Assembly (NCBI GenBank): GCA_018606725.1
Contig: JAGYID010000014.1
Location: 1,895 to 65,894, forward strand
Source of the DNA: Acidobacteriota bacterium
Lineage (GTDB): Bacteria; Acidobacteriota; Polarisedimenticolia; Gp22-AA2
DNA length: 64,000 bases
Direction: 5' to 3'
Shown here: piece after piece, positions 1 through 64,000 of the stretch
Layout of the letters: each line of letters opens with the position of its first letter
Numbering within the stretch: position 1 is the first letter of the stretch
Made by a program: the position numbers and the translations under genes
Notes under the pieces: model-generated
What the model was told of the DNA's origin: nothing
Database searches by the model: none
What the model saw: the letters and a program-made list of their open reading frames with translations, nothing else

Positions 1-742
1 GACGGACATGACCGAGGCCCGGCGGAGCGAGAGAATGCTGCGCAGCCTGTCCCATAGTCTCTTGAGGGCGCAGGAGGCCGACCGCAGGCGCCTGGCGGTC
101 GAATTGCACGATCGCGCCAGCCAGAATCTCGGCACGCTCCTCATCCGCCTCCGCGTGCTGGCGGGGAATCTGCCGGCGCGCGCCAAGGCGCTGCAGGGAG
201 AGGTGGCGGAGATCAGCGAGCTGGTCAGCACGACCGCCGACATCGTGGAGGGCATTTCGAGGACGCTTCGACCCAGCGTCCTGGAAATTCTGGGCCTGAT
301 CCCCGCGTTGCGCGCCGTGACCGCGGAGTTCGTGAAGCGGACAGGCATCCCCGTCGAACTGGACTGCGCGCCGGTGCCCGGGCGGCTGTCCGCCGAAGCC
401 GAGCTGGTGCTCTACCGCATTCTCGAGGAGGCCCTGAAAAACATAGAGCAGCACGCCGATGCCCGCCACGTGGCGGTGCATCTGCAGCAGAAGGGGACGA
501 TTGTTGAACTGGCGATCAGGGACGACGGTGCCGGCTTCGATTCGGATCGTCCCCCGGCCGGAAGAAAGAAGAAGAACGGCATGGGACTGATCGGCCTGCG
601 CGAGCGAGCCGCCTACGTGGGCGGCGTCCTCAGGATCAAATCCACCCGGGGTGCCGGCACCGCGATCGAGGCGCGCATTCCCGTGCCGGCAGGCGGCTCT
701 CGTCTGCTACACCCCCGGAAACGTGCGGAGACCGCGGCGTAG
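1..742 (+). CDS. Sensor histidine kinase, C-terminal part (HisKA_3 dimerisation plus HATPase_c). The 5' end is truncated by the window edge.
   Basis: Translation shows an H-box LAVELHDRASQNLGTL followed by the G1/G2 ATP-lid motifs (DDGAGF, GMGLIGLRERA), typical of NarX/DesK-type kinases. The ORF runs off the left edge. Confidence 0.7.
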   Translation, partial: TDMTEARRSERMLRSLSHSLLRAQEADRRRLAVELHDRASQNLGTLLIRLRVLAGNLPARAKALQGEVAEISELVSTTADIVEGISRTLRPSVLEILGLIPALRAVTAEFVKRTGIPVELDCAPVPGRLSAEAELVLYRILEEALKNIEQHADARHVAVHLQQKGTIVELAIRDDGAGFDSDRPPAGRKKKNGMGLIGLRERAAYVGGVLRIKSTRGAGTAIEARIPVPAGGSRLLHPRKRAETAA

Positions 743-783
743 ACTGCCTCTGCGGCGAACCTCCGGGGCGTCTGTGTGCCCGC

Positions 784-1917
784 TCAATCTCCGAGCAGCT
801 CGCCGATCGGCTTCAGGTCTTCGACACGGTCACAAATGGACTTGATCATCACAATGATCGGCACGGCGAGCAGCAGGCCCCAGACCCCCCACATCCACCC
901 CCAGAACATCAGTCCCAGAAACAGCGCGGCCCCGTTCATGCGCACCGTCCTGCCGACGAGCCAGGGTGTCAGCATGTATCCCTCCAGGGTCGTGATGACC
1001 AAGGACAAGCCCGCAAGGTATAAGCCCATCAGCACCGTGCCGAACTGGAGGAAGCCGATCGTGAAGATGCCTCCCATGACGATGGCGGGGCCGAAGTAGG
1101 GAATGGTGTTGAACAGACCGGCGGCGAGCCCCCAGATGGGCGCCTGCTCGAGGCCGACCCACCAGAAGGCGATGCCCGACGCCACGCCGACCAGGACGGA
1201 CATCAACAGCTGGACGAGCATGTACCGGGCGATCTGCGTGTCGATCTCGTCGAGGATCTGCGTCGTGATCTTCCGCTTGAGGGCGGAGGTGCCCGCGATC
1301 TTGATGATCTTCCGTCTGAAGAGATCGCCCGCGATCAGCATGAAGTAGACGAGAAAGAGAACCAGGACCGCCTCGCTGGTCACCGCAATGACCCCCGTGC
1401 CGCCCCACCACAGATAGTCACCCACGTTCACCGGTTTGTCCTCCACCGTCACTCGCGTGACACCGGTTCGCGCCGAGTCGGGTCCGGCCGCCTCCGTGGT
1501 GGTGTTCTCCATTTCGGTGGCGGCCTCCTGCATCTTGCCCATCAGACCCTGTCCGTCGCGCCGACTCACCCTCAAGGATTCGCGAAGTTTTTTCGCAGCG
1601 GCCGGCAGCTTCTCGATGACGGCGACGGCATCGTCGCGCAGCGTGTACATGCCGAAGCCGGCGCCTCCGACGAGCACGGTGAGCAGCACGCCCGCCCCGA
1701 GGGCGCGGGGGATCGACCGCCTCTGAAGCCAGGAGACGATCGGATCGAGCGCGTAGCTGATCAGCACGCCGAAGACGAGCGGGATGAAGACTTCCTGGGC
1801 GAATTTCAGGAACAGCAGGCTGCCGATGCCGGCGAGCACCGCCAGAGAGACGGCCTGAATGTCGATGGGAGCCTTCGAGATCGTCTCGGGCTCGTCGGAC
1901 GGTGTGATGTCTCGCAT
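784..1917 (-). CDS. AI-2E family transporter (PerM/UPF0118-like membrane protein).
   Basis: 378-aa polytopic membrane protein with the AI-2E family's characteristic hydrophobic layout, ending ...AVPIIVMIKSICDRV. Start chosen at MRDITPSDEP inside a longer artefactual ORF. Confidence 0.8.
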   Translation of the reverse strand: MRDITPSDEPETISKAPIDIQAVSLAVLAGIGSLLFLKFAQEVFIPLVFGVLISYALDPIVSWLQRRSIPRALGAGVLLTVLVGGAGFGMYTLRDDAVAVIEKLPAAAKKLRESLRVSRRDGQGLMGKMQEAATEMENTTTEAAGPDSARTGVTRVTVEDKPVNVGDYLWWGGTGVIAVTSEAVLVLFLVYFMLIAGDLFRRKIIKIAGTSALKRKITTQILDEIDTQIARYMLVQLLMSVLVGVASGIAFWWVGLEQAPIWGLAAGLFNTIPYFGPAIVMGGIFTIGFLQFGTVLMGLYLAGLSLVITTLEGYMLTPWLVGRTVRMNGAALFLGLMFWGWMWGVWGLLLAVPIIVMIKSICDRVEDLKPIGELLGD

Positions 1918-1946
1918 ACGATGGTCCCGACTCCGCGGGGCGTCCC

Positions 1947-4052
1947 CTACTGCATGCGTCGGGGCTGGGTTCCATCCGAGACTCCCCAGGCTGCGTGCCG
2001 CAGCCAGGGGGTGAGATCGGCCGCCACGATCGGGGGGCAGAGGTGGAAGCCTTGCGCCGAGTCGCAGCCGAGACCCAGAAGACGGTCGAGAGTCCCCTGG
2101 TCCTCGACGCCTTCGGCGACCACCTTGAGTCCCATGGCATGACCCAGATCGACGATGGGGCGGAGCACGGAGTCGTCCACCTGCCCCAGCTTCGCGGCGA
2201 TGAACGATCTGTCGATCTTGATTTCCCGGACCGGGAGGCGCGAGAGATGCGCCGGTGACGAGAAGCCGGTGCCGAAGTCGTCGATCGCGAGGCCGATTCC
2301 CATGGCGCCGAGGTGCGTCGCCGTCTCGATCACCGGGGCCGCCATCAGGCTGCCCTCCGGGATATCGACTTTCAACTTGCCGGGGTCGACTCTCCACGCG
2401 TCCAGCAGTTCTCTGGCCGTGGCCGGCAAATCCGGGTCCAGCAGGTTCCGCGCCGAGAGGTTCACCGCGACGTCGATATCGAGCCCCGAGTCCAGCCAGA
2501 TCCGGCTCTGCTGCAAGGCCCGGTTGAGCACCCACTGCGTGAGCGGCTTGATGACCCCGGTCTCCTCCGCCGCGGGAATGAACTGACCCGGAGGCACCAG
2601 GCCCAGCTTCGGGTGCTGCCACCGCACGAGCGCCTCCACTCCAATGGTCTTGCCGATCCGGAGGTCGACCTTGGGCTGGAAGTGAAGCACCAGCTCGTCG
2701 TGCGCGATGGCGTGACGCAGTTCGCCTTCCAGCTGGAGATGGGCGGCGATCGGGACGTCCTGCCGGGGAGCGTACACCGAGTAGCCGCACCGGGCACGCT
2801 TGGCCACGTACATCGCCGCATCGGCGTGGCGCATCAGGGTCGGCGCGTCCTGGCCGTCCAGTGGATAAACCGCGATGCCGATGCTGGCGGCGATGCGGAT
2901 ATTGTGCTCGTCGATCAGGAAGGGCTGCTGCAGCGCCTGGAGGATCTTCTTCGCGGTCGTCGCTCCGTCGTCTCCTCCCATGCCGAGGGCGGGCAGGATC
3001 GCGAACTCGTCGCCGCCGAGGCGCGCCACCGTGTCGGAACCGCGGAGCAGGCCTTCCAGGCGCAGGGCGATCTGCTGCAGCAGCTGGTCGCCGACGTGAT
3101 GCCCGTAGGTGTCGTTCACGTCCTTGAAGCCGTCCACGTCCATGATGAGCACGGCCGCCGATTTTCTCTGCCGGCTCCCCGCCAGGATCGCCTGGTGCAG
3201 CCGGTCGTTCAGCAGGGTCCGGTTCGGCAGGCTCGTGAGGACATCGTGAAGGGTCTGGTATTCGAGCGCATCGGTCTGGGCTCTCTGCTCGGAAATGTCC
3301 CGCAGGATGCCGACGAATCGCTCCGCGCCGCCCAGGAGCATGCGCGTGGCGCGGAACTCGATCGGGAAAGCGGATCCGTCCTTGCGCCGGCCCCACATCT
3401 CGCGTGATCCCGGCGTGGCGGTGGCGTCCCGTCCGGGCCGCATCCAGCCGGCGAGGAAGCCCGCGAACTCCTCCCGGTAGGGCTCCGCGATGAGCAGCTC
3501 CGCCTCGCGGCCCAGGACATCGCCCATCTGATAGCCAAACAGCCTCTGGGCCGCCCGGTTGAAGGATGCGATGCGGCCGTTATCGTCGGTCGCCACGATT
3601 CCGTCGAAGAAGTCATCCAGCATCGAGTGGATCTCGTCGCCGCCCTTCAGCGCGCCCGACAGCCGGCGCTCGCCTGCCTCGTCCAACTCGAGGACGCAGG
3701 CGAACGACCGATCGCGGACGCCGGTTGCGACCGATGCGCTGATCCGGCCCGGAGCCGGCCGGCCGTCGGCACGGAGGAAATGCTGCTCCAGCCGGATCTC
3801 GTCAACCTCGCCGGCCAGGAGCCGCCGGGAATTCGACCCCACGAATTCCAGATCGTGCGGATCGGTGACGGCCCCCAGCGTGGTGCGCAGCAACTGCCTT
3901 CTGGTGTATCCCAGCAGCGTGCAGAGTCTCGGGTTGACCTGCAGGAAGCGCCCCTCGGAACTGATCAGCGCAAGGCCTACGGGAGCGTCATCGTAGGCGC
4001 GCCTGCCTGCCCGGCGTCTGGAGCGCGACTTCATCCGGGTCTGCTCTTTCAC
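1947..4052 (-). CDS. PAS/PAS-GGDEF-EAL signalling protein (c-di-GMP turnover).
   Basis: PAS-like segments are followed by a GGDEF domain (RLGGDEF present) and an EAL domain (EALVRW, DDFGTG motifs). Confidence 0.85.
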   Translation of the reverse strand: MKEQTRMKSRSRRRAGRRAYDDAPVGLALISSEGRFLQVNPRLCTLLGYTRRQLLRTTLGAVTDPHDLEFVGSNSRRLLAGEVDEIRLEQHFLRADGRPAPGRISASVATGVRDRSFACVLELDEAGERRLSGALKGGDEIHSMLDDFFDGIVATDDNGRIASFNRAAQRLFGYQMGDVLGREAELLIAEPYREEFAGFLAGWMRPGRDATATPGSREMWGRRKDGSAFPIEFRATRMLLGGAERFVGILRDISEQRAQTDALEYQTLHDVLTSLPNRTLLNDRLHQAILAGSRQRKSAAVLIMDVDGFKDVNDTYGHHVGDQLLQQIALRLEGLLRGSDTVARLGGDEFAILPALGMGGDDGATTAKKILQALQQPFLIDEHNIRIAASIGIAVYPLDGQDAPTLMRHADAAMYVAKRARCGYSVYAPRQDVPIAAHLQLEGELRHAIAHDELVLHFQPKVDLRIGKTIGVEALVRWQHPKLGLVPPGQFIPAAEETGVIKPLTQWVLNRALQQSRIWLDSGLDIDVAVNLSARNLLDPDLPATARELLDAWRVDPGKLKVDIPEGSLMAAPVIETATHLGAMGIGLAIDDFGTGFSSPAHLSRLPVREIKIDRSFIAAKLGQVDDSVLRPIVDLGHAMGLKVVAEGVEDQGTLDRLLGLGCDSAQGFHLCPPIVAADLTPWLRHAAWGVSDGTQPRRMQ

Positions 4053-4218
4053 CCATGTCCTCGTCGGGTTGCGACTTGGCTCCCGATACTGGCGTGGTAT
4101 TTATAACGCCGTGGTCAGAACCGGGCAATTCGGGAGTTTCATGAATCATCGGTCGGGACGCTCCTGACACCCGTCGGGTTGGATCTTCAAGTTAAGATGT
4201 CCCACTACCGAGGACCGC

Positions 4219-5556
4219 ATGCGTGTGCCACTGCTGGAGTCCATGTCGATCCGGGCGCGAGCCCGCTCCCACGGGGTGCTGACCGAAAATCGACTGCTCT
4301 CCGAGGTGGTCGGGCGCGCGCTGATGCTTCGTTCGCGCTTCGGCCGCCGCTCGGACGCGCACCGGCTGAACGACCTCCTGATCGCCTGCCGGCGCATCGC
4401 TTCCCCGTCCGCGCGGCGGCGGCTCAAACGCGCGGTGGCGCCATGGATCGAGCCGCAGCGCGCCGAGGAGTGGCGGCGAGCGCGCCTCGGGTGGGACCGC
4501 TACTACCGGGAGTTCGATCTGGCGAAGCCCGCGCTCCACACGAGCCTGCTCCTCAAGGCCCCCGGCCCCAACGGCGAGAAGGGCGTGCTCTACATGTCGT
4601 TCGAGTACAACTTCATGCGGCTGCTCGCCCATCACGACGCACGCCGCTTCTTGTCCGAGTACCTCGTCGTGGTCGCGACGTCGTGGTCGCCCACCGATTA
4701 CGGGGTGTTCGCGAGCTACGCCGGTCTGTCGGACGACCCGCTGTTCGCCGGCATCTCGAACCTCGCCGACATCGAGGCCTACCGGGTGATGGGACCAACG
4801 GTGGAGCCGGTCCCGCTGATGGCCAGCGACTGGATCGATCCCCGCTTCTACACGCCCAGGCCGCATGCCGAACGCGAGGTCGACATCCTCATGGTCGCGA
4901 ACTTCACGAGGTTCAAGCGACACTGGCTGCTCTTCCGCGCGCTCAAGCGCATGCGTCCCAATCTGCGGGTCACTCTCATCGGCATCCCGTCGCCGGATCG
5001 CTCGGCCGACCTGCTGCGCGCCGAGGCCAGGGCGTTCGGTGCGCCGCAGGACCTGGAGATCGTTTCCAACGCCAACATCGATGTCGTGACCGCGTACCAG
5101 TGCAACGCGCGCACATCGATCATCCTGAGCAAGCGCGAGGGCTCGTGCGTGGCGACCGCCGAGTGCCTGTTCGCGAACACGCCGATGGGGCTGCTTGGCG
5201 ACGCCCACGTCGGCTCCAAGGCTTACATCAACGAGCGCACCGGTGTCCTTTTCTCCGAGCGCGCGCTGGCCCGCGAGCTCAGCGCGTTTCTCGAAGCGAG
5301 CGGTGACTTCCAGCCGCGCGCCTGGGCGATGGAGCACATCACCTGTCATCGATCGTCGGACCGGTTGAACGCGCAGCTCCGCGAGTATTCGCTCCAGCGC
5401 GGCCGGCCGTGGACCCGCGACATCGCGCCGCTCTGCTGGCGCTACGTGCCGAGCTATGTGTCCGCCGACGACGAGCGGCGCCTCGCTCCGGCGCTCGAAG
5501 ATCTCAAGACGCGCCACGGCGTCGAGCTGAAGAAATGGGTCTACAGGCCGCACTGA
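4219..5556 (+). CDS. Putative GT4-like (GT-B fold) glycosyltransferase.
   Basis: Protein-like composition, unlike the antisense ORF 4192..5586. The C-terminal segment SKREGSCVATAECLFANTPMG resembles the GT4 E-x7-E sugar-donor motif. A GAGGA ribosome-binding site (RBS) lies upstream. Confidence 0.45.
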   Translation: MRVPLLESMSIRARARSHGVLTENRLLSEVVGRALMLRSRFGRRSDAHRLNDLLIACRRIASPSARRRLKRAVAPWIEPQRAEEWRRARLGWDRYYREFDLAKPALHTSLLLKAPGPNGEKGVLYMSFEYNFMRLLAHHDARRFLSEYLVVVATSWSPTDYGVFASYAGLSDDPLFAGISNLADIEAYRVMGPTVEPVPLMASDWIDPRFYTPRPHAEREVDILMVANFTRFKRHWLLFRALKRMRPNLRVTLIGIPSPDRSADLLRAEARAFGAPQDLEIVSNANIDVVTAYQCNARTSIILSKREGSCVATAECLFANTPMGLLGDAHVGSKAYINERTGVLFSERALARELSAFLEASGDFQPRAWAMEHITCHRSSDRLNAQLREYSLQRGRPWTRDIAPLCWRYVPSYVSADDERRLAPALEDLKTRHGVELKKWVYRPH

Positions 5557-5575
5557 CCACCTCGGAGGAATAACC

Positions 5576-7177
5576 GTGCGAACCATTCAGGCCGCGCATT
5601 TCGTCGGAGTCTGGGGAGTCTCGGGCGTCTCGATTGCGCTCTGCTTCGGCGCGCCGGAGGTCGGCCCCTCCGCGCCCGAGCGCCCCAGGATGTTCGTCGA
5701 GACCGCCGCGTCCCCGGTCACGGGGAAAACGATGGTCCTTCGCGCCGGAGGGAATCTGCAGGCGGCGCTCGACGCGGCCCGGCCGGGCGACGCGATCACG
5801 CTGCCGCCGGGAGCATCGTTCCGCGGGCCGTTTACGCTCCCCAGGAAGACGGGCGACGGCTGGATCGTGGTGCGCACCGCCGACGACGTTGGCCTCCCCC
5901 CCGCGGGGACCCGGGTCACCCCCGCCGACGCGGCGCACATGCCGAGGCTCGAGTCGGCTGACGGCCCGGCGATCGAGGCGGCACCTGGAGCGCACCATTT
6001 CCGCTTCGTCGGGATCGAGGTCCGCCCGACCAAGGGGACGTTCCTGTACAACCTGGTGCAGCTGGGAGACCGGGAGTCGCGCGCCGAGGAGACTCCGCAC
6101 CACATCATCTTCGATCGCTGCTACCTGCACGGCGACCCCGACAAGGGGACGCGGCGGGGGATCGCGCTGAACTCGAGGCATACGGCCGTCATCGACTCCG
6201 TGTTGGTCGATTTCAAGGAGAGCGGCGCCGACACCCAGGCCCTCTGCGGCTGGAACGGTCCCGGCCCGTTTGCCATCGTCAACAACCGTCTCGAGGCGGG
6301 GGGGGAGAACGTCATGTTCGGCGGCGCCGATCCGGCCATACCCGGTCTGGTCCCCTCCGATATCGAGATCCGCCGCAATCATTTCACCAAGCCCGTAGCC
6401 TGGAAGGAGGGGACGCCGGAGTACCGGGGGACCTCGTGGACGGTGAAAAACCTCTTCGAGCTGAAGAACGCCCGGCGCGTTCTGGTGGACGGGAACCTGT
6501 TCGAGCACAATTGGGCGCAGGCGCAGACCGGTTTCGCCATCCTGTACACGGTGCGCAATGAAGACGGGAAAGTCCCGTGGGCGGCGGTCGAGGACGTGAC
6601 CTTCACGAATAACATCGTGCGCGGCGTCGGCGCGGGCGTGAACATCCTCGGCCGGGATGCCGGACCCCCGGGCAAGAGCGGACTGACCCGGCGCCTGCGC
6701 ATCGCCAACAACCTGTTCGAGGACGTCGGCAAGGGGTGGGGAGGCTCCGGCATCCTGTTCCAGGTGCTCGAGGGCGCCTCCGACGTAGTCATCGAACATA
6801 ATACCGGTCTACAGTCCGGCAGCATCATCATGGCCGAGGGGACGCCGCACGACCGGTTCGTCTTCCGCGACAACATCGTCCTGCACAACGAGTACGGCAT
6901 CAACGGGTCGGGCACGGCCTCGGGTTCGGGCACGCTGCAGGCCTATTTCCCGAACGCCACCGTGAAGGGGAACGTCATCGTGGGCGGGGCCCCGGACCGC
7001 TACCCGCCGGGCAACTCGTTTCCGGCCAGCCCCGGCGAAGTTGGCTTCAAGGACGCCGCGCACGACGATTATTCCCTCGCCCCCAAGAGCCGCTTTCGCA
7101 ACAAGGCGACCGACGGCAAGGACCCCGGAGTCGATCTGCTGGCGCTTCGGAACGGCATGGCGGAGAAGGAGCCCTGA
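5576..7177 (+). CDS. Right-handed parallel beta-helix (pectate-lyase-fold) repeat protein, probably exported.
   Basis: Repeated N/G-rich beta-helix turns (NNRLEAGGENVMFGG, NIVRGVGAGVNILG, NNLFEDVGKGWGGSGILF) and an N-terminal hydrophobic segment. Confidence 0.55.
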   Translation: MRTIQAAHFVGVWGVSGVSIALCFGAPEVGPSAPERPRMFVETAASPVTGKTMVLRAGGNLQAALDAARPGDAITLPPGASFRGPFTLPRKTGDGWIVVRTADDVGLPPAGTRVTPADAAHMPRLESADGPAIEAAPGAHHFRFVGIEVRPTKGTFLYNLVQLGDRESRAEETPHHIIFDRCYLHGDPDKGTRRGIALNSRHTAVIDSVLVDFKESGADTQALCGWNGPGPFAIVNNRLEAGGENVMFGGADPAIPGLVPSDIEIRRNHFTKPVAWKEGTPEYRGTSWTVKNLFELKNARRVLVDGNLFEHNWAQAQTGFAILYTVRNEDGKVPWAAVEDVTFTNNIVRGVGAGVNILGRDAGPPGKSGLTRRLRIANNLFEDVGKGWGGSGILFQVLEGASDVVIEHNTGLQSGSIIMAEGTPHDRFVFRDNIVLHNEYGINGSGTASGSGTLQAYFPNATVKGNVIVGGAPDRYPPGNSFPASPGEVGFKDAAHDDYSLAPKSRFRNKATDGKDPGVDLLALRNGMAEKEP

Positions 7178-7375
7178 CCACGGCCGCGACGAGTTCCACG
7201 GTATCCCGTCGCAGCGTTCGCCAGGTTCCATCGGGAAAATCCCGACCGGCAGTTCAGGGGGCGCCTCACTGCCCCGCCCCGGATCATCCTCGTATAGTGC
7301 CGGCTCATTGTTGGCTCGATCCGTTCTGAGGATTGGTTCGCCCAGAAGGTCAATGCCCGGCATGAGGAGGGAATC

Positions 7376-7924
7376 ATGAAAGTCATGAATGTGAAGAAGG
7401 TCGTGATGCTCCTGGCAATCCTGACGCTGTTCTCCGCTCCGAGCTGGGCGGGCAGCTTCAGCGCCTTCGGCTCCTACTGGGATACGAACGATGCCGACGG
7501 CAGTTGGGGAGCGGGTGCGCGCGTCGGATTCGACCTGACGAAGAGGATTGAGTTTGAATTCCACGGAACGTACTATCCCGACTTCAAGAACGACGAATTT
7601 CCCGGCCAGACCATCGAGCTCACCGCCATTCCCGTCGACGGCGGCATGAAATTCAATTTCGCGCCCGACAAGACCGTGAATCCCTTCCTGGGCGCAGGGG
7701 TCACCTACTATTTCATGAGCATCAGTCCCGGCAGCGTGGACGACCAGACCGGCGTCTATATCGATGGGGGCCTCGATATCGGAAGCAAGGACGGCACCCG
7801 GTTCTTCGCCGAGGTGATGTGGCGCAAGGTGGATACCTCGATCAGTTTCGGCTCCTTCGACAGTGACGTGAATTTCGATGGGCTCGCTCTGAACATGGGC
7901 GCCACCTGGCGCTGGGGCAAATAG
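7376..7924 (+). CDS. Outer-membrane beta-barrel protein (OmpA-N/OmpW-like porin family).
   Basis: Signal peptide MKVMNVKKVVMLLAILTLFSAPSWA, alternating aromatic/hydrophobic beta-strands, C-terminal ...ATWRWGK with a terminal aromatic residue. Strong GAGGAGGG RBS. Confidence 0.6.
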   Translation: MKVMNVKKVVMLLAILTLFSAPSWAGSFSAFGSYWDTNDADGSWGAGARVGFDLTKRIEFEFHGTYYPDFKNDEFPGQTIELTAIPVDGGMKFNFAPDKTVNPFLGAGVTYYFMSISPGSVDDQTGVYIDGGLDIGSKDGTRFFAEVMWRKVDTSISFGSFDSDVNFDGLALNMGATWRWGK

Positions 7925-8008
7925 GAGCCGGACCTGGACTATACTTTTGCACCCTGATGTCGGTTCCGGGGGCTGAAAGTCGCGGGAACCGCCTGGCGGG
8001 GTGAAGCG

Positions 8009-8305
8009 ATGTCGGAAACCCCGGCAATTCGGTCGAGAATCAAGCAGCTCCTCGTGGATGCGCTCCACCTGGAGGGGCTCGCTCCCTCGAAGATCGCCGA
8101 CGACGCGCCGCTGTTCGGCGAAGGTCTCGGGCTCGATTCCGTGGACGCGCTGGAACTCGTGGTCGCTCTCGAGAAGGAGTTCGGGGTCCGGATCCAGAAC
8201 CACGAGGTCGGCAAAGAGGCGTTCGCCTCGGTCAGCGCCCTGGCGGCCTTCATCGACGGGCGCCTCGCCGCCGCGGGGAGCGCGAATGCCGGCAGCTCAT
8301 CCTGA
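8009..8305 (+). CDS. Acyl carrier protein.
   Basis: LGLDSVDALELV phosphopantetheine-attachment motif (Ser in DSV). Its 3' end overlaps the KS start by 20 nt. Confidence 0.8.
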   Translation: MSETPAIRSRIKQLLVDALHLEGLAPSKIADDAPLFGEGLGLDSVDALELVVALEKEFGVRIQNHEVGKEAFASVSALAAFIDGRLAAAGSANAGSSS

Positions 8306-9554
8306 TCGCGTTGCGTCCCGCGCCGTCGCCGTCACCGGTCTCGGCGCGGTCAGCCCCCTCGGCTGGAGCCTGGAGTCGCTGTGGGACGGCCTGCGGTCCG
8401 GCAGGACCGCCGTCGGTCCGTTCGACCGCTTCGACCACTCCGGCCATCGCACCCACGTCGCAGCCCAGGTCGATCTGGCGGCGGAGCCGGGGCGGCCGCG
8501 CGGCAAACCGCGCCGGATGTCGATCGCCGATCGGTTTGCCGTGGCCGCGGCCCGCGAGGCCGTGGCGCGGTCCGCGATCGATCTCGACGGCTGCGGCGGG
8601 CGCGCCGGCGTCTACTTCGGCAGCAGCACCGGCGGGATGCTCGAGACCGAGACCTACCTCGAGACCCTCCTCGCGGCCGCGGCCGGCCGTGGCAAGTCGC
8701 CCGCGGCGAGCCCCCTCGCCTCGCAGCAGCACAACGGTCCCGGCGATGCGGTGGCCCGCGATCTTCGGATCGGCGGGCCGGTGCAGACCATCTCCGCCGC
8801 GTGCGCGTCGGGCGCCATGGCGATCGGCGACGCCATTCTCGCCATTCGTCGCGGGGAGGTGGAGGTCGCGATCGCCGGAGGCTCCGACTCGCTCTGCCGG
8901 CTGACCTACGCGGGGTTCAACGCGCTGCGCGCGGTGGACGAACGTCCCTGCAGGCCGTTCCGCGGGGACCGCGCCGGCCTGTCGCTCGGCGAGGGCGCGG
9001 CCGCGCTCGTTCTGGAACCCCTCGAGCGGGCCCTGGCGCGCGGCGCGCGGCCGCTCGCCATCGCTGCCGGGGAGGCGGCGACGTGCGATGCGCACCACAT
9101 GACATCGCCCCACCCCGAGGGGCTCGGCGCCGCGGAGGCGATCAAGGGGGCGCTCGCGGACGCGCGGCTCGATCCCTCCGAAATCGACTTCGTCAACGCC
9201 CACGGCACCGGCACGCCGCTGAACGACGCGGCGGAGTGCGAGGCCCTGGTCGCCGTGTTCGGCGACCGGGCGCCGGATCTTCCGGTGACCTCCACCAAGT
9301 CGCTCGTCGGCCACCTGCTGGGTTCGGCCGGGGCGCTGGAGGCCGTGGCGACGATCCTCTGCCTCCTCCATGGGGAGGTCCACCCGATGCCGGACGACGG
9401 GGTGTCCGATCCCGGGATCCGGCTGCGGCTGGTCCTGGGGCGCCCGCTGCGGCTCGCGCGGGCGCGGCACGCGCTCTCCACGAGCCTGGCGTTCGGCGGC
9501 GCCAATGCCGCGCTGGTGTTCACGCGCCACGGAGAACAGCACCCTGCGCGCTGA
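8286..9554 (+). CDS. Beta-ketoacyl-ACP synthase (FabF/KAS II-type, type II PKS KS-alpha-like).
   Basis: VAVTGLGAVSPLG N-terminus, active-site Cys in ISAACASGAMAIG, and His motifs in NAHGTGTPLND and KSLVGHLLGSAG. Confidence 0.85.
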   Translation: MPAAHPDRVASRAVAVTGLGAVSPLGWSLESLWDGLRSGRTAVGPFDRFDHSGHRTHVAAQVDLAAEPGRPRGKPRRMSIADRFAVAAAREAVARSAIDLDGCGGRAGVYFGSSTGGMLETETYLETLLAAAAGRGKSPAASPLASQQHNGPGDAVARDLRIGGPVQTISAACASGAMAIGDAILAIRRGEVEVAIAGGSDSLCRLTYAGFNALRAVDERPCRPFRGDRAGLSLGEGAAALVLEPLERALARGARPLAIAAGEAATCDAHHMTSPHPEGLGAAEAIKGALADARLDPSEIDFVNAHGTGTPLNDAAECEALVAVFGDRAPDLPVTSTKSLVGHLLGSAGALEAVATILCLLHGEVHPMPDDGVSDPGIRLRLVLGRPLRLARARHALSTSLAFGGANAALVFTRHGEQHPAR

Positions 9555-9558
9555 GACG

Positions 9559-10770
9559 GTGATTACGGGACTGGGGACGATCGGCCCCTGCGGACACGGG
9601 CGCGAGGCGCTGGCGGCGGCCCTCGCGGTGGGCAAGCCCGTGGTCACCGAGGTGGACCGCGGCGCCGGGATGCACCGCGGGGGTGGAGCGCGGCTCGCCG
9701 CGCTCGTCCGGGAGCGCGATCTCTCCCGCTGGGTTCCTCCCGCCGCCGCCCGGCGGATGAGCTTTCCGTCGAAGCTCGCCGTGGCTGCGGCGCGCATGGC
9801 CCTCGCCGAGGCCGGCATCGGCGCCACCGGCGCCGGCGACCCGCGCGTCGGCGTCTACCTCGCCACCACGTTCGGCTCGGGACTCTCCACGGAGCGGCTG
9901 CTGCGCCAGATCCTGCTCGAAGGGGCCGAAGCGGCGCAGCCTTTCCACTTTTCGGAGTGCGTCGCCAACGCCCCCGCCGCGCAGCTCGCCATCGCCGTCG
10001 GCGCGCACGGCCCCAACGTGACGCTGACCCAGCGCGAAGCGGGGCCGCTCCTCGCCGTCGCCCGCGGGGCCCAGGCGGTGCGCGAAGGGCGCGTCGACCT
10101 CGCGCTCGCCGGCGCCGTCGAGGAGGTCACCCCGCTGCTGCACGCGCTGCTCGACCGCTTCGGCGCGCTGGCCCGGAAGGAGGGCGCGCTCGCGGAATTG
10201 CCGCGACCGTTCGACCGGCGGCGCGACGGCTTCCTCGCGGGAGAGGGAGCGACCCTCATCGTCCTCGAGCGTGAGGACGCGGCGCGTTCGCGCGGCGCGC
10301 GGGCGCTGGCGCGGGTGGCGTGGAGCGGTGCCGCGTTCGACGCGACCGCGACCGTTTCCGACTGGGGCGATGGCCACGCGCCTCTCGCCGCGGCCCTGCG
10401 CGCGGGGCTCGACGAAGCGCCTGGTGGAGCGGCCGGCGTCGGCGCCGTCGTCTCCGGGGCTTCGGGGGCCCGGCGGGGCGACCGCCTCGAGGCGCGCGTC
10501 GTGCGCGCCGCCTGGGGCGAGATCCCGCTGCCTCCCGTCCTGGTGCCCAAAGCGGTCACCGGCGAGTACGGGGGCGGGATCATCGCCCCGGGGTTGCTCG
10601 CTCTCGAGGGAGCGCGTTTCGGTCCCACGCCGGGATTCGCGGAACCCGACCCCGAGGTCGGTATCACGCCCCACTGCGGCGGAGCGCACCCGATCCCGTC
10701 CCGCGTTCTGCTGACCGGGCTGGCGTCCGGCGGGGGGGCCGCGTGGCTCGTCCTGGAACGGGCATCGTGA
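9559..10770 (+). CDS. KS-like partner subunit (chain-length-factor/KS-beta-like beta-ketoacyl synthase family protein).
   Basis: GTG start 4 nt after the KS stop, indicating translational coupling. Thiolase-fold KS homology (VITGLGTIGPCG..., C-terminal VLLTGLASGGGAAWLVLE). Arrangement is typical of APE/type II PKS KS-CLF pairs. Confidence 0.7.
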   Translation: MITGLGTIGPCGHGREALAAALAVGKPVVTEVDRGAGMHRGGGARLAALVRERDLSRWVPPAAARRMSFPSKLAVAAARMALAEAGIGATGAGDPRVGVYLATTFGSGLSTERLLRQILLEGAEAAQPFHFSECVANAPAAQLAIAVGAHGPNVTLTQREAGPLLAVARGAQAVREGRVDLALAGAVEEVTPLLHALLDRFGALARKEGALAELPRPFDRRRDGFLAGEGATLIVLEREDAARSRGARALARVAWSGAAFDATATVSDWGDGHAPLAAALRAGLDEAPGGAAGVGAVVSGASGARRGDRLEARVVRAAWGEIPLPPVLVPKAVTGEYGGGIIAPGLLALEGARFGPTPGFAEPDPEVGITPHCGGAHPIPSRVLLTGLASGGGAAWLVLERAS

Positions 10771-11501
10771 GCGACACCCGGCGGGTGGCGCTGGTCACGG
10801 GCGGGAGCCGCGGCATCGGGCGCGCCATCGTGCGCGCGCTGGCCGGGGAGGGTTGGAGGGTCGCCTTCACCTGGCGCGAGCGCGAGGACGAGGCGCAACG
10901 CCTGGCCGGGGAGCTCGGCGACGCGGCGCGTCCCTTCCGGCTCGATCTCCTGGATCGAGCGCGCCCGGGGAGCCTCGTCGTCGAGGTCGAGGACCAGCTC
11001 GGGCCGATTGCCGGACTGGTGAACAACGCCGGGGTGCGGCGCGACGGGCTGCTCGCGGCGCTCCCCGACGACGCCTGGGACGCGATGCTCGACGCCAATC
11101 TCGGCGGCGCCTTCCGCTGCTGCCGCGCCGCGATCCCGCGCATGTTGCGCCGGCGGGCGGGCTCGATCGTCAACGTGTCCTCGCTGACCGCCGTGCACGG
11201 ACTCGCCGGCCAGACGGCCTATGGCGCGGCCAAGGCGGGCATCCTCGGCCTGACTCGTTCCCTGGCGCGGGAGATCGGCTCGCGCGGGATCCGGGTCAAC
11301 GCCGTGATCCCGGGCTTCGTGCCGACCGACATGGTCGCCGACCTGCCGCCCGAAAAGGTCACGGCGCTGCGCGCCGCCGAGGCGCTGCCGGGCGGCGTGA
11401 CCGCGGCCTCCGTCGCCGACGCGGTGGCGTTCCTGCTGTCGGACCGCGCGGCCTCCATCACCGGCCAGACCCTCGTCGTCGACGCCGGCATGACGGCGTA
11501 G
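10767..11501 (+). CDS. fabG: 3-oxoacyl-ACP reductase (FabG-type SDR ketoreductase).
   Basis: GTGA start overlaps the upstream stop. Rossmann motif VALVTGGSRGIGRAI, NNAG motif, catalytic Ser...YxxxK (TAYGAAKAG). Confidence 0.85.
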   Translation: MSDTRRVALVTGGSRGIGRAIVRALAGEGWRVAFTWREREDEAQRLAGELGDAARPFRLDLLDRARPGSLVVEVEDQLGPIAGLVNNAGVRRDGLLAALPDDAWDAMLDANLGGAFRCCRAAIPRMLRRRAGSIVNVSSLTAVHGLAGQTAYGAAKAGILGLTRSLAREIGSRGIRVNAVIPGFVPTDMVADLPPEKVTALRAAEALPGGVTAASVADAVAFLLSDRAASITGQTLVVDAGMTA

Positions 11502-11512
11502 GAGCGTGGCCG

Positions 11513-12691
11513 ATGTCGCCTGATGCCAGCAGCGCTGCACGCGACGGCCGCCTCGCCGCGCTGCTCCCCGCGGAGCTGATCCCGCTCTTCGACGAGCGGT
11601 TCGTCGGGTCGTGCACCCTGTTCGAGGAATACGTGCACCGGCTCGCGTTGCGGGTCGTCCGCAGCACCGGGATCGACGCCGCGGCGAGGCAGCCTGGCAC
11701 TCGCGGCGAGATCGCGGTGCGTGCCGGCCTGGACGCGGCCCGCGCAGAGGTCACGGTGGGCTGGCTCCTGGCCACGCTGGCGCTGACCGGTCGCGCGGCA
11801 CGCGCCGGCGACGGGCGCTTCCACATCCCGTCGGCGCTGCCGGATCTCGAACCCGAGGAGGTGGCCCGCGAGCAGGAACGCCACGATCCCTCCGCCCTGG
11901 CGTCCTACAGGATGGCGGACCTCGCGGCTGCGGCGTATCCGTCCGTCCTCCGCGGGACCGCGAGCGGCGAGGCGGCCCTGTTCGCGCCGGAACGGATCGG
12001 CGCGTGGTTCGAGTACTTCTCCAACGACAACGTCATCTATGCGATCAGCAACCGCATCGGAGCGATCGCGGCCGAGCGCGCGCTGCACGGCGACGGGGGG
12101 GCGGTCCTCGAGCTCGGGGGCGGACTGGGGAGCGGGACGGCGGCGGTGCTGGAGCGTCTCGCGGACGCGGGGCGGCTCCCCGCAGTCCGGTCTTACCGTC
12201 TCACGGAGATCGCGCCGTCATTCCTGCGCCGGGCCCAGCGGAGGCTCGCGGGGCGGTTCCCCGGCGTGCCGCTTTCCTTCGGACGTCTCGACATGGACCG
12301 GCCGTTCGGCGAGGCGGAGGTCGAGGCAGGTACGTTCGCGCTCGTGTACGGCGTCAACACCCTGCACGTCGCCCGCGACCTCGAGTTCACCCTCGCCGAG
12401 GTCCGGCGCGCCCTCGCACCGGGGGGGGCCCTCGTCCTGTCCGAGTGCGTCCGGCCGTTCCCCGACCGGCCGGTCTACATCGAGTTCCTGTTCAACCTGC
12501 TCGAGGCGTTCCGCGCCCCGCGGCTCGTCGAGCCGTGGCGCCCCAACGGCGGCTTCCTCACTCCCGAACAGTGGACCGCGGCCCTCGAAGCCTGCGGCTT
12601 CCGCGCGGTGACCGTCTATCCCGACATCGCGCGGATCCGCGAGGTCTGCCCCGCGTTCGTCGTGGCCGCGATCACGGCCACAGCCGCCTGA
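11513..12691 (+). CDS. Class I SAM-dependent methyltransferase.
   Basis: GGAG RBS 8 nt upstream. SAM-binding motif I VLELGGGLGSGT and post-I acidic residue. The 3' end overlaps the convergent acyltransferase gene. Confidence 0.7.
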   Translation: MSPDASSAARDGRLAALLPAELIPLFDERFVGSCTLFEEYVHRLALRVVRSTGIDAAARQPGTRGEIAVRAGLDAARAEVTVGWLLATLALTGRAARAGDGRFHIPSALPDLEPEEVAREQERHDPSALASYRMADLAAAAYPSVLRGTASGEAALFAPERIGAWFEYFSNDNVIYAISNRIGAIAAERALHGDGGAVLELGGGLGSGTAAVLERLADAGRLPAVRSYRLTEIAPSFLRRAQRRLAGRFPGVPLSFGRLDMDRPFGEAEVEAGTFALVYGVNTLHVARDLEFTLAEVRRALAPGGALVLSECVRPFPDRPVYIEFLFNLLEAFRAPRLVEPWRPNGGFLTPEQWTAALEACGFRAVTVYPDIARIREVCPAFVVAAITATAA

Positions 12692-13643
12692 AGCAGAACC
12701 ACTGGTGCGGCGCGCGGCGGATGGCCCACTCGATCTCGGCCGCCACCCGCCGCATGGTGGCCGTCAGATCCGCCGCCCGATCGTCGGTTCGCGGGGCGCG
12801 GATCGGCGGGCGGAAGACCACCCGGTAGCGCCGTCGTCCCTCGCGGAAGACGAAGACGGGCAGGAGCGGCGCATCGGCGGTCCGGGCGAGGGCGGCCGGG
12901 CCCGGCGGAAGCGGGAACGGCCTCCCGAACAGCGACGCGTCGATCGATTTCCCGCCCGCCCGCGGACGGTCCCCCTGCACGGCGACGATGTCTCCGCGGC
13001 GAAGCGCGTCGAGCAGCTCCATGCCCTGCAGCGGGTCGTCGTTCTGAAAGTGCATCGTGTACCGGGCCTGCGTGAACCCGGCCACCACGCTCCGGAGAAA
13101 CGCCTGCGCCTGCGCGTCGGCCTCGGGCTCGCGGACAAGATGAACGCGGCGAAGCTCCATCTGTGCCGGCACCATGGAGCCGACCTCGAAGTTCCCCAGG
13201 TGCGCCGTGACCAGCATGAAACCCCGGTCCAGCCGCGCCACCTCGTTCCAGTGCTCGATCGCCTCGGGGTCTATCTGGAACGACCGGTCCGTGATCAACC
13301 GTTCGTAGCGCTCGTTCAGGCACCATCCGAACGACCACATCGTCCTGCAGATGCGGCGCTGGCGCTCCCACCAGCCGCAGGGCCCGAGGACCGCCTCGAG
13401 GTTCGACGCGATGGCGGCGCGGATCTTTCGCAGGCAGACGAAGAAGAATGCCGTGAAGACGGCGGAGAGAATCCACAGGAACGGCGACGGAACCGCGCGA
13501 AGGATGAAGCGATGCAGGCGGTACCAGAAGACGCCGGTGATGTGGAACGGGCCGAGGATCCTCCAAGACCAGCCGCGTTCCGGTGCGTGGGGCGGTGTCG
13601 CCTCGGCAGGCGCAGCCACGGGGGCAGTTCGGGACTCGGCCAC
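12672..13643 (-). CDS. LpxL/HtrB-like lysophospholipid (lauroyl/myristoyl) acyltransferase.
   Basis: N-terminal membrane anchor, an LPLAT-type HxxxxD-like block (VTAHLGNFE), and family-typical length (323 aa). Such acyltransferases are standard in aryl polyene clusters. Confidence 0.7.
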   Translation of the reverse strand: MAESRTAPVAAPAEATPPHAPERGWSWRILGPFHITGVFWYRLHRFILRAVPSPFLWILSAVFTAFFFVCLRKIRAAIASNLEAVLGPCGWWERQRRICRTMWSFGWCLNERYERLITDRSFQIDPEAIEHWNEVARLDRGFMLVTAHLGNFEVGSMVPAQMELRRVHLVREPEADAQAQAFLRSVVAGFTQARYTMHFQNDDPLQGMELLDALRRGDIVAVQGDRPRAGGKSIDASLFGRPFPLPPGPAALARTADAPLLPVFVFREGRRRYRVVFRPPIRAPRTDDRAADLTATMRRVAAEIEWAIRRAPHQWFCFRRLWP

Positions 13644-13652
13644 GGGCGGATT

Positions 13653-14678
13653 CTACAGCGACACGCCTTCGAGCTCGACCAGCAGATCCGCCCGGCAGAG
13701 GTCGGCCTTCAGGTAGATGGCCGAGGTCGACGGATCGAGCCGCCGTGCGAGAGCGTCCCGGATCGCGGGGAAGTGCTCCGGAGAGCGGACGTAGGTCTTG
13801 AGCAGGCCGAAGCGGACGACGTCGTGGCGCCGCCGCCCGGAGCGCCCGACCGCCCCCTCGAGCAGGGCATCGACGTTGGTCAGCGACTCCTCGAGCTGGC
13901 CGAGCGGGTCGCCGCGGTGCACCGTCTCGTGACCGACGACGCTCCCCGTGCCGGACAGGAAGAGCGCCCGCCCCCAGCTCGCCGGCGCGAAGGTGCCGCG
14001 GGCGAAGGAGGGGCTCTTCGGACCGTACTCCGGCGGGTAGCGGTGCGCGCTGACCTGCCGCGGGTTCTCGACGTGGGTCCCCGGCTCGCGGCCGGCGGCG
14101 AAACAGACGATGAGCGCCTCGCCGACGGTGCCGACCGCCGAGGCCGCGGAGAAGTGCTGCTCGGCAGTCTCGCCGAAGCGCTCCTCGAAGCCGCGGGCGC
14201 GTCCGACGTTGAAGCGCTTGTAGCGCTCGACGCCGCGCTGGGTCTCGTTGATCTGCGGTACGTAGTTCCAGACGCGCTGCAGGCCGGGGTAGCCGCGCTC
14301 GTCGAGGAGGGCGAGCAGCTCGCGGTAGGTCTCGAACGCGTCCGCCTCGATGTCGTCGCCGACGCGACGGCTGCGACAGCCAAACAGCACGCGGCCGTCC
14401 TCGGCCCACGCCAGTTCGCCCCGGCGGAAACGCGCGGCGGGCGCCGGAGTGCCCCAGATCTCGAGCTGGGGCGCGCCGTCCAGGACGGAGTTCGGGACAT
14501 CGACGAAAGGATGATCGGCGTCGCGCAGCCCCGACGCCGGCCCGCCGTAGCGCACCGCCAACAGGACGCGGCCGCGCTCTTTGTCGAGTTCGGCCGCCAA
14601 CCGCCCGGCCGGACCGACCCGCAGAGTCAGCCCGGTCTCCCGTGCGCCGGGCGAAGTCTGGAGCGCAGGTGTCATCAT
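13653..14678 (-). CDS. FkbO/Hyg5/XanB2-family chorismatase-like protein with a C-terminal YjgF/RidA-like domain; a predicted hydroxybenzoate-forming enzyme.
   Basis: 341 aa, close to FkbO/XanB2 length. The C-terminal half (FSAASAVGT...LFLSGTGSV...) resembles the YjgF-like domain of chorismatases. Its position between the acyltransferase and the PHP gene inside a KS/CLF/ACP cluster parallels the xanthomonadin locus. Confidence 0.5.
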   Translation of the reverse strand: MMTPALQTSPGARETGLTLRVGPAGRLAAELDKERGRVLLAVRYGGPASGLRDADHPFVDVPNSVLDGAPQLEIWGTPAPAARFRRGELAWAEDGRVLFGCRSRRVGDDIEADAFETYRELLALLDERGYPGLQRVWNYVPQINETQRGVERYKRFNVGRARGFEERFGETAEQHFSAASAVGTVGEALIVCFAAGREPGTHVENPRQVSAHRYPPEYGPKSPSFARGTFAPASWGRALFLSGTGSVVGHETVHRGDPLGQLEESLTNVDALLEGAVGRSGRRRHDVVRFGLLKTYVRSPEHFPAIRDALARRLDPSTSAIYLKADLCRADLLVELEGVSL

Positions 14679-14687
14679 TATTGATTC

Positions 14688-15665
14688 CTAGCCTTCGGGC
14701 TCTTCCTGCGGGGCGGAAGGGGCGCAGGGTTCCGCGACGGTCCGGAGATCGGCGCTCCTCATGCTCCGCGAAACCACCTTGCTCAGCCCGCTCGTCCCGA
14801 AGTAGCTCAGAAGGCTCATGAAGAGCGGGACCCCCGCCAGGGAGATCGGCACGAAGGCTGCCGCCGCCAGATAGTTGACCGGCGTCATGCGGCGGCGTTC
14901 CGCGGGAATGCCGAGATGCCGGTAGTACCGGCCGACCATCCCGTACACCTGCCCCACCAGCCCGAGAAGGCCGATCTCGCGCCCCGCCACGAGACAGTTC
15001 CCCTCCGCCACGGAAGCGAGCCAGGCCCGCTTGTCATCGCCGGGCGCGAGCGTGACGTAGGCCCCGATCGGCCGCAGACCGTGCGCGTCGCTGCCGCCGA
15101 TTCCGAAACGGGTCAGCCCCATCCGCCGGCCATACTCAAGGATGCCGGCGGCAGCCCGGTTCTGATCGGGGGGCAGCGTGCCGTTCCCCATCTCCACGTG
15201 GGTGAACAGCTCCAGGATATCCTCCACGAACCGCATCGGACTCTTCTGCATGCGATAGCTCTGGAAAGGATGATTGAGGACGTGGACCAGATTCCGGGAG
15301 CGCAGGTACGGGACGAGCTCGTAGATGTTCCCCTTCACCCGATTCAGATCGTCGTGGGTCGCCTCGTCGACCCCGAGGACGTTCACGTGGGCCCACTGCC
15401 CGGTTTCCGGGAAGAAGGTCTCGACCTCCTCGCCGATGATCACGGTCGGCTCGAGATCGGGGCGCCTCGACAGGAGCTCGAGGGCTCCGTCGATGGTGTC
15501 GTGGTCGGTGATGGCGACATAGTCGCAGCCGACCTCCCGGCAGCGCTCGTAGACGCGCAGGGGGTCGTTGTAGGAGTCGCGCGCGCGAAGGAGCTTCAGA
15601 TGCCGGAAATTCGAGAAGGCGGTGTGGACGTGCAGGTCAACCTTCCGCAGAGGAGATCCGGTCAC
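14688..15665 (-). CDS. PHP-domain metal-dependent phosphoesterase.
   Basis: N-terminal DLHVHTAFS and ITDHD PHP motifs, with later GGSDAHG. Confidence 0.6.
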   Translation of the reverse strand: MTGSPLRKVDLHVHTAFSNFRHLKLLRARDSYNDPLRVYERCREVGCDYVAITDHDTIDGALELLSRRPDLEPTVIIGEEVETFFPETGQWAHVNVLGVDEATHDDLNRVKGNIYELVPYLRSRNLVHVLNHPFQSYRMQKSPMRFVEDILELFTHVEMGNGTLPPDQNRAAAGILEYGRRMGLTRFGIGGSDAHGLRPIGAYVTLAPGDDKRAWLASVAEGNCLVAGREIGLLGLVGQVYGMVGRYYRHLGIPAERRRMTPVNYLAAAAFVPISLAGVPLFMSLLSYFGTSGLSKVVSRSMRSADLRTVAEPCAPSAPQEEPEG

Positions 15666-15736
15666 GCGGCGTTCCCTCCAGCGCCGCGGCGGGTCGCGGC
15701 AAACGGCGGCATTCTATCATCCGGCGGGCGGTTACA

Positions 15737-16480
15737 ATGATTGCGACGATGAAGACTGCCGACAGCCCGGGCGCGGCCGCGCTGAACCGGCGCTTCTACG
15801 ATGCGCTCTGGGCCGACACTTACCTGATTCGGCCCGAGCGCTTCAACACCTGGCCGCTGGTCCGCGATCTGATGATCGCCGGTTCGCACCGCCTGGAGAT
15901 CGGGCCGGGCCTGCGGCCGCGCCTGCCGATCCCCGGCACCTGCTTCGTCGACATCAGCCGCGCCGCCCTCTCCCGGCTGGTCCGGCATGGCGGGTTGGCC
16001 ACGCAAGCCACCGCCGAGGCCTTGCCGTTTCCGGATGCGGCCTTCGATCTCGTCATGGCGATGGACATCATCGAGCACGCCGTCGACGACGAGCCGGTGT
16101 TCCGCGAGCTGGCGCGAGTGCTCCGGCCCGGCGGGGCGCTGGTGCTGTCTTCGCCGCTGCACCCGGACAAATGGACCAGCTTCGACGACGTGGTCGGGCA
16201 TCTTCGCCGCTACCAGCCTCGAGAGCTGCTGGCGAGGCTGGCAGGCCACGGGCTGACGCTGGAACGCAGCGCCGTCTACGGCATGCAGCTGCGCAGCCGG
16301 ATGCTGATCCGAATGGGAGCGTGGTGGCTCACGCGACGGAGAGAGCAGGCGATGCGCTGGTACAACCGCGTGCTCATGCCGATCGGACTGTTGTTCGAGA
16401 AACGCCTGCGGCTGGAGCCGGGAATGATCGACGCCACGCGCGTGGACGAGGTGCTGCTGGTCTGCCGGAAGAACTTTTAA
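15737..16480 (+). CDS. Class I SAM-dependent methyltransferase (Methyltransf_11-like).
   Basis: Motif I region LEIGPGLRP and Methyltransf_11-like core DLVMAMDIIEHAVDDEPVFRELARVLRPGGALVLS. Confidence 0.7.
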   Translation: MIATMKTADSPGAAALNRRFYDALWADTYLIRPERFNTWPLVRDLMIAGSHRLEIGPGLRPRLPIPGTCFVDISRAALSRLVRHGGLATQATAEALPFPDAAFDLVMAMDIIEHAVDDEPVFRELARVLRPGGALVLSSPLHPDKWTSFDDVVGHLRRYQPRELLARLAGHGLTLERSAVYGMQLRSRMLIRMGAWWLTRRREQAMRWYNRVLMPIGLLFEKRLRLEPGMIDATRVDEVLLVCRKNF

Positions 16481-17253
16481 CCACCCGCCTCCGACGACCG
16501 TTCCTCGAGCCTCGATCGCTCCGTCGGGTCCGCGAGGTCGAACAGGCCGTCGGGGATTTGCCGCTCCTCCATCTCGAGGAGCGTGACCTCGGTCCGGAGT
16601 CCGGAGCGGAGACGGTCGGTGATGACCAGCCGGCGGGCCACGGGCCGGGCCCCTTCCCTCCACTCGAGGAATTCCACGACGGACGAGGTCTTCCCGCTCG
16701 GCAGGAGGTATTCGGCGCGGACGGGCCTTTCCGTCGCGCGTCGCACGAAGTACCTGATCTTGGGATAGGGGGCGCGCTTGCTCCTGGCCGCCAGATCCAG
16801 GACGACGAGAGGCTCCCCGGCCTCCTCCGTCTCCGTGGCTCGCTCGATCCCATAGTCGCGCCCGTAGCGGATCCCGAGGACGTCATCGATCGACGCGCTC
16901 CCGCGCAGCCGTCGCGCCGGGCTCATCTTGATGGGCTTCCGGGCGCCGGGTGCCAGGAACCAGACGACGTCATCGAGCCTGAGAAGGTATTTCCCCGTCT
17001 CGTTCGGCCCCAGGAAGCGCACCAGGCTCTTCGCGTCGCCCGAGCGCCAGACCTCGATGTCCATCGGGCCGGGCCGCTGGTGAAGCGCATCGATCCGGAG
17101 GCGCGCCCGGAAGGACTCCGGGGCGAGGCTCGCGACGTCGCTCTTCCTGAGGATATCCGCGGCGGCTTCGGGCGTAATCACCGCGGCCGGCGCGGGCGCG
17201 GGCATCAGAGCGAGGACCGCGACGATGGCCGCGGACAGCCTCCCGCTAAACAT
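16477..17253 (-). CDS. LolA-like outer-membrane lipoprotein-sorting/carrier protein.
   Basis: Signal peptide MFSGRLSAAIVAVLALMPAPAPAAV. Beta-rich, about 250 aa. Start overlaps the stop of the upstream ABC permease, so it is the operon's last gene. LolA-like proteins are typical of APE export modules. Confidence 0.55.
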   Translation of the reverse strand: MFSGRLSAAIVAVLALMPAPAPAAVITPEAAADILRKSDVASLAPESFRARLRIDALHQRPGPMDIEVWRSGDAKSLVRFLGPNETGKYLLRLDDVVWFLAPGARKPIKMSPARRLRGSASIDDVLGIRYGRDYGIERATETEEAGEPLVVLDLAARSKRAPYPKIRYFVRRATERPVRAEYLLPSGKTSSVVEFLEWREGARPVARRLVITDRLRSGLRTEVTLLEMEERQIPDGLFDLADPTERSRLEERSSEAGG

Positions 17254-18487
17254 GCCGGAGCGCGTCCGCGATCCGGAGCCGGACGGACATCCCCACCGGC
17301 ACGGCGGCCGCAATGCCGAGAATCACCAGCATGAGCGCGACGGTGGCGGCGAAGTCGCCCGGCGCCGTCGCGAGCCGGAGCTCGATGCCACCCGTCGCTC
17401 CGGGCGGGGGTGGCATCTGGATCCCGAGACCGTTGATCGCGGCGACGAGGGCGATCCCGAGGAGGTCTCCGGCCAGCGCCCCAAGGAGCCCGAGCCACAG
17501 GGCCTCGAGCAGGATGATCGCCGCCACCTGTGCGCGGCTCGTCCCGATGGCGAGGAGCGTGCCGATTTCGCGGACGCGCTCCATGACGGACATCATGAGA
17601 GTGTTCGAGGTCGACAGACAGACGAGGACGAAGATGACCGATCCGAGAAACCAGAAGATACCGAGGTAGAGGGACTCCACCTGTCCGTAGAACGGCGCGC
17701 GCGTCTTCCAGTCCACGATCGCGAGGGACGGCTCCCGCCCGCGGAGGCGGCGGTCGAGCTCGGCCTGGACCTCCGGAGTCCGCGCTGTGTCGTCGAGCCC
17801 GATGACGAGCGACGTGATGTTCTGCGTGCCGAGGAGCCGTTGCGCGCTCGCGAGGTGCATCTTGACGATACGGGAATCGAGGTCCTGGAGCCCGGTCGTG
17901 ATCAGGCCGGCCACCCGGAGATCGAGCGCGTTCAACGTCCCGTCGGTCGTGATGCCGAGCAGCGTGAGCAGGTCCCCCGCCTCCGCGCCGAGGCTTCGCG
18001 CCAGGACCGTCCCGAGGAGGATCGCGTCCTCCCCGTCCGACGGTGGCGCGTCGGGCAGGCCCGTCCCCCCTCGGAGCTTCACCTCGAACCGCATGCGACG
18101 CTCGCGCCCGGGCTCGTTGGCCACGGCGATCACCGCGGCGGACCGCTCCCCCTTCGAGAGCATGCCGGTGAACTGCACGATGGCGCCGGCGGCCAGGACG
18201 TGCGGCATCGCCTCGATCCCGTTCCGCAGCTCCTGCCAATCCTGCATGCCGGGGATCCCCGGACGCTCGGCGGAGGACTCGCCCCCGGCGACGTCGCTTC
18301 GAGGCACGACCTCGAGCTGACCGATTCCGCCGTGGATGATCGCCTCGCGCAGCCCCTCGAAGGAAAACCGGATGAAGCCGGCGGTGAGGAGTGTGCCGAT
18401 CGTCCCCGCGGCGACGATCAGGAGCGAGAGCAGCGTCCGCCGGCGGTTCCGCGCCAGGTTCCGCAGGGCGATCACGGCGAACTTCAT
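17246..18487 (-). CDS. ABC transporter permease, FtsX/MacB/LolCE-like.
   Basis: N-terminal [33 protein letters not shown], a large periplasmic domain, then the C-terminal FtsX 4-TM bundle. ATGA overlap with the upstream ATPase. Confidence 0.75.
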   Translation of the reverse strand: MKFAVIALRNLARNRRRTLLSLLIVAAGTIGTLLTAGFIRFSFEGLREAIIHGGIGQLEVVPRSDVAGGESSAERPGIPGMQDWQELRNGIEAMPHVLAAGAIVQFTGMLSKGERSAAVIAVANEPGRERRMRFEVKLRGGTGLPDAPPSDGEDAILLGTVLARSLGAEAGDLLTLLGITTDGTLNALDLRVAGLITTGLQDLDSRIVKMHLASAQRLLGTQNITSLVIGLDDTARTPEVQAELDRRLRGREPSLAIVDWKTRAPFYGQVESLYLGIFWFLGSVIFVLVCLSTSNTLMMSVMERVREIGTLLAIGTSRAQVAAIILLEALWLGLLGALAGDLLGIALVAAINGLGIQMPPPPGATGGIELRLATAPGDFAATVALMLVILGIAAAVPVGMSVRLRIADALRHV

Positions 18488-19242
18488 CGAACCCCTCCCG
18501 GGCGGCGGGCGCCGGCGCCCTCGTCGGCGATGACGCGCCCGTCGAGGAGACGGATCCGCCGCGGCGATCTCTCGATGACGGCCGGGTCGTGGGTGGCGAT
18601 GAGGAACGTGGTGCCCCGCTCGGTGTTCGTCCGCGCCAGCAGGTCTACGATCTCCGCTCCGGTTGTCGAGTCGAGGTTCGCGGTGGGCTCGTCGGCGAGG
18701 ATGACGCGCGGGTCGTGAACGAGGCCGCGTGCGAGCGCGACGCGCTGCCGCTCCCCGCCCGAGAGCTGGTCGGGCCGCTGGTGCATGCGGCCGGCGAGAC
18801 CGACGGAGGCGAGCGCCTCCTCCGTCCGCCGCCGCCGCTCGGCCCGGCCGAGGCCGTCGATCCTCAACGGGTACTCGACGTTCTCGTAGGCGGTGAGCAC
18901 CGGGATGAGATTGAACGACTGGAACACGAACCCGACCTTGCGCCGGAGGAACAACGTCCTCTCGCCGGACGTCTGCCGGCCGAGGTCGCTCCCCTCGAAG
19001 AGCACGCTCCCGGAGTCCGGCCCGTCGAGGGCGCCGAGCAGGTTGAAGAGCGTCGTCTTGCCGCACCCCGAGGGCCCGGCGACCACCACGAACTCGCCCC
19101 TCGTGACGACCAGGTCGACGCCGCGGAGAGCCTCGATGGTGAAGGCGCCCAGCCGGTATCTCTTGCGAAGCCCGGACGCCTCGAAGATCGGCGGAGCCGA
19201 CTCGGGATCGAGGGGCCGGCGCGGTGCGTGGGGTTCGGACAT
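18484..19242 (-). CDS. ABC transporter ATP-binding protein (LolD/MacB-type).
   Basis: Walker [13 protein letters not shown] signature [14 protein letters not shown], Walker B ILADEPT, H-loop IATHD. Confidence 0.85.
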
Positions 19243-19338
19243 GAACCTGGATTCTATCGAATCCCGGGCGGATTCGAACTTCGGCGGCCGGTTGATCGGG
19301 GCCCTGATAGAATTCCCTGGCCGCAAGGAGAATGCTTG

Positions 19339-20079
19339 ATGGGGTCCTTCAGGACGGAGGTGCGCCGCCGGGGACACCGGGGGTCTGCCGAACGCCGTGG
19401 CGCACCCGATCCCCTCGAGCGGGCGCTCGTGGCCGCGACGGCGCGCTACGTCGGACTGCACCCGCGGTTCCGCTGGTACGCGCGCCTGAAATACCGGTTT
19501 GATCCCTGCTACCGGGCGATTGCGCGGCACATCGGCGAGGACTCGTTCACCGTGGATCTGGGAACCGGCCTCGGGATGCTGCCGGTGCTGCTCGGCGAGC
19601 TCGGCGGGCGACGTCGGGCCCTCGGCGTCGATTGGGATCGGGAGAAGGTGCGCTGCGGGCTCCATGCGTCCCGCGGCCTCCCGGGCGTGGAGATGGTCGA
19701 AGGCGACCTGCATGCCTTCGCCCTGCCCGCCTGCGACGTCATCACCCTGGTTGACGTGCTCCATTACTACGAGGCCCCCAGGCAGGAGGAGATTCTCCAA
19801 CGATGCCGGCTGGCGCTCGGGCCGGGCGGCCGCCTGATCATCCGGGACGGCGACGGCGCCCGCCCGGGCGGCGCGCGCTTCACGCGGATCGTCGAGACGT
19901 GGGCCACCCGAATGGGGTGGAATCGGGGACCGGCGGTGCATTTCCGGCCCATATCGGAGCTGCGCGCCGCGCTCGTCGGGCTCGGCTTTCGCGTCGACGA
20001 GGACGAGGTGGCGAGTCGGTCTCATCCCGGCAACGTGCTTCTCGTGGCCGGGCTGGACACGGTGTCAGGAGATCCCTGA
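19339..20079 (+). CDS. SAM-dependent methyltransferase (small class I methyltransferase).
   Basis: Divergent from the ABC operon across a 96-bp intergenic region. Motif I VDLGTGLGMLP, later LIIRDG. The N-terminal part of the listed ORF is artefactual; start chosen at MGSFRTEV. Confidence 0.6.
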   Translation: MGSFRTEVRRRGHRGSAERRGAPDPLERALVAATARYVGLHPRFRWYARLKYRFDPCYRAIARHIGEDSFTVDLGTGLGMLPVLLGELGGRRRALGVDWDREKVRCGLHASRGLPGVEMVEGDLHAFALPACDVITLVDVLHYYEAPRQEEILQRCRLALGPGGRLIIRDGDGARPGGARFTRIVETWATRMGWNRGPAVHFRPISELRAALVGLGFRVDEDEVASRSHPGNVLLVAGLDTVSGDP

Positions 20080-20196
20080 TTTTCGCCCGGGGAGCGGTCC
20101 GGCACGGCGCCGCCGCCTACAATGAGCCGGTCGGCCTCGGACGCGCTCGTTGGGAGCGCGTGGACGACCGGCTCCGCGCTTGCGCAGGAGGAACGT

Positions 20197-20652
20197 ATGA
20201 AAGCCAAAGAGCTCATGACCCCCGAACCGGACGTCGTCACCTCCAAAGACTCCCTCAGCAAGGCTGCTCAAGTCATGCGTGACCGAAACGTCGGCTCGGT
20301 CCCCGTCGTCGAGAGCCGCGACACCATGAGGCCGCAGGGGATCATCACCGATCGCGACATCGTGGTCCGCCACGCCGCCGACGATCACGATCGAGGCTGC
20401 ATCGTCTCGGCCCACATGACGAAAGGGCCCATCGAGACGGTGGACGAGAACGACGAACTCGAGAAAGTGATGGACACGATGAAGCGCGCGGAAGTGCGGC
20501 GCGTCCTGGTGACCGGCAAAGGCGGGCGCCTGGTCGGGATCATCGCCCAGGCCGACCTGGCGACTTCGGATCAAGTCCCGATGCGCGACATAGCGGAGGT
20601 TGTGCAGACGATCTCCGAGCCGGCCGGGGCGAGGCGCGAACGCTCCGTCTAG
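20197..20652 (+). CDS. CBS-domain pair protein.
   Basis: AGGAGG RBS. Tandem CBS motifs (VGSVPVV..., GIITDRDIVVR, RLVGIIAQADL). Confidence 0.8.
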   Translation: MKAKELMTPEPDVVTSKDSLSKAAQVMRDRNVGSVPVVESRDTMRPQGIITDRDIVVRHAADDHDRGCIVSAHMTKGPIETVDENDELEKVMDTMKRAEVRRVLVTGKGGRLVGIIAQADLATSDQVPMRDIAEVVQTISEPAGARRERSV

Positions 20653-20670
20653 GGAACCAAGGAGACCCCC

Positions 20671-21222
20671 ATGCCCGAAAAGCCGTTCCTGACAGACATC
20701 AAGACCTTGAGACAGCGGGCGCGCCAGCACATCGAGAAGGGGGCCGTGACGCCCGGGTACCAGGCCGACCTGGCGACCGTCGTCCGCATCCTGAACGAGG
20801 CTCTCGCCACCGAGATCGTCTGCGTCCTCCGGTACAGGCGCCATTACTTCATGGCGAGCGGAATCAACGCCCAGAGCGTCGCCCAGGAGTTCCTCGAGCA
20901 CTCCAACGAGGAGCAGGCGCACGCGGATCAGATCGCGCAGCGGATCGTGCAGCTGGGCGGAGAGCCGAACCTGTCTCCGGAGGGCCTCCTGACGCGCAGT
21001 CACGCGGAGTATGTCGAAGGGGACTCCCTCATCGACATGATCAAGGAGGACCTGGTCGCCGAACGGGTCGCCATCGACAGCTATCGCGAGATGATCGCGT
21101 ACCTCGGACATGATGACCCCACCACGGTCAGGATGCTCGAGGGAATCCTCGCCATGGAGGAGACGCACGCGGAGGATCTCGTCAGTCTCCTGGAAAAACT
21201 GGGGACATCGGGCCCCCGCTGA
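20671..21222 (+). CDS. Ferritin-like (bacterioferritin/Dps-superfamily) di-iron protein.
   Basis: GGAGA RBS. Four-helix-bundle ferritin-like sequence with E/H metal ligands (EHSNEEQAHAD, EETHAEDL). Confidence 0.7.
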   Translation: MPEKPFLTDIKTLRQRARQHIEKGAVTPGYQADLATVVRILNEALATEIVCVLRYRRHYFMASGINAQSVAQEFLEHSNEEQAHADQIAQRIVQLGGEPNLSPEGLLTRSHAEYVEGDSLIDMIKEDLVAERVAIDSYREMIAYLGHDDPTTVRMLEGILAMEETHAEDLVSLLEKLGTSGPR

Positions 21223-21232
21223 GGAGTCGGCG

Positions 21233-21442
21233 ATGAACGACCAGAGCCAGGACGTCGTCCTCGACACCGAGACCGAGGTCGCCTGTCCCTTCTGCGGCGA
21301 GTCGGCCGTGGTCAGCCTGGACCCAGGGGGCGGGGCCGCGCAGGACTACGTGGAGGATTGCCCGGTGTGCTGCCGCCCCTGGCGGGTGCGGGTGAGATAC
21401 GACGACACGGGGGCGGCGGCGGTCCGGGTCGAACAGGCCTGA
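21233..21442 (+). CDS. CPXCG-motif cysteine-rich small zinc-ribbon protein.
   Basis: 69 aa with CPFCG...CPVCC. GAGGAG RBS. Confidence 0.6.
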   Translation: MNDQSQDVVLDTETEVACPFCGESAVVSLDPGGGAAQDYVEDCPVCCRPWRVRVRYDDTGAAAVRVEQA

Positions 21443-21587
21443 GGATCGATCAAAACGACGTTCGTGACCGCACAACTAAGCCCGGGATGCTGTCGATCCG
21501 AATGGATCGGCATCCTCCCGGGCATTTGTTGTCGGCGCGTCCAGTATGCGCTCTCGACTGCTACGCGGGATGTCGTCGACCCTTGTC

Positions 21588-21923
21588 TTACTTTGCGAAT
21601 CGTGGCAGATCCTGGTCGAGGCTGTATCCCTTGTGTTCCCTGGTTGCCTCGGCCACCTTGTTGTATGCCTGGGTGGTCTCGTTCTTGGCGTCCGCGAAAG
21701 CCGCCTGGCCGACTTTGACGGCCTTGGCACCGGCCTTCTGGACCGCGCCGGGGATCTGCCGCGCCCTCTCCCCCAGCTCGCGGGTGGCATCCTTCAGCCG
21801 GGCGCGCATCTCGCGCCCGCTGCGCGGCGTCGTAAGCAGGGCGATCGTGGCGCCGGCGGCGGCCCCCGCAATGAAGGTACCAAGAAGCGACCCGAATCCA
21901 CTGCCATGGTTGACTGAGCTCAT
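21588..21923 (-). CDS. YtxH-domain (DUF948-like) small membrane-anchored stress protein.
   Basis: N-terminal G/A-rich TM segment followed by a charged coiled region typical of YtxH. AAGGAG RBS. Confidence 0.6.
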   Translation of the reverse strand: MSSVNHGSGFGSLLGTFIAGAAAGATIALLTTPRSGREMRARLKDATRELGERARQIPGAVQKAGAKAVKVGQAAFADAKNETTQAYNKVAEATREHKGYSLDQDLPRFAK

Positions 21924-22121
21924 TTGACGTCTCCTTTATCACCGGGTTGAGTCGGTGGATGACTCTTATCGCAGACACACTTGTACTCCGGCATCTCCGG
22001 TCCGGCAATTCGGGACGATCCTGAATCGACCGCGCTGCGTGCCTGAATCGACAGTCAGGAATTCTCGAAGGGCCGGGAGCCTGTCCGAGTATTCGGCCGG
22101 GCTCCCAGACGACTCTGACCG

Positions 22122-22955
22122 CTACTTTGCGAGAAAGGTCAGCAGCTCGCGGTTGACTTCCTCGGCGTGGGTCCAGTTCAGGCCGTGCGGGCCGCCCTTG
22201 ATCACCGCCAGCCGGCTCCCCTTGACGATCTCCTGCGTGCGCTTCCCGGTGCCGGCCAGGGGAAGAATGCGGTCGTCGTCGCCGTGAACGACCAGCGTCG
22301 GCAGGTCGATGCGATTGAGATCCTCGCGGAAGTCGGTGAGCCACGCCTGGACGCAGTCGAGCGTGCCCCTGGGAGAGGCGCCGGCCGCGATGTTCCAGCT
22401 CAGTCGCACGACCTCGTCGCTGACCTTGGTGCCCTTCAGGCTGTCGACGTTGTAGAACTTCGCCAGGAAGCCGGAGAGGAATGCCGGACGGTCCGCGGCG
22501 ATGGCCTTCTTGATCCCGTCGTAGACGCCGCTCTCCACGCCCGCCGGGTTGTCGGGCGTCTTCAGCAGGAACGGCGTGATCGCGGCCATGAACACCGCCT
22601 TGCTCACGCGCTTGCTGCCGTGGGAGCCGAGATAGCGGGCCACCTCGCCGCCACCCATCGAAAACCCGACCAGCGTCGCGTCGCGCAGGTCGAGCTTGGT
22701 CATCAGCTTGTGCAGGTCATCGGCGAAGGTGTCGTAGTCGTAGCCGGTGGTCGGCCTGCTGGAATTCCCGAACCCCCTGCGATCGTAGGTGACGACCCGG
22801 TAACCGGCGTCCAGCAGCGCCGGCACCTGCTTCTCCCAGGAGGCGCCGCTCAGCGGCCAGCCGTGGATCAGCACGACCGGCTTGCCCCGGCCGTGGTCCT
22901 CAAAATAGAGATCGACGCTACCGGAGTTTTCCTTGTCGACATTGATAAAAGTCAT
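22122..22955 (-). CDS. Cofactor-free (non-haem) haloperoxidase/perhydrolase, alpha/beta-hydrolase fold.
   Basis: GFSMGG nucleophile elbow and overall similarity to non-haem chloroperoxidases (VVLIHGWPLS, VVHGDDDRILP). Confidence 0.8.
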   Translation of the reverse strand: MTFINVDKENSGSVDLYFEDHGRGKPVVLIHGWPLSGASWEKQVPALLDAGYRVVTYDRRGFGNSSRPTTGYDYDTFADDLHKLMTKLDLRDATLVGFSMGGGEVARYLGSHGSKRVSKAVFMAAITPFLLKTPDNPAGVESGVYDGIKKAIAADRPAFLSGFLAKFYNVDSLKGTKVSDEVVRLSWNIAAGASPRGTLDCVQAWLTDFREDLNRIDLPTLVVHGDDDRILPLAGTGKRTQEIVKGSRLAVIKGGPHGLNWTHAEEVNRELLTFLAK

Positions 22956-23153
22956 CGAGAATCTCCTTCCCTTGAATTCGGTCGCCGGAATCCATCCTAG
23001 CAGGCCGGACGCGCGGAGCCCATTCGACCTGCCGACTTTCCTGAGTGCCTATTCGGGTTTTTCCCGATTGGCACCGGTCGCTGGTTCCGCTAGTGTGAGT
23101 GGGCAGGCATGTGTAGAGCATGTCGTAACGGAGATCGTTCCGAAGGAGGAACC

Positions 23154-23690
23154 ATGAGAGAGCATCGAGCCATCCCGCTTGTCATTCTGGCGGCGATCGT
23201 GTCCCTGGTCGTTTCGTGCACGCAAACCAACGATGCAGGGATCACCAGCTTGATCAAGGCCAGGTTCGTCGCCGACGATCGGGTTCACGCGTCCGAGATC
23301 AACGTGGATACGACGAACGGGGTCGTGACGCTGACGGGGAATGTGGACGGCCAGGAGGCCCGGGACCGGGCCCTGCAACTGGCGAGAGAGACGAGCGGTG
23401 TGCGGGAGGTGAAGGACATGATCTCTGTGAAGGTCGGATCCTCGACAGGCGAGGCTCCCGATCCGAACCGCACGGTCGGCACGCGTATCGACGACGCGGG
23501 GATCACCATGCGGGTGAAGGCGCGGCTCCTGGACGATCCCGTCGTGAAGGGCATGCAGATCGATGTCGACACCCGGGACGGGGTGGTGTTCCTGACCGGT
23601 ACGGTGCCCAGCGATGCCGAAAGGAAGCAGGCGATTCAGCTCGCCAGGGCGACCGAGGGCGTGAAAGACGTCCAGGCGAACCTCCGGTGA
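23154..23690 (+). CDS. BON-domain (OsmY-like) periplasmic lipoprotein.
   Basis: Lipobox LVVSC, then two BON domains (INVDTTNGVVTLTGNV and IDVDTRDGVVFLTGTV). AAGGAGG RBS. Confidence 0.75.
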   Translation: MREHRAIPLVILAAIVSLVVSCTQTNDAGITSLIKARFVADDRVHASEINVDTTNGVVTLTGNVDGQEARDRALQLARETSGVREVKDMISVKVGSSTGEAPDPNRTVGTRIDDAGITMRVKARLLDDPVVKGMQIDVDTRDGVVFLTGTVPSDAERKQAIQLARATEGVKDVQANLR

Positions 23691-24352
23691 ATCGCAACCG
23701 TCCACGAACCCACGTCGGATTCGTATCGTGCCTCCTGCTGCTCACGTTTCTAGCGGGCTGCTCGCAGAGCGCCACGACGCGCGCGACGCAGCACGACAAG
23801 ACGCTCAAAGGAGCCGGCATCGGGGCGTTGTCCGGTGCCGCGCTCAGCATCGCGATGGGCAAGCGAAAGGCCGACGAGATCCTCATCGGCACAGCCATCG
23901 GAGCGGGGATCGGAGCCGGCGTGGGCGGTTACATGGACGCCCAGGAAGAGAAGCTCGCGCAGATCCCCGGCACCCACGTCGAGCGCGTGAGCGATGACAC
24001 CCTGCTCGTGCATTTCGACTCGGACGTCCTGTTCTCGGTCGACTCGGCGACGCTCACCTCGACCTCGCGCGGCGCCGTCGAGGAGGTTGCGGGCGTCCTG
24101 ACGGAATACCCGAAGACGGCCGTCGTCATCCAGGGACATACGGACTCGACCGGCTCCGAGGCGCACAACCAGGACCTCTCCGAGCGGCGCGCCGAATCGG
24201 TGAGAAGCTACCTGGTCGGGCGCGGCGTGAACCAGGAGCGCATGGCCGCAGTCGGCCACGGCGAGGGAGCGCCCCTGGCGGACAACGCCACCGCGGCGGG
24301 CAGGCAGCAGAACCGCCGGGTGGACATCCTGCTCAAGGCCAAGGCGATCTGA
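23687..24352 (+). CDS. OmpA-family peptidoglycan-binding lipoprotein.
   Basis: GTGA start overlap with the BON gene, lipobox LAGCS, Gly-rich linker, and OmpA C-like domain ([22 protein letters not shown]). Confidence 0.7.
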
Positions 24353-24366
24353 AGGGAGAGAAGACA

Positions 24367-24552
24367 ATGAACAAACTGACGTTCAAGGGCGAATGGAATG
24401 AAGTGAAGGGTAAGCTCAAGCAGAAGTATGGCCTGCTCACCGACGACGACCTCGTCTACTCGGAAGGCAAGGACGACGAGCTGCTGGGCCGCCTGCAAAA
24501 GAAGCTGGGCAAGGCCAAGGACGAGATCCAGAAGATCATCAGCGAAATCTAG
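24367..24552 (+). CDS. CsbD-family general stress protein.
   Basis: 61 aa, with the CsbD signature [16 protein letters not shown]...[27 protein letters not shown]. Confidence 0.8.
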
Positions 24553-24827
24553 GAGCCGGTATTGGCCCGGATGGGGGAGGGGGCAATTCGGGGCATTCCT
24601 GAAACTCGGGTCGGGTGCGGCCTGACAAGCGGACCGACCTCCGGAAGGAGGAGCCGGGTCGCTTCGAGGGCCCGCCGTGACCTAAGTGAAACTGCGGTCG
24701 GTACTTTCGTGCCGTGGTTCGATCGTGGAGATGATTCAGTTCCGGAATTCCCCGGATGGAGCATGGACCCGGAGCTCATATTTGACCACTCTGCGCCAGG
24801 AATCCGGGGATACAATCTGAGCTGCCT

Positions 24828-26306
24828 ATGAACCCCGGTCGACCACGTGGAGTGCTCCTGATCGAGCCCGACATCAACCCGGTCGCGCGTCGTTTCAGCC
24901 TCCCGAACATCGCCAACTATCCTCCGATCTCCCTCACCTTCACTTCGAACGGCGACGAAGCCATCGGCGTGGCGGCGGCGATCCGAAGCATTTCCCCAAC
25001 GACCACCATCGTCTTCGGAGGGACCGCCCCTTCGGAGGATCCCGCCTCGTTCTGGGACTCGGCGGCGGATCTGATCTGCTGCCGAAACGGCGACGCGGCA
25101 TTCGCGGCGCTGGCCGCCGAAGTTCGCGAAACGGGACGGGCCCCGGCGCGCTTCCCCGGCTTTTTCCACCGCGACGACGGGCGCTGGGTCCTCGACCCGG
25201 GGCCGCCCGCGGCGCCCCTGGCGAGCCTTCGACCTTACGCCTGGCACCTGCTCCCCAATCGTTACTGGCGCGAGTACTTCCAGGGGTTCCGGCCCACCGG
25301 GATGAGCCAGACGAGCGAGGGGTGCCCCTACGACTGCACCTTCTGCACCGTCTGGAAGACGCACGGGCGTAAGGTTTCATTGGCATCCCTTGCGAACGTC
25401 CAGCACGACTTCAATTCTCTGCCCGCCTCCATCCGAGGCTTCTTCTTCGCCGACGACATCTGGATGCAGGCCAGCGAGCGGCAGATCCAGGAGCTCTACG
25501 ACCCGCTCCTGGAATGGATGGCCTCGGACTTTCTCCCGCGCCGTGGCGATTTCTGGCTGACGGTCGAGACCCGGACGGACCTTTACCTGCGCGAGGAGGA
25601 TCGGTTCAAGGCCTGGATCCGGCGCGGAGGGCTGAAGAGAATCCTCTTCGGCGTCGAGGCGGTGACCGACGAGCAACTCAAGAACTTCAGCAAGCGCAAC
25701 ACGGTCGATAACAACATCGAGGCGATCCGTCGCGCCGCGGAGACCGGTGCCATCGTGACGGCCCAGTTCGTCATCCCGTGCGACGCCACGCTCGCCTACT
25801 TCGACGAGATGGTCCGGTTCCTGAAGACCCATCGGCGCTGGATCAGGACCTCGAACTTCACCGTCGCGACCCCGCTGCCGGGCACCGACCTCTACACGGA
25901 ATCCCTGAAAGTGTCCCCGGAGCTGGCCGACAGGAAGGCGGTTTCGCACCCGGCCTTCTCCCTCTTCACCGCGCTGACGCCGACCCGCCTCGACGTCCGC
26001 GAGTTCTACGAGCAGGTGGCGCGAGTATTCCGCGCCGCCAACCAGATCCACTTCAGTGTTGACGCTCAGCGTCAGGTCTTCCGGATGGCGGTTCAATCTC
26101 CCTGGCTGATCCGGCGCCTCGTGAAGGCCCCGCTGGCCCTGCGCGCCCTGACCGATCCTCGCACCTTCCTCGATGTGCACCGCCAGGTCCAGGGTGACCG
26201 TCTCCTCGGACCGCGGCCGGTGACGTCGTACCGCCCCCTGCCGTCGTCGGACATCGCGACGAGCGCTACTCGAGCAGGCATGGCGCCGTCGAGCGCGCAG
26301 AGATAG
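24828..26306 (+). CDS. B12-binding-domain radical SAM protein (class B rSAM).
   Basis: N-terminal Rossmann-like B12-binding region, then CPYDCTFC (CxxxCxxC) radical SAM cluster motif. Confidence 0.75.
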   Translation: MNPGRPRGVLLIEPDINPVARRFSLPNIANYPPISLTFTSNGDEAIGVAAAIRSISPTTTIVFGGTAPSEDPASFWDSAADLICCRNGDAAFAALAAEVRETGRAPARFPGFFHRDDGRWVLDPGPPAAPLASLRPYAWHLLPNRYWREYFQGFRPTGMSQTSEGCPYDCTFCTVWKTHGRKVSLASLANVQHDFNSLPASIRGFFFADDIWMQASERQIQELYDPLLEWMASDFLPRRGDFWLTVETRTDLYLREEDRFKAWIRRGGLKRILFGVEAVTDEQLKNFSKRNTVDNNIEAIRRAAETGAIVTAQFVIPCDATLAYFDEMVRFLKTHRRWIRTSNFTVATPLPGTDLYTESLKVSPELADRKAVSHPAFSLFTALTPTRLDVREFYEQVARVFRAANQIHFSVDAQRQVFRMAVQSPWLIRRLVKAPLALRALTDPRTFLDVHRQVQGDRLLGPRPVTSYRPLPSSDIATSATRAGMAPSSAQR

Positions 26307-26330
26307 TGTCCGAGGCTTCCGGAAGGAGCT

Positions 26331-27101
26331 TCAGCGGCCGCGGTGCGACCGGGCGTCCGGCGAGCCGAGGCCCGCGATCGTGGGCGCGGCGGCCGCCGAC
26401 GCTTCCACCTTGTCGATCGACGGATGCCACGCGTACAGCAGCGTGCGGTCCTTGACCTCGTCGATCAGCGCCCGGGCGATCGCGGGGCGGACGGCCGGGC
26501 AGCCGAAGCTGCGCCCGATTCGCCCCTGCCTCCGCGCGACCTCTTCGCCGACGTACGGTGCTCCGTGGACCACGATGGTGCGCGCTTCGGCCCGATCGTT
26601 CACCCCCGGCTCCATCCCGCGCAGGCGCATCGAATAGCCGTTCCGGCCGCTGTATGTCGTGCCGGTCACGAACGCCCCGAGCGACGTCATCAGGCTGCCC
26701 TCCTCGTTCGAGAACGACAGTGCCAGGTTCTCGCCCGAGTTCCGGCCGTGCGCCACCAGTTCGTGGAACAGCAGCCGGCGCGAGGCCAGGTCAAGGACCC
26801 ACATCCGCTTGGTCGTCGAGGGCAGGCCGTAGTCAATCAACGTGAGGAGCGGGCGGGAGACCTCTCCCCTGGAACGCAGGGCCGCCCAGGCGGAAAGCGC
26901 CGCCCGCAGAGCCTCGGGCCGCATCGTCGGGGCGGCATGGAGCAGGGCGGTCTCGATGGCGCGTGAGTAAGTGCCCGGCGGCGGCAGGGATACCCGAGGG
27001 GCCGGCGATGGCGGAAGCGCCACGGCGGGCACGGCACCTACGGGTGGCACCGCCGCCAGCAGGGGCAGGGTCGTCAGGAGCAGGGTGCGAGGGATCTTCA
27101 T
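26331..27101 (-). CDS. L,D-transpeptidase catalytic-domain family protein (YkuD_2-like), secreted.
   Basis: Signal peptide, Pro-rich linker, C-terminal GRSFGCPAV resembling the LDT catalytic Cys motif. Confidence 0.5.
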   Translation of the reverse strand: MKIPRTLLLTTLPLLAAVPPVGAVPAVALPPSPAPRVSLPPPGTYSRAIETALLHAAPTMRPEALRAALSAWAALRSRGEVSRPLLTLIDYGLPSTTKRMWVLDLASRRLLFHELVAHGRNSGENLALSFSNEEGSLMTSLGAFVTGTTYSGRNGYSMRLRGMEPGVNDRAEARTIVVHGAPYVGEEVARRQGRIGRSFGCPAVRPAIARALIDEVKDRTLLYAWHPSIDKVEASAAAAPTIAGLGSPDARSHRGR

Positions 27102-27168
27102 GATGGGACCACTATAGGCCCCTTTGGGCGCGGTGTCATTCCCGCCACGGCGGGTGGCCCTTTCAGAC

Positions 27169-28989
27169 TCATCGGGCGGGGGGATGAGCGGCTTCCTTCG
27201 CGCCCGAGGCCGGCCCCCCTGAAACCCGGGATGCCACGCGATCGAGCGCGGTTCGTTGCGGCCCGTCGAACTCGTACACGTCCGGAGCGAAGCGCAATGC
27301 GCCGGCGTCGTCGACCCAGGCCGTCAAATAGAGGATGTGAATCGGCACCGGCGGCTTGACGGACAGGTGGCGCTCCTTCGGCTGGTCCAGGGCCTCGCGG
27401 AGGAGGTCCTGCGACGATTCGCCCAGGAGCCGCGCCGCCAGATCGAGCGGTCTCTCCACCCGGATGCAGCCATGGCTGAGATCCCGGTCCGATTGGCCGA
27501 ACAGACCACGCGTGGGCGTGTCGTGCAGATAGATGCGGAACTCGTTGGTGAGCTGGAACTTCAGGCGTCCGAGCGCGTTGTTCGGCCCGGGGTCCTGGCG
27601 CAGGCGATAAGGGAAGCGTCCCCCCTCCAGCGCGCGCCAGTCCACGGTCGCAGGGTCCACTTCGCGAGGGTCCTCCTCCGGACCCTCGAGCAGGCGAAGG
27701 CCGCGTCGCGCGAACGCCCTCGGGTCGTCCCGCATCTCGGGCAGGTATTCTCCGAGGGCGATGCTCTTCGGGACGTTCCACGGCGGGTTGACCACGACGG
27801 CCACGATCCGATCGCTGAACACCGGCGTGGGCGAGAAGGCCTTCCCGACGACGATACGCGTGCGCCACACGGAGGCTCCGCCGCGCACCAGCTTGAGGTC
27901 GAACGCCGGGATGTTGACGAACACATGCAGAGCGCCGAGCCGGCGCGGGATCCACCGCCAGCGCTCGAGGTTCAGCTCGACTTGCTGGCTCCACCAGTCG
28001 ACGGGCACATTCAGCTCGTCCAAGGTGCGCCCGCCCACCTTCCCGTCCGGCTCGATCGCGTGCCGCTCCTGGAAGCGGCGGACCGATTCGGCCAGCGCCT
28101 CGTCGAATTGATCGCCGGCGCCCGCCGTCGCGCTGTTGGCGGACTCCACCGTCCCGGCGGATTCAGCGAGGCGCTTCCGTAGGATCAATACCCTCGGTCC
28201 GCGTGAACCCGGTCCGAGCTCGGGGCCATCGGGGATCGCCGGCCACCCGCCCGCCGCCTCGACCTGGCGCAATCCTCTCAACGCCTCGCGCAGGCGCGCA
28301 TAGCCCGCGTGTGGCGGCGGCAGGGCTTCGAGAAGCTCCGCAAGAGTACCGTCCTTGCGGGCCTGGTCCAGCTTCGTCAGCGGGTCGAGCTCGGGGGGAT
28401 TCGTGTGCCAGTCGTTCCGGATCTCATCGGGGTGCACGCGGCCGGTCGACAGGTCGGCCGCGTACCGGAAGAAGGCGGCGGTCATGAGCAGATCGAAATC
28501 GGCCAGACGCGCGACCGCGGCGTCATCGAACGGGGGCTTGCCGATCTGCGTCCCCAGGAGATCGAGCCGGCTCAGAGCGTAGTCTTCCGGGTCCAATCCG
28601 TGTTCGCCCGCCCGTCGCAGCGCGTCGAGAAGAGTCTTCGTCGAAGGGAGGAGCCCGCCGGAGTCGTCGCACCACGCCAGCCGTTGCCCGTTATTGGCGT
28701 AGAACTCCCTCAGGGTGTCGCGCGTCGGGAAGACCGGGTTGGACCGGTTTACCCCGCCCTCCGCCGGCACGGGGGCCGACCTCAGCTGCCGTGCCAGCGC
28801 CTGCTGTACCTCGTCGCGCGACAGGTCCGGCCGTCCGCCGTCTCCAAAGGACTTCAGCCGCGCCTCGAGACGCCCGGGGATCGTGTCGCGCGGACCGCAG
28901 GCCGCGACCAGGACGACCAAGAGTACGGGCCATGCGCGCCCGAGGACGCTTCGCATCGCGACCCCTTCGCGGAAGCGGGTGAGGAGCAT
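27169..28989 (-). CDS. YcbB/LdtD-like L,D-transpeptidase with a peptidoglycan-binding domain.
   Basis: Lipoprotein-like N-terminus (LVAAC), PG-binding-like middle region, YkuD domain with SHGCIRV catalytic motif. Confidence 0.75.
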   Translation of the reverse strand: MLLTRFREGVAMRSVLGRAWPVLLVVLVAACGPRDTIPGRLEARLKSFGDGGRPDLSRDEVQQALARQLRSAPVPAEGGVNRSNPVFPTRDTLREFYANNGQRLAWCDDSGGLLPSTKTLLDALRRAGEHGLDPEDYALSRLDLLGTQIGKPPFDDAAVARLADFDLLMTAAFFRYAADLSTGRVHPDEIRNDWHTNPPELDPLTKLDQARKDGTLAELLEALPPPHAGYARLREALRGLRQVEAAGGWPAIPDGPELGPGSRGPRVLILRKRLAESAGTVESANSATAGAGDQFDEALAESVRRFQERHAIEPDGKVGGRTLDELNVPVDWWSQQVELNLERWRWIPRRLGALHVFVNIPAFDLKLVRGGASVWRTRIVVGKAFSPTPVFSDRIVAVVVNPPWNVPKSIALGEYLPEMRDDPRAFARRGLRLLEGPEEDPREVDPATVDWRALEGGRFPYRLRQDPGPNNALGRLKFQLTNEFRIYLHDTPTRGLFGQSDRDLSHGCIRVERPLDLAARLLGESSQDLLREALDQPKERHLSVKPPVPIHILYLTAWVDDAGALRFAPDVYEFDGPQRTALDRVASRVSGGPASGAKEAAHPPAR

Positions 28990-29233
28990 TCGAGATCTGT
29001 ATTTTACTCGACCCGAAGGACGTTCGCAGGCGGGGCGCCGGGTCGCGGCAGCACCGCATCATGCGGCTCTCGGTTTCTGTCCGTGTCTTCCTGACAACGA
29101 ATTCAGAGAACTTCCGATTGTGCGGTTCGCAGGGTTCAGATGAATATTGCATTCGATTACGAGCAAGGTTGTCGTCGCACGGATCCATCGCAGGGTTGGT
29201 GCGGTCGGCTGGCCAGAGAGAGGAAGTGAGCAC

Positions 29234-29317
29234 ATGAGCCTGATGACCATTTTGATAATCGTCTTGGTGGTTCTGTTCCTGGGAGGCGGTGGATTCTACT
29301 GGCGGGGGCGGGGCTAG
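29234..29317 (+). CDS. DUF3309-like tiny membrane protein (27 aa), absent from the ORF track because it is under 60 aa.
   Basis: MSLMTILIIVLVVLFLGGGGFYWRGRG: a single TM followed by a GGGG-aromatic-RGRG tail, as in the DUF3309 family. GAGAGGAAG RBS 6 nt upstream. Confidence 0.5.
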   Translation: MSLMTILIIVLVVLFLGGGGFYWRGRG

Positions 29318-29704
29318 GCGCCCGGCCAAATACTCGGACCGGCTCTTGGCCGGAGAGCGAGTCCACGGCGCGGTCGACTTGGAGGGCACCATTCATGAGA
29401 AGAGCATCGACGGCAAGTTGATCAGCGGGTCGTTACAAGGCTTCTTCGAATACCGCTCCGCTTGAGGTTCCCCCCTCCACACTCAGTTCCCGCCCAAGGG
29501 GCCCGCGCCGAAAATCGGCGCGGCGCCCCCACGTTCGGGCTCGAGTCGTCCGGTCCTAACGATACCGATCGAACCGGGGCGACCTGGCCGATCCGCTCCG
29601 AAACCTCATCGACGGTTCGCAACGGCAGGATGCCCAGGACCCGGTGCCCGCCGACGGTTTTCAGCGTCGCCGACGCCAGGCATCCGCATTGCGAGCCCTC
29701 GACG

Positions 29705-30652
29705 CTACCTGGCGAGCTCGAACGACAGGGAGGAGACCCAGCCCTTTGCGCCCAGCTCGTCGGTGACCTCCCAGAGTACGTCGCGCTTTTCGCCGGTCGG
29801 ATAGAGCATGGTGCCGGGCTCGAGCGGTTTCACGACCTGGCCGTTGGTGTCCGGGGTCGCGTACATGCGGCCGGGCCTGTTCATGGTGACAGCCTGCTGG
29901 GCGTTGTCGGCGGAGGCGTTCTCCGGCAGGGCGCCCAGCTGATCCACCAGGTCGGTGTAGGCCTGGAGATACGCCAGGGTGATGACCTGACCGATCTCGG
30001 TATTGGAGTAGCCGGTGGCGCCGGCGCCGCCGAAATCGTTGGTGGAAAAGACGGTGCCGTGCAAGCCCAACCCGAGATCGGTCTTCTTGGCATGGCCTTC
30101 GACCGCGGCCACCTGTTCCGAGGAGCGCACGTCGGTGACGGTCAGCACCACGTCCGCCGTCTTCTTCTTCACGTTGATGCCGCCAGCCACGACCCCCGCG
30201 GTGTGGCTATGGAGCAGGCCGCCGACCAGGCCCCCGACGCCTCCGCCGCCGGCCCTGTTGTTGGAGGAGATCAGATCGGGCACCAGCACATAGTCCGCCG
30301 CCTTGATCTGCCCACGGCCGATGTTCGAGCCGCCGCGCAGATCGCCGCTGGCCGCGAGGGCCCTCTCGGACTGCGCGGCCTGCATCCCCTTGCCGCGATC
30401 GACCAGGGTGAAGCAGTTCGACTTGCGCACGAAGACCTTGATCAGCGCTTCAGGCGACCCGAGGCCCTGCTCGCGCCACCAGTCGGATTCCGGTTCCACG
30501 ACGCTCATGGAGCCGAGCCGCTTCTGGCACACCGGAATCTGGGCGGATTTCTCGTCGCGTATGGCCTGGACCGACTTGGCGAACGCCGGTATCGCCGCCA
30601 CGCCGACCAGGGCCGCCACGACCGAAGTCGCCATCAGTCTCTTCAATGTCAT
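29705..30652 (-). CDS. CsgG/HfaB-family outer-membrane lipoprotein (curli-type secretion channel family).
   Basis: Signal peptide and Cys (IPVCQ), with CsgG-like core (FTLVDRG..., YVLVPDLIS...). Confidence 0.6.
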   Translation of the reverse strand: MTLKRLMATSVVAALVGVAAIPAFAKSVQAIRDEKSAQIPVCQKRLGSMSVVEPESDWWREQGLGSPEALIKVFVRKSNCFTLVDRGKGMQAAQSERALAASGDLRGGSNIGRGQIKAADYVLVPDLISSNNRAGGGGVGGLVGGLLHSHTAGVVAGGINVKKKTADVVLTVTDVRSSEQVAAVEGHAKKTDLGLGLHGTVFSTNDFGGAGATGYSNTEIGQVITLAYLQAYTDLVDQLGALPENASADNAQQAVTMNRPGRMYATPDTNGQVVKPLEPGTMLYPTGEKRDVLWEVTDELGAKGWVSSLSFELAR

Positions 30653-30661
30653 ATGCCCTCC

Positions 30662-30961
30662 TTATTTTCCTTTGAGCACGAGGGACCAGGAGCCGGTCTT
30701 CCCGAAGTTGTCGGATACCAGGACCCCCTCGCCGCCAGCGACGTAGACGTACTTGCCGTCGGCGCTGCAGGCGACCGCAGCGTCGCCGTCCTCGGACGCC
30801 CATCGCAGCTTTTCCTTGAAGTCGGTCTGCGCTTTCTGGGCGTACAGGCCGGTGCCGAGCAGCGCCTGCGCGCCCAGGATGACGGCCGCCGCGGCGGCGA
30901 CGGCAAAGAACCAGCGATGGATGGACCAGCGCCCGACCTGTCCGCCTGTCTTCTCCTGCAT
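30662..30961 (-). CDS. Hypothetical small membrane-anchored protein.
   Basis: Immediately downstream of the CsgG-family gene (9-nt gap). One TM (WFFAVAAAAAVILGAQALL) and a soluble tail. The start is uncertain. Confidence 0.35.
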   Translation of the reverse strand: MQEKTGGQVGRWSIHRWFFAVAAAAAVILGAQALLGTGLYAQKAQTDFKEKLRWASEDGDAAVACSADGKYVYVAGGEGVLVSDNFGKTGSWSLVLKGK

Positions 30962-31233
30962 CGTGCCCTCCCTCGAAAGGCTCAACTCGACACACACCCT
31001 GCCGGCCGCGCCGTGCGGCCTTCCTCAACATAGGTTCAGGGAGAGGCTCAGTCCAGAGATGTGACGCCGCCTCCGGCCAGGCCGACGGCGGTCCGTGCGT
31101 CGTCACCCGGGTCGGGGGGGGCCGGGGGGAATTGCTGCCGACCCGCATGCGGCTGGCGTCCCCAGGTGTCAAGCGGGATCTGTTCGTGATAGAAGGAGCG
31201 CGCGGCCGGTGCACTCGTCGGGAGGGAATCCGC

Positions 31234-31749
31234 ATGCGTCGACTGTCCCTGATTCTCGCGGCCGCCACCCTCGCCACCTGTCCCCTGCGCCCGATCGCCG
31301 CGGGCTCCACCGCCGATCGCTGCGCCGGGGCGCCTCACCGGCAGTTCGACTTCTGGCTGGGGGCGTGGGACGTCCGCACGCCGGACGGGAAGACCGCCGG
31401 CACCAACCGGATCGAGAAGGTCTCCGGCGGGTGCGCCCTGATCGAGAACTGGAGCGGCGCGAGCGGCAGCCGCGGCACGTCGCTCAACTTCTACGACGAG
31501 GCGTCGGGATTGTGGAACCAGGTGTGGGTGGACAATGAAGGGGAGATCCTGCGGCTGAGCGGGACCCTCGATGCGGGCAGCATGGTCCTCGAGGGAGCCG
31601 CCGCCGGCGACCGGACCACGCGGCACCGCATCACCTGGAGACCTCTCCAAGGCGGCCGGGTTCGCCAGCATTGGGAGTCATCGCCCGACGGCGGCAAGAC
31701 CTGGTCGACGCTGTTCGACGGCACCTACACGCGGCGCGGCAGTCCCTGA
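31234..31749 (+). CDS. Hypothetical secreted protein (DUF1579/lipocalin-like beta-barrel size).
   Basis: Signal peptide MRRLSLILAAATLATCPL, then a W-rich soluble domain (FDFWLGAWDVRTPDG...). No confident family assignment. Confidence 0.4.
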   Translation: MRRLSLILAAATLATCPLRPIAAGSTADRCAGAPHRQFDFWLGAWDVRTPDGKTAGTNRIEKVSGGCALIENWSGASGSRGTSLNFYDEASGLWNQVWVDNEGEILRLSGTLDAGSMVLEGAAAGDRTTRHRITWRPLQGGRVRQHWESSPDGGKTWSTLFDGTYTRRGSP

Positions 31750-31821
31750 TCAGAAAGGCCGCACCGGTTTCGATCGGGCCGCTCGCCGGCTGCCTCACCC
31801 TCGTGGCCGGGAGCGGAACCT

Positions 31822-32082
31822 TCAGCGGCAGCGGCCGCTGTCGCAGGTCCCGTTGGCGAGAGTGCAGCCGAAGGCGCCGGTGACGTGACCGCAGCGCGTC
31901 GGGCTGATGCATCCCTTGTTCGGGCACTGCGGGCCGGCGATGGCGGCGACGCCGGCCAGGTCGGCGAGCGCGGAGACGTACGGGCCCGGGTGACCGCCCG
32001 CCGGGACGACGACAGCCGGTATCATCGCGAGCACAACGACGAAGGCGAGAGCGGCGACGGCTCGACCGGCGAATCTGCGCAT
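31822..32082 (-). CDS. Secreted 6-Cys peptide, paralogue 1 of 3 (86-aa precursor).
   Basis: GGAGGA RBS. Sec signal peptide, conserved PYVSALADLA segment, C-terminal CPNKGC...C...C...C...C (6 Cys). Confidence 0.6.
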   Translation of the reverse strand: MRRFAGRAVAALAFVVVLAMIPAVVVPAGGHPGPYVSALADLAGVAAIAGPQCPNKGCISPTRCGHVTGAFGCTLANGTCDSGRCR

Positions 32083-32262
32083 GCTGTCCTCCTCGATGAA
32101 GAGCGCGACGTCTGCCGCGCTTCGACTCGCGCATCATACTCCCGGCGTCGGTGTTCGCGCGCGATCGTCCTTGACTCCATCCCGCGGGCGGATGTAGTTT
32201 CGCGACCACCACGATGCAGGAGCCCGGCGACGCCCGCCGGCCACCCTCACAAGGAGCATGCG

Positions 32263-32532
32263 ATGCCTTCGATGAAGAAACTCGTCCTGCCGCTGCTGAC
32301 CATGGCGACGATCGTGATGCTGGCGTCGGCCCTGTCCGGCCCTTCGGCCGGGACTGACAGTCCGTATCTTTCCGCCTTGTCGGATTTGGCGGCCTCGCCG
32401 GTCCTGGCCGCCGGCGGTTGCGGCAACCGCGCCTGCGACTTCACGCAGTTCCGGACCTGCTACACCAACTCCGGGACCCGCTGCGACAGGAACGTGCGCA
32501 CCGCGGCGGGGTGCGCGACCATCCCCTGCTGA
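32263..32532 (+). CDS. Secreted 6-Cys peptide, paralogue 2 of 3 (89-aa precursor).
   Basis: AAGGAG RBS. Signal peptide, SPYLSALSDLA segment, C-terminal CGNRAC...C...C...C...C. Divergent from paralogue 1. Confidence 0.6.
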   Translation: MPSMKKLVLPLLTMATIVMLASALSGPSAGTDSPYLSALSDLAASPVLAAGGCGNRACDFTQFRTCYTNSGTRCDRNVRTAAGCATIPC

Positions 32533-32619
32533 AGGGCCCCCCGGGGGCCACGCGGCTCGACCGGCTGCGGCGACCTGTAGTAAGATCGCGTCTCAATTAC
32601 AAATCGCAGGAGGTGCACC

Positions 32620-33279
32620 ATGGCACTGCGTATTGGAGACGAGGCCCCCGAGTTCACGGCCCAAACCACCCAGGGAACCATCAACTTCCACCAGTGGATC
32701 GGCGACGGATACGCCATCCTGTTCTCGCATCCGAAGGACTTCACGCCGGTCTGCACGACCGAGCTCGGTTACATGGCCGGCCTGAAGCCGGAGTTCGACA
32801 AGCGCAACTGCAAGATCATCGGGCTGAGCATCGACTCGGTCGAGGACCACACGCGCTGGTCCCGGGACATCGAGGAGAGCCAGGGGCACGCCGTCAACTA
32901 TCCGATGATCGGCGACTCGGATCTCAAGGTCGCCAAGCTCTACGACATGATCCACCCGAACGCCACCGGCGAGGCCAAGGGACGCACCGCCCAGGACAAC
33001 GCCACCATCCGCTCGGTGTTCATCGTCGGCCCCGACAAGAAGATCAAGGCGACGCTGACCTATCCGATGAGCACCGGCCGGAACTTCGACGAGGTCCTGC
33101 GTCTGCTCGACTCGATTCAGCTGACCGCCAAACACAAGGTCGCCACCCCGGTCAACTGGAAGCAGGGGCAGGACGTGATCATCGTGCCCGCGGTCAGCGA
33201 CGAAGAAGCCCGGCAAAAGTTCCCGGGCGGATGGAAGGCGCCGAAGCCGTACATCCGCACGGTGCCGCAGCCGAGGTAG
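32620..33279 (+). CDS. 1-Cys peroxiredoxin (Prx6 subfamily).
   Basis: FTPVCTTE peroxidatic-Cys motif and Prx6-type C-terminal extension. Confidence 0.85.
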   Translation: MALRIGDEAPEFTAQTTQGTINFHQWIGDGYAILFSHPKDFTPVCTTELGYMAGLKPEFDKRNCKIIGLSIDSVEDHTRWSRDIEESQGHAVNYPMIGDSDLKVAKLYDMIHPNATGEAKGRTAQDNATIRSVFIVGPDKKIKATLTYPMSTGRNFDEVLRLLDSIQLTAKHKVATPVNWKQGQDVIIVPAVSDEEARQKFPGGWKAPKPYIRTVPQPR

Positions 33280-33286
33280 GGCGGGC

Positions 33287-34633
33287 TTGAGCGAGCACGC
33301 GCTGCGGGTGTACGAGTCGATCCTCGGGTTGCTCTCGAGCGAGGACAACCCGACGCCTCTCGTGCGCCTGACCAAGACCGTCCCCTTCAAGCACACCCGT
33401 GCCTACGCGAAGCTCGAGTGGTACAACCCGTTCGGGGCGGTGAAGGACCGCATCGCCGCCAATCTCCTCGCCGACGCCGAAAAACGCGGCCTCATCGCCC
33501 CCGGCGCGAAGAAGCTGGTCGAGCCGACCTCCGGCAATACCGGCCTCGGCCTGACGATGATGGGCAACGCCAGGGGCTACTCGGTGCGCACGCCCCTGTC
33601 GAACAAGATCCCCCTCGAGAAGCGCGCCGTGCTCCGTTTCTTCGGGGCGGACGTGATGGAGCTGAACGACGAGCTGTGCCCGGCGCCGGGGGCGCCCGAG
33701 GGGGCGATCGCGGTGGCCCGTCAGACGGCGCGGATGCCGGACTTCCACATGCTCGACCAGTATCGCAACGAGGCCAATCCGGAGAGCCACTACAAGACCA
33801 CCGGTCCCGAGATCTGGCGGCAGACCGGCGGGAAGGTCACCCACTTCGCCGCCGGTCTCGGCACCTGCGGCACGGTCACCGGCACCGGCCGGTACCTGAA
33901 GGAAAAGAACCGGGCGGTGAAGGTGATCGGCGTCCATCCGGGCGAGGGGCACGACATCCCCGGCGTCCGCAGCCTCGTGCAGCTGAAGCAGACCGAGCTG
34001 TTCCGTCCGAACGAGTACGACGGCGTGGTCGAGGTCGCGAACGACGAGGCGTATGCGCTCTGTCTGCGGCTGGTACGCGAGGAGTGCATCATCGCGGGGC
34101 CGAGCTCGGCGATGGCACTGTCCGGGGCACTCAAGGCGGTGCCCGACGAGCCGGGCAACCTGCTCGTGGTGATCTTCCCCGACAACATCTTCAAGTACGC
34201 CTCGTCGGTGATGCGGCACTTCCCCGACCTGTTCCCGGCCGCGGCGGCGCCCCCGCCGGCCGGATCGGAGCTCAACGCGAGGCTGTACGACGAGATGGTC
34301 AAGCACGCCAAGACGTCGCGCGACGCCGTGGCGATCGACGAGGCCAGGGCGATGATCGACGGTCAGGGCGCTTTGGTGATTGACGTCAGGTCGAACGAGC
34401 GATACGACGCCGCGCACGTTCCCGGCGCCGTCAACATCCCGCTCTCCACGCTCGGCGAGTCGGCCGCGCGGCTGCCCGGCGACAAGGATCGGGCGATCCT
34501 CTGTGTCTGCGACCGCGGCAACATCTCGGCGAACGGGATGCTCTACCTCAAGGCGCTGGGCTACTCCCGGGTCAAGAGCCTGAGCGGCGGCACGCAGGCC
34601 TGGATCCGCGAAGGGTTGCCGACCGAGCCCTGA
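33287..34633 (+). CDS. Cysteine synthase (PLP-dependent CysK/CysM-like) fused to a C-terminal rhodanese domain.
   Basis: PLP lysine region (NPFGAVKDR), SGNTG loop, and C-terminal rhodanese with CDRG active-site loop. Confidence 0.8.
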   Translation: MSEHALRVYESILGLLSSEDNPTPLVRLTKTVPFKHTRAYAKLEWYNPFGAVKDRIAANLLADAEKRGLIAPGAKKLVEPTSGNTGLGLTMMGNARGYSVRTPLSNKIPLEKRAVLRFFGADVMELNDELCPAPGAPEGAIAVARQTARMPDFHMLDQYRNEANPESHYKTTGPEIWRQTGGKVTHFAAGLGTCGTVTGTGRYLKEKNRAVKVIGVHPGEGHDIPGVRSLVQLKQTELFRPNEYDGVVEVANDEAYALCLRLVREECIIAGPSSAMALSGALKAVPDEPGNLLVVIFPDNIFKYASSVMRHFPDLFPAAAAPPPAGSELNARLYDEMVKHAKTSRDAVAIDEARAMIDGQGALVIDVRSNERYDAAHVPGAVNIPLSTLGESAARLPGDKDRAILCVCDRGNISANGMLYLKALGYSRVKSLSGGTQAWIREGLPTEP

Positions 34634-34675
34634 CGGGCGTCGGTCAGGCAGGCGGCCGGCCCGCGCCCCGATCGT

Positions 34676-35236
34676 CTACGCGGCCGGCCACATCAGCCGG
34701 AAGGTGATCCCGGTCAGCAGGGCGTAGACACTGCCGTCGATGACGCCGCGCAGCGTGTTGCCCCACGGCTGCCCCTTCCAGATCGAGTCGAGCACCTGCG
34801 ACATGGCGTAGCCGGAGAACGCCACCGTGCCGATGACCCGCATGACCAGCATGCCGTCGGCGCCAGGCTGCAGCGTGTGGCGCGCCACATAGGCGGCGAC
34901 GAAGTTCACCAGGACGCAGAAGGCGAACCATTGCACCAGGCTCTTCCCCATCGCCGGGCAGCCCTTCGGCATGACGGTCAGAAGCGCCACCGGCCCCTTC
35001 TCGAACTTCTCCTTCATCGCCGGCTCCTTCGTCTGCTTCATGTCCATGCAGTATGGCGTGAAGTAGAGCCCCGGCGACGGGTTTGCCCTGCCGAGCGCGT
35101 CGCGCACGGCGTCCTCGTGGGGCAGGGACCTGTAGTCGGCCTTGTGGTACTTGAGCAGCATGTGCATGACCCAGCTGGCCAGGAAGACGACGACCGCCGA
35201 GACGATGACCTGCAGCCACAGGCTTCCGAACGGCAT
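34676..35236 (-). CDS. Hypothetical integral membrane protein.
   Basis: Protein-like composition with several TM helices. The overlapping 223-aa ORF 34644..35315 looks artefactual. Confidence 0.45.
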   Translation of the reverse strand: MPFGSLWLQVIVSAVVVFLASWVMHMLLKYHKADYRSLPHEDAVRDALGRANPSPGLYFTPYCMDMKQTKEPAMKEKFEKGPVALLTVMPKGCPAMGKSLVQWFAFCVLVNFVAAYVARHTLQPGADGMLVMRVIGTVAFSGYAMSQVLDSIWKGQPWGNTLRGVIDGSVYALLTGITFRLMWPAA

Positions 35237-35352
35237 CGCAGCACCTCCTTACTTTGCAGGAATGGGGCCGGCTCTCCTGGAGCGTCGCCCGGACCGGCGA
35301 CCGGATGGCGGGCATGGTAAGGCAAGACCGGCTGCGTCACAATAGACCCCGC

Positions 35353-35694
35353 ATGGCGACTCGACGCTTCGTCAATCTGTTCATCGACCCGAATCCGAAC
35401 TGTCCGGACGGATGCGACCAGCGGTTCCACGCCGTCTCGGAGCCCCGGTCGGTTCGCCTGATCCGCTACTCGAGCGGCGGCGACGACTCGGTGGAGTGCA
35501 AGGTCGCGGGCTGGGCGAGTGCCGGGGGCGGCACGCCGTGCGGCGCGCAGGCCGTGCGTGTCGAGGACTCGGGCGCGGGGGTCGTCACGCTGCTGTACGG
35601 CGGCGACTGGGGACTGCGCCTGACACCGTGCGACGGGCGGCCGCCGTTCGGGGAGCCGTATCTCCTCCTCGAAGAGGACGCCATCCTCGAGTGA
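35353..35694 (+). CDS. Hypothetical protein.
   Basis: ORF with moderately protein-like composition and no recognised domain. Could be artefactual. Confidence 0.3.
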   Translation: MATRRFVNLFIDPNPNCPDGCDQRFHAVSEPRSVRLIRYSSGGDDSVECKVAGWASAGGGTPCGAQAVRVEDSGAGVVTLLYGGDWGLRLTPCDGRPPFGEPYLLLEEDAILE

Positions 35695-35744
35695 CCCCGC
35701 TGCCCCATCCGATCTCTAATCGGGTACCAAAGGAGCATCAGTCA

Positions 35745-36239
35745 ATGGACCAAGTCAGAATCGTAAAGGCCGGCGTCGCGCGCATCGCGGATCTCGAGCC
35801 GCTCTGGAGGGCGCTGCATGCGCAGCACCTGTCGATCGACCCGCGGCCGGCGGGAATCCCGATGCGGCCGCAGGACGAGACCTGGGAGCGGCGCCGCGAT
35901 CTCTATGAAGCGTGGCTCGCCGAGAAGGATGCCCTTCTCCTGCTGGCGGAGTCGAAGGAGCGCGCGGTCGGTTACGCCTTGAGCCACATGCACGAGGCGG
36001 ACGACACCTGGGACACGCACGGCCGCTTCGGCGTGCTGGAAAGCCTCTCGGTCCTGCCGGAGATGCGCGGCCGCGGAATCGGAGGGTTGCTGATGTCGGC
36101 GCTCCGCGCCGAGCTCCGGAACCTGGGCGTGACGGCGCTGGAGATCGGCGTCGTGGCAACCAACAAAGCCGCCCGGCGATTCTACGAGCGCCAGGGGTTC
36201 CGTCCCTGGCAGGTTCACTACCTCGGCACGATCCGATAG
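35745..36239 (+). CDS. GNAT-family N-acetyltransferase.
   Basis: AAGGAG RBS. Acetyl-CoA-binding motif A (RGRGIGGLLM) and C-terminal ...FYERQGF. Confidence 0.7.
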   Translation: MDQVRIVKAGVARIADLEPLWRALHAQHLSIDPRPAGIPMRPQDETWERRRDLYEAWLAEKDALLLLAESKERAVGYALSHMHEADDTWDTHGRFGVLESLSVLPEMRGRGIGGLLMSALRAELRNLGVTALEIGVVATNKAARRFYERQGFRPWQVHYLGTIR

Positions 36240-36245
36240 CAGGCG

Positions 36246-36554
36246 CTACTTCTTCACGCCGATCTTGGGGTCGAGGAGCCACCCTGAGTCCGTGTGATGG
36301 ATGCTGTACTTGAAATCCAGCGTCTGCCCGGGATCCTCGGGGGGAATCACGTCGGTCCGGACGGTGCTCGACGTGGCGAACTTCCCTGCCGGGACCTCGA
36401 AGCTCGACTTGTCGAAGGGGCCACCTCCGGGGAAATTCACCAGGTACGCTTTCTCGTCCTTCGAGATCCAACAAACCTTATCGTTGCCATTCTTGGACAG
36501 ATCGACATCGATCACGTTCTGCCCGGTTCTGAGCTCAACATCGATCGTGCTCAT
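36246..36554 (-). CDS. Hypothetical small beta-rich protein, co-transcribed downstream of the Ser/Thr kinase.
   Basis: Strong GAGGAGGAGAGA RBS, locally lower GC, protein-like composition, no recognisable family. Confidence 0.5.
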   Translation of the reverse strand: MSTIDVELRTGQNVIDVDLSKNGNDKVCWISKDEKAYLVNFPGGGPFDKSSFEVPAGKFATSSTVRTDVIPPEDPGQTLDFKYSIHHTDSGWLLDPKIGVKK

Positions 36555-36572
36555 TCTCTCCTCCTCTCTCGA

Positions 36573-39176
36573 TCACCGCCGCGCGCCCGGCGTTCCGAGC
36601 AGCGCGACGAATTCGGGCTTGTTGCGCAGGGATTGAAAGACCGGCAAGTTGCCCAGCGAGGCCGCCGGGTAGCCGGCCCGGACAGCCTCCCCGAGCCAGT
36701 GCAGGGCTTCCACTGTGTGGCCGAGCTGGGCGTAGGTCGTCGCCACCGCGAGGCGCTCCTCGGCGCCGGCCTTGCCTGACTCGAGGACCCGGCGCACGAG
36801 CGCCAGGGACTCCGCCTCCTTTCCGAGCGCGGCGTGGTACTTCGCGAGCTCCGCCGCCACCGCAATGTCCTTGGGGTTGACCTCGAGCTCGCGCCGGGCC
36901 AACTCGACGGCCTGGCGAAAGGCCGGCGCCGCCTCCGATCGTTTCCCCGGAGCCCAGTACAGCGCCTCGCCCAAGTTGCCCCAGATGGTGTACTCAGCGT
37001 GACCCGAGCGGATCGCCTCGCGGTAGATCTCCGCCGCGCGGTCGTAGTGTCCCAGCATGAAGTGGGCCGCACCGAGGTTCATGAAGCCGGTGGGGGCCGG
37101 CTCCAGCTCGATCGAGCGCTCGAGGATCGGAATTGCCTCCTTGAACAATCCCTGCATGAGATAGGTCGCTCCCAGATTGTGGAAGCCCCGGTGGCTGTCG
37201 GGGGCCAGCGCGACGACCTGTCGGAACATGTCCTGCGCCTCGGCGTACCGCGCCAGGTCGAAATAGAAGGTCCCTAGCCAGTTGTAACCGACCCACGAGC
37301 TGGGACGCAGCGCGATCGCCTGCCGGTAGGTCGCTTCGGCATTGTCGGTCCGCCCCAGCCGCTCATAGGCGCGGGCCTGCCACAACAGCGCCTCCTCGTC
37401 GCCCGGGTCCAGCGCCGCGACCTTCTCGAACTCGGCGGCGGCTTCCGCGTAGCGGCCGGTTCCCTCGAAGACCATCCCGAGACACAGCCGCCCTTCGGGG
37501 GCCCTCGCGTCCAGCCGGATCGCCTCCCGGCAGGAGGCCCGCGATTTCTCCAGCCAGGCGGGCTCCCGGGTCAGATCGAACTTGTACCAGCAGGCCATTC
37601 CGAGACCGGCGTGCGCCGGCGCGTACCCGGGGTCGATCAGGAGCGACCGCTGGAACACCGTCACCGCGCTGTCGACGCTCTGCGGCCGGTCGTAGCTCCG
37701 CAGATAGCCGCGTCCCTGGAGGTAGTAATCGTAGGCGTCCGCCACCGCCGGGCCGCGCAGCCGCGGCGATTCTCCGTCGCTGGGGGGCGGCCCCACCTCA
37801 AGCATCCTGACGGCCGCCTCGACGATGCGATCCTCGAGCACGAACGGCTCCCGCAGTGTGCCCTCGACTGTCTCGGCCTGCAACTGCCGGCGCTCCCGGA
37901 CATCCACCAGATTAACGCTGGTGCGCACCGAGTCGCCGAAACGTTGCAGTTGACCGGTGAGCAGCAGATCGACGCCGAGCTCGAGACCCGCCTTCTGCAC
38001 GCTGGCGTCGTCGACCCGCCGGACCTCGCTGGCGGGGGCCACGTGGAGCGCTCGTCGGTCGGCGATGCGGGTCAAACGCACGGTGAGCACTTCGGTCAGC
38101 CCGTCGCTGAAGGCCCTGGTACGGGCTTCGTCGTCCGTCGCATCGAAGCGCAGCACCGCCAGCCTTCGTGGCCGGCTCGCCGGCCCCGCCGCGGGTCGCA
38201 ACAGATCGGGATTGATCCACAGGATGACGCCGGCGGCTGCCAACATCAGCCCCGCTGCCAGAGCCGTTGCCAGTACCGCGGCCCGGTGGCGCCCGGCGGC
38301 GGGCCCCGCCGGCGCGCGGCGCGCTCCGGCAGCCTCCGCCGGGAGGCCCCTCGCGACGTGGAGGTCAGCCACGAGATCGCCGGCGCCGGGATGCCGCATG
38401 GCCGGTTCCTTCGCCAGCATCCGATGGACGACCCGCTCGACCTCCGCGGGGATGTCCGCGTTCACGGCGCGGAGCGGGGGCGGAACCTCGTGCAGCACGC
38501 GGGCGACCGTCTCGCCGATCGAGGCGCCGAGAAACGGATGCCGACCGGCGAGCCCCTCATAGCAGACCACCCCGAGGGAGAAGATGTCGGCACGTCCATC
38601 GACCGGACGGTTCAGCAGGATCTCGGGCGCGATGTAGCCGGGCGTCCCGGCCGCGATCTCCGCTTCGGTCGTGCGGGTGGTGATCGAGGCGACATCCTCG
38701 GTCGCCAGCCGGAGCCGCCGGGCCACCCCGAAATCGAGCAGCTTGGCCCGCCCATCGGTCGTGAGCATGATGTTCTCGGGCTTGATGTCGAGGTGAACCA
38801 CCCCCTTCCGGTGGGCGGCCTCGAGCGCCTCGCCGCACTGCTCCGTGACCCGCAGCACCGTGTCTCGATCAAGCCCTTCCCGAAGGTGGGCCCGCAGCGT
38901 ACGACCCTCCACGAACTCCATGACCAGGAAGTCGATCCCGGCCTGGGTGTCGAAATCGTAAATCGCTTCGATGTTCGGGTGATTGAGGCGGGAGAGGAGA
39001 CGCGCCTCCGTCTGGAAATTCCGGCGCGCGGCCTCACCGGCGAGGGCGCCCTCGGGCAGGATCTTCAGCGCGACATCGCGGTCGAGACGCTCGTCGCGGG
39101 CGCGATACACGACCGCCATTCCACCGGCACCCAGCTTCTCGAGGATGTGGTAGTGCCCGAGTCTCCCGGAGATCAT
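36573..39176 (-). CDS. Serine/threonine protein kinase with a TM segment and a C-terminal TPR-repeat domain.
   Basis: Hanks-kinase motifs GAGGMAVVY, VALK, HLDIKPEN, DFG, APE. A hydrophobic segment is followed by more than 8 TPR repeats. Confidence 0.85.
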   Translation of the reverse strand: MISGRLGHYHILEKLGAGGMAVVYRARDERLDRDVALKILPEGALAGEAARRNFQTEARLLSRLNHPNIEAIYDFDTQAGIDFLVMEFVEGRTLRAHLREGLDRDTVLRVTEQCGEALEAAHRKGVVHLDIKPENIMLTTDGRAKLLDFGVARRLRLATEDVASITTRTTEAEIAAGTPGYIAPEILLNRPVDGRADIFSLGVVCYEGLAGRHPFLGASIGETVARVLHEVPPPLRAVNADIPAEVERVVHRMLAKEPAMRHPGAGDLVADLHVARGLPAEAAGARRAPAGPAAGRHRAAVLATALAAGLMLAAAGVILWINPDLLRPAAGPASRPRRLAVLRFDATDDEARTRAFSDGLTEVLTVRLTRIADRRALHVAPASEVRRVDDASVQKAGLELGVDLLLTGQLQRFGDSVRTSVNLVDVRERRQLQAETVEGTLREPFVLEDRIVEAAVRMLEVGPPPSDGESPRLRGPAVADAYDYYLQGRGYLRSYDRPQSVDSAVTVFQRSLLIDPGYAPAHAGLGMACWYKFDLTREPAWLEKSRASCREAIRLDARAPEGRLCLGMVFEGTGRYAEAAAEFEKVAALDPGDEEALLWQARAYERLGRTDNAEATYRQAIALRPSSWVGYNWLGTFYFDLARYAEAQDMFRQVVALAPDSHRGFHNLGATYLMQGLFKEAIPILERSIELEPAPTGFMNLGAAHFMLGHYDRAAEIYREAIRSGHAEYTIWGNLGEALYWAPGKRSEAAPAFRQAVELARRELEVNPKDIAVAAELAKYHAALGKEAESLALVRRVLESGKAGAEERLAVATTYAQLGHTVEALHWLGEAVRAGYPAASLGNLPVFQSLRNKPEFVALLGTPGARR

Positions 39177-39351
39177 GCCGAACCCCGGTTGGGCGGCCGT
39201 CCCAGGACGGTGCGCGCGATTGACGATGAATGTGAAGCCGTGGGCGAATTATACGCCCATGGTCCGCGAACCGGCCCCAAGGAGCCTGTCCGGGTATTCG
39301 GCCGGGCGGGCCAGACTCCCGATCCGGCGCGGATAGCGGGAGGGACCGCTC

Positions 39352-40167
39352 CTACTCCACCGCCACCGGTCGGAGCCGGATTTCGATCCTCCGGTTCTTG
39401 GCCCGTCCTTCCGGGGTGTCGTTGGGCGCCACCGGGTGGGTGTCCGCCATCGACACCGCCAGCAGCCGGTTGGCGACGATACCGGAGTCCGCGAACAGCC
39501 GTACGACGCTGGCGGCGCGCGCCCCCGCCAGCTCCCAGTTGGTCGGGTAGCGGCCCACCAGCCCGGCGCCGATCGGCTTGTTGTCGGTGTGGCCGGTGAC
39601 GACGATCTGGTAGTTCGTCTGCTTGAGCTGCTCCCCCACCCGCGTCAGGACCTCGCTGCCGCTCTTGTCCAGCGTCGCGGAGCCGGAGGCGAACAGGATC
39701 TCCTGGGCGACGTTGACGCTCAACCCGTCGCGCAGCTGCTGCACCTGGATCTGGCCCGCCTCCAGCTCCTTCTTCAGGCTGCCGACCAGGCCGTCGTAGG
39801 TCGACTTGAGACGGTTGGCCTCCCCCTCGGTCTGCTGCAGCTGCATGCCGAGCGCCCTCTCCCGCTCTTCGACCTCGGCCAGGCGCTTCTCGACGGCGGC
39901 CTTCTCGGCATCGAGGGCGCTCTTCTGCTGCGCCAGCGACTCGTTCGATTGCGCCAGCGACTGGTTCTTTTGAGTCTCGTCGCTCATCTGGCCCTGCAAC
40001 GCCTTGTACTTGCCATCGAGGGCATCGCGATCCTGCTCCAGGGTCCTGTACTTGCCGCTCGACACGCACGCGGTCGAGAGCAGCAAGCCGGCCCCGACGA
40101 CAATCGTGGCCGCCGCGATCATGGGACGCGCTGACCGACGTGATGACGCCCCTGCACTGAGGATCAT
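39352..40167 (-). CDS. OmpA/MotB-family peptidoglycan-binding protein with a long coiled-coil linker.
   Basis: N-terminal TM/lipobox (LLLSTAC), Q/E-rich coiled coil, C-terminal OmpA-like domain (VVTGHTDNKPIG...NRRIEIRL). Confidence 0.65.
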   Translation of the reverse strand: MILSAGASSRRSARPMIAAATIVVGAGLLLSTACVSSGKYRTLEQDRDALDGKYKALQGQMSDETQKNQSLAQSNESLAQQKSALDAEKAAVEKRLAEVEERERALGMQLQQTEGEANRLKSTYDGLVGSLKKELEAGQIQVQQLRDGLSVNVAQEILFASGSATLDKSGSEVLTRVGEQLKQTNYQIVVTGHTDNKPIGAGLVGRYPTNWELAGARAASVVRLFADSGIVANRLLAVSMADTHPVAPNDTPEGRAKNRRIEIRLRPVAVE

Positions 40168-40266
40168 GTCGACCTCCCTCTTTTGGTGGTCCGACCCGTG
40201 TCGAGGCACGCGCCGGCGATTCGAAGCGCGGCAAGTCTATCAGAGGGGTGCTATCCTCGCTGCCCG

Positions 40267-42153
40267 ATGATTTCTGCGCTCAGCCACGCCGGCAGCGTCG
40301 CTCTTCTCGCGCTTCTGTTCCATGCCACCGGATCGCTCATCGAGCGGGTCGCACCGTGGGGGGAGCTTCGCACCCTCGACCGCGGCCTGGTTCGGATCAC
40401 CGTCGGCCTCGTCGGCTGGATAGCGGCTCTGTTCGTTCTGGCGTGCGCGGGCGGGCTGCGCCGCGCGGTGGTCCTGCCGCTCGTCGCCGCCGTCATCCTC
40501 GTCGCCGCCCCGCGCCTGATCCGGGGCGGACGGGACATCCTGGCGCGCCCGGGAGGAGAACCGGCGGAGGATCCGTCATCGCCATGGCGACGGGTGGGCG
40601 CGCATCTCCTGCCCCTCGCCGTGCCGGCCGCGGTGCTGGTCGGTGTCTGGGTCTTCGCGCTGACTCCGGGGATCGGCTGGGACGACGACACCTATCACCT
40701 CACCCTCCCCAAGCTCTATGTCGCCCACGGCGGTTTCGTGCGGGTGCCCTTCTCCGTTTACTCGCACTGGCCGCATGCCGTCGAGCTGCTGAACGCGCTC
40801 GCGCTGATCGTCCACGACTATCTGACCGCAAAGCTGCTGCAGGTCCTCTTCCTCGGTCTGCTGCTCCTCGCCGTTTACCGGGTCGCGCGGCGGCGTGCCT
40901 CGCGCCTCGCCGGGTTCCTGGCGGTGCCGTTGGTCCTCGGCAACCAGGTCCTGCTCAACCAGGCGCCGGTCGCCTACGTCGATGTCGCCTTCGCGTTCTT
41001 CTTCTTCATGGCGATTGCGCTGGCGTGGGAGCACCTCGATTCCGCGCGCCTGGCGCCGCTGGTCCTGTCGGGGCTCTGCTGCGGCGCCATGGCGGGCTGC
41101 AAACTCTCGGGCCTCGTCGGTCTCGCCTGCGTCCTGGCCCTCGTCGTGGCGGCGCGCCCGGCGTCCGCCGTCGCGCGCCCCGCCCCGCCCCGGCCTGGTC
41201 GCGTCATCGGCGGCCTGGTGTTGCCGGCGCTCATCCTCGCCGTTCCCTGGTATGTGAAGAGCTGGATCGAAACGGGTGACCCGTTCTATCCGCTGCTGTA
41301 TCGATACCTGGGCGGGGTGGAATGGAGCGCCGATCTGGGCCGGCAGTTTCTGGAATGGCAGCGGTCGATCGGCATGGGCCGATCGGCGGCCGATTATCTG
41401 GCGCTGCCGCTCCGGGTGATCCTGTCCGGAGGACCCGGCTACGCCCGCTTCGACGGCGGCATCGGCGCCCTCTGGATCATCCTCGTTCCCCTGGCTGCGG
41501 CGGCGAGCCTGCGGGTGCCGATCATCCGGCGGGCCCTCCTGCCGGCGGCGGTCTATTTCGCGGCGTGGGCGCTCACCTCGCAGCAGATGCGCTTCCTGAT
41601 CCCGGTGCTGCCGCTGCTGGCTTTCTCGGCGGGCGCGGCGATCGAAGCGCTGCTCGGGAGGCTGGGGCAGCCCGCGCGTCGCGTCGCGGGCGGCATCCTG
41701 GTCTCGGGCGTCTGTCTTTCGCTGCTGGTGCAGGCGTGGCCGCTGCTCGCGGAGGCCCGGTTCATCGGAGCCGCGATCCTTCAGGGCGGCCCCGAGCGGC
41801 TCGGCTCGCCGATCCCGCCCGGATACGCATTCCTCAACGCCCAGGCGCCGGGCGACGCCAAGGTCATGCTGCTCAACACCAACTTCGGTTTCTTCCTCGA
41901 GCGCGCCTACATCGCCGACAGCTTCTTCGAGGCATCGCAGATGAACGCGCTGCTGCTCGACGCCGGCACCGCGACCGGGATCCGGGAGCTCATGGCCAGG
42001 CTCGGCATCACCCACGTCTACGTCGCGAACCGGGACTGGGGCATTCCCTATCCGCCGGCCTTGTGGGAGTTCCTGGGGAATGCCGGAAACGCCGAGCTCG
42101 TCTACGCCTGCCCCGGCGAGCAATGCTTCATCTTCCGGCTGCGCGGCTGGTCA
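40267..42153 (+). CDS. GT39/ArnT-like membrane glycosyltransferase (lipid-carrier-dependent). The 3' end is undefined because no in-frame stop codon occurs before 44580.
   Basis: More than 10 TM helices with GT-C-type loops. Protein-like sequence ends near 42.15 kb, where the convergent regulator gene ends. Beyond that point the ORF is antisense to that gene. Confidence 0.5.
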
Positions 42154-45100
42154 AATCCGGCTTACGTCGACGACCTGGGGAGCGGAGAGGAAGGCGCGCT
42201 GCAGCGCCGGGAAGGCGGCGAGAGAATCGGCGAGGCGCGCGACGGTTCGCGCGCCGCGTGCCTGGTAGGCGACGGCATCCGCCTCCTGGCCACCTCTACG
42301 ATGCAGCTGCGCGGCGGTCGCGCACACCTGCCACTCCGCCATCGGCGCCTCGAACCCGTGGAGCGCCGCCGCGGCGGCGGTGATCTCCTCGAGCGCCCGC
42401 GGCAGGGATCCCTCTTCCTCGTGAATGCGCGCGAGCATTCGCCGCGCCAGGCTCAGGTAGGTGCGCTCTCCCGACTGCGCGGCCTGGGCGCGGACCCGCT
42501 CCGCCTCCTCCCGCGCCCGGGCCCGGTCGCCCCGGGACAGTTCGAGCTCGCTCAGGCACAGCCCCAGCGGCATCTGCCAGTTCCAGTCCATCAGGGCGCG
42601 GCTGCGCGCCTGCGGCCCGGCGATCTCGGCGAGACAGTGCCGGGCCCGGTCGTGGCGCTCGAGGCCGAGATACGCGAAGGAGAGCAGCACCTGGCTGAGC
42701 AGCTCGCTGTGGGCATGGTCCGCCTCGCGGGCCCGCTTCAGCCCCCGCTCGCAGAGCTGCCGCGCGGCGTCGAAGTGGAAGGCTTTCTCGTACAGCAGGG
42801 CCTCCTCGAGGTGGAGCAGGGTCGCCCACGGCTGATGACCGTTGCTCTCCGCCATCCGGATCCCCTTCTGGAGGACATCGAGCATGTCGCCCCACTGCCC
42901 GAGATGCAGCAGGCCCCAGGCCAGGAAGAAGTGGCAGAGCAGATAGTCGAACCCATCGCCGACTTCGAGCGCCAGGTCCATCGCCTCGCGCGCCGCCTCG
43001 CAACCGGCGCGATATTCCGATCGCAGGCAGCGGAAATAGGAGGCGCGGGCGACGTGCTGGCCCAGCAGCAGCCGGTCCCCCGCCCGGCGCGCCGCGTCGA
43101 TCGCCGCGCCCGGCGCGCCGCGATCCTCCTCCCGGGGGCCGCGCAGCAGGAGATTCCAGTACGCCGCGTAGCCCCGGGCGTGGGAGCGCAGCAGATCGTC
43201 GTCGAGACGCCCGGCCAGATCGATGGCCCGCTCGGCGGCCGCCTCGAAGCGGGGTCGATCGAACCAGGACAGGGCGCTGCCGAGATAAAACAGTCCCCTG
43301 GCCTCGGCATCCGGCCGTCCCTGTTCCCGCGCCAGCTCCACGAGCGCCGCGAAATCCTCGGCCGCTCCCTGCATGTCCCCCATCGAGCGACGCACCATGC
43401 CGACCTGCTCGAGGATCGCCGTCTGCAGACCGGCTCGTTCGGCGCCGCCCAGACGATTGACCAGTTCGTGGGCGCGGATCAGATGACCGACCGCCTCGCG
43501 GTTGGCGTACCGCCGGGCAGCGTTGTCGGCCGCGCTCCTCAGGTATTGGATGGTGCTGCGATAGTCGTGCGCCCGCTCGAAGTGAACCGCCAGCTCCGCG
43601 GCGATCTCCCCGGCGCGCTCGCCGTAGACCGCGATGCCGCGCTCGGCGACCCGCTGATGCAGGCGGAGCCGCCGCGCCGGCGGGATGCGGTGATACAGGA
43701 CGTCCTGGTAGAGGGGGTGGATGAAACCATAGCGGGCCGCAACCGTTCCGTCCGGCAGCCTGCCGACGCCGGTCGGGCGCAGGAACTGTCCGCGGCGCGA
43801 CAGGCCTTCGCAGACCTCTTCGGTCGCCGGCAGGGCGGTCTCCTGGCCGGCCGCAACCGCCAGCGCGGAAAACTCCAGCCCGGCCACGCTGGCCGCCTCC
43901 AGAAGCGCCTGCTCGCCCGACGGCAGACGATCGATCTGCATGTCGATCATCTGTCGCAGACTCTCGGGCACGACCGTGTCCACCTCCCGGAGGACTTCCC
44001 GCGGATCGGCGGCCCCCGCAGGGTCGCCGATGAGGCTCTTCGCCGCGAGGTAATCGATGACGTTCACCATGAACAGCGGATTGCCGTCGGTACGCCGGTG
44101 AATCGCCCGCGCCAGCCCACCCGGCAGCTTCGCCCCGGGGAACCGCAACGCCACGTATTCGGCGACCGCGTCCTCGCGCAGGTAGTCCAGCCTCAGCTCG
44201 TGGCATCGCCGGCGCATCAACAGCTCCTGGCGCACCGCTTCGAGAGGATGATGACCGAGCAGGACCTCCGAGGGGCGATAGGTGCCGATCAGCATCAGAC
44301 GGGACGGCTCGCGGCGGCGCGCCAGCGACGAGATCAGATCGAGGGTGGAATAGTCGGACCAGTGCAGGTCCTCCAGCACCAGGATCAGGGGCGCCTCCGC
44401 CGACAGCGCCTCCATCGCCTCCGCCATCTCCCTCAGCATTCTCTCCTTGGTCGCGCCGATGATCTCGCGGCGCAGCCAGTGCCGGTCGTCCTCCCTGATG
44501 AGGGCCGGCAGCTGGATCAACCAGGTCGGGGCGTCGCGGCGCAGCACGGTCGCGACCTCCGCACCGGCAGGCTGGCGTGACAGACGGCCAAGCGCCTCCA
44601 GGACCGGCAGGTAGGCCTCGCCGGCGCCGTACTGCTCACGGCACGTTCCACGGGCGACGCGCAGGAGAGGGGCGCCGGTCGCCCGCTCCAGGAACGCCTC
44701 GACCACGGCGGTCTTGCCGATGCCGGCCTCGCCGGTCACGAAGACCGCCTGTCGCTCCCCGAGGAGCGCCCTGTCGAGCCAGCCCCGCAGCCGCTCGATT
44801 TCCTCGTCCCGGCCGACCACCCCGGCCCCTGGCGCGCCGGGGTCGCGACCGCCGCCGACGCCGATCCGGCCGATAAAGCGATAGCCGCGCCGTTGCAGCG
44901 TCTCGATGTAGCGCGGCGTCGCGGCCGAATCGCCCAGCGCTCCCCGGATCTCCCGGATGCAGACCTTGAGGACCGAGTCCTGCACGTGCGTCCCTGCCCA
45001 AAGCGCCTCCAGGAGTTCCGCCTTGGTCACCAGCCGGCCGGCGCGGGTGAGCAGGAAGTGCAGGACCGCGAAGGCCTTCGGGGTCAGCCGGACCGGCCGG

Positions 45101-45174
45101 CCGCCCCGCAGCAGGCGCTGGGTGGCGGGATCGAGACAGAACGGGTGAAAGACGACCTGGGAATCGCGGGTCAA
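42151..45174 (-). CDS. SARP/AfsR-like transcriptional regulator: OmpR-type winged-helix DNA-binding domain, AAA/NB-ARC ATPase and TPR domain.
   Basis: N-terminal trans_reg_C-like LTPKAFAVLHFL...RRGYRF, Walker A GEAGIGKT, long C-terminal TPR/helical repeats. Confidence 0.75.
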   Translation of the reverse strand: MTRDSQVVFHPFCLDPATQRLLRGGRPVRLTPKAFAVLHFLLTRAGRLVTKAELLEALWAGTHVQDSVLKVCIREIRGALGDSAATPRYIETLQRRGYRFIGRIGVGGGRDPGAPGAGVVGRDEEIERLRGWLDRALLGERQAVFVTGEAGIGKTAVVEAFLERATGAPLLRVARGTCREQYGAGEAYLPVLEALGRLSRQPAGAEVATVLRRDAPTWLIQLPALIREDDRHWLRREIIGATKERMLREMAEAMEALSAEAPLILVLEDLHWSDYSTLDLISSLARRREPSRLMLIGTYRPSEVLLGHHPLEAVRQELLMRRRCHELRLDYLREDAVAEYVALRFPGAKLPGGLARAIHRRTDGNPLFMVNVIDYLAAKSLIGDPAGAADPREVLREVDTVVPESLRQMIDMQIDRLPSGEQALLEAASVAGLEFSALAVAAGQETALPATEEVCEGLSRRGQFLRPTGVGRLPDGTVAARYGFIHPLYQDVLYHRIPPARRLRLHQRVAERGIAVYGERAGEIAAELAVHFERAHDYRSTIQYLRSAADNAARRYANREAVGHLIRAHELVNRLGGAERAGLQTAILEQVGMVRRSMGDMQGAAEDFAALVELAREQGRPDAEARGLFYLGSALSWFDRPRFEAAAERAIDLAGRLDDDLLRSHARGYAAYWNLLLRGPREEDRGAPGAAIDAARRAGDRLLLGQHVARASYFRCLRSEYRAGCEAAREAMDLALEVGDGFDYLLCHFFLAWGLLHLGQWGDMLDVLQKGIRMAESNGHQPWATLLHLEEALLYEKAFHFDAARQLCERGLKRAREADHAHSELLSQVLLSFAYLGLERHDRARHCLAEIAGPQARSRALMDWNWQMPLGLCLSELELSRGDRARAREEAERVRAQAAQSGERTYLSLARRMLARIHEEEGSLPRALEEITAAAAALHGFEAPMAEWQVCATAAQLHRRGGQEADAVAYQARGARTVARLADSLAAFPALQRAFLSAPQVVDVSRI

Positions 45175-45378
45175 CGCACACTCCCCCGTGAGGCCTTGCG
45201 GGCACGTCGAATTTACCGTTCGCTTACCGAAAGATTACCACCTTCGCGCTTCCACCCGCCGCGATTGCTCGTAGATTTCCGCGGTCAGCTCGGCGCGATC
45301 AGGCCCTCACCGATGGACGTCGGGACGTGGGCGGGTCCGCTTTGATCCCCTGAGGAGGGGGAAGGCGGAGGGAGAACC

Positions 45379-47955
45379 ATGAGGTCATCGAGACAGGAGA
45401 GGACTGTCCGCAGGCGGGGCCCCGGCGCGATCGTTGGAGCGATCGTGTCGCTTTTGGCCATGTCGCTGTTCGCCCCGCGCGCGGAGGCGGAGATCAGGAA
45501 GGGCAACGTCACCATCAAGCTCGAGACGGTGGCCGCGGGGCTGACCGGTCCGGAGCACCTGACGCACGCCGGCGACGGCTCCGGGCGGCTGTTCATCGTA
45601 GACCAGGCCGGCCAGATCCGGATCGTCAAGAACGGTGTTCTGTTGTCGCGGCCATTCCTCGATCTGACCGCGCTGCTGCCGGCCCTCAACCCGGGGTTCG
45701 ACGAGCGCGGCCTGCTGGGGCTGGCGTTTCATCCGGATTACGTCCACAACGGGCGCTTCTTCGTGCGCTACAGCGCGCCGCGCGCCGGGTCTGCGGGCGA
45801 GCCGTGCTTCGGCACCACCCGCGGCTGCCACGAGGAGATCCTGGCCGAGTTCGGCGTCTCGTCCGACCCGGACCTCGCCAACCCGGGCGGCCGGATCCTG
45901 TTCCGCGTCGACAAGCCGCAGTTCAACCACAACTCCGGCACGGTGGCGTTCGGACCGGACGGCTTCCTGTACTTCACGCTGGGGGACGGCGGCGGCGCCA
46001 ACGACGGACTGGCGGACAACCCGCCGTCGCACGGGCCGTTCGGCAACGCCCAGAACATCGAGGTGCCCCTCGGAAAGATCCTGCGTCTCGACGTCGACAG
46101 CCCGCCGCAGGCGCCGCGGCCGTACGCCACCCCGGCGGACAACCCGTTCCTCGGCCGGGACGGTCTCGACGAGATTTACGCCTACGGGCTGCGCAACCCG
46201 TTCCGTTTCGCGTTCGATGACGGCCCCGGCGGTGACGGCACTTTGTGGCTCGCCGACGTCGGCCAGAACCTGTTCGAAGAGGTCGACACGATCGTCAATG
46301 GCGGCAACTACGGCTGGGTGATCCGGGAAGGATCGCATTGCTTCGATCCGTTCAATCCCCTGACCCCGCCGGCGAGCTGCAGCTCCACGGGTGCGTTCGG
46401 CGAGCCGTTCATCGAGCCGATCGTCGACTATTCACACGCCGAGGGGGGCATCTCGGTCATCGGCGGCTACGTGTACCGGGGCACGCGCTCGCCCGACCTC
46501 ACCGGGAAGTACGTGTTCGGCGATTTCAGTGCCAGCTTCGGAGCGCCCGGCGGCCGTCTCTACTTCCTCGAGCGCCCGGACCCCGACAGCTTCGCGATAC
46601 GCGAGTTCGTCAACGGCCCGGGCGATCGTCCGTACGGACTGTTCCTCAAGGGGTTCGGCGAGGACCAGGACCGGGAGGTGTACGCGCTCGGGTCGACCGC
46701 GCTGGCGCCGACCGGCAACACCGGGGTCGTGCAGCGGATCGTCGAAGTGGTCAACCCCGTCCTCGACATCAAACCGGGCAGCTGTCCGGCGCGGCTGAAC
46801 GGAGTCGCCCGGGGGGTCCTGCCGATGGCGCTTCTCGGAACTCCGGGCTTCGACGTCAACACCATCGACACAGCGACGCTGCGTCTGACCCGCGGCGGCT
46901 CGATCGTGGCGTTCACTGCCACGATCGACGGCGCCCAGGCCGGCACCGGCAGCACGGCGACCGGTCACGGCTCGGCGACGCTCGACACCGCCAGTAATCT
47001 GCTGTGCACCGATGTCAGGTTCTCCGGACTGCTGGGCACGCAGACGAACCAGCACTATCACGGGCCGGCCACGCGAGCCGACAACGCGTCGGTCATCATC
47101 CAGCTCCCGGGACCGGGGAACTTCACGAACTACTGCACGACGATCAGCGACGCGAACGAGCGGACCCTGCTCGCCGGTTTGTCCTACATCAACATCCACT
47201 CGACCCGGAACCCTGGCGGCGAGATCAGGGGGCAGGTCCTGCCGGCCTCGGTCGCGCCGGTCCGCGTCCATGTCGAGGACGTCGGGACGCCATCCGGCGA
47301 AGGGGCGTGCGGCTGCCAGGGATCGGAGCCCGACGGCATCCCGGACCTCGTCCTGCAGTTCGACAACCAGGAGGTCTTCTCCGCCCTCAGGCTGCGCTCC
47401 GGGGGCGACGCCCCGGACACCCTCGCGGTCAGTGGCCACCGGCTGCCCCGGACCGGCTCCGGCCCGACGCGGTTCGAGTTCGACATGGACGGCTCGCAGG
47501 AGGTTCCGCCCAACATCTCGCTCGGCCGCGCGGCGTGCGGCGTCACGCTCGACGAGGCGACCGGCAATGTCAGCGTCGGGTGCACTTACGAAGGGATGAC
47601 CGGCATCACCGCCGCGGCGCACATCCACGGCCTGGCGCAGCCCGGCGTCAACGCGTCGGTGATCGTCCCGCTCACCGAGATCGGCGACCGCTCCGGCACC
47701 ATCACCGGCGGCGGCACCCTGACCCCCGCCCAGGTCCAGGGGATGCTCGACGGCCTGACCTACGTCAACCTGCACACCGACTTCAAGCCGGGCGGCGAGA
47801 TTCGCGGGCAGATCGCCGGCGGCGAGAAATTCGGCGCCAGCGACTGCGTCCAGGTGATCCGGTCGCCCGAGTCCAGGGCGCGGACGACGATGCGCCCGGC
47901 CGCGACCGGCGCGCCGACGGTCCGCCGGCGGCCGACCTCGAGCGGCCCTCGATGA
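45379..47955 (+). CDS. Secreted PQQ-dependent soluble sugar dehydrogenase (GSDH/YliI beta-propeller family) with two C-terminal CHRD domains.
   Basis: Signal peptide, GSDH-like propeller motifs (HNSGTVAFGPDGFLYFTLGDGG, YAYGLRNPFRFAFD), then two CHRD-like repeats (HIHSTRNPGGEIRGQV and NLHTDFKPGGEIRGQI). Confidence 0.8.
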   Translation: MRSSRQERTVRRRGPGAIVGAIVSLLAMSLFAPRAEAEIRKGNVTIKLETVAAGLTGPEHLTHAGDGSGRLFIVDQAGQIRIVKNGVLLSRPFLDLTALLPALNPGFDERGLLGLAFHPDYVHNGRFFVRYSAPRAGSAGEPCFGTTRGCHEEILAEFGVSSDPDLANPGGRILFRVDKPQFNHNSGTVAFGPDGFLYFTLGDGGGANDGLADNPPSHGPFGNAQNIEVPLGKILRLDVDSPPQAPRPYATPADNPFLGRDGLDEIYAYGLRNPFRFAFDDGPGGDGTLWLADVGQNLFEEVDTIVNGGNYGWVIREGSHCFDPFNPLTPPASCSSTGAFGEPFIEPIVDYSHAEGGISVIGGYVYRGTRSPDLTGKYVFGDFSASFGAPGGRLYFLERPDPDSFAIREFVNGPGDRPYGLFLKGFGEDQDREVYALGSTALAPTGNTGVVQRIVEVVNPVLDIKPGSCPARLNGVARGVLPMALLGTPGFDVNTIDTATLRLTRGGSIVAFTATIDGAQAGTGSTATGHGSATLDTASNLLCTDVRFSGLLGTQTNQHYHGPATRADNASVIIQLPGPGNFTNYCTTISDANERTLLAGLSYINIHSTRNPGGEIRGQVLPASVAPVRVHVEDVGTPSGEGACGCQGSEPDGIPDLVLQFDNQEVFSALRLRSGGDAPDTLAVSGHRLPRTGSGPTRFEFDMDGSQEVPPNISLGRAACGVTLDEATGNVSVGCTYEGMTGITAAAHIHGLAQPGVNASVIVPLTEIGDRSGTITGGGTLTPAQVQGMLDGLTYVNLHTDFKPGGEIRGQIAGGEKFGASDCVQVIRSPESRARTTMRPAATGAPTVRRRPTSSGPR

Positions 47956-49031
47956 ACAACCGACGCCGGGGGCGGCTCGCGGCCCCCGCCGCCGTGATGA
48001 TCGCGGTCGTTATCGTCATGACGATCGCGCTCGTCACGCCGCGGGCCGCCTTCGGCGCCTTCGTGACGATGGGGGCCTCCAGGGACAACACGCTGATCGA
48101 GAACGCCACCGGGGCGTTCAGCGACGGCGCCGGACCGAGTTTCTTCGTCGGCAGGGTCGATGTCATCAGCGGCGGACTCAAACGGCGCGGGGTGATCGCC
48201 TTCAACGTCGCCGGCGGAATCCCGGCCGGCTCGACCATCGTCAGCGTCAGCCTGCGCCTCAACATGTCCAGGTCGACCACGGCGCTGCAGTCGGTGTCCC
48301 TCCACCGGCTGCTGTCCGATTGGGGCGAGGGCACGTCGGTCGCGACCGGCGGGGGCGGCGGCGGGGCGCCATCGACGGCAAACGACGCGACCTGGATCCA
48401 CACCTTCTACAACACCCTCCTCTGGGCGATTCCCGGCGGCGATTACACTGGCACGCCCAGCACCACGATCCAGGTCGGCCCGGTCGGTCAATACACCTTC
48501 CTGTCGACGCCCGGGATGGTGGCCGACGTCCAGGCCTGGCTGGACACCCCGGCGCGGAGCTTCGGCTGGATCGTCATCGGCAACGAGGCGGTCATCGCCA
48601 CCGCGAAACGCTTCGACACCAAGGAGAATCCCCTCGCCGCCGCGCGGCCGATGCTGACGGTCGAGTACGCCGCCGCCGTGCCCCCGGCGGGACGGGTCCC
48701 CGAGGGAGGCACGGCGGGGCCGCCGCTCACCGTCGTGAGCGCCGGTGCCGGCACTCTTCGGCTGAGCTGGGGCGGCTCCTGTCTTTCGACCGACACCGAT
48801 TACGAGATCTATGCGGGGACCATCGGAACCTTCTCCAGCTACGCGCCGCTCACCTGCAGCACCGCCGGGGCGACCGCGATGACCATCACCCCGGCGGCCG
48901 GGAGCCAGTTCTACCTCGTCGTGCCGCGCAACGCAGCGCGCGAAGGATCGTACGGCATCGACAGCCAGGGACGCGAGCGCCCCGCGGGGGCCGGCGCCTG
49001 CCTGCAACAGGCGATCGGCGCCTGTCCGTAG
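47952..49031 (+). CDS. Secreted DNRLRE-domain protein with a C-terminal FN3/Ig-like domain.
   Basis: ATGA overlap with the upstream gene. N-terminal TM/signal, then SRDNTLIEN (DNRLRE-type motif). Confidence 0.6.
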   Translation: MNNRRRGRLAAPAAVMIAVVIVMTIALVTPRAAFGAFVTMGASRDNTLIENATGAFSDGAGPSFFVGRVDVISGGLKRRGVIAFNVAGGIPAGSTIVSVSLRLNMSRSTTALQSVSLHRLLSDWGEGTSVATGGGGGGAPSTANDATWIHTFYNTLLWAIPGGDYTGTPSTTIQVGPVGQYTFLSTPGMVADVQAWLDTPARSFGWIVIGNEAVIATAKRFDTKENPLAAARPMLTVEYAAAVPPAGRVPEGGTAGPPLTVVSAGAGTLRLSWGGSCLSTDTDYEIYAGTIGTFSSYAPLTCSTAGATAMTITPAAGSQFYLVVPRNAAREGSYGIDSQGRERPAGAGACLQQAIGACP

Positions 49032-49054
49032 GAGCCGGTCCGGACGCCGGTGCG

Positions 49055-50107
49055 TCAGGCCGTGGCCCCGCCGCAGGAGGAGCCGGAGCCGGCGGTGCAG
49101 CCGTAGCAGTGGTTACCGGTGACGACGCGCCGGGCGTGCAGGACCGACGGGTCGAAGTCGCGGATGTGGGCCGGCGCGCCGTGGGCGAGGGTCAGGTCGA
49201 GCATCTGGTTGAAGTCGCAGTCGTACAGCCGCCCGTCCCATCCGACGGAGAGGGTATACCGGCACATTACCCCGGCGGCAGCCACCGGGTTGAAGGCGTT
49301 TACCAGCCGCTCCATGTACCCCTCGTAATTGCCGGAGCGGATCAGGAACTCGAGGAAGCGGCTGATCGGCATGTTGGTGATGGTGTACAGGTTGTTGAAG
49401 ACGATGCCGTGCTCGTGGGCCAGCCGCTGCCGGAAGTGCGCCTCCTGCGACGGCTGCGCCGGGGGCAGGAACGCGCCGACGGGATTGGTGACCAGGTTCA
49501 GGACGAGGCCGCTGCCGTCGCAGCCGTAGCCGAGACCGTTCAGAACCCGCAGAGCCTGGAGCGACTTATCGAAAACGCCGGCGCCGCGCTGGGCGTCGGT
49601 CTGCGACGGGACGACCGACGGGAGCGAGGCGACAATCTCGACGCGGTGCCGCGCCAGGAAGCCGCCGAGATCCCCCTGCGACGGCAGCAGCAGGACGCTC
49701 AGGTTGCAGCGGTCCATGACCCGCCGGCCGAGCCGCCGTGACTCCTCGACCAGGTAACGGAAGGCGGGGTTCAGCTCCGGCGCGCCGCCGGTGATGTCGA
49801 CCGCCGGGATGTCGGTGCGCGCCAGCGCCGCCATGCACGCCTCGGCCGTGGCCTGGGTCATGACCTCGGCGCGATCGGGCCCGGCGTCGACGTGGCAGTG
49901 GCCGCAGGTCTGGTTGCACAGCTTGCCGACGTTGATCTGGAACACCGTGATGCCGGTGGCCCGCAGCGGCGCGAGCCGGGCGCCGGCCAGCATCGCGTCG
50001 AAGCGCGGTTGGCCGTTGGGCGACTCCAGTAGGCGCACCTGCTCGCCCGGCGCGGCCAATGCGCTGCCGCGCGCCTTGAGGCTCCGGGTCGGAGGAGGCA
50101 CCGGCAT
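49055..50107 (-). CDS. arsS: Arsenosugar-biosynthesis radical SAM protein ArsS.
   Basis: CNQTCGHCH radical-SAM cluster motif and C-terminal Cys-rich tail (HCYGCTAGSGSSCGG), characteristic of the ArsS family. Confidence 0.75.
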   Translation of the reverse strand: MPVPPPTRSLKARGSALAAPGEQVRLLESPNGQPRFDAMLAGARLAPLRATGITVFQINVGKLCNQTCGHCHVDAGPDRAEVMTQATAEACMAALARTDIPAVDITGGAPELNPAFRYLVEESRRLGRRVMDRCNLSVLLLPSQGDLGGFLARHRVEIVASLPSVVPSQTDAQRGAGVFDKSLQALRVLNGLGYGCDGSGLVLNLVTNPVGAFLPPAQPSQEAHFRQRLAHEHGIVFNNLYTITNMPISRFLEFLIRSGNYEGYMERLVNAFNPVAAAGVMCRYTLSVGWDGRLYDCDFNQMLDLTLAHGAPAHIRDFDPSVLHARRVVTGNHCYGCTAGSGSSCGGATA

Positions 50108-50111
50108 CTCC

Positions 50112-50444
50112 CTACATCGAGATTTTGGTGGCGACGTTCCGCATCTGCACGCCGTGCACGAGCGACGCACCTCCCCGGATGGCGCAGGTGACGTGCACCG
50201 CTTCGGTCATCTCCTCGACGCTGGACCCCTTCTCCAGGCAGGCCTGCGTGTAGGCGTCGATGCAGTACGGACACTGGACCGCGTGCGCCACCGCCAGCGC
50301 GATCAGCGCCTTCTCCCGCTCGGTCAGCGCCCCCTCGGCGAACACGGCGCCGTAGTAGGCCATGAACTTCTCCCACAACGCCGGGTTCCCCTTCCCCATG
50401 TCGGCGAAATGACCGAGATCCTTCGGGTGGTAATAGGTCTCCAT
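50112..50444 (-). CDS. Carboxymuconolactone-decarboxylase (CMD/AhpD)-family, arsenosugar-associated peroxidase-like protein.
   Basis: 110 aa with the CMD core AVAHAVQCPYCIDAYT. Sits 4 nt upstream of arsS on the same strand. Confidence 0.7.
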   Translation of the reverse strand: METYYHPKDLGHFADMGKGNPALWEKFMAYYGAVFAEGALTEREKALIALAVAHAVQCPYCIDAYTQACLEKGSSVEEMTEAVHVTCAIRGGASLVHGVQMRNVATKISM

Positions 50445-50640
50445 GATGCGCCTCCTCAATGCCGCGCCTCCTGAATGACGCGCCTCCTGACGCGGCGACG
50501 GGCCGGAACGGCTGGACGATGCCGGGAACGCCGCGCAGCGTATCACCGGCGGCGCCGGCCGTCGAGGCTGGCCCGCGGTCCTGCTCCGCGTACTCCGGAC
50601 TCCGGTCGGCATGCTCGCGCTCCTGTATAATCCCGCCCTC

Positions 50641-51561
50641 ATGAGCCGCGCCAAACAGGGATCGAGAGACGCGAAGCAGGGACCGGGAGAGGCGAAGCGG
50701 ACGTCCGGGGAGACCACCCGGCGGGTCGAGGCGGTCATCGATCCCCAGGGGGTCCTCGAAGGAGCCGGGGTCAGGCTGCGCCGCAGCATCGGCACGCGGG
50801 AGATGAATTATCTCGACCCGTTCCTCCTGCTCGACGACTTCGGCTCGCACGACCCGCGGGACTACGAGGCCGGCTTCCCGATGCACCCGCACCGTGGCAT
50901 CGAGACGGTCACCTACGTCCTGTCGGGCGCGGTGCGTCACAAGGACACGCTCGGAAACTCCGGCAGCATCGGCGCCGGAGACATCCAGTGGATGACCTCC
51001 GGGCGCGGCATCCTGCACGAGGAGATGCCGCAGGTCCGGCCCGAGGGGATCGCCGGCTTCCAGCTCTGGGTGAACCTCCCCGCGAAGGCGAAGATGACGG
51101 CGCCGCGCTACCAGGACGTGCGGGCCGACCGCATCCCCGAGTACACGACCCCCGACGGCGCGCGCATCCGGGTGGTGGCGGGGACGGCCGGCGACGTGCG
51201 AGGGGCGGTGACCGACATCGCCGCCGACCCGATCTATCTCGACGTCCTGGTACCGCCCCGGAGCGTTTACCGCGGCCCGGTCGAGCGCGGCCACACCGCC
51301 TTCGCGTACGTGTTCCAAGGGAGCGCCCGCTTCCCCGGCCCGGGCCGCGAAGAGGTGGCCGTCCCGAGCCCCCGCCTGGTCGTCCTGGGCGACGGCGACG
51401 AGGTCCGCGTCACCACGGCCGACGAGCCGGCGCGCTTCCTGCTGGTCTCCGGCAAGCCGCTCCACGAGCCGATCGCGCGCTATGGACCGTTCGTGATGAA
51501 CACCCGCGAGGAGATCGAGCAGGCGCTCGAGGACCTCCGCCGCGGCACCTTCGTCACCTAG
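50641..51561 (+). CDS. Pirin-family protein (cupin).
   Basis: Pirin N-terminal metal-site region HPHRGIETVTYVLSG...H...E, then the C-terminal cupin. Confidence 0.8.
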   Translation: MSRAKQGSRDAKQGPGEAKRTSGETTRRVEAVIDPQGVLEGAGVRLRRSIGTREMNYLDPFLLLDDFGSHDPRDYEAGFPMHPHRGIETVTYVLSGAVRHKDTLGNSGSIGAGDIQWMTSGRGILHEEMPQVRPEGIAGFQLWVNLPAKAKMTAPRYQDVRADRIPEYTTPDGARIRVVAGTAGDVRGAVTDIAADPIYLDVLVPPRSVYRGPVERGHTAFAYVFQGSARFPGPGREEVAVPSPRLVVLGDGDEVRVTTADEPARFLLVSGKPLHEPIARYGPFVMNTREEIEQALEDLRRGTFVT

Positions 51562-51677
51562 AAGCGCGGCCCGGCCGGGCCCCTCCTGACGCCCGGCCGC
51601 CCCATGCTAAGATTCGCTCCAATCGAACGGAACCTCGACACGCCGAGAAAAGGAGGCGCGCCGTGCGACACATTCTG

Positions 51678-53045
51678 ATGCCGATTTTCAGGGGACTTAA
51701 GACTGGCACTCGGGTGCGGGAACGGATGACCCGCGGAGCGGCGATCTTCGCCGCGGTTCTCTTCGCCGCGGGCCCGGCCGTGGCAGTTGCTGACGAAACG
51801 TGCATGTCGCCCTACATGGCCAAGATCACCTCGCAGGAGGACTTCGTCTACGTCTGGACCCTCGGCACGAAGGGGGTCGGCGACGAGTCCGACAAGCTGG
51901 TGACCATCGATGCGCGCCCCGGGTCGAAGACCTACGGCAAGGTGGTGAACACGCTGTCGGTCGGCGGGCGCAACGAGGCGCATCACGCCGGCTTCACCGA
52001 CGATCGGCGCTACCTCTGGGCCAGCGGTCTCGACACCAGCAAAATCTTCGTATTCGACGTCGCCACCGATCCGGCCCGGCCGCGGCTGCACAAGACGATC
52101 GCCGACTTCGTCGCCAAGACGGGCGGGGTCGTCGGGCCGCACTCCCTGTACGCCCTCCCCGGGCGCATGCTGATGACCGGCCTGTCGAACGACAAGGACC
52201 ATGGCGGCCGCACCGCGCTCGTGGAGTACGGCAATCAGGGCGCCTACATCGCCACCCACTGGATGCCGACGGCCGCCGATCCGCGCGGCGCCGCCATCGA
52301 GAAGGTCGCCGACGGCTACGGCTACGACGCGCGCGTCCTGCCGCGCCGCAACGTCATGCTGACCTCGTCGTTCACCGGCTGGTCGAACTACATGATGGAC
52401 TTCGGCAAGATGTTGCAGGACCCCGAGGCGATGAAGCGCTTCGGCCAGACGGTCGTGGTCTGGGACCTGCACGCCCGCAAGCCGCTGAAGGTCCTCGACG
52501 TGCCGGGATCGCCGCTCGAGATTCGCTTCGCCTGGGGGGCGAGGCACAACTACGCCTTCACCAGCAGCGCCCTCACCTCCAAACTGTGGCTCATCCACGA
52601 AGACAGCCCGAACGTCTGGAAGGCGCAGGCGGTCGCCGACATCGCCGACCCGTCGAAGGTCCCGCTGCCGGTCGACATCAGCCTGAGCGCCGACGACAAA
52701 AGCCTGTGGGTCGACACCTTCATGGACGGCATGGCGCGGTTGTTCGACGTCAGCGACCCGTTCCATCCGAAGCAGGTGTACGAGAAGAAGATCGGCGCGC
52801 AGCTCAACATGGTGTCGCAGAGCTGGGACGGGGCGCGCGTCTACTTCACCTCCTCGCTGCTGGCGAACTGGGACAAGAAGGGTCAGGACGACGAGCAGTT
52901 CCTGAAGGCCTACGCCTGGGACGGCAAGGAGCTGACCGAGAAGTTCGCCGTCGACTTCTACGCCGAGAAGCTCGGCCGCCCGCACATCATGCACTTCGGC
53001 GCCTACAGCCTGTACGGCAAGACCGGCATCGCGGCGGGCAAGTAG
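51678..53045 (+). CDS. Selenium-binding protein (SBP56 family; methanethiol-oxidase-like), exported.
   Basis: Signal peptide, then SBP56 homology over the whole length (HHAGFTDDRRYLWASGL..., C-terminal HFGAYSLYGK). Confidence 0.8.
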   Translation: MPIFRGLKTGTRVRERMTRGAAIFAAVLFAAGPAVAVADETCMSPYMAKITSQEDFVYVWTLGTKGVGDESDKLVTIDARPGSKTYGKVVNTLSVGGRNEAHHAGFTDDRRYLWASGLDTSKIFVFDVATDPARPRLHKTIADFVAKTGGVVGPHSLYALPGRMLMTGLSNDKDHGGRTALVEYGNQGAYIATHWMPTAADPRGAAIEKVADGYGYDARVLPRRNVMLTSSFTGWSNYMMDFGKMLQDPEAMKRFGQTVVVWDLHARKPLKVLDVPGSPLEIRFAWGARHNYAFTSSALTSKLWLIHEDSPNVWKAQAVADIADPSKVPLPVDISLSADDKSLWVDTFMDGMARLFDVSDPFHPKQVYEKKIGAQLNMVSQSWDGARVYFTSSLLANWDKKGQDDEQFLKAYAWDGKELTEKFAVDFYAEKLGRPHIMHFGAYSLYGKTGIAAGK

Positions 53046-53231
53046 CTGGTCCGCGCCCGCCTCGTTCCGCCGACAGGGGCCTTTCTCCTGTCGCTGGCGC
53101 TCGCCTGCGCCGGCCTGCTGGAGCCGGCGGCATCCGGAGCGGCGGCGCCAGCCGGAGCGCCGCCGCCGGCCGATCAAGAAGCCGCCGCGCGGGATGACGC
53201 CGCCGAGGCTCCGCCCGCCGGGCTGGAATAC

Positions 53232-54905
53232 GTGCCGCCGGCGCCGGGGAGCTATGCGCTGCCACCGATCCAGCCGGCGGCAGACGGCGCGGTGATCGAC
53301 GCCGACGGAACGCCGCGCCGGCTGTTCGACTACCTCGGCGATCGCGACATCCTGCTCAGCTTCGTGTACACGCGCTGCACCGACACCGAAGGCTGCCCGC
53401 TCGCGACCGGCGTCCTGGAGATGGTCCGCGAGGGGCTCGCGAAGGATCCGGAGCTGGCGGCGATGGTGCGTCTGGTGACCCTGAGCTTCGACCCGGAGCG
53501 CGACAGCCCGGGCGCCATGCGCCGCTATGCCCTGCACGCCGGCGGCATCGACCCCGGCACCCGCTGGAACGAGCGGCCGTGGGTCTTTCTCACCACCGCG
53601 TCCAGGGCCCGGCTGCAGCCGATCCTCGACGGCTACGGGCAGTCGGTGGTGCGAGAGCTCGACGCCGCCGGCCGGCCGACCGGTGATTTCACCCACGTGC
53701 TCAAGGTCTTCCTCATCGATCGCCGGAAGCGGGTGCGCAACATCTACAGCACCAGCTTCCTGCACCCGGCGATCGCCCTCAACGACCTCAAGACCCTGGC
53801 GCTGGAGGAGGTCGACCCGCGGGCGCTCGGGCGCGTCCGGCATCCGCCGCGCGGCCTGCCGCCGGTGCCGCTGCCGGCGGACGACCCACCGACGATCCCG
53901 AAGCTCCGCCTCGGGCGGAAGCTGTTCCTCGACCGGCGCCTGTCGCGCAACGGCACCCTGTCCTGCGCCATGTGCCACGTGCCGGAGCAGGGCTTCGCCG
54001 TCAACGAGACCCGCACGGCCGTGGGCTTCGAGGGCCGGACGCTGCGCCGCAACGCCCCGACCCTGCTCAACGTGGCGTACGCCGCGCCGTTTTTCCACGA
54101 CGGCCGCGAGCCGGCGCTGGAGATGCAGCCGTTCGACGTGTTTCTCAATCCCGATGAGATGGCGGCGCCGTCGCTGGGCGCCCTGGTGGAGACGGTCCGG
54201 TCATTGCCGGACTACGCGCCGCTGTTCGAGGCGGCCTTCCGCGCCCAGCCGGGCGTCGAGGCCATCGGCCGGTCGATCGCCGCCTACCTGCGCACCCTGC
54301 TGTCGGCGAACTCGCCGTTCGATCGCTGGCGCTTCGGCAAGGACGGGGCGGCGCTGGGCGCCGCGGCGCAGCGCGGCTTCGCGCTGTTCACCGGCCGGGG
54401 CCGCTGCGCGTCGTGCCACCGCATCGGCGACGATGCAGCCCTGTTCACCGATCACCAGTTTCACGACACCGGAGTGGCGTGGTTCGCCGCCGAGACCCGG
54501 CGGACGGAGACCGGGCCGGTGACCGTGCAGCTCGCCCCGGGCGTGACGGCGCCGCTGTCGCGCGCGGCGGTCGACAGCGTCGGCGGGCCGGCGGCGAACG
54601 ACCTGGGTCGTTACGAGGCGACCGGCGATCCGGCCGATCGGTTCCGCATCAAGACGCCGACGCTGCGGAATGTCGCGCTCACCGCGCCGTACATGCACGA
54701 CGGGTCGCTGTCGACGCTGCGGGAGGTGGTGGAGTTCTACGACCGCGGAGCGCGCCCGCACGAGGGCCTCGATCCGATCCTGAAGCCGCTCGACCTTCGG
54801 GAGGGCGAGGTCGACGATTTGGTGACGTTCCTGGAGAGCCTCACCGGCGACAACATCGACGAGCTGGTCCGCGACGCGCGCAGCGAGGCGGTGGGAAATC
54901 CGTGA
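53232..54905 (+). CDS. SCO1/SenC-like thioredoxin-fold domain fused to a di-haem cytochrome c peroxidase (CCP/MauG family).
   Basis: SCO-like FVYTRCTDTEGCP motif, then two haem-binding sites CAMCH and CASCH and the CCP C-terminal PTLRNVALTAPYMHDGS. The true start may lie upstream, near 53046, giving a lipoprotein-type signal (LSLALAC) from a non-ATG codon. Confidence 0.75.
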   Translation: MPPAPGSYALPPIQPAADGAVIDADGTPRRLFDYLGDRDILLSFVYTRCTDTEGCPLATGVLEMVREGLAKDPELAAMVRLVTLSFDPERDSPGAMRRYALHAGGIDPGTRWNERPWVFLTTASRARLQPILDGYGQSVVRELDAAGRPTGDFTHVLKVFLIDRRKRVRNIYSTSFLHPAIALNDLKTLALEEVDPRALGRVRHPPRGLPPVPLPADDPPTIPKLRLGRKLFLDRRLSRNGTLSCAMCHVPEQGFAVNETRTAVGFEGRTLRRNAPTLLNVAYAAPFFHDGREPALEMQPFDVFLNPDEMAAPSLGALVETVRSLPDYAPLFEAAFRAQPGVEAIGRSIAAYLRTLLSANSPFDRWRFGKDGAALGAAAQRGFALFTGRGRCASCHRIGDDAALFTDHQFHDTGVAWFAAETRRTETGPVTVQLAPGVTAPLSRAAVDSVGGPAANDLGRYEATGDPADRFRIKTPTLRNVALTAPYMHDGSLSTLREVVEFYDRGARPHEGLDPILKPLDLREGEVDDLVTFLESLTGDNIDELVRDARSEAVGNP

Positions 54906-54944
54906 TCGCGTGGTCCGTGACCGGGTCGTCCGCGGGCGGCGGGC

Positions 54945-55499
54945 TCACTCCTTCGGCAGCGCGTCCGTCCTTGGCTCGAAGTCCGGCACCGTGCCGAGCC
55001 CTGCCGACACCAGGTTGGCGAACCGGGCCAGTCCGATGACCAGGATCGCCTCGAGAATCTGCTCGTCGGTGAAGCCATAGGTCCGCAGCCCCTCGACGTC
55101 GTCGCGGCTGGCCTTGGTCGCTTGGCGGTTCAGCTTCAGCGCGAAATTCAAGAGCGCTTTGTCGGCCACCGGCAGGTCGGTGTGCGCGTGGTCGACGGCG
55201 ATCTGCTCCGGCTTCGGCCCCTTCAGCCCCAGCATCTTGACGATCTCGCAGTGCGCCGTGACGCAGTATGTGCTGAGATTGGCGGCCGAGCAGACCAGGA
55301 AGATGTATTCCTTCTGCGCCCGCGACAGGGCGCCCTCCTGGATCAGGATGCTCCAGACCAGGCGCGTCTCCGCCTCGATCAGGTCGGGTCGCATCGTCTG
55401 GGCCCGGTAGAAGTTGGGGATGAACCCGAACTGCCGCCGCGCCTCCGCGAACGGCAGGAACTCGTTCTCGTCGAGCGGCACCTGGCGCAGGAAACTCAT
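54945..55499 (-). CDS. CMD/AhpD-family (carboxymuconolactone decarboxylase-like) redox protein.
   Basis: CMD core with YCVTAHCEIV (Cys/His motif). Sits 6 nt downstream of 6-Cys peptide paralogue 3. Confidence 0.7.
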   Translation of the reverse strand: MSFLRQVPLDENEFLPFAEARRQFGFIPNFYRAQTMRPDLIEAETRLVWSILIQEGALSRAQKEYIFLVCSAANLSTYCVTAHCEIVKMLGLKGPKPEQIAVDHAHTDLPVADKALLNFALKLNRQATKASRDDVEGLRTYGFTDEQILEAILVIGLARFANLVSAGLGTVPDFEPRTDALPKE

Positions 55500-55504
55500 C
55501 GGCG

Positions 55505-55777
55505 CTAGACGCAGGAGCCGGTCGAGCAGCTGCTCCCGTTGTACTTGTAGCAGTAGTACCCGACGAGCTTGCCGCAGTTGCTGTGACGGTGCCCGCCCGA
55601 CACGCATCCCTTGTCGTTGCACTGGACCTGCGCCTGGACGTCCGGCACCGCCAGCCCTGACAGCGCCGATAGATACGGCGACCCGCCCTGCCGCTCCCCG
55701 CCCAGGAACGCCGGCAGCGCCGCCAGCACGGCCAGCACCAGCAATCCGCGCAACGCAATCCTCACGGTTCTGCTCAT
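55505..55777 (-). CDS. Secreted 6-Cys peptide, paralogue 3 of 3 (90-aa precursor).
   Basis: GAGGAGG RBS. Signal peptide, SPYLSALSGLA segment, C-terminal CNDKGC...C...C...C...C. Confidence 0.6.
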   Translation of the reverse strand: MSRTVRIALRGLLVLAVLAALPAFLGGERQGGSPYLSALSGLAVPDVQAQVQCNDKGCVSGGHRHSNCGKLVGYYCYKYNGSSCSTGSCV

Positions 55778-55918
55778 CGGTTTCCCTCCTCGTCTCGGGT
55801 ACGCGCACGCACGGGAAAACAACCCGTGGGCTGCTGATTGATTTCAGGTGGCGTCATCCTACCAGCACCGGCGCGGCGCGGGCAAGCGCTGCCGCGCGGT
55901 GTTGACCGGACGGCCGAC

Positions 55919-57460
55919 TCACCCCGCGTCGCAGGCATCCCCGATGTCGTCCCGGTCGAGGTCGCTCTGATCGGTGTTCGGCGCCGTCGGGCAATTGTCG
56001 CAAGCATCACCGACCAGGTCGCCGTCGGCATCCTCCTGCCGCGCGTTCTGGATCCCGGGGCAGTTGTCGTCGCAGCCGGCGGTCAGACCGCCGGTGCAGC
56101 GGTGGTCGGCGTACTGCCCGTCACCGTCACCGTCGTTGAGGATGCCGTCGCTGTCGAAATCGGCCAGCGGCACCGCCTGCGTGAAGATGTCGGTGTCGCC
56201 GCGGCGGCTGTCCGACCAGATCGGGTGGATGCTCGTCCCGGCGACGATCATCTGGTTGTAGTCGCCGAGGAAATCGGCGGACGGGTTGTATGGCAGGAGC
56301 CTGTCCGAGGCGCGGATGTTGGGGCCGAACGATGCGCCGCCGTCGGTCGAGGTGGCCAGGGTGACGGCAAACGACAGGTTGTCGGCGGCGCCGCGCCGAT
56401 CGAGGAAGGTGACGTGCACGGCGCCGGCGTCATCGACGTTGATCCACGGGAGGAACTGCGCCGCGCCGTTGCCGGGCGCGTCGTCGTTGACCCGCACCGG
56501 GTCGCTCCAGGTGTCGCCCCGGTCGTCCGAGTAGCGCAGCAGGATGTCGATGCTGCCGAAGCGGGCGTCGGGATACACGACGTACAGGCGGCCACGGTAG
56601 GGTCCGTTGCTGCGGTCGACGGCGTTCGCCGGACCGCCGGGATTGATGTCCGGCGGCTCAGCATAGTGCAGCCTTCTCTCGAGCGCGATGTCGCGGCTCA
56701 GCCAGGTGCGCCCGCCGTCGAGCGAGCGGTCGAGCCAGATGGCATTGCTCAGGCCGAAATCGAACCACGTCACGTACAGCTCGCCTCCCGGGCCGATCGA
56801 CACGACCGAGTAGATGCTCTGGTAGTAGCGCGGGTCGGACAGGAGGACCGGCGCCGAGAACGTCGTCCCGCCGTCGAGGCTGGTCCTGTAGAAGATCCCC
56901 GAGCCTACACCCGGCAGATTGCCCGACCAGACCAGATGCAGGGCCCCGGTGACCGGGTCCGCGGCGATCCACTCCTTGTCGGGGGAAGCGTAAATGGTCA
57001 AGTCGTTGATGAGCGCGAACGTCTTCCCGCCGTCGACCGACCTGTACAGGAACATCGATTCGTCGGCGAAAAACCCGCCGGTGAGGTTGTACCCGAGCGT
57101 GGTGAGGTAGAAGGTCCCCCGGCTGTCGACGGCCAGCACCGGATCGGCGGCGTATTGCAGTCCGGGCGGATTCGGCACTGTCTGGCTGCGCCAGCGCTGG
57201 CCGCCGTCGGTCGTCAGGGCGGTGCCGATGGTCACCGTGTCCCCCGGCCCGTAATTGATCCAGGCGGCGACGCGGCGCTGCGGATCCGCCGGGTCGACCG
57301 CCTGCGTCGTCTCCCCCTGCCTGATCCGTAATTTGTCCTGATTGACCAGCACGTTCTGCGGGAAGGGAGGCGCCGCCGGTGCGGCCCAGACCAGTGCGGT
57401 CCCCAGGAGAGCGGTCATCATCATGGAGCGGGATCGGGATACCAAAGCGTTGCGGGACAT
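55919..57460 (-). CDS. Secreted BNR/Asp-box repeat (sialidase-like beta-propeller) protein with C-terminal thrombospondin type-3 calcium-binding repeats.
   Basis: Several S/TxDGGxTW Asp-boxes (TTDGGQRW, SVDGGKTF, SLDGGTTF, SLDGGRTW, SDDRGDTW, STDGGASF). The C-terminal D-rich DxDxDGxxD repeats contain Cys. Confidence 0.65.
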   Translation of the reverse strand: MSRNALVSRSRSMMMTALLGTALVWAAPAAPPFPQNVLVNQDKLRIRQGETTQAVDPADPQRRVAAWINYGPGDTVTIGTALTTDGGQRWRSQTVPNPPGLQYAADPVLAVDSRGTFYLTTLGYNLTGGFFADESMFLYRSVDGGKTFALINDLTIYASPDKEWIAADPVTGALHLVWSGNLPGVGSGIFYRTSLDGGTTFSAPVLLSDPRYYQSIYSVVSIGPGGELYVTWFDFGLSNAIWLDRSLDGGRTWLSRDIALERRLHYAEPPDINPGGPANAVDRSNGPYRGRLYVVYPDARFGSIDILLRYSDDRGDTWSDPVRVNDDAPGNGAAQFLPWINVDDAGAVHVTFLDRRGAADNLSFAVTLATSTDGGASFGPNIRASDRLLPYNPSADFLGDYNQMIVAGTSIHPIWSDSRRGDTDIFTQAVPLADFDSDGILNDGDGDGQYADHRCTGGLTAGCDDNCPGIQNARQEDADGDLVGDACDNCPTAPNTDQSDLDRDDIGDACDAG

Positions 57461-57642
57461 GTGTGTTTCCCCCTGCGGCCTGTCGACGGCGGCCAACGAT
57501 TCCCGGCGGCGAGTCTTGTGCGTACACCCTCAGTGGAGCGAGCGCGAATGTCTTGCGGGCAAGCTACGGTGAGATTGAGGGGCTGTCAACGACATTCGCC
57601 GGCAACGCGCGGCCGCCTGCCATGTCGGTGGTGAGCCGGCGT

Positions 57643-59247
57643 TCAGGCGCGGGACGGCCGCCCGCGGCGGAAGTCATGGAGGATCTCGCGGGCGGCGTTG
57701 CGTCCCGGCGCGCCGGTCACGCCGCCGCCCGGGTGGGCGCCGGAGCCGCACAGATAGAGGTTGCGAATCGGCGTCCGGTAGCGGGCCCAGCCGGGCAGCG
57801 GGCGCATCGAGAACAGCTGGTCGAGCGCCATGTCGCCGTGACAGATGTTGCCGCCCGTGAGCCCGAAGGTCTCCTCGAAATCGAGCGGCGTCAGGATGTG
57901 CCGCTGCAGGATCGCGCCTTTGAGATTAGGCGCGTACTCGGCCAGGGTGTCGATCGCCAGGTCTCCGAGCTCCTCCTTCCGCGTTCGCCAGTCGCCTTCG
58001 GCCAGCCGGTAAGGGATGTACTTGATCGAGATCGACATCACGTGGCGGCCGGGCGGGGCGAGCGTCGGGTCGAGGAACGACGGGACCACCACGTCCAGAT
58101 AGGGCCGGCGCGACGGCCGCCCGGCACGGTAGTCGAGGAACGCCGCCTCGAGGTACTCGGGGTCGGCGCCGGCCACCTGGATGTTGCCGTGCAGATGCGG
58201 GCCGGCGCCGGGGAGCGCCGTGAAGTCGGGCGGCTCGGAGAGCGCCAGGTTGACCTTGCCGGAGTTGCCGTTGCAGCGCAGGGTCTCGATGCCGCGCACG
58301 AAGTCGTCCGGCAGGTTCGACCGCCCCACCAGCCCGAGGAAGGTCCGCTTCGGATCGGCATTGGAGGCGACGACCCGTCCGAGAACCTCCTCCCCGCCCT
58401 CGAGGACGACCCCGCGGGCGGCGCCGTTCCGCACCACGATGCGCTCGACCGCGGCGCCGGTCCGGATCTCGGCTCCGTGGGCGCGGGCCGCCGCGGCCAT
58501 CGCCCGGGTGATGCCGCCCATCCCGCCGCGGACGAAGCCCCACAGCCCGGGGGCGCCCATCGTCCCTCCTTCGTAGTAGTGCAGCAGCGGAAAGGCGGTG
58601 CCGGGCGTGCGCGGGCTGCCGTACACCCCGATGGTCCCGCCGGCGGCGATGCTGGCCTTGAGCTGGGGCGACTCGAACCACTCGTCGAGCAGGTCGGCGG
58701 CGCTCATGGTCATCACTTTGACGAGCAGCGCCCGGTCGGCGCCCGGCAGCGTCAGAAACCGGCGGCCGAGCCGCAGCAGTTCCAGCAATCCGCCCAGTCC
58801 GGGGCGGGCGATGTCCGGCGGCGTCTCGGCGAGCGTCGGGCGGATGAACTCCGCCAGCCGCGACATGGCGGCGCCGAACCGCGGGTAGGCCGCGGCGTCC
58901 TTCGGCGAGAAACGCGCGATCGCCGCCGCGTCCTCGTTCTCCCCCATCCCCAGCAGGAGATGGCGGCTGTCGGCGAACGGCGTGAACGATACCGGGCACG
59001 GCACGATGTCGAAGCCGTGCCGCCGCAGCTCGAGGTCGCGGATGATCTCCGGCCGCAGCAGGGTGCAGCAGTACGACGTCGTCGAGGCCTGGTAGCCGGG
59101 AAGAATCTCCTCGGTCACGCAGGCGCCGCCGACCAAGTACCGCCGCTCCAGCACCAGGACCGAGCGGCCGGCCCGGGCGAGATAACCGGCCGTCACCAGG
59201 CCGTTGTGACCGCCCCCGACGACGATCGCATCGTACGTCCGCGCCAT
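57643..59247 (-). CDS. Phytoene-desaturase-family (CrtI-like) FAD-dependent oxidoreductase.
   Basis: N-terminal dinucleotide-binding fold YDAIVVGGGHNGLVTAGYLARAG and CrtI-family length and C-terminus. Starts 18 nt after the upstream rSAM-STAS gene. Confidence 0.75.
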   Translation of the reverse strand: MARTYDAIVVGGGHNGLVTAGYLARAGRSVLVLERRYLVGGACVTEEILPGYQASTTSYCCTLLRPEIIRDLELRRHGFDIVPCPVSFTPFADSRHLLLGMGENEDAAAIARFSPKDAAAYPRFGAAMSRLAEFIRPTLAETPPDIARPGLGGLLELLRLGRRFLTLPGADRALLVKVMTMSAADLLDEWFESPQLKASIAAGGTIGVYGSPRTPGTAFPLLHYYEGGTMGAPGLWGFVRGGMGGITRAMAAAARAHGAEIRTGAAVERIVVRNGAARGVVLEGGEEVLGRVVASNADPKRTFLGLVGRSNLPDDFVRGIETLRCNGNSGKVNLALSEPPDFTALPGAGPHLHGNIQVAGADPEYLEAAFLDYRAGRPSRRPYLDVVVPSFLDPTLAPPGRHVMSISIKYIPYRLAEGDWRTRKEELGDLAIDTLAEYAPNLKGAILQRHILTPLDFEETFGLTGGNICHGDMALDQLFSMRPLPGWARYRTPIRNLYLCGSGAHPGGGVTGAPGRNAAREILHDFRRGRPSRA

Positions 59248-59264
59248 GGATGCCCGGACGGATT

Positions 59265-61226
59265 TCAGCGGTACAGCGCGAACAGGGTCGCCAGGGCGGC
59301 GACCTCGCCCGTCGGCGGCAGGGCGATGCGGACGCGCTCGCGATGAGCCTTCAGCCCCTCGGCGATCCGTTCCGCCGCACCGGGCTCGACGTGCAGCAGA
59401 CGGCGGAGATCGAGGATCAGCCGATCCTCGGTCCGCTTCAGGGCGTCGCGCAGGTCGGCGGCGAGCCTCTCCGCCCCCGCCGCAGCCAGGCGCCCCTTCA
59501 CCTGCACCCAGACCGTCGATTCGGGGCGCAGCTCCACGTCCACGCCGTGCGTCGCGGCCCGCAGGCGATCCCAGGCGCGCGCCGGCCGCGACTCCTCCGG
59601 CATGCGGAAGGTGTGCCGCATCGTCGGCGGGTGCTGGAACAGACCGAGCTTCAGGGTGAGCCCGGTCCAGGCGGCCATGCCGACGGCGGCGACCGACTGG
59701 AGACGCTCGGTCCAGGTGGGCGGCCCCAGCGTCCGGTGGATGCGCGCCTGGAGATCGGCGATCCACTTGCGGGCCCCGGCGCCCGGGCCGAGCGCCCGGC
59801 CGGCCAGGAAGATGGGATACGTCCTGCGAATCTCGGTCGCGAAGCGCGCCGCCTTGCCGCGCAGCAGGGGGCTGGGAGAATCCTTCAGCTTCAGGTATCC
59901 CAAGAGCCAGCTCTCGATCGATCGGAAGATGGAAGGTCCGAGCCGGTGGAAGTCCTCCCGGAAACAGCGGGCCTGGGCCGCCTGGATCTCCCCGGGCGTC
60001 ATGGTCGGGTGGGTCACCATCGCCGAGAACCCGGTGCAGTTGCGGTAGTACAGCTCGCGATCGTCCGCCAGCTCGCGGTGCATCAGCCCCTCGCTCATGA
60101 CGCGCTCGAAGAAAGGCGTCCCGGGGGTCGGTCCGTAGATCAGGAACTGGGACAGGGCCGGCTTGAGCGCCAGGAGACCCGACAGCTCCTCGTCGATGAT
60201 CGCCGGGGTCTGGTACGGCAGGCCCACGATCATCGACGCCAGGATGCCGATGCCGTGCTCGCGGAACTCCCTGAAGACCTCCTCGGCGGGTCGTCCCGAC
60301 TGCTTGGCGAATCCCGACCGGGTTCCCTCGTAGCCGATCCAGACACCGTCGATGCCCATCTCGAGAATTTCGGTGATGGTGTACTGGCTGATGGCGCGGA
60401 TGCTCGCGAACGCGAACACCGACAGGGGCACGCCGCCTTCCCGGACGCAATCGCGGAATTCCAGGGCGCGCTTCCGGTTGAGCAGGAAATCCTCATCGAG
60501 GATGACGATCGACATTCCCGGATCGACCTCGAGGTAGCGCTGCACCACCCGGTAGATGTCACGGCCCGTCGGCAGCAGGCGGATGTGCCGGCGCTTGAAG
60601 AAGTAGGACGTGCAGCAGAAATCGCAGCCGTTGGGGCACCCCAGGCCGGCGAACACCATGCCGGTGCGCGAGGCCTCCCTGCCGAACACCTTCATCCGGC
60701 TGACCATCAGCGGGTGGCCGTACGGCATCGGGATCTCCGGCTCGCCCAGCAGCCGCCGCATGAAACCGACCCCCTCCTCGCGGCAGATGTGATCGGAATA
60801 GGGCGCCAGGACCTCGTCGGAAAGGACGGTGCCGTACCCTCCGAGAATGATCGCGGACCGCGGCGCGTGGGTCCGGACGAGGGCGACGACCTCTTTCATC
60901 CGGTGAAAGGTCGCCAGCAGGAACGACACGCCGACGAAGTCGTACCCTTTCTTCAGCTCGCGGATGAGCTCCGCCCTGGTCGGATACTGCAGGACGGTGG
61001 CCGGCGCCTCGAGGTTCTCGGCGACGTATTCCAGCGAGAAATGCACGTGGGTGGCCCGGGGGCTGAACAGGCCCTGCGCGCGGGTCACCTGGCCGAACAA
61101 CAGCTCGTAGCCGACGCTGGGGCCGTCGCCGTGCGCCTCGCCCAGCGGCCGGCAGACGCTGGTCAGCAGGACTTTCTTCACGGCCCTTCCCATGGCCGGG
61201 TTCGCAGCGGCCCCACGCATTGTCAT
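59265..61226 (-). CDS. B12-binding-domain radical SAM protein with a C-terminal STAS (anti-sigma-antagonist-like) domain.
   Basis: B12-binding Rossmann region, CPNGCDFC radical SAM motif, and a C-terminal ~110 aa resembling STAS (VELRPESTVWVQVKGRL...LILDLRRLLHVEPGAAERI). The start could be the second Met (61193). Confidence 0.7.
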   Translation of the reverse strand: MTMRGAAANPAMGRAVKKVLLTSVCRPLGEAHGDGPSVGYELLFGQVTRAQGLFSPRATHVHFSLEYVAENLEAPATVLQYPTRAELIRELKKGYDFVGVSFLLATFHRMKEVVALVRTHAPRSAIILGGYGTVLSDEVLAPYSDHICREEGVGFMRRLLGEPEIPMPYGHPLMVSRMKVFGREASRTGMVFAGLGCPNGCDFCCTSYFFKRRHIRLLPTGRDIYRVVQRYLEVDPGMSIVILDEDFLLNRKRALEFRDCVREGGVPLSVFAFASIRAISQYTITEILEMGIDGVWIGYEGTRSGFAKQSGRPAEEVFREFREHGIGILASMIVGLPYQTPAIIDEELSGLLALKPALSQFLIYGPTPGTPFFERVMSEGLMHRELADDRELYYRNCTGFSAMVTHPTMTPGEIQAAQARCFREDFHRLGPSIFRSIESWLLGYLKLKDSPSPLLRGKAARFATEIRRTYPIFLAGRALGPGAGARKWIADLQARIHRTLGPPTWTERLQSVAAVGMAAWTGLTLKLGLFQHPPTMRHTFRMPEESRPARAWDRLRAATHGVDVELRPESTVWVQVKGRLAAAGAERLAADLRDALKRTEDRLILDLRRLLHVEPGAAERIAEGLKAHRERVRIALPPTGEVAALATLFALYR

Positions 61227-61418
61227 TGAACGCCCTCCGATCGAGGGGTCATCATACTCTCCAGGGACGCGCGACGCCCGTCAGCCACCCGCCACCCCCC
61301 TGTTGCCTTCCGGTTCGTCTCGGGATAGAGTGCACCGCGCAAGTGCGTCACGGCACTCCCAGGTTCATTCACGGTCCGACCTTCGGTCTTTCGGCGCTCC
61401 GTAACACGGCAGGGCTTC

Positions 61419-63128
61419 ATGGCGAAGATCGGCAATCTGATTTGCCTGACCCCGCGTGACTCGTACGTCGTCGACGAACCGATCCGCAAGCCCGGCTTGC
61501 TGGGGGGCCTCGAGCGCCGGATCGGTCCGTTCTTCCGCAGCCCCGGGATCGCCTTCCCCTACCTGATCGGCTTCCTGCGCAAGAACGGCATCCTCGACGC
61601 CGACACGCGCGTCGCCGTGCAGCACGACAAGATCGAGGGGCCGACATCGTTCGAGGACATCCTCGCCGACAAGGTCGAGCTCGGCCGCGGCGATCACGAC
61701 GTCCTGTTCGTCACCGCCTATACGAACTCGGCCCGCGAGGCGTATCGCCGGGCCCGCGAGGCGCGCGCCGCCTACGCCGCCGCCGGCAAGAATCTCACGG
61801 TCGTGTTCGGCGGGCCGCACGCCTCGGCGATGCCCGAGGAGGGAACGCGCCGCGGTCACGTCGATGCGACCGTCGCCGGCGAGGGCGAGTGGGCCGCTTC
61901 GGCGCTGCTCACCGACCTCAAGGAGGGGCGGCCGGTGAAACCGGTCTACAAGGCGACCTTCGATCGCATCCGCGATCGCGGTACGTTGGCCCTCGACATG
62001 GGGATCTGGGACGGGCTGACCCGCCGGCCGCAGCAGATCGTCTCCTCGACCACCCTGGCCCGCGGTTGCAAGCTGGACTGCCACTTCTGCGCCGTCTTCC
62101 TGACCAACGGCCCGACGGTGCGCAACCGCGACACAGCCGATGTCGTGGACGAGATCCGGGCCCAGGGCCCGCGTTACACCCGGGAGACGATCGACCGGAT
62201 TCCGCCGGGCTTCTACAACGCCATCCTCAAGGCGGCCGTCAAGCTGCCGATCGTCGGCCCGCGATACGGCGATCGCCTGATCGCCAAGATGGGGCCGGGC
62301 TTCACCGACAGTTACTTCTTCTGGGACGACAACCTGTACAACGCCGCCGGCTCCTTCCAGGCGCTGTGCGAGGCGATCCGCCCCGTCGGGCGCCAATGGG
62401 CGGCCGAGCTGACCATCGACCTGGCGGAGAAGCCGGAGCTTCTGAAGGCGGCCTACGACAGCGGCTGCCGCGATCTGTTCCTCGGCATCGAGTCGGTCAG
62501 CCAGACGGCGATTGACGGCCTCGACAAGTGGTCGAACAACACCGCCGGCATGCGCGAGATGGTTCAGCGCGTCCACGATGCCGGCATCAACGTCATGGGC
62601 GCCTTCGTCTTCGGGCTGGACGGCGACGACCCCTCCTGCTTCGACCGGACCCTCGAGTTCATCAATGCGACCGGGATCGACTTCATCGTCGCCAACATCA
62701 TCCAGCCCTACCCCGGCACCGGGACCTTCAAGGACGCGGTCGCCGGCGACGATCTGCTCCCCTGGACCCGCTGCCCCGACGACGCGGACGTCGCGATGGA
62801 TTACAACTGGCCGCTGTTCGACGGGGCGCACGTCCTGGTCCGCCCGAAGGCGATGACGATCGACCAGCTGCAGGAGGGCTATTACTACTTCCTGCGCGAA
62901 GCCTACTCGCTGACCGGCATCGTGCGCCGCTACCGCGGGCACGCCTACGATGTTCCCTGGGCGATCTCCCACTTCACGCGCAACTACCTGATGAGCCGCT
63001 ACGGCATGATCAAGACGGCCCACGCCATCCGCCGCAAGGGCGCCAAGCCGGTGGGGCTCGTCGTCGCCCCGGAGGACGGCCGGCGGGCACCCGAGCCCGG
63101 CTTCGTCCCGGAATCTTTCACCGGCTGA
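61419..63128 (+). CDS. B12-binding-domain radical SAM protein (class B rSAM).
   Basis: Divergent from 59265..61226. Rossmann-like B12 region and CKLDCHFC radical SAM motif. Confidence 0.75.
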   Translation: MAKIGNLICLTPRDSYVVDEPIRKPGLLGGLERRIGPFFRSPGIAFPYLIGFLRKNGILDADTRVAVQHDKIEGPTSFEDILADKVELGRGDHDVLFVTAYTNSAREAYRRAREARAAYAAAGKNLTVVFGGPHASAMPEEGTRRGHVDATVAGEGEWAASALLTDLKEGRPVKPVYKATFDRIRDRGTLALDMGIWDGLTRRPQQIVSSTTLARGCKLDCHFCAVFLTNGPTVRNRDTADVVDEIRAQGPRYTRETIDRIPPGFYNAILKAAVKLPIVGPRYGDRLIAKMGPGFTDSYFFWDDNLYNAAGSFQALCEAIRPVGRQWAAELTIDLAEKPELLKAAYDSGCRDLFLGIESVSQTAIDGLDKWSNNTAGMREMVQRVHDAGINVMGAFVFGLDGDDPSCFDRTLEFINATGIDFIVANIIQPYPGTGTFKDAVAGDDLLPWTRCPDDADVAMDYNWPLFDGAHVLVRPKAMTIDQLQEGYYYFLREAYSLTGIVRRYRGHAYDVPWAISHFTRNYLMSRYGMIKTAHAIRRKGAKPVGLVVAPEDGRRAPEPGFVPESFTG

Positions 63129-63189
63129 ACGTCCCGGAAGCCCTGTCTTGGCAGGGATCCGCGCCGGTGCCATAATCCGGCGCTCAGCC

Positions 63190-63963
63190 ATGAGCACGCG
63201 TCTCATCAATCAAAATGGGGTGTCTGTGTCCCGGCGCATCGCCGGCACGGCCGCCCTGCATCTTCTGGCGGCGGCCTCGCTGCTCCAGTCGGCCGCCTGC
63301 ACCGGCGGCCCGGGGAAGTCCGCCCCGCCGCCGATCATCCTGGCGACCACCACCAGCACCTACGACTCCGGCCTGCTCGACGACATCATCCCGCCCTTCG
63401 AGAAGGCCAGCGGCATGACGGTCAAGACGATCGTCGTCGGCTCGGGCAAGGCGCTGGCGCTTGGGGAGCGCGGCGAGGCCGATCTGCTGCTGGTGCACGC
63501 GCCCGAGGCGGAGGAGGGTTTCATGGCGCGCGGCGGCGGCATTCTGCGGCGCCGGATGATGTACAACGATTTCGTCCTGGTCGGCCCGGCGGCCGACCCG
63601 GCCGGGGTGGGCGGGGCCGCCGATCTGAAGGCGGCGATGACCGCGCTGCACCGTTCGGGCGCCGTCTTCGTGTCCCGCGGCGACGGTTCGGGAACGCAGG
63701 AGATGGAGCTCGATCTCTGGAAGCAGGCCGGTCTGTCGCACCCGGCGGAGGGCTACCTGGAGACCGGGCAGGGCATGGCTTCGACCCTGCGCGTCGCATC
63801 GGAGAAGCGCGGCTACACCCTGACCGATCGCTTCGGCCGGGAGCGCTTCGGGCAGGCGCTGTTCGTCCCCGATGCCGAGCCGTTCGAAGCCGCCGCGTCC
63901 ATCGCACCCGGCGCCGCGGATCCCCTTGCCGCTCCCGGAGGCCCCGATGCGCCTCATCGCTGA
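63190..63963 (+). CDS. tupA: TupA-like tungstate/molybdate ABC transporter substrate-binding protein.
   Basis: Lipoprotein signal with Cys, PBP_like_2 fold with the TupA-type TTTSTYDSGL anion-binding motif. Confidence 0.65.
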   Translation: MSTRLINQNGVSVSRRIAGTAALHLLAAASLLQSAACTGGPGKSAPPPIILATTTSTYDSGLLDDIIPPFEKASGMTVKTIVVGSGKALALGERGEADLLLVHAPEAEEGFMARGGGILRRRMMYNDFVLVGPAADPAGVGGAADLKAAMTALHRSGAVFVSRGDGSGTQEMELDLWKQAGLSHPAEGYLETGQGMASTLRVASEKRGYTLTDRFGRERFGQALFVPDAEPFEAAASIAPGAADPLAAPGGPDAPHR

Positions 63964-64000
63964 AGGCTTCCGGCAGGCGCTGCACCTGATCGTGGGGATT
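63948..64000 (+). CDS. Start of a probable ABC permease (TupB-like), truncated by the window edge.
   Basis: GGAGG RBS and an ATG overlapping the end of tupA. The hydrophobic N-terminus MRLIAEGFRQALHLIVGI runs off the window. Confidence 0.3.

Follow-up and report, generated by a model that had tools for sequence, protein, structure and literature searches.

A trimmed aryl-polyene-type lipid cluster, as predicted by homology, with an excised dehydratase gene in an uncultured soil acidobacterium

Biosynthetic clusters of the aryl-polyene (APE) family make membrane-bound yellow pigments. The locus at 8009-20079 of the 64-kb stretch of DNA analysed here (the window), which belongs to an uncultured soil acidobacterium (Acidobacteriota), resembles such a cluster without a dehydratase gene. 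This raises the question of whether it represents an alternative design, as implied by the "non-canonical gene set" of the preliminary description, or a family member that has lost some of its parts. Based on roles assigned by homology, the locus is likely to belong, in trimmed form, to the xanthomonadin/arcuflavin branch of the APE lipid clusters, and its apparent oddity is largely due to the deletion of a dehydratase (DH) gene.

Gene content and family placement

GC3 frame analysis together with Pfam and NCBIfam HMM scans showed that 13 genes fill the locus exactly, and the scans recovered the complete enzyme set proposed before: an acyl carrier protein (ACP), a ketosynthase (KS), a chain-length-factor (CLF)-type partner, a ketoreductase (KR), three methyltransferases, an acyltransferase (AT), a chorismatase, a PHP protein and a LolA-like/ABC module. 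The long minus-strand ORF 18484-20025, formerly regarded as one gene, had to be divided into an ABC ATPase gene on the minus strand (to 19242) and a third methyltransferase gene on the plus strand (from 19339). ACP (8009-8305), KS (8286-9554), CLF (9559-10770) and KR (10767-11501) all reside on the plus strand. The ACP and KS genes overlap by 20 nt, the GTG start of CLF follows the KS stop after 4 nt (or overlaps KS by 50 nt if the alternative ATG at 9505 is used), and the CLF stop and the KR start overlap in GTGA. This spacing is consistent with translational coupling, as previously suggested for the KS and its partner.

The ACP (Pfam PP-binding, E 6e-12) possesses the DSV serine and is 46% identical to Escherichia coli ApeE compared to 35% for AcpP; its best NCBIfam match is PRK09184. 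The elongating KS comprises the N (E 2e-39) and C (E 4e-34) ketoacyl-synt domains and has an intact Cys/His/His triad. In the CLF, for which more than 1,300 homologs exist, alignment to E. coli FabF places Glu (in a QREAGP motif), Gly and Glu at the three catalytic positions, the first catalytic His pairing with Gly in this alignment and with Ser in the phmmer pairwise alignment. The exchange of Cys for Glu is found in all eight CLFs aligned to FabF and is invariant across a 13-sequence alignment. Only an N-terminal KS domain is detected by Pfam in this full-length protein of 403 aa, which, judged by its residues, is a catalytically dead KS partner of the chain-length-factor type. The KR is an SDR/FabG-like 3-ketoacyl-ACP reductase (adh_short_C2, E 1.5e-61) with 42% identity to FabG and 34% to ApeQ.

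Compared with the PDB and with E. coli, the KS and the KR score highest to FabF and FabG, respectively, and the raw score of the KS is higher to FabF than to ApeO. This would fit an origin of the KS, CLF, KR and ACP genes as copies of the primary fatty-acid genes (FabF/FabG/AcpP) that reside by chance beside envelope-lipid genes. This origin is very improbable, being contradicted by the KS tree, the dead CLF, the ACP and the gene content of related loci. KS and KR score below the NCBIfam equivalog cut-offs for FabF (339 bits, cut-off 494) and FabG (233 bits, cut-off 298), the partner KS has lost all three catalytic residues, and the ACP is nearest to ApeE. In neighbor-joining (NJ) trees, 299 of 300 bootstraps placed the KS clade beside E. 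coli ApeO and none placed it beside FabF, although with just four reference sequences long-branch attraction is possible; the KS appears as a sister to ApeO and not to the FabF of primary synthesis. The related loci, in addition, encode ApeI/ApeP-type dehydratases, aryl-acid ligases and halogenases.

The ACP-KS-CLF-KR set is shared by 80 GTDB loci, nearly all from metagenome-assembled genomes (MAGs) of Acidobacteriota or Planctomycetota. Most of these also carry an AMP-ligase, a NodB-type deacetylase, a GT2 glycosyltransferase, an MMPL exporter, an ApeI/ApeP-like DH and an LpxL-like AT, and sometimes a halogenase. Within this family, ligase, GT2, deacetylase, MMPL and halogenase are represented among L003 and L109, and L109 combines the AMP-ligase with a chorismatase. 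The relatives are hence syntenic with the window cluster and possess the full xanthomonadin/arcuflavin gene set, which, along with the position of the KS next to ApeO, upholds the assignment to the aryl-polyene/xanthomonadin family. Comparison with the E. coli Ape proteins is in line with this: the ACP resembles ApeE, the AT resembles the acyltransferase half of ApeJ (blastp 4e-11; family HMM 6e-21), and the relatives' DH matches ApeP and ApeI in fused form.

The 392-aa methyltransferase (11513-12691, plus strand) consists of an N-terminal lid and a class I SAM fold. Its PDB matches are the C-methyltransferase (C-MT) of CurJ (9e-16), DisA, PsoF, LovB CMeT and PksCT; C-MT domains within PKSs of 5.7-6.8 kaa are matched with E about 1e-40, and E. 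coli ApeB has no match to the family HMM. Across 92 family members, N282, H285, E311 and an ELGGG motif do not vary, and we take the Asn/His and Glu to represent the catalytic His-Glu dyad of C-MTs. Its homology predicts that the enzyme is a stand-alone homolog of PKS-type C-methyltransferases. The earlier suggestion of a methylated aryl-lipid is reasonable and can be sharpened to a predicted product that may be C-methylated on the chain or the ring. A small class I SAM methyltransferase (15737-16480, plus strand; Pfam Methyltransf_11, E 4e-15) gives weak NCBIfam matches to lipid/phenol O-methyltransferases and UbiE/UbiG and is probably an O-methyltransferase; its gene adjoins that of the PHP or the LolA-like protein in L004, L006 and L101-102. 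The third one (19339-20079, plus strand) shows a partial Pfam Methyltransf_2 (O-methyltransferase) signature, and in both L006 and L102 its gene is likewise found beside those of the ABC transporter.

The six remaining genes are located on the minus strand. The LpxL-like AT (12672-13643; Lip_A_acyltrans, E 3e-25), of the lysophospholipid/lipid A family, has an N-terminal transmembrane helix and an HX4E motif (AHLGNFE). The FkbO/Hyg5 chorismatase (13653-14678; TIGR04444, E 2e-67) matches Hyg5 (PDB 5ag3, 1.6e-50) better than FkbO (4bps, 7e-44). In the alignment to Hyg5, three residues are at matching positions, namely the Gly of SGTGS, the Cys of DLCRADLLVE and the catalytic Glu; according to the subfamily signature of chorismatases (PMC7170507), the enzyme is Hyg5-like and predicted to be a 3-hydroxybenzoate synthase. 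The membrane-anchored PHP-family metallohydrolase (14688-15665; PHP 26.3 bits, just below the Pfam cut-off of 26.4; PHP_C; CehA/McbA domain, E 5e-17) has HxH, DH and DxH ligands and a C-terminal transmembrane helix, and the PDB holds no sequence match to it. Its gene is kept in L004, L006, L010 and L104, and homologs with 49% identity adjoin LpxL-like ATs in other ACP/KS lipid clusters. The LolA-like carrier (16477-17253, ORF open to 17313; Pfam LolA_like, E 2e-22; PDB 3buu of the LolA superfamily, 9.5e-14) probably starts at position 17253 with an ATG, which would provide a Sec signal peptide lacking a lipobox. The permease (17246-18487; Pfam FtsX and MacB_PCD) is LolC/E-like (TIGR02212 lolCE, E 1e-25) and the ATPase (18484-19242; ABC_tran, E 1e-32) of LolD/MacB type (TIGR02211, E 4e-62), both scoring under the cut-offs of these models; ATPase stop and permease start form an ATGA overlap. 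The ABC/LolA-like module and MMPL never occur together in the cluster family.

Excision of the dehydratase gene

The reported absence of dehydratase, aryl-ACP ligase, thioesterase and MMPL genes holds across the whole 64 kb. None of the called genes of the window matched Pfam models of a hotdog dehydratase, AMP-ligase, thioesterase or MMPL, and tblastn with the dehydratase, ligase, MMPL, GT2, deacetylase and halogenase of relatives gave no match in it either (best E 0.04). The sole alpha/beta hydrolase gene in the window is BioH/PcaD-like (22122-22955) and has no shown tie to the cluster. The deacetylase gene, located upstream of ACP in relatives, has also been lost. A ligase within 10 kb is likewise missing from the chorismatase-bearing relatives except L109, and its absence from the 64 kb leaves the loading step without an assigned gene.

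In L174, L004, L006 and L001, a fused ApeI-like/ApeP-like DH gene lies between those of the 392-aa methyltransferase and the acyltransferase, and DH directly follows the C-MT in 49 of 69 informative loci. Positions 7967-12679 of the window align to 8428-13142 of L006, and positions 12672-19970 to 13908-21232. The 8-bp sequence TCACGGCC is present at both ends of the DH segment in L006 and L174 and once, at 12672-12679, in the window, as determined from blastn breakpoints and direct sequence reading. Breakpoints relative to L006, L004, L001 and L174 give an excised segment of 0.77-0.85 kb, and the last four codons of the C-MT gene come from the deleted DH gene. DH was thus removed by a precise microhomology deletion between the two 8-bp repeats, and as the nearest relative, L174, retains it, the loss is recent. 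The absence of DH accordingly reflects a deletion rather than an alternative design, since close relatives carry the gene at the same spot; nor do the PHP protein and the three methyltransferases stand "instead" of the usual genes, since all of them coexist with DH in L006.

The contig is metagenome-derived, and an NCBI contig is the only recorded source of this exact CLF, so that the missing DH might be thought an artefact of MAG assembly or binning. This is highly implausible: the 8-bp repeat is far shorter than the k-mers used by assemblers, the C-MT ORF runs intact and in frame across the junction, and independent metagenome contigs of different sample and assembly origin (L101-L103) have the identical junction, with a variant junction in L104. 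In a concatenated tree, the DH-less clade L101-L104 is separate from the window, indicating that DH was lost independently there. In this clade (dS about 0.2-0.4, dN/dS 0.08-0.31; L101 versus L102, dS 0.17-0.38, dN/dS 0.08-0.29), KS, CLF, KR, C-MT, AT and chorismatase are intact, and divergence under low dN/dS suggests that the DH-less state is maintained.

A predicted pathway and its possible fates

The following steps are predicted from homology. The Hyg5-type chorismatase would convert chorismate to 3-hydroxybenzoate, which would be loaded onto the ApeE-like ACP, a step assigned in relatives to the AMP-ligase, whose gene is outside the content of the window. The heterodimer of KS and dead KS would add malonyl units, and the SDR would reduce every beta-keto group; in relatives, the conjugated double bonds would arise from the fused ApeI/ApeP double-hotdog dehydratase. 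Methyl branching probably comes from the C-methyltransferase acting on beta-ketoacyl-ACP, with phenol or carboxyl as possible targets of the two small methyltransferases. Through the LpxL-like AT, the ACP-bound chain is expected to reach a lipid anchor, a phosphorylated head group may be the substrate of the membrane PHP hydrolase, and the ABC permease/ATPase with the periplasmic LolA-like carrier would bring the lipid to the outer membrane, for which most relatives presumably use MMPL.

With DH excised, the cluster as encoded is unable to make a polyene alone. Dehydratase and ligase might be supplied from elsewhere, as in Azoarcus, where the arc pathway is split over two loci; otherwise the product would be altered or lost. 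In E. coli, most APE core-gene deletions abolish the pigment despite host FabZ/FabA, which argues against easy complementation and would agree with a decaying remnant that, after loss of DH and without ligase, GT2 and deacetylase, forms no pigment and is heading to pseudogenisation. The recent date of the deletion, the missing upstream deacetylase gene and the repeated loss of DH, as would be expected if the trait were dispensable and the site prone to deletion, fit such a course as well. We regard it as unlikely, as none of the 13 ORFs is disrupted and their GC3 gives a strong coding signal, dN/dS between the window and its relatives is 0.18-0.47 (mostly reflecting pre-deletion time), and the independent DH-less clade keeps its genes intact at low dN/dS. 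The continuing purifying selection in that clade, together with the lack of a substitute hotdog gene in or near DH-less clusters and the conserved C-MT, PHP and LolA/ABC module that set the subgroup apart, might alternatively indicate that the version without DH and ligase but with ABC/LolA is a working pathway for a different product, for example a C-methylated, beta-hydroxylated or partly unsaturated 3-hydroxybenzoate-linked acyl lipid instead of a conjugated aryl polyene. This appears doubtful: as L006 has the same architecture plus DH, this layout did not arise around a missing DH, the extension of beta-hydroxyacyl chains by this KS/CLF would be without precedent, and a DH could act in trans, the window covering 64 kb of the genome. 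A trimmed cluster of the xanthomonadin/arcuflavin branch is the reading we favor.

Relation to characterized systems

The closest likeness is to the xanthomonadin/arcuflavin clusters (Xanthomonas pig/xan, Azoarcus sp. BH72 arcA-X, Lysobacter enzymogenes), a comparison that rests on published parts lists rather than on sequence alignment. According to these, they share with the window a hydroxybenzoate starter from a chorismatase, a dedicated ACP, a KS with a CLF-like partner detected by its N-terminal KS domain, a FabG-type KR, an acyltransferase, a LolA-type carrier and a methyltransferase. The arc and pig parts lists match the gene content of the relatives, which also have the AMP-ligase, dehydratase, glycosyltransferase, polysaccharide deacetylase, exporter and halogenase; the window, in contrast, is without dehydratase (deleted), ligase, glycosyltransferase, deacetylase, halogenase and MMPL-type exporter. 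Its chorismatase looks Hyg5-type by sequence, and its host belongs to the Acidobacteriota instead of the Proteobacteria. The PKS-type C-methyltransferase, the PHP hydrolase and the ABC transporter are not named in the available excerpts of the arc and pig parts descriptions.

With the apeA-R clusters of E. coli and Xenorhabdus, which make APE-lipids, the window shares the ApeE-like ACP, the KS as sister to ApeO and the logic of an ACP-bound polyene, a lipid anchor and outer-membrane delivery; the two halves of E. coli ApeJ correspond to the window AT and to the relatives' GT2. In contrast to the ape cluster, the window has no initiation KS (ApeR), second ACP, ApeK thioesterase, ApeH ligase, ApeM MMPL, ApeN or ApeG. 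Its CLF is full-length (E. coli ApeC, 240 aa), no similarity with ApeL or ApeB could be detected for its LolA-like protein and three methyltransferases, and its starter would come from the in-cluster chorismatase instead of UbiC.

Two departures from the characterized clusters are evident. The first is the stand-alone C-methyltransferase homolog, which aligns over lid and catalytic core with the C-MT domains of CurJ, DisA, LovB CMeT, PksCT and PsoF; those are parts of modular or iterative type I PKSs, whereas the enzyme of the window is free-standing beside a type II KS/CLF/ACP. The second is ABC/LolA-like export, which takes the place of MMPL. Like LolCDE-LolA and MacB exporters, the module combines, in one operon, a permease with FtsX fold and MacB periplasmic core, a LolD-like ATPase and a soluble LolA-fold carrier, but it scores well under the LolC/D/E equivalog cut-offs and has a single permease gene. 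While LolCDE moves lipoproteins, the module of the window is tied to a lipid-pigment cluster and presumably carries a glycolipid or acyl-lipid.

Gene content of the cluster and family placement of its core proteins

The G+C content of the window is 64-76% per 2-kb bin, mostly 65-71%, and because of this high G+C spurious frames crowd raw ORF lists. Genes were therefore called by third-position GC and frame plots, and every gene was checked by Pfam and NCBIfam. According to these calls, the region 8009-20079 comprises 13 genes in five transcription blocks, and the parts list and coordinates of the preliminary description are correct. A tightly coupled plus-strand block starts with an acyl carrier protein (ACP, 8009-8305) in which the serine is present. 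It continues with a ketosynthase (KS, 8286-9554) with an intact Cys/His/His triad, a KS-like partner (CLF, 9559-10770) that has a full-length KS fold with the three catalytic residues replaced, an SDR ketoreductase (KR, 10767-11501; adh/SDR match, E 1.5e-61) and, as last gene, a methyltransferase of 392 aa (C-MT, 11513-12691). Converging on this block is a minus-strand block that encodes a PHP-family hydrolase (15665-14688; metal ligands and a C-terminal TM helix present), a chorismatase of the FkbO/Hyg5 family (14678-13653) and an LpxL-like acyltransferase (AT, 13643-12672) with a TM helix and an HX4E motif. Also on the minus strand are an ABC ATPase (19242-18484), an FtsX/MacB permease (18487-17246) and a LolA-like protein (from 17253 or 17313 to 16477) with a Sec signal peptide and no lipobox. 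Methyltransferases of 247 aa (MT247, 15737-16480) and 246 aa (19339-20079) are located on the plus strand. Neither the PHP protein nor the acyltransferase had a match in PDB sequence searches. A promoter scan found no site, and terminator-like sites were fewer than the shuffle mean, so that both were uninformative.

The genes flanking the cluster are unrelated housekeeping and signalling genes, including those for PAS-GGDEF-EAL, CBS, ferritin-like, BON and OmpA proteins, L,D-transpeptidases, a Ser/Thr kinase and radical SAM proteins. The PAS-GGDEF-EAL gene (1947-4052) lies upstream in both the window and L006, a closely related locus. A protein of 533 aa (5576-7177, plus strand) has no Pfam domain and a weak NosD-like beta-helix hint; its counterpart in L006 (2118-3695, minus strand; about 70% nucleotide identity) is inverted near the cluster. 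Elsewhere, the window encodes four radical SAM proteins, of which three are B12-binding and one is of the DUF3641 type (24828-26306, 59265-61226, 61419-63128 and 49055-50170), the latter being located near a CMD-family protein, a pirin, a homolog of the SBP56 selenium-binding protein (51621-53045) and a di-haem peroxidase/SCO1 fusion (53232-54905). A frame of 678 codons (40183-42216, plus strand) encodes a multi-pass membrane protein without a Pfam match and accounts for the AT skew of -0.29 in the 40-42 kb bin. Beginning at about 42.2 kb, this long ORF overlaps on the opposite strand with the gene for an OmpR-type/AAA_16 regulator of 1007 aa (42151-45174). In an 858-aa protein (45379-47955, plus strand), a glucose/sorbosone dehydrogenase beta-propeller and two CHRD domains are joined.

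The core proteins had been proposed to belong to the aryl polyene (APE)/xanthomonadin family. In NJ trees that contained only four references, and no Xanthomonas, Azoarcus or flexirubin sequences, the KS was placed next to E. coli ApeO in 299 of 300 bootstraps; a grouping with FabF or FabB did not occur in any. In its CLF partner, the active-site Cys and the second His are both replaced by Glu, the former Glu being conserved across the family; at the first His, one alignment has Ser and another Gly. The CLF is full-length, unlike the short ApeC (HMM E 1e-4). The ACP is 46% identical to ApeE and 35% to AcpP, and its top NCBIfam model is PRK09184 with 67.7 bits, just below the 70-bit cut-off. 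For a primary type II fatty-acid synthase (FabF/FabG/AcpP), it might be argued that the raw score of the KS is slightly higher against FabF than against ApeO, and that the KR is 42% identical to FabG and 34% to ApeQ. Both proteins, however, miss the respective equivalog cut-offs (KS on FabF TIGR03150, 339 versus 494 bits; KR on FabG TIGR01830, 233 versus 298 bits), and the partner of the KS is a dead KS; on these grounds, a primary synthase is very unlikely. With neither a placement among FabF/FabB nor a lack of APE-type synteny, the assignment to the APE/xanthomonadin family is supported.

Absence of the dehydratase gene

According to Grammbitter et al., the APE core set consists of KS, ACP, CLF, a dehydratase (DH), KR and a transporter. 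KS, CLF, ACP and KR are present in the cluster; the DH and an MMPL exporter are not. By Pfam, no hotdog dehydratase, AMP-ligase, thioesterase or MMPL transporter was detected among the called genes across the 64-kb window, and the DH, ligase, MMPL, GT2, deacetylase and halogenase of the relatives gave no tblastn match there. The sole alpha/beta hydrolase identified by Pfam, a BioH/PcaD-like gene (22122-22955), has no shown link to the cluster. The xanthomonadin lipid-anchoring set is represented by the AT alone, while the GT2 and the NodB-type deacetylase are encoded in relatives. Similarly, the window encodes no AMP-binding protein that might act as 3-hydroxybenzoate (3-HBA):ACP ligase (the role of XanA2/ArcT), although most related loci have one, and no halogenase, which occurs in some relatives, e.g. 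L003, L014 and L038. The xanthomonadin product itself is a yellow, membrane-bound, brominated aryl polyene; the source organism of the window is uncultured.

Comparison with close relatives shows that the DH gene has been deleted. In blastn alignments, positions 7967-12679 of the window correspond to 8428-13142 of L006, and 12672-19970 to 13908-21232; L004, L001 and L174 exhibit the same pattern. The segment present only in the relatives (0.77-0.85 kb) is the DH gene, which in L174, L004, L006 and L001 encodes a fused ApeI-like and ApeP-like dehydratase at the position of a scar in the window (12672-12679). The octamer TCACGGCC occurs at two sites in L006 and L174 (12 nt upstream of the methyltransferase gene end and 20 nt upstream of the DH gene end) and in a single copy in the window, where the methyltransferase ORF now closes with the last four DH codons. 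An assembly artefact would offer another explanation for a gene lost between repeats, but the repeat measures only 8 bp, the same junction is present in L101-L103, contigs from other samples, and a variant occurs in L104, in which the junction differs and the native methyltransferase stop is kept. An artefact was therefore ruled out.

The CLF of L174 falls into the 90% cluster of the window CLF and the DH is still there; thus, the loss in the window lineage is recent. In a tree of concatenated CLF, KR, C-MT and AT, the window groups with the DH-bearing L004/L094 (162 of 200 bootstraps), and L101, L102 and L104 form another clade adjoining the DH-bearing L006. Since the DH-less loci fall into separate clades, the DH has been lost at least twice, and this repeated loss apparently sits at a microhomology hotspot. 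The DH directly follows the methyltransferase in 49 of 69 informative loci. Accordingly, the 'non-canonical gene set' of the preliminary description is real as a list of genes; as a design, it is largely the outcome of a recent DH deletion plus modular variation within the family. For genome mining this implies that a single genome with such a set may have just undergone a deletion, here of a DH gene which a built-in pair of 8-bp repeats apparently makes a hotspot, and that close relatives have to be compared before a gene set is called novel.

All ORFs of the 13-gene cluster are intact. Between L101 and L102, which have the junction in common, KS, CLF, KR, C-MT, AT, chorismatase, MT247 and LolA yielded a dS of 0.17-0.38 and a dN/dS of 0.08-0.29. 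The low dN/dS after the loss argues that selection continued, and hence that a DH may be supplied in trans or the product may be altered. No relocated or substitute hotdog DH was found in the extra DNA of L101 and L102, which encodes only CBS and BON proteins. In E. coli, most deletions of APE core genes abolish the pigment despite the FabZ/FabA of the host (PMC8253772), which counts against an easy complementation of the lost DH. The loss is thus recurrent and apparently tolerated. That it is adaptive, the version with chorismatase, C-MT, PHP and ABC/LolA-like module being a working pathway to a new outer-membrane aryl lipid, we consider unlikely. If it were, the product would be primed by 3-HBA, C-methyl-branched and hydroxylated or only partly unsaturated, with no conjugated polyene, and a type II KS/CLF would work with a free-standing PKS-type C-methyltransferase.

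CBS-pair and BON genes are located downstream of the cluster in the window (20122-20652 and 23094-23690), and inside the DH-less cluster, between chorismatase and MT247, in L101 (7191-8927) and L102 (6022-7758). Based on this difference in position, the cluster is undergoing rearrangement around these envelope-stress-type genes.

Priming, export and methylation

The chorismatase is Hyg5-like (5ag3, 1.6e-50), with the Gly and Cys that mark this type and with the catalytic Glu. Judged from these residues, it is a candidate for the XanB2/ArcB role, of class CH-II or CH-III, with 3-HBA as the predicted product. Among the chorismatase-bearing loci, none has a ligase nearby except L109, in which the CLF is 80% identical to that of the window and which carries both chorismatase and AMP-ligase in one locus.

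An MMPL exporter is encoded in about 36 related loci, and an ABC/FtsX/LolA-like module in the window, L006, L101, L102, L036 and L015. The two occur together in no locus scored, which supports a functional substitution. In the window, a carrier of the LolA superfamily, matching the solved protein 3buu of that superfamily (9.5e-14), is paired with a MacB/LolCDE-type ABC transporter in place of any MMPL.

The PHP hydrolase recurs beside LpxL-like acyltransferases, also in a different cluster type with ACP, two KS, GT2 and AMP-ligase (49% identity). The APE lipids of Xenorhabdus have a GalNAc-phosphate-glycerol anchor (bioRxiv 10.1101/2020.12.19.423268), and, by analogy to this phosphate-bearing anchor, a role of the PHP hydrolase as a head-group phosphoesterase would be plausible. 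The cluster with these distant PHP homologs (49% identity), found in L172 (2551-11880) and L173 (3865-12797), is apparently an uncharacterised lipid cluster. It encodes an LpxL-like AT, AMP-ligase, PHP, GT2 and ACP as well as two full ketosynthases with a low-molecular-weight phosphatase between them; an ACT-domain protein is also encoded, and one of the two loci has a B12 radical SAM enzyme in addition.

The C-MT matches the lid and core of PKS C-methyltransferase domains in the PDB (CurJ, 9e-16; DisA, PsoF, LovB and PksCT) and, at E about 1e-40, C-MT domains inside synthases of 5.7-6.8 kaa. An ApeB ortholog was ruled out, as there was no match by blastp or the family HMM. In 92 homologs, the SAM motif is invariant, as are Asn282, His285 and Glu311, which would be the counterparts of the C-MT His-Glu dyad. 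Only one of ten representatives of the C-MT family is named, and that generically. The occurrence of a free-standing C-MT within a type II system points to possible alpha-methyl branches on the chain and predicts methyl-branched, carotenoid-like polyenes; to our knowledge, no such APEs have been reported. The stand-alone C-MT, the exchange of the exporter for an ABC/LolA-like module and the recurrent, apparently tolerated DH loss are the main points that merit follow-up.

Relatives of the cluster and comparison with known systems

Few types of biosynthetic gene cluster are as widespread in bacteria as APE clusters, and their products guard cells from oxidative and light damage. We know of characterised examples only from Proteobacteria and Bacteroidetes. 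The CLF, the most cluster-specific protein, has more than 1,300 homologs. A panel of 21 proteins served to score the neighbourhoods of six homologs, 80 species-representative genome loci and 80 metagenome loci. The hosts are nearly all uncultured Acidobacteriota (Thermoanaerobaculia, Polarisedimenticolia, Vicinamibacteria, Holophagales) or Planctomycetota. Judged from its relatives, the window itself would come from an acidobacterium near Candidatus Polarisedimenticolia. The usual gene order is NodB-type deacetylase, AMP-ligase, ACP, KS, CLF, GT2, KR, MMPL, C-MT (in some loci), fused ApeI-like/ApeP-like DH and LpxL-like AT, sometimes ending with an FADH2 halogenase and a chorismatase. The locus and its hundreds of metagenomic relatives thus show a xanthomonadin-like branch to be common among uncultured members of both phyla, and this branch to be modular, with interchangeable MMPL and ABC/LolA-like export and with chorismatase and ligase genes that come and go. 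Within the xanthomonadin/APE family, the acidobacterial loci make up a large branch that is still uncharacterised, and the window cluster is one variant of it.

Three further loci, L010, L011 and L012 (DASRJX010000077.1, DASRAN010000073.1 and DATKFL010000238.1), encode CLFs 78-81% identical to that of the window and are labelled Candidatus Cryosericum, Patescibacteria group and Dongiaceae. As every other relative is from Acidobacteriota, they look mis-binned or mislabelled.

A literature search on aryl polyenes of Acidobacteriota gave no paper on this cluster type. Flavoaffinin is the product of a type I PKS and hence has no bearing on this cluster. When compared to the ape proteins of E. coli CFT073 (L089), the ACP of the window corresponds to ApeE and its AT to the acyltransferase half of ApeJ, the other half of which matches the GT2 of the relatives; the fused dehydratase of the relatives matches ApeP plus ApeI. 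In Xanthomonas, 3-HBA is made by XanB2 and ligated to the ACP XanC by XanA2 (PMC6859482), and the pig/xan cluster likewise corresponds to the usual architecture of the relatives. The arc genes of Azoarcus, which also exist as split clusters, include (PMC3949708) those for a KS, a protein with an N-terminal KS domain, two dehydratases, KR, GT, two acyltransferases, XanB2 chorismatase, halogenase, methyltransferase, polysaccharide deacetylase, exporter, LolA, AMP-ligase and ACP, and this parts list is the same as that of the relatives' usual architecture.

Follow-up and report, generated by a model that had tools for sequence, protein, structure and literature searches.

A chorismatase-family enzyme encoded in an acidobacterial aryl-polyene-type gene cluster: a candidate source of the hydroxybenzoate starter unit

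Which enzyme is encoded by the reading frame that lies between an acyltransferase gene and a PHP-domain gene in this acidobacterial DNA, and does it supply the starter unit for the polyketide cluster around it? An earlier note had proposed a chorismatase-like protein that primes a polyene with hydroxybenzoate, and we have followed up this proposal over the whole 64-kb stretch of DNA analysed (the window). The gene itself is real: it is an ORF of exactly 341 codons on the minus strand (13653–14678; start ATG at 14678, stop TAG at 13655–13653) with GC contents of 0.74, 0.52 and 0.90 at codon positions 1, 2 and 3 (GC1, GC2, GC3), whilst the composition of the ORFs that overlap it is implausible. 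Codon-position GC and the frame plot identify the 341-codon frame as the true coding frame, and an identical 341-aa protein is present in NCBI (P0001). The flanking genes are those named in the earlier note, and our analysis places the acyltransferase gene 9 bp downstream and the PHP gene 9 bp upstream, with all three on the minus strand; a promoter/terminator scan of positions 12400–16700 returned no promoters and a single terminator-like site, which corresponds to chance level. The cluster genes, from the glycosyltransferase to the cluster edge, tile positions 4168–20079 with no gaps, and all sixteen of them are intact and strongly codon-biased:

4168..5556 (+), GT1-family glycosyltransferase, probable cluster member (weak PF00534 match, 2.3e-05, 24.4 bits, cut-off 26.4)
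5531..7177 (+), 548-aa protein, function unknown (20-bit NosD-like/beta-helix match)
7298..7924 (+), small outer-membrane beta-barrel protein (weak PF13505 match, 4.5e-06, 27.4 bits, cut-off 28.7)
8006..8305 (+), acyl carrier protein, ACP (PF00550, 9.3e-12 on ORF 7958–8305; LGLDSV phosphopantetheine site)
8298..9554, start approximate (+), FabF-like ketosynthase, KS (active Cys in AACASG, HGTGT and GH motifs)
9550..10770, start approximate (+), chain-length-factor(CLF)-like KS partner (ketoacyl-synt N-domain only, without the active-site Cys motif)
10767..11501 (+), FabG-like 3-oxoacyl-ACP reductase, KR (TGGSRGIG motif; frame plot and translation)
11513..12691 (+), stand-alone PKS-type C-methyltransferase, C-MT, 392 aa (PF08242)
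12672..13643 (-), LpxL/HtrB-type lipid acyltransferase (PF03279, 2.6e-25; NCBIfam LpxL-like matches under cut-off)
13653..14678 (-), chorismatase, FkbO/Hyg5/XanB2 family, 341 aa (A181/G243/C328, putative catalytic E335)
14688..15665 (-), PHP-domain metallohydrolase, CehA/McbA-like (PF02811, 1.1e-05, 26.3 bits against a cut-off of 26.4; NF038032, 5.1e-17, under cut-off)
15737..16480 (+), class I SAM methyltransferase, UbiE/Methyltransf_11-like
16477..17313 (-), LolA-like/TP_0789-like lipid or lipoprotein carrier (PF17131, 2.3e-22)
17246..18520, upper boundary approximate (-), MacB/FtsX-type ABC permease (PF02687, PF12704, frame plot)
18484..19230, start approximate (-), ABC transporter ATPase (PF00005, 9.7e-33, frame plot)
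19339..20079 (+), third SAM methyltransferase-like gene, cluster edge

The profile searches place the protein firmly among the chorismatases: Pfam PF21168 is matched with E = 3.8e-32 (111.3 bits, cut-off 27; residues 73–194 on profile positions 1–121 of 122), and TIGR04444 (chori_FkbO_Hyg5) is the sole NCBIfam match (E = 2.3e-67, profile positions 21–310 of 311). As the TIGR04444 score of 227.5 bits falls under the NCBI curated cut-off of 325, we regard the protein as a divergent, non-actinobacterial member of the family. The top matches among solved structures are Hyg5 (5AG3, E = 1.6e-50) and FkbO (4BPS, E = 6.9e-44), covering residues 53–339; the label "pteridine-dependent dioxygenase" on the PDB entries is an older name of Hyg5 itself. 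An AlphaFold model of the protein (pLDDT 92.3) gave TM-scores of 0.84–0.89 in Foldseek against 5A3K, 5AG3 and 4BPS and shares with the solved enzymes their pseudo-threefold, RidA-like chorismatase fold, with the matches that follow being RidA/YjgF proteins that cover approximately one third of the model. The chorismatase N-domain and the RidA-like architecture were hence both recovered, rather than the RidA-only or unrelated fold that the earlier note had named as the outcome that would speak against it. Sequence and model together identify the gene product as a full-length FkbO/Hyg5/XanB2-family chorismatase; it can fairly be regarded as an ordinary addition to a known enzyme family, from a separate acidobacterial clade whose window representative is approximately 40% identical to the beta-proteobacterial enzymes.

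In a 42-sequence alignment that includes FkbO and Hyg5, the protein keeps all 29 invariant columns. The conserved core comprises E335, R135, Y153, R160, N205, Y214, R227, R298 and R329, with E335 aligning to E338 of FkbO and to E334 of Hyg5, the catalytic acid of the latter enzyme (PMC7170507). Product type was read from three selectivity positions, at which Gly/Gly/Cys is the Hyg5 signature (PMC7170507), this scheme having been reconstructed from that paper and the legend of its supplement. The window enzyme carries A181/G243/C328 at these positions, compared to Gly/Ala/Ala in FkbO and Gly/Gly/Cys in Hyg5 (G173, G240, C327) and Nat-hyg5 (G164, G231, C318): it departs from the FkbO (CH-I) signature at G243 and C328 (A244 and A331 in FkbO) and from the Hyg5 (CH-II) signature at the first position only (Ala181 versus Gly173). 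Of 154 homologues that were aligned, 135 have the same Ala/Gly/Cys combination, among them every Variovorax and Hydrogenophaga enzyme, and it is also found in enzymes from Verrucomicrobiota; its distribution points to a XanB2-like 3-hydroxybenzoate (3-HBA) synthase. Variovorax paradoxus possesses a documented xanthomonadin-like cluster (PMC3949708), and close homologues are named "chorismate lyase/3-hydroxybenzoate synthase" in IMG, which is the bifunctional XanB2 label. The comparison at position 181 covers Variovorax and Hydrogenophaga, which share the non-Gly residue, and comprises neither a Xanthomonas XanB2 nor a CH-IV sequence; a search for homologues that started from a gammaproteobacterial sequence retrieved only metagenomic and Steroidobacteraceae relatives and no Xanthomonas XanB2. 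Our best call from these residues is a XanB2-like synthase of 3-HBA and possibly also 4-hydroxybenzoate (4-HBA), in which we infer Ala181 to be a "XanB2-type" residue.

The alternative that survives best, although we consider it unlikely, is a strict Hyg5-type synthase that makes 3-HBA only, with no enzymatic 4-HBA, and that would still feed a polyene. Hyg5 from Streptomyces hygroscopicus (5AG3/5A3K), a CH-II 3-hydroxybenzoate synthase, gives the best match among solved structures (E = 1.6e-50, TM 0.84–0.86, 35% identity) and has in common with the window enzyme the catalytic Glu, R207/Q208 and, at the selectivity positions, G243 and C328 but not the first residue; furthermore, 4-HBA also arises from chorismate non-enzymatically (PMC3949708), so that the distinction between XanB2 and Hyg5 is a subtle one. 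Against this, the first selectivity position is characteristically Gly in CH-Hyg5 enzymes, and in a neighbour-joining (NJ) tree the window enzyme falls outside the actinobacterial Hyg5/FkbO clade. Hyg5-type enzymes belong to actinobacterial type I PKS/NRPS pathways and not to type II aryl-polyene clusters (PMC7170507).

The sequences of the neighbouring genes support an aryl-polyene/xanthomonadin-type type II PKS cluster as the context of the chorismatase. KS, CLF-like partner, ACP and KR are all present, and a lipid acyltransferase, a glycosyltransferase (weak PF00534), a LolA-like carrier and an exporter were all found, the exporter being of the MacB/FtsX plus ABC type and not MMPL. The ORF at 10853–12691 was rejected as a single 612-aa protein because the frame plot resolves it into two genes, KR and C-MT; the latter matches the C-MT structures of CurJ (5thy, 9.4e-16) and DisA (6cca, 4.1e-15) as well as LovB and PksCT CMeT. 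The same cluster is seen in the Acidobacteriota loci L001, L077, L080 and L081 (MAGs), with the gene context drawn from homologues at 53–82% identity. The chorismatase–acyltransferase pair is kept in all close acidobacterial relatives (synteny), and the linkage of chorismatase to KS/CLF/KR/C-MT in five acidobacterial loci, whilst a PHP gene at this place is confined to the window, L077 and L001 (tblastn). KR homologues in L077, L080 and L081 carry adh_short/KR Pfam matches, and 413-aa homologues of the ABC permease occur in L077 and L081. The L081 cluster also contains an 83%-identical copy of the 15737..16480 methyltransferase, an 83% homologue of the 19339..20079 methyltransferase next to its ABC genes and a 60% homologue of the 5531..7177 protein; in L079 and L080, similar UbiE-like methyltransferase genes lie immediately upstream of the one for the chorismatase.

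Comparison with characterised pathways shows both how close this cluster is to them and where it departs. XanB2 (Xanthomonas campestris XCC4014) and ArcB (Azoarcus sp. BH72), CH-III/XanB2-type enzymes of the same family and size (approximately 340 aa), make 3-HBA that is activated by an AMP-ligase in the xanthomonadin and arcuflavin clusters (PMC3949708), and these likewise contain KS, KS-like partner, KR, acyltransferase, glycosyltransferase, outer-membrane protein, LolA-like protein, methyltransferase and exporter (PMC3949708 Table 1). The Ala/Gly/Cys signature, for its part, is shared with the beta-proteobacterial Variovorax and Hydrogenophaga homologues. Relative to the xanthomonadin and arcuflavin clusters, the window is without an adjacent AMP-ligase (Xcc4015/ArcT equivalent), a halogenase and a dehydratase, has a MacB-type ABC exporter instead of an MMPL-like one, and carries the PHP hydrolase and PKS-type C-MT as extra genes. 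Aryl-polyene (APE) clusters of Gram-negative bacteria (E. coli/Xenorhabdus Ape proteins) and flexirubin clusters share the type II KS/CLF, ACP and KR chemistry, and the likeness extends to the lipid acyltransferase, glycosyltransferase and LolA-like carrier that serve to place the product in the outer membrane, as well as to an ApeI/ApeP-like dehydratase in sister loci. Canonical APE clusters draw their 4-HBA from primary metabolism and carry genes for an MMPL exporter and for ApeH, the adenylating enzyme, while flexirubin uses a tyrosine ammonia-lyase; the statement of the earlier note that many APE clusters follow a tyrosine or coumarate ammonia-lyase route was overstated. The present cluster differs from both in that its aryl acid would come from an in-cluster chorismatase, in that no adenylating enzyme was found and in its stand-alone C-MT.

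Several expected genes were not detected in the window, and these absences apply to its 64 kb; a further stretch of approximately 7 kb on the same contig and the remaining genome lie beyond it. Neither tblastn nor six-frame translation of the window revealed an AMP-binding gene or motif, and in L077, L080 and L081 the 10 kb on either side of the chorismatase are likewise free of AMP-binding genes; the benzoate-loading step would hence rest on a gene outside the window. Of 81 chorismatase loci, 29 have an AMP-binding ligase no more than 10 kb from the chorismatase (L006 and L079 also carry one), and in 12, nearly all from Verrucomicrobiota, the distance is at most approximately 200 bp. The PHP protein was rejected as a ligase substitute, since PHP/CehA-McbA proteins are hydrolases by family chemistry and L080 and L081 do not contain the PHP gene (the protein also has no sequence match in the PDB); the 5531–7177 ORF was rejected as a hidden ligase, with no Pfam or PDB match and the NosD-like hit as its only one. 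By tblastn the window contains no ApeI/ApeP-like dehydratase, so that polyene formation would require help from elsewhere, whereas L077 and L080 possess a gene whose product combines dehydratase domains of the ApeI-like and ApeP-like kinds (Pfam) and L001 a 70%-identical copy of it (tblastn). This dehydratase gene is absent from L081 too, which has the same dehydratase-less layout as the window. A polysaccharide-deacetylase homologue, present in 28 of the 81 loci, is not found in the 64-kb window, and the six-frame translation of the window is free of the MIO (ammonia-lyase) motif. The benzoate-primed polyene of the earlier note is supported by the APE/xanthomonadin-type PKS context and the missing MIO motif, with the caveat that the loading AMP-ligase and the dehydratase are not in the window.

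On this evidence we consider it likely that the gene encodes a non-hydrolytic chorismatase that makes the hydroxybenzoate starter for the aryl polyene of its cluster. By analogy to the Hyg5 mechanism, Glu335 would protonate the enolpyruvyl methylene of chorismate, intramolecular attack of the C4 hydroxyl would generate an arene oxide with departure of pyruvate, and ring opening would afford 3-HBA; with Ala181 where Hyg5 has Gly, some 4-HBA would probably be formed too, as by XanB2 and ArcB. From the gene context, an aryl-acid AMP-ligase encoded outside the window would activate the hydroxybenzoate for loading onto the cluster ACP, the KS/CLF pair and KR would extend the chain with dehydration by a dehydratase from outside the cluster, and methylation would be performed by the PKS-type C-MT and/or the remaining methyltransferases. 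The co-transcribed LpxL-like acyltransferase and the glycosyltransferase may then fix the aryl polyene to a lipid anchor, with the LolA-like protein and MacB-type ABC exporter carrying the resulting lipid to the outer membrane. A more far-reaching proposal, which we regard as doubtful, is that the pathway of this clade primes its aryl starter without a cluster adenylating enzyme and introduces methyl branches through the stand-alone C-MT: priming could occur via a recruited housekeeping ligase or an unrecognised route using the conserved chorismatase–acyltransferase operon, with or without the PHP hydrolase, and the product would then be a new class, a methyl-branched aryl (poly)ene or aryl-hydroxyacyl outer-membrane lipid.

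It is improbable that the hydroxybenzoate serves another purpose (quinone precursor, diffusible signal like the Xanthomonas DF or late acyl decoration) and that its gene is only loosely co-located with the PKS. XanB2 does also provide the 4-HBA that goes into coenzyme Q and the 3-HBA that acts as diffusible factor (PMC3949708), a 46% homologue in L078 (Thermoanaerobaculia) occurs by itself next to respiratory genes in a neighbourhood free of PKS genes, and the ligase result for the window fits such a use; the 9-bp spacing in the PHP–chorismatase–acyltransferase operon, however, indicates a cluster-dedicated role, as do the conserved KS/CLF/KR/C-MT linkage and the recurrence of chorismatase–AMP-ligase adjacency in other phyla. 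Similarly improbable is a reduced remnant that has lost dehydratase, deacetylase and ligase and makes no polyene, with the chorismatase kept without that function. Such a reading draws on the dehydratase gene that L077, L001 and L080 have and the window and L081 do not, on the deacetylase and on the convergent acyltransferase and C-MT genes, which overlap by approximately 20 bp; it is countered by the intactness and codon bias of all cluster genes, by the layout shared with L081, which suggests a stable functional variant, by the division of the equivalent Azoarcus genes over two unlinked loci (PMC3949708) and by the DNA beyond the window. An FkbO-type hydrolytic chorismatase giving 3,4-dihydroxycyclohexa-1,5-dienoate as non-aromatic starter is highly improbable: FkbO/RapK (4BPS) has the same fold (TM 0.89), the invariant core and an identity (35%) equal to that of Hyg5, but the A181/G243/C328 pattern excludes this type, with both FkbO/Hyg5-separating positions Hyg5-like and R207/Q208 in place of FkbO A208/V209, the dihydrodiol route is not expected from these residues, and neither type I PKS nor cyclohexane-processing context surrounds the gene.

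Should the assignment as a hydroxybenzoate-forming chorismatase hold, the characterised XanB2/Hyg5-type chemistry would reach Acidobacteriota, a dominant and poorly cultured soil phylum, for which one would predict aryl-polyene lipids of the outer membrane that are primed with hydroxybenzoate and probably methylated; xanthomonadin-type pigments guard Xanthomonas and Lysobacter against photo-oxidative stress. The chorismatase finding overturns nothing in current understanding. The cluster variants with and without dehydratase, PHP hydrolase and AMP-ligase form a natural series for finding the required pathway genes, and the frequency of Ala/Gly/Cys among the aligned homologues points to it as the prevailing chorismatase type in the environment, whilst solved structures exist only for the rarer actinobacterial types.

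At the 68.8% G+C of the window long spurious ORFs are common; the 341-codon ORF at 13653-14678 (minus strand; start codon ATG at 14678 behind an AGGA-type ribosome-binding site, stop codon TAG at 13653-13655) shows the GC content by codon position expected of a genuine gene (GC1 0.74, GC2 0.52, GC3 0.90), with a third-position GC peak that is unbroken over its whole length in the frame plot. The 341-aa protein predicted in the earlier note is thereby borne out, as is its placement between acyltransferase and PHP genes, all three lying on the minus strand. The surrounding region (4168-20079) is tiled with genes without gaps, their boundaries having been corrected by frame plot.

Genes of the cluster region (window positions, strand)
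4168-5556, plus: GT1 glycosyltransferase
5531-7177, plus: 548-aa unknown protein; no Pfam family, a 20-bit NosD/beta-helix match only
7298-7924, plus: outer-membrane beta-barrel
8006-8305, plus: ACP
8298-9554, plus: KS, Cys/His/His intact
9550-10770, plus: CLF-like partner, without the Cys
10767-11501, plus: FabG-like KR
11513-12691, plus: 392-aa methyltransferase with PKS C-methyltransferase domain homology (C-MT)
12672-15665, minus: block of the following three genes
12672-13643, minus: LpxL-type acyltransferase, 9 bp downstream of the chorismatase
13653-14678, minus: chorismatase
14688-15665, minus: PHP-domain protein, CehA/McbA-like metallohydrolase, 9 bp upstream of the chorismatase
15737-16480, plus: methyltransferase
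16477 to about 19230, minus: LolA-like protein, MacB/FtsX permease, ABC ATPase
19339-20079, plus: third methyltransferase

Pfam matches the protein only once, with PF21168, the N-terminal domain of chorismatases (111 bits, cut-off 27; E 3.8e-32), and the only NCBIfam match is TIGR04444, 'FkbO/Hyg5 family chorismatase', which extends over the full length at 227.5 bits, below its curated cut-off of 325. A search of all PDB sequences returned nothing significant beyond Hyg5 (5AG3/5A3K, deposited as 'putative pteridine-dependent dioxygenase'; E 1.6e-50) and FkbO (4BPS; E 6.9e-44), both matching residues 53-339. An AlphaFold model built from a 42-sequence alignment (mean pLDDT 92.3, pTM 0.91) superimposed on Hyg5 and FkbO in Foldseek with TM 0.84-0.89, followed by RidA/YjgF proteins, each at about one third coverage, and then by Toblerone-fold cyclic amide hydrolases. 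Thus, the single profile matches and the Hyg5/FkbO fold bear out the architecture proposed previously, a chorismatase N-domain with a RidA-like part; the profile searches did not assign the protein to an unrelated RidA-only or pteridine-dependent fold, which would have refuted that proposal.

The protein keeps every one of the 29 columns that are invariant in the 42-sequence alignment, and these residues are also common to Hyg5 and FkbO; among them is E335, equivalent to Hyg5 E334 and FkbO E338. In Hyg5, E334 protonates the enolpyruvyl methylene and so starts the arene-oxide route to 3-hydroxybenzoate (3-HBA) (PMC7170507). Product selectivity is set by three positions across four subfamilies, CH-I/FkbO, CH-II/Hyg5, CH-III/XanB2 and CH-IV, the Hyg5 signature being Gly/Gly/Cys (G164/G231/C318 of Nat-hyg5, corresponding to Hyg5 G173/G240/C327; PMC7170507 and supplement).

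Selectivity residues at positions 1, 2 and 3
Window protein: A181, G243, C328
Hyg5: G173, G240, C327
FkbO: G181, A244, A331

Position 1 is the sole selectivity position at which the window protein differs from Hyg5. Strict Hyg5-type activity is a possible sub-variant. R207/Q208 are likewise Hyg5-like, whereas FkbO has A208/V209; the enzyme is not of the FkbO type, and its residues contradict FkbO-type hydrolysis. According to Hubrich et al. 2015, FkbO and Hyg5 are reportedly told apart by two residues and XanB2 is marked by one more, which fits position 1. The A/G/C signature occurs in 135 of 154 aligned homologues, including every Variovorax, Hydrogenophaga, Verrucomicrobiota, Nitrospirota and acidobacterial sequence, while G/G/C and G/A/A are essentially restricted to actinomycetes. 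A xanthomonadin-like cluster is documented in Variovorax paradoxus, and for the betaproteobacterial ArcB biochemistry has confirmed the XanB2 type (PMC3949708); close homologues carry the IMG product name 'chorismate lyase/3-hydroxybenzoate synthase', the name of the bifunctional XanB2. Given the non-FkbO residues, the shared signature, the ArcB precedent and this name, we infer a XanB2-like class from an alignment free of Xanthomonas XanB2 and CH-IV sequences. In an NJ tree the protein lies inside a large acidobacterial clade, distinct from those of the actinobacterial Hyg5/FkbO, the proteobacterial and the verrucomicrobial enzymes.

The gene inventory agrees with that of xanthomonadin/arcuflavin clusters, which comprises KS, KS-like protein, reductase, glycosyltransferase, acyltransferase, outer-membrane protein, XanB2, methyltransferase, LolA and exporter (PMC3949708). 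The usual MMPL/RND-type exporter is replaced by the LolA-like (TP_0789-like), MacB/FtsX and ABC module, which resembles LolCDE, and the C-MT is unlike the small-molecule O-methyltransferases expected in such clusters: its homologues are C-MT domains from PKSs, both modular and iterative (CurJ, 9.4e-16; DisA, LovB, PksCT). It is conserved in four acidobacterial relatives (L001, L077, L080, L081) and predicts alpha-methyl branches along the chain. The PHP protein has a hydrophobic segment at its C-terminal end and no homologue among PDB sequences; the window, L077 and L001 are the only loci with its gene in this place, next to the chorismatase on the upstream side, and it might act as an esterase or in product release. 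Genes of the window outside the cluster are unrelated to it, among them three radical-SAM genes, two B12-binding and one DUF3641-type (24786-26306, plus; 49055-50206 and 59265-61280, minus).

The nearest genome matches are Acidobacteriota MAGs at 79% and 69% identity, all others reaching at most 49% (full-length ones 36-45%). L001 and L077, with chorismatases 79-82% identical to that of the window, share the order ABC-FtsX-LolA-PHP-chorismatase-acyltransferase-(DH)-C-MT-KR, DH being a gene whose dehydratase domains resemble ApeI and ApeP, as seen in L077; this longer locus continues with CLF-KS-ACP. L080 (66%) reads MT-chorismatase-acyltransferase-DH-C-MT-KR-CLF-KS-ACP-deacetylase and lacks PHP. 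L081 (71%) has the DH-less layout of the window and shares with it both extra methyltransferases, the CBS gene and the 548-aa protein, whose 60%-identical copy lies inside the cluster (L081 18189-19775); this protein may thus be a cluster component. In a further locus, L079 (53%), a methyltransferase lies immediately upstream of the chorismatase, and the genes on its downstream side include KR, GT2, CLF, KS, AMP-binding ligase and deacetylase. Of the 81 related loci, 29 have an AMP-ligase no more than 10 kb from the chorismatase; in 12 of them, nearly all from Verrucomicrobiota, the distance is about 200 bp or less; an ArcN-like polysaccharide-deacetylase homologue (PF01522) is about as frequent (28/81, across phyla). 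This chorismatase type is thus repeatedly linked across phyla to an aryl-acid ligase and type II KS/CLF, a gene combination characteristic of a benzoate-primed polyene. In the Acidobacteriota MAG locus L006, where an AMP-ligase adjoins KS/CLF, a 69%-identical chorismatase (10001-10891) is broken across three reading frames, probably by assembly frameshifts and not as a pseudogene.

In the window itself, tblastn found neither an AMP-binding homologue nor an ApeI/ApeP-like dehydratase, no frame contained an adenylation core motif or a MIO ammonia-lyase motif, and no polysaccharide-deacetylase homologue was found. Since the 10-kb flanks of L077, L080 and L081 also lack an AMP-ligase, the loading enzyme must be encoded elsewhere, the alternative being different priming in the acidobacterial clade; Azoarcus, with ligase and ACP in a second, unlinked locus, offers a precedent for such a split. 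The DH lies between acyltransferase and C-MT in L077 (11985-12848), L001 (12005-12826) and L080 (11969-12766). It is cleanly missing from two of five close relatives, the window and L081; in both, the acyltransferase and C-MT genes run towards each other and share about 20 bp at their ends (12672-12691 in the window). This suggests a stable variant using another dehydratase, although the cluster may instead be a remnant or decaying.

With the chorismatase fold, intact active site and non-FkbO signature in place, the Hyg5/XanB2 mechanism (PMC7170507, PMC4685789) serves as model for the reaction: E335 would protonate chorismate, an arene oxide would form and pyruvate would be lost, yielding 3-HBA and probably some 4-hydroxybenzoate. 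From the gene context, a ligase not seen in the window would activate the hydroxybenzoate. Once on the ACP, it would be extended by KS/CLF together with the KR and a DH, and C- and/or O-methylated; the co-transcribed acyltransferase and the glycosyltransferase would transfer the chain to a lipid anchor, and the LolA-like protein and MacB-type ABC system would export the product. A non-priming role of the hydroxybenzoate, for example as quinone precursor or signal, draws some support from a stand-alone homologue: on a 4.5-Mb contig of a Thermoanaerobaculia genome, a solitary 46%-identical chorismatase with the A/G/C signature (L078 10001-11017) has COX1, SCO1, cytochrome b/Fe-S and NMO genes among its neighbours and no PKS genes within 10 kb, a hint that some members of the family may serve primary metabolism (quinone?). 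For the window gene, operon structure and conserved linkage oppose this role.

Both the enzyme family with its mechanism and the part it plays in aryl-polyene pigments are well established. Automatic annotation already gives close homologues the product name of XanB2, and genome-mining surveys routinely report aryl-polyene clusters from Acidobacteria. Of modest interest are the clade of acidobacterial enzymes, a layout that lacks ligase and DH, the pairing with a PHP hydrolase, and a PKS-type C-methyltransferase encoded by a gene of its own.

Follow-up and report, generated by a model that had tools for sequence, protein, structure and literature searches.

Putatively exported six-cysteine peptide precursors form an unannotated, multi-copy family in uncultivated soil and sediment bacteria

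Introduction

Mini-proteins rich in disulfides, among them defensins, knottins, conotoxins and STa, are prized because they make stable scaffolds and can be used to probe receptors and membranes; to our knowledge, few families of them are known from bacteria. A high cysteine content also marks the SCIFF precursors, which hold six cysteines in forty-five residues, lack an export signal and always lie beside a radical-SAM maturase. STa is produced as a 72-aa pre-pro-peptide consisting of a 19-aa signal, a 34-aa pro part and a C-terminal peptide that carries three DsbA-made disulfides and ends at or beside its last Cys (PMC6356903). The bacterial cis-defensins, including xanthusin-1, the actifensins/actinomycesin and AdDLP, fall into five classes (PMC11561630).

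In the present study, we analyzed a 64,000-nucleotide stretch of an Acidobacteriota contig (hereafter, the window) and found three intact genes, A, B and C, that are members of a large unannotated family, best explained as lineage-restricted and multi-copy, with precursors of ~88 residues. Like the 72-aa STa precursor, these are small proteins of diderm bacteria in which, as far as can be read from the sequence, a Sec signal is followed by a pro-region and a C-terminal six-cysteine peptide, with no dedicated maturase beside the gene; 106/169 members end on their last Cys. In contrast, there is no sequence similarity to STa (no Pfam match in 146 members), and the STa core comprises 18-19 residues with CC pairs, whereas that of the family spans ~33-45 residues with a C-x4-C unit at either end and a predicted beta fold. 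Furthermore, a pro-region of fixed length with an invariant P-Y-x-S-x-L is a feature of the family and not of STa, and STa is encoded on a virulence plasmid, whereas the family occurs in multiple copies in uncultivated soil and sediment bacteria. The ST family itself (Enterotoxin_ST, core CCxxCCxxxCxxC) was rejected, since A, B, C and 146 relatives gave no Pfam match to it and CC occurs in 1/168 members.

Results and Discussion

Three intact genes in the window

The initial annotation described A and B as two small genes on opposite strands that encode 86-aa and 89-aa precursors, each with a strong RBS, and both the ORFs and the RBS sequences bear this out (Table 1): GAGGAGG stands 6 nt before the start codon of A (complement at 32089-32095), AAGGAG at 32251-32256 lies 6 nt before that of B, and GAGGAGG is found 7 nt upstream of C. 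The divergent spacer attributed to the pair exists, at one base pair less than the 181 bp originally given. A promoter scan of the spacer found no sigma-70 consensus promoter, an Rfam search of the whole window, spacer included, gave no match, and the repeats in the spacer are short and weak only. The 11-residue motifs of A and B, described as nearly identical, agree at 8/11 residues, the six-Cys framework proposed for both is there, and the third paralogue announced at a distance of 23 kb is C, with six cysteines spaced x4/x9/x7/x7/x4. The family HMM, applied to a six-frame translation of the window, recovered exactly three copies with E-values from 1e-28 to 1e-37, i.e., A (94.7 bits, E 3.7e-28), B (97.6 bits, E 4.4e-29) and C (123.7 bits), and the matches of a degenerate DNA pattern for the motif were precisely A and B, with 0/100 shuffles matching.

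Table 1. Positions of the family genes, their parts and associated features in the window
Feature	Position	Strand	Description
Paralogue A	31822..32082	minus	86-aa precursor, stop codon within coordinates; ORF and family HMM
Paralogue B	32263..32532	plus	89-aa precursor, stop codon within coordinates; ORF and family HMM
Paralogue C	55505..55777	minus	90-aa precursor, motif SPYLSALSGLA, cysteine domain CNDKGCVSGGHRHSNCGKLVGYYCYKYNGSSCSTGSCV
Conserved segment of A, GPYVSALADLA	31954..31986	minus	residues 33-43; family logo
Conserved segment of B, SPYLSALSDLA	32359..32391	plus	residues 33-43
Six-cysteine domain of A (C53-R86)	31825..31926	minus	C-x4-C-x5-C-x7-C-x6-C-x4-C
Six-cysteine domain of B (C53-C89)	32419..32529	plus	C-x4-C-x7-C-x7-C-x8-C-x4-C
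A/B divergent intergenic spacer	32083..32262		180 bp; carries RBSs of both A and B
CMD/AhpD-like 184-aa gene	54945..55499	minus	directly downstream of C

In A, residues 1-10 form the basic N-region, residues 11-26 the hydrophobic core and P34-Y35 the invariant Pro-Tyr, and A-I-A, where cleavage may occur, stands before the cysteine domain; upstream of the cysteine domain of B lies V-L-A, then A-G-G. The sequences are consistent with the shared architecture first proposed, that of paralogous, exported-looking six-cysteine precursors in which a conserved segment precedes a variable cysteine-rich tail. We identified orthologues of A (P0008, P0009, P0011, P0021 and P0022) and of B (P0012, P0013, P0015 and P0017, at 57-74% identity). 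The divergent pairing of A and B was not kept elsewhere, the B orthologue at locus L007 and the A-like copy at L006 both standing without a partner.

Family size and selection

In a set of 1.84 billion representative proteins clustered at 50% identity, the family profile matched 356 clusters at E<=1e-3, a number that falls to 159 at E<=1e-10. The matches are full length (80-98 aa) with few exceptions and show that the motif is conserved far beyond the three copies first noticed. No shared family emerged from Pfam and NCBIfam searches with A, B, C and 146 relatives, where the best stray hit, of one member to 'fulvocin C-related' (E 0.006), is at chance level for 146 queries, and PDB profile searches gave non-significant matches only (a beta-defensin 1 variant, E 0.078; a Notch3 chain, E 0.38), in keeping with the earlier statement that the peptides could not be assigned to a described bacterial family. 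Likewise, a six-cysteine P-Y-x-S-x-L family is not described in the literature that we retrieved with the motif string or under bacterial cysteine-rich peptide families, and a genome-contig scan restricted to B-specific patterns yielded a single spurious 12-residue match in Synechococcus. For the analysis of loci, the window was combined with loci from protein look-up and 99 loci from a soil/sediment metagenome scan, giving 134 family copies in 105 loci; tandem arrays are common among them and reach as many as 6-7 copies at one locus.

Selection was estimated as dN/dS from gap-free, identity-binned orthologue pairs, saturated pairs being left out. For pairs of at least 80% identity, dN/dS was 0.42 in the signal, 0.13 in the motif and 0.18 in the cysteine domain; for the cysteine domains of the window copies against their orthologues it was 0.14-0.23, i.e., 0.21-0.23 for B against its L007 and L004 orthologues (0.26-0.35 overall) and 0.14 for C against its L003 orthologue. 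The tail that had been called hypervariable deserves the word only when paralogue groups are compared; among orthologues its constraint matches that of the motif. We conclude that the genes are real and that purifying selection acts on them. The contrary reading, that they are chance ORFs or decaying pseudo-genes, was rejected and has a vanishingly small probability: long spurious ORFs do abound in high-G+C DNA (the window has 69% G+C overall), and damage is seen in a few relatives (no N-terminus in L006, loss of C1-C2 in L062 and a frameshift in L025), but the RBSs are strong, third-codon-position G+C reaches 0.86 in A and 0.91 in C, the HMM E-values are extremely low, the 356 clusters share one length and dN/dS is well below 1. 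As for disabled frames in close relatives, which the initial annotation named as a sign of decay, the orthologues are under purifying selection, and the apparently decaying A-like copy at L006 is an exception.

Precursor architecture and predicted structure

The members are built on a remarkably uniform plan. Position 10 is Arg or Lys in 159/159 aligned members, with Arg10 nearly invariant; a 15-residue uncharged hydrophobic core follows, then a Pro at about residue 27 (87/159 members), and the stretch directly past the core has many small residues interspersed with Pro. The median net charge is +4 in the N-flank against 0 past the core, which fits the positive-inside rule, and the basic N-region, the core within ~10-18 residues and the helix breaker are those by which a Sec-type signal is predicted. 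Pro-Tyr occupies residues 34-35 in 130/169 members, and the distance between the N-terminus and the motif varies by no more than one or two residues. Exactly six cysteines follow the motif in 164/169 members (8 in three, 5 in two), with C1-x4-C2 in 156/164 and C5-x4-C6 in 151/164. Residues obeying the (-3,-1) signal-peptidase rule are found at motif positions +13/+15, 2-5 residues before Cys1, in 133/168 members, this conserved A-x-A being ~25 residues downstream of the hydrophobic core. The predicted mature parts have a mean net charge of +2 (138/163 positive), and the loop sequences are conserved in a way particular to each paralogue group. AlphaFold2 predicts a helix at residues 5-24, disorder in the motif region (pLDDT ~55) and, in the cysteine domain of B, four beta strands without any helix (pLDDT 79-86); fold searches with this model gave no match to known folds.

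We propose that A, B and C are Sec-exported pre-pro-peptides of a multi-copy family, a reading of the sequences to which we assign a probability of about one half and under which export, cleavage, disulfide formation and release would proceed as follows. The basic N-region with Arg10 and the 15-residue core would carry the chain across the inner membrane in an N-in/C-out orientation, and the P-Y-x-S-x-L(S-D-L) segment, together with the A-x-A 13-15 residues past the Pro, would serve as pro-region and processing signal. A cut at A-x-A would free a C-terminal peptide of ~33-45 residues in the family and ~37-41 in A, B and C, usually cationic, whose six cysteines would form three disulfides in the periplasm and so brace a small domain of four beta strands. 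The standard systems for export, cleavage and disulfide formation (Sec, signal peptidase and Dsb) would suffice, with no need for a dedicated maturase or exporter. Judged by their sequences, the genes most likely yield exported disulfide-bonded peptides. The loops conserved separately in each paralogue group suggest that each group probably binds a different target, and for the role of the peptides we would rank first an extracytoplasmic ligand, either an antagonistic peptide or a signal; the assignment of the family to toxins, signals or bacteriocins, as first put forward, is a guess.

The position of the A-x-A speaks against such pre-pro-peptides, as it lies far beyond a normal signal-peptide c-region, in which the cut falls 3-7 residues past the core; signal peptidase I may therefore not cut there, and the chain may stay anchored or keep the motif in its mature form. 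This leads to an alternative that we consider unlikely, although it deserves serious attention, namely periplasmic accessory mini-proteins that retain the motif, with an uncleaved anchor or a cut near A-P-S, just past the core, and a mature part of 55-60 residues. P-Y-x-S-A-L-S-D-L would then be a docking element for a conserved partner, and the cysteine knob would provide specificity for a neighboring periplasmic or outer-membrane protein. Two observations favor this view: constraint on the precursor is strongest in the motif, and the fixed distance of the motif from the N-terminus is easier to understand for a docking element than for a spacer that is thrown away. On the other hand, the predicted disorder of the motif region argues against docking, an A-x-A before Cys1 in so many members would be hard to account for without cleavage, and tandem arrays of divergent copies look more like peptide repertoires than like dedicated chaperones.

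Gene neighborhoods

The neighbors vary by orthologue group, many of them being periplasmic redox or outer-membrane proteins. C and its orthologue, on two different contigs, share synteny with SBP56 (methanethiol-oxidase-like), an SCO1/SenC-MauG fusion and CMD, the CMD/AhpD-like downstream neighbor being kept for the C subgroup only; other groups lie near a DUF5777 beta-barrel, a cytochrome c554 protein, a di-haem oxidoreductase or FadL. ORFs containing CxxCH occur within 4 kb in 23/105 loci. Such surroundings, in which every orthologue group retains a synteny of its own with genes for periplasmic or outer-membrane proteins, favor the accessory mini-proteins and would also fit a housekeeping accessory role, but there is no one partner gene common to all groups.

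The SBP56/SCO1 context of C, seen twice, might also point to periplasmic metal-handling peptides, in which the cysteines and the His-rich loop of the C subgroup (GGHRHSNC, conserved there) would bind copper or another thiophilic metal instead of forming three disulfides, and the nearly invariant paired C-x4-C units at both ends would agree with such a site. We regard this as improbable: the context is confined to one subgroup, disulfides are what one would expect of an exported protein whose cysteines are even in number (6, occasionally 8), His makes up 3% overall and is missing from the loops of most members, and no similarity to any Pfam or PDB metal-binding family was found.

Six cysteines within ~35-40 residues might also belong to RiPP precursors, whose conserved N-terminus would be a leader and whose cysteines would be cross-linked by a maturase (e.g., radical-SAM), as in SCIFF, ranthipeptides and sactipeptides. 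As in SCIFF and ranthipeptides, the peptides are short, ribosomally made and carry six cysteines toward their C-terminus; P0017 is followed after 57 bp by a 379-aa radical-SAM gene, and the window holds four radical-SAM genes. However, none of the four adjoins A, B or C, the nearest being 3.5-5.5 kb off with unrelated genes between, and a radical-SAM-like (CxxxCxxC) ORF lies within 4 kb in just 4/105 loci and within 1 kb in 1. Moreover, the N-terminus is an export signal by its charge and hydrophobicity, unlike RiPP leaders. SCIFF, ranthipeptide and sactipeptide precursors were accordingly rejected, there being no adjacent maturase as a rule, an export-type N-terminus and no member that fits an NCBIfam RiPP precursor model, and we hold the RiPP reading in general to be very improbable.

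The rarity of radical-SAM-like ORFs, together with the lack of any ORF with an ABC signature (LSGGQ/Walker-A) or ABC/peptidase exporter within 4 kb (0/105 loci), speaks against both RiPPs and double-glycine bacteriocins. Double-glycine bacteriocins and microcins are likewise small ribosomal peptides, sometimes disulfide-bonded and often multi-copy, but the leader of the family is a hydrophobic, Sec-type signal; this class was rejected, with GG before Cys1 in 8/168 members and no C39-ABC exporter in the same 105 loci. B itself reads A-A-G-G right before Cys1. As regards an antagonistic role for the exported peptides, there is no immunity gene or exporter nearby, and the strong purifying selection within orthologue groups is likewise unlike the arms race typical of bacteriocins.

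Relation to cysteine-rich peptide repertoires

The cis-defensins offer a further comparison, as small secreted three-disulfide peptides of bacteria, many from soil, in which a signal peptide precedes a cysteine-rich core and which in some cases have N-terminal tails; the disulfides of the family would be analogous. Nevertheless, the conserved P-Y-x-S-x-L pro-segment has no counterpart in defensins, and their defining cysteine-stabilised alpha-beta motif, a CxxxC on the helix paired with a CxC on a strand, is absent from the family. A cis-defensin assignment was rejected on the grounds of these counts (CxC in 0/168 members, CxxxC in 10/168, both in 0), the beta-only model and the lack of a PDB sequence or fold match.

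The conotoxin superfamilies, legume NCR peptides and knottins resemble the family in their conserved signal or pro part, fixed cysteine framework and divergent loops, and eukaryotic cysteine-rich repertoires also comprise many paralogues in tandem arrays. Unlike these, the family genes are bacterial and without detectable homology to them, and their loops are under purifying, not diversifying, selection within orthologue groups. In a knottin, or inhibitor cystine knot, the disulfides pair I-IV, II-V and III-VI and the third bond passes through the ring; in the family all six cysteines are invariant, and the fold searches gave no match. Tentatively, and at somewhat less than even odds, we would go further and see in the pre-pro-peptides a conotoxin-like repertoire of uncultivated soil and sediment bacteria, with dozens of paralogue lineages of three-disulfide mini-proteins of a previously unseen fold behind one conserved signal-plus-pro cassette, whose P-Y-x-S-x-L...A-x-A would be read by a further processing or export step; this would make them a new superfamily of secreted peptide ligands (toxins or signals).

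A family of at least 356 clusters that has no annotation, a rigid precursor design and no match to a known fold represents a natural library of ~33-45-residue scaffolds, and it raises a testable question, that of the reader of the invariant pro-segment. It also opens a way to study how soil lineages that have so far escaped cultivation interact through peptides; should its members be periplasmic accessories instead, they would constitute a new class of small envelope proteins. The taxon labels of the relatives include Acidobacteriota, 'Deltaproteobacteria', 'Betaproteobacteria' and Ca. Dormibacteraeota.

Three coding frames and a large family

The initial annotation described two small divergent genes with strong ribosome-binding sites (RBS), and both open reading frames and both sites were present in the sequence and ORF listing (genes A and B, Table), with cysteine spacings that agree with the framework it gave (A, x4/x5/x7/x6/x4; B, x4/x7/x7/x8/x4); its third paralogue, gene C, was recovered by a six-frame motif scan. 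The shared intergenic region also exists, although the sequence from 31500 to 32900 and the ORF listing put it at 180 bp rather than 181, and a promoter scan of this spacer revealed no consensus sigma-70 promoter; neither an Rfam match nor a notable repeat was found there. Third-codon-position G+C is 0.86 in A and 0.91 in C, values that mark genuine coding frames where, as in this window, overall G+C is 69%. When all window ORFs of 30 aa or more were searched with all filters off, the family HMM matched A, B and C alone (E 1e-28 to 1e-37; next best E 0.03), and a degenerate DNA pattern for the shared P-Y-x-S-x-L motif matched A and B but none of 100 shuffles.

Table. Coordinates of family genes and their neighbours
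Feature	Location	Position	Strand	Remarks
Gene A	window	31822-32082	minus	86 aa; RBS GAGGAGG 6 nt before start codon
Gene B	window	32263-32532	plus	89 aa; RBS AAGGAG 6 nt before start codon
Gene C	window	55505-55777	minus	90 aa; RBS GAGGAGG 7 nt upstream
Radical-SAM gene	window	24828-26306	plus	
Radical-SAM gene	window	49055-50170	minus	
Radical-SAM gene	window	59265-61226	minus	
Radical-SAM gene	window	61419-63128	plus	
L,D-transpeptidase gene	window	27169-28989	minus	YkuD + PG_binding_1; upstream of A/B pair
CsgG-like lipoprotein gene	window	29705-30652	minus	upstream of A/B pair
SBP56, methanethiol-oxidase-like	window	51699-53045	plus	faces C
SCO1/SenC-MauG fusion	window	53232-54905	plus	beside SBP56; faces C
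CMD/AhpD-like gene	window	54945-55499	minus	directly after C
SBP56/SCO1-MauG/CMD set	L003	191-4645		around C-like orthologue
Radical-SAM gene	L004	504-1643		379 aa; starts 57 bp past B orthologue P0017
Divergent family-gene array	L104	5465-14502		6-7 genes in 10-15 kb
Divergent family-gene array	L117 + L118 (GCA_035635555.1, DASQAT010000003.1)	1-9360		6-7 genes in 10-15 kb; Transposase_mut gene interrupts
XRE-HTH gene + 'CEFVAPAFTC' member	L108	1530-2759		further examples: L017, L033, L059
A-like copy	L006	9845-10138		damaged

About 26 relatives came out of a word-seeded search through 5.8 billion proteins; apart from singletons, they form orthologue groups of A-like, B-like and C-like members. 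An HMM search, a step proposed at the outset, found the motif kept far beyond three copies: run exhaustively with HMMER against 1.84 billion 50%-identity representatives, it gave 356 clusters with E<=1e-3, 159 of them with E<=1e-10, nearly all of 80-98 aa and matching end to end. One family member is labelled Ca. Dormibacteraeota; relatives of a neighbouring gene at 78-80% identity carry labels of Ca. Polarisedimenticolaceae (Acidobacteriota) and 'Deltaproteobacteria' MAGs, and a peroxiredoxin relative that of a 'Betaproteobacteria' MAG.

The precursors share one architecture. After Met1, a basic N-region runs to a near-invariant Arg10 (153 Arg and 6 Lys among 159), usually followed by Phe, and then come a 15-residue hydrophobic core, a Pro near residue 27 and a segment enriched in Pro and small residues. 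The motif, [S/T/G]-P-Y-[L/V]-S-A-L-S-D-L, has an invariant P and nearly invariant Y, S and L, with Pro-Tyr at residues 34-35 in 130/169 members; four variable residues later stands [A/V]-x-A, satisfying the signal-peptidase (-3,-1) rule in 133/168, with Cys1 two to five residues beyond. Exactly six cysteines lie downstream of the motif in 164/169 members, C1-x4-C2 and C5-x4-C6 being kept in 156 and 151 of the 164 and the three middle loops varying (x4-10, x7-8, x5-9). In 106/169 members the chain ends with the last Cys, in 49/169 one further residue follows it, and the part from Cys1 to the end comprises 30-43 residues, rich in Gly, Thr, Asn and Ser, with a mean net charge of +2.

Predicted fold and relation to known peptides

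The AlphaFold2 model of B (146 family sequences, mean pLDDT 72) contains a helix at residues 5-24, an unstructured, low-confidence motif region (pLDDT ~55) and a four-stranded beta domain at residues 53-89 (pLDDT 82-86); a model of the mature domain by itself reproduced the four strands (pLDDT 79). These models had no fold match, a weak negative for some 40 residues, and no Pfam or NCBIfam family matched among 146 members; the peptides are thus claimed by no described family, and the modelled fold is possibly new. Our literature search, too, found no description of motif or family. Judged by sequence, the earlier view of secreted-type six-cysteine paralogues outside described families holds, and they represent a new family, marked by a conserved putative pro-cassette that is also new, among Sec-dependent disulfide-rich peptide precursors.

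The more specific suggestions made at first fared less well. Bacterial cis-defensins are documented, with a required CxxxC/CxC pair and helix (PMC11561630); this combination is missing here, against a cis-defensin. The proposed 'knottin/defensin-like' character and the 'toxin/bacteriocin' proposal found no support. Among 552 neighbouring ORFs within 4 kb at 105 loci, no locus carried the ABC-transporter signature, against a double-glycine bacteriocin. A RiPP precursor is disfavoured by the absence of NCBIfam matches (146 members) and by the rarity of CxxxCxxC ORFs, present within 4 kb at 4/105 loci and within 1 kb at one only, the radical-SAM gene by P0017. Four radical-SAM genes occur in the window, three with a B12-binding domain and one with DUF3641; none adjoins A, B or C.

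Selection and damaged copies

The family genes are under selection. Pooled over 64 gap-free orthologue pairs of at least 80% identity (96 distinct gene sequences), dN/dS was 0.42 in the signal, usually the freest part of a precursor and the freest here as well, 0.13 in the motif segment and 0.18 in the cysteine domain; in the latter, window B and C gave 0.14-0.23 against their orthologues. The tail called 'hypervariable' is therefore so between paralogue lineages only, each lineage keeping its own loops. Disabling mutations in close relatives, named at first as evidence of decay, were confined to a few copies: one in L062 has lost the C1-C2 stretch, one in L025 is frameshifted, and the A-like copy in L006, with dN/dS ~0.7 against window A, retains its cysteine domain but no start codon or hydrophobic N-terminus, and is probably decaying or possibly an assembly error. 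Losses of this kind are normal as a multi-copy family turns over, and they do not speak against function.

Arrays, neighbours and a proposed mode of action

Scanning JGI metagenome contigs with a degenerate motif yielded 107 loci, 99 with true members; together with the window and loci fetched by protein look-up, these 99 make 105 loci with 134 copies (locus G+C 60-74%). At least two copies occur in 17 of the fetched loci, usually as divergent paralogues arrayed in tandem on one strand. Six copies lie within 14.8 kb of one contig, and that contig's counterpart in GCA_035635555.1 holds 6-7, interrupted by a transposase gene; the paralogue-group order of these arrays recurs in L012, L024, L041 and L067. 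A second divergent pair of A/B type was found in L105.

Relying on sequence features, established rules and the closest working precedent in a diderm, we consider it about an even chance (0.5) that A, B and C are pre-pro-peptides using general machinery only. That precedent, E. coli STa, is made as a 72-aa pre-pro-peptide, in which a 19-aa signal and a 34-aa pro part precede a C-terminal peptide bearing three DsbA-made disulfides (PMC6356903); the family is alike in working terms but not a member, none of the 146 members matching the ST family in Pfam. It likewise resembles conotoxins and NCR peptides, cysteine-rich repertoires of eukaryotes, in evolutionary pattern but not in membership. By the positive-inside rule, the basic N-flank and neutral C-flank around the hydrophobic core would place the C-terminus outside, where the Dsb system would make the disulfides, as the even, invariant cysteine count of the putatively exported domain suggests. 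The P-Y-x-S-x-L...A-x-A cassette would then serve as pro and processing signal, and cleavage at the conserved small-x-small site right before the folded cysteine domain would free it, its paralogue-specific loops providing the binding surface. Since A-x-A lies about 25 residues beyond the core, further than a canonical signal peptide would allow, this reading has to assume either that another protease acts or that signal peptidase is offered the site in an unusual way.

Clustering of all neighbouring ORFs at family loci revealed no universal partner gene; synteny is kept by each orthologue group separately. In one group the family gene comes after a gene for a DUF5777 beta-barrel, in another after that for a 940-aa cytochrome c554 protein, and downstream of B stand genes for a 1-Cys peroxiredoxin and a cysteine synthase-rhodanese fusion. 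At 24 loci an XRE-type HTH gene precedes each 'CEFVAPAFTC' group member on its own strand, at a distance of 87 bp (85-90 bp), and an outer-membrane channel, a chalcone-isomerase-like gene and FadL come after the member; the HTH gene may be a dedicated regulator of this subgroup. Its product has about 335 aa and a C-terminal domain of no known type. These neighbours, varied yet persistently envelope- or redox-related, fit the main rival, a tentative and less probable reading than the pre-pro-peptide one, in which the motif is retained after maturation for docking and the peptides are periplasmic accessories. As a raw count, ORFs with the c-type haem motif CxxCH lie within 4 kb at 23/105 loci; they include a di-haem oxidoreductase, a cytochrome c554 protein and a protein of the DUF5777 type whose N-terminus carries CxxCH. 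The CsgG-like and L,D-transpeptidase genes upstream of the A/B pair serve the envelope, as is typical when the host is a diderm.

The C subgroup

The SBP56, SCO1-MauG and CMD genes around C recur in L003, from another metagenome. For this subgroup metal handling is conceivable but improbable; its copper-related neighbours and the common His-rich loop GGHRHSNC speak in its favour, and a copper or sulfur link may exist for the C subgroup only. The L003 neighbourhood additionally contains an inserted zf-HC2 (anti-sigma-like) gene.
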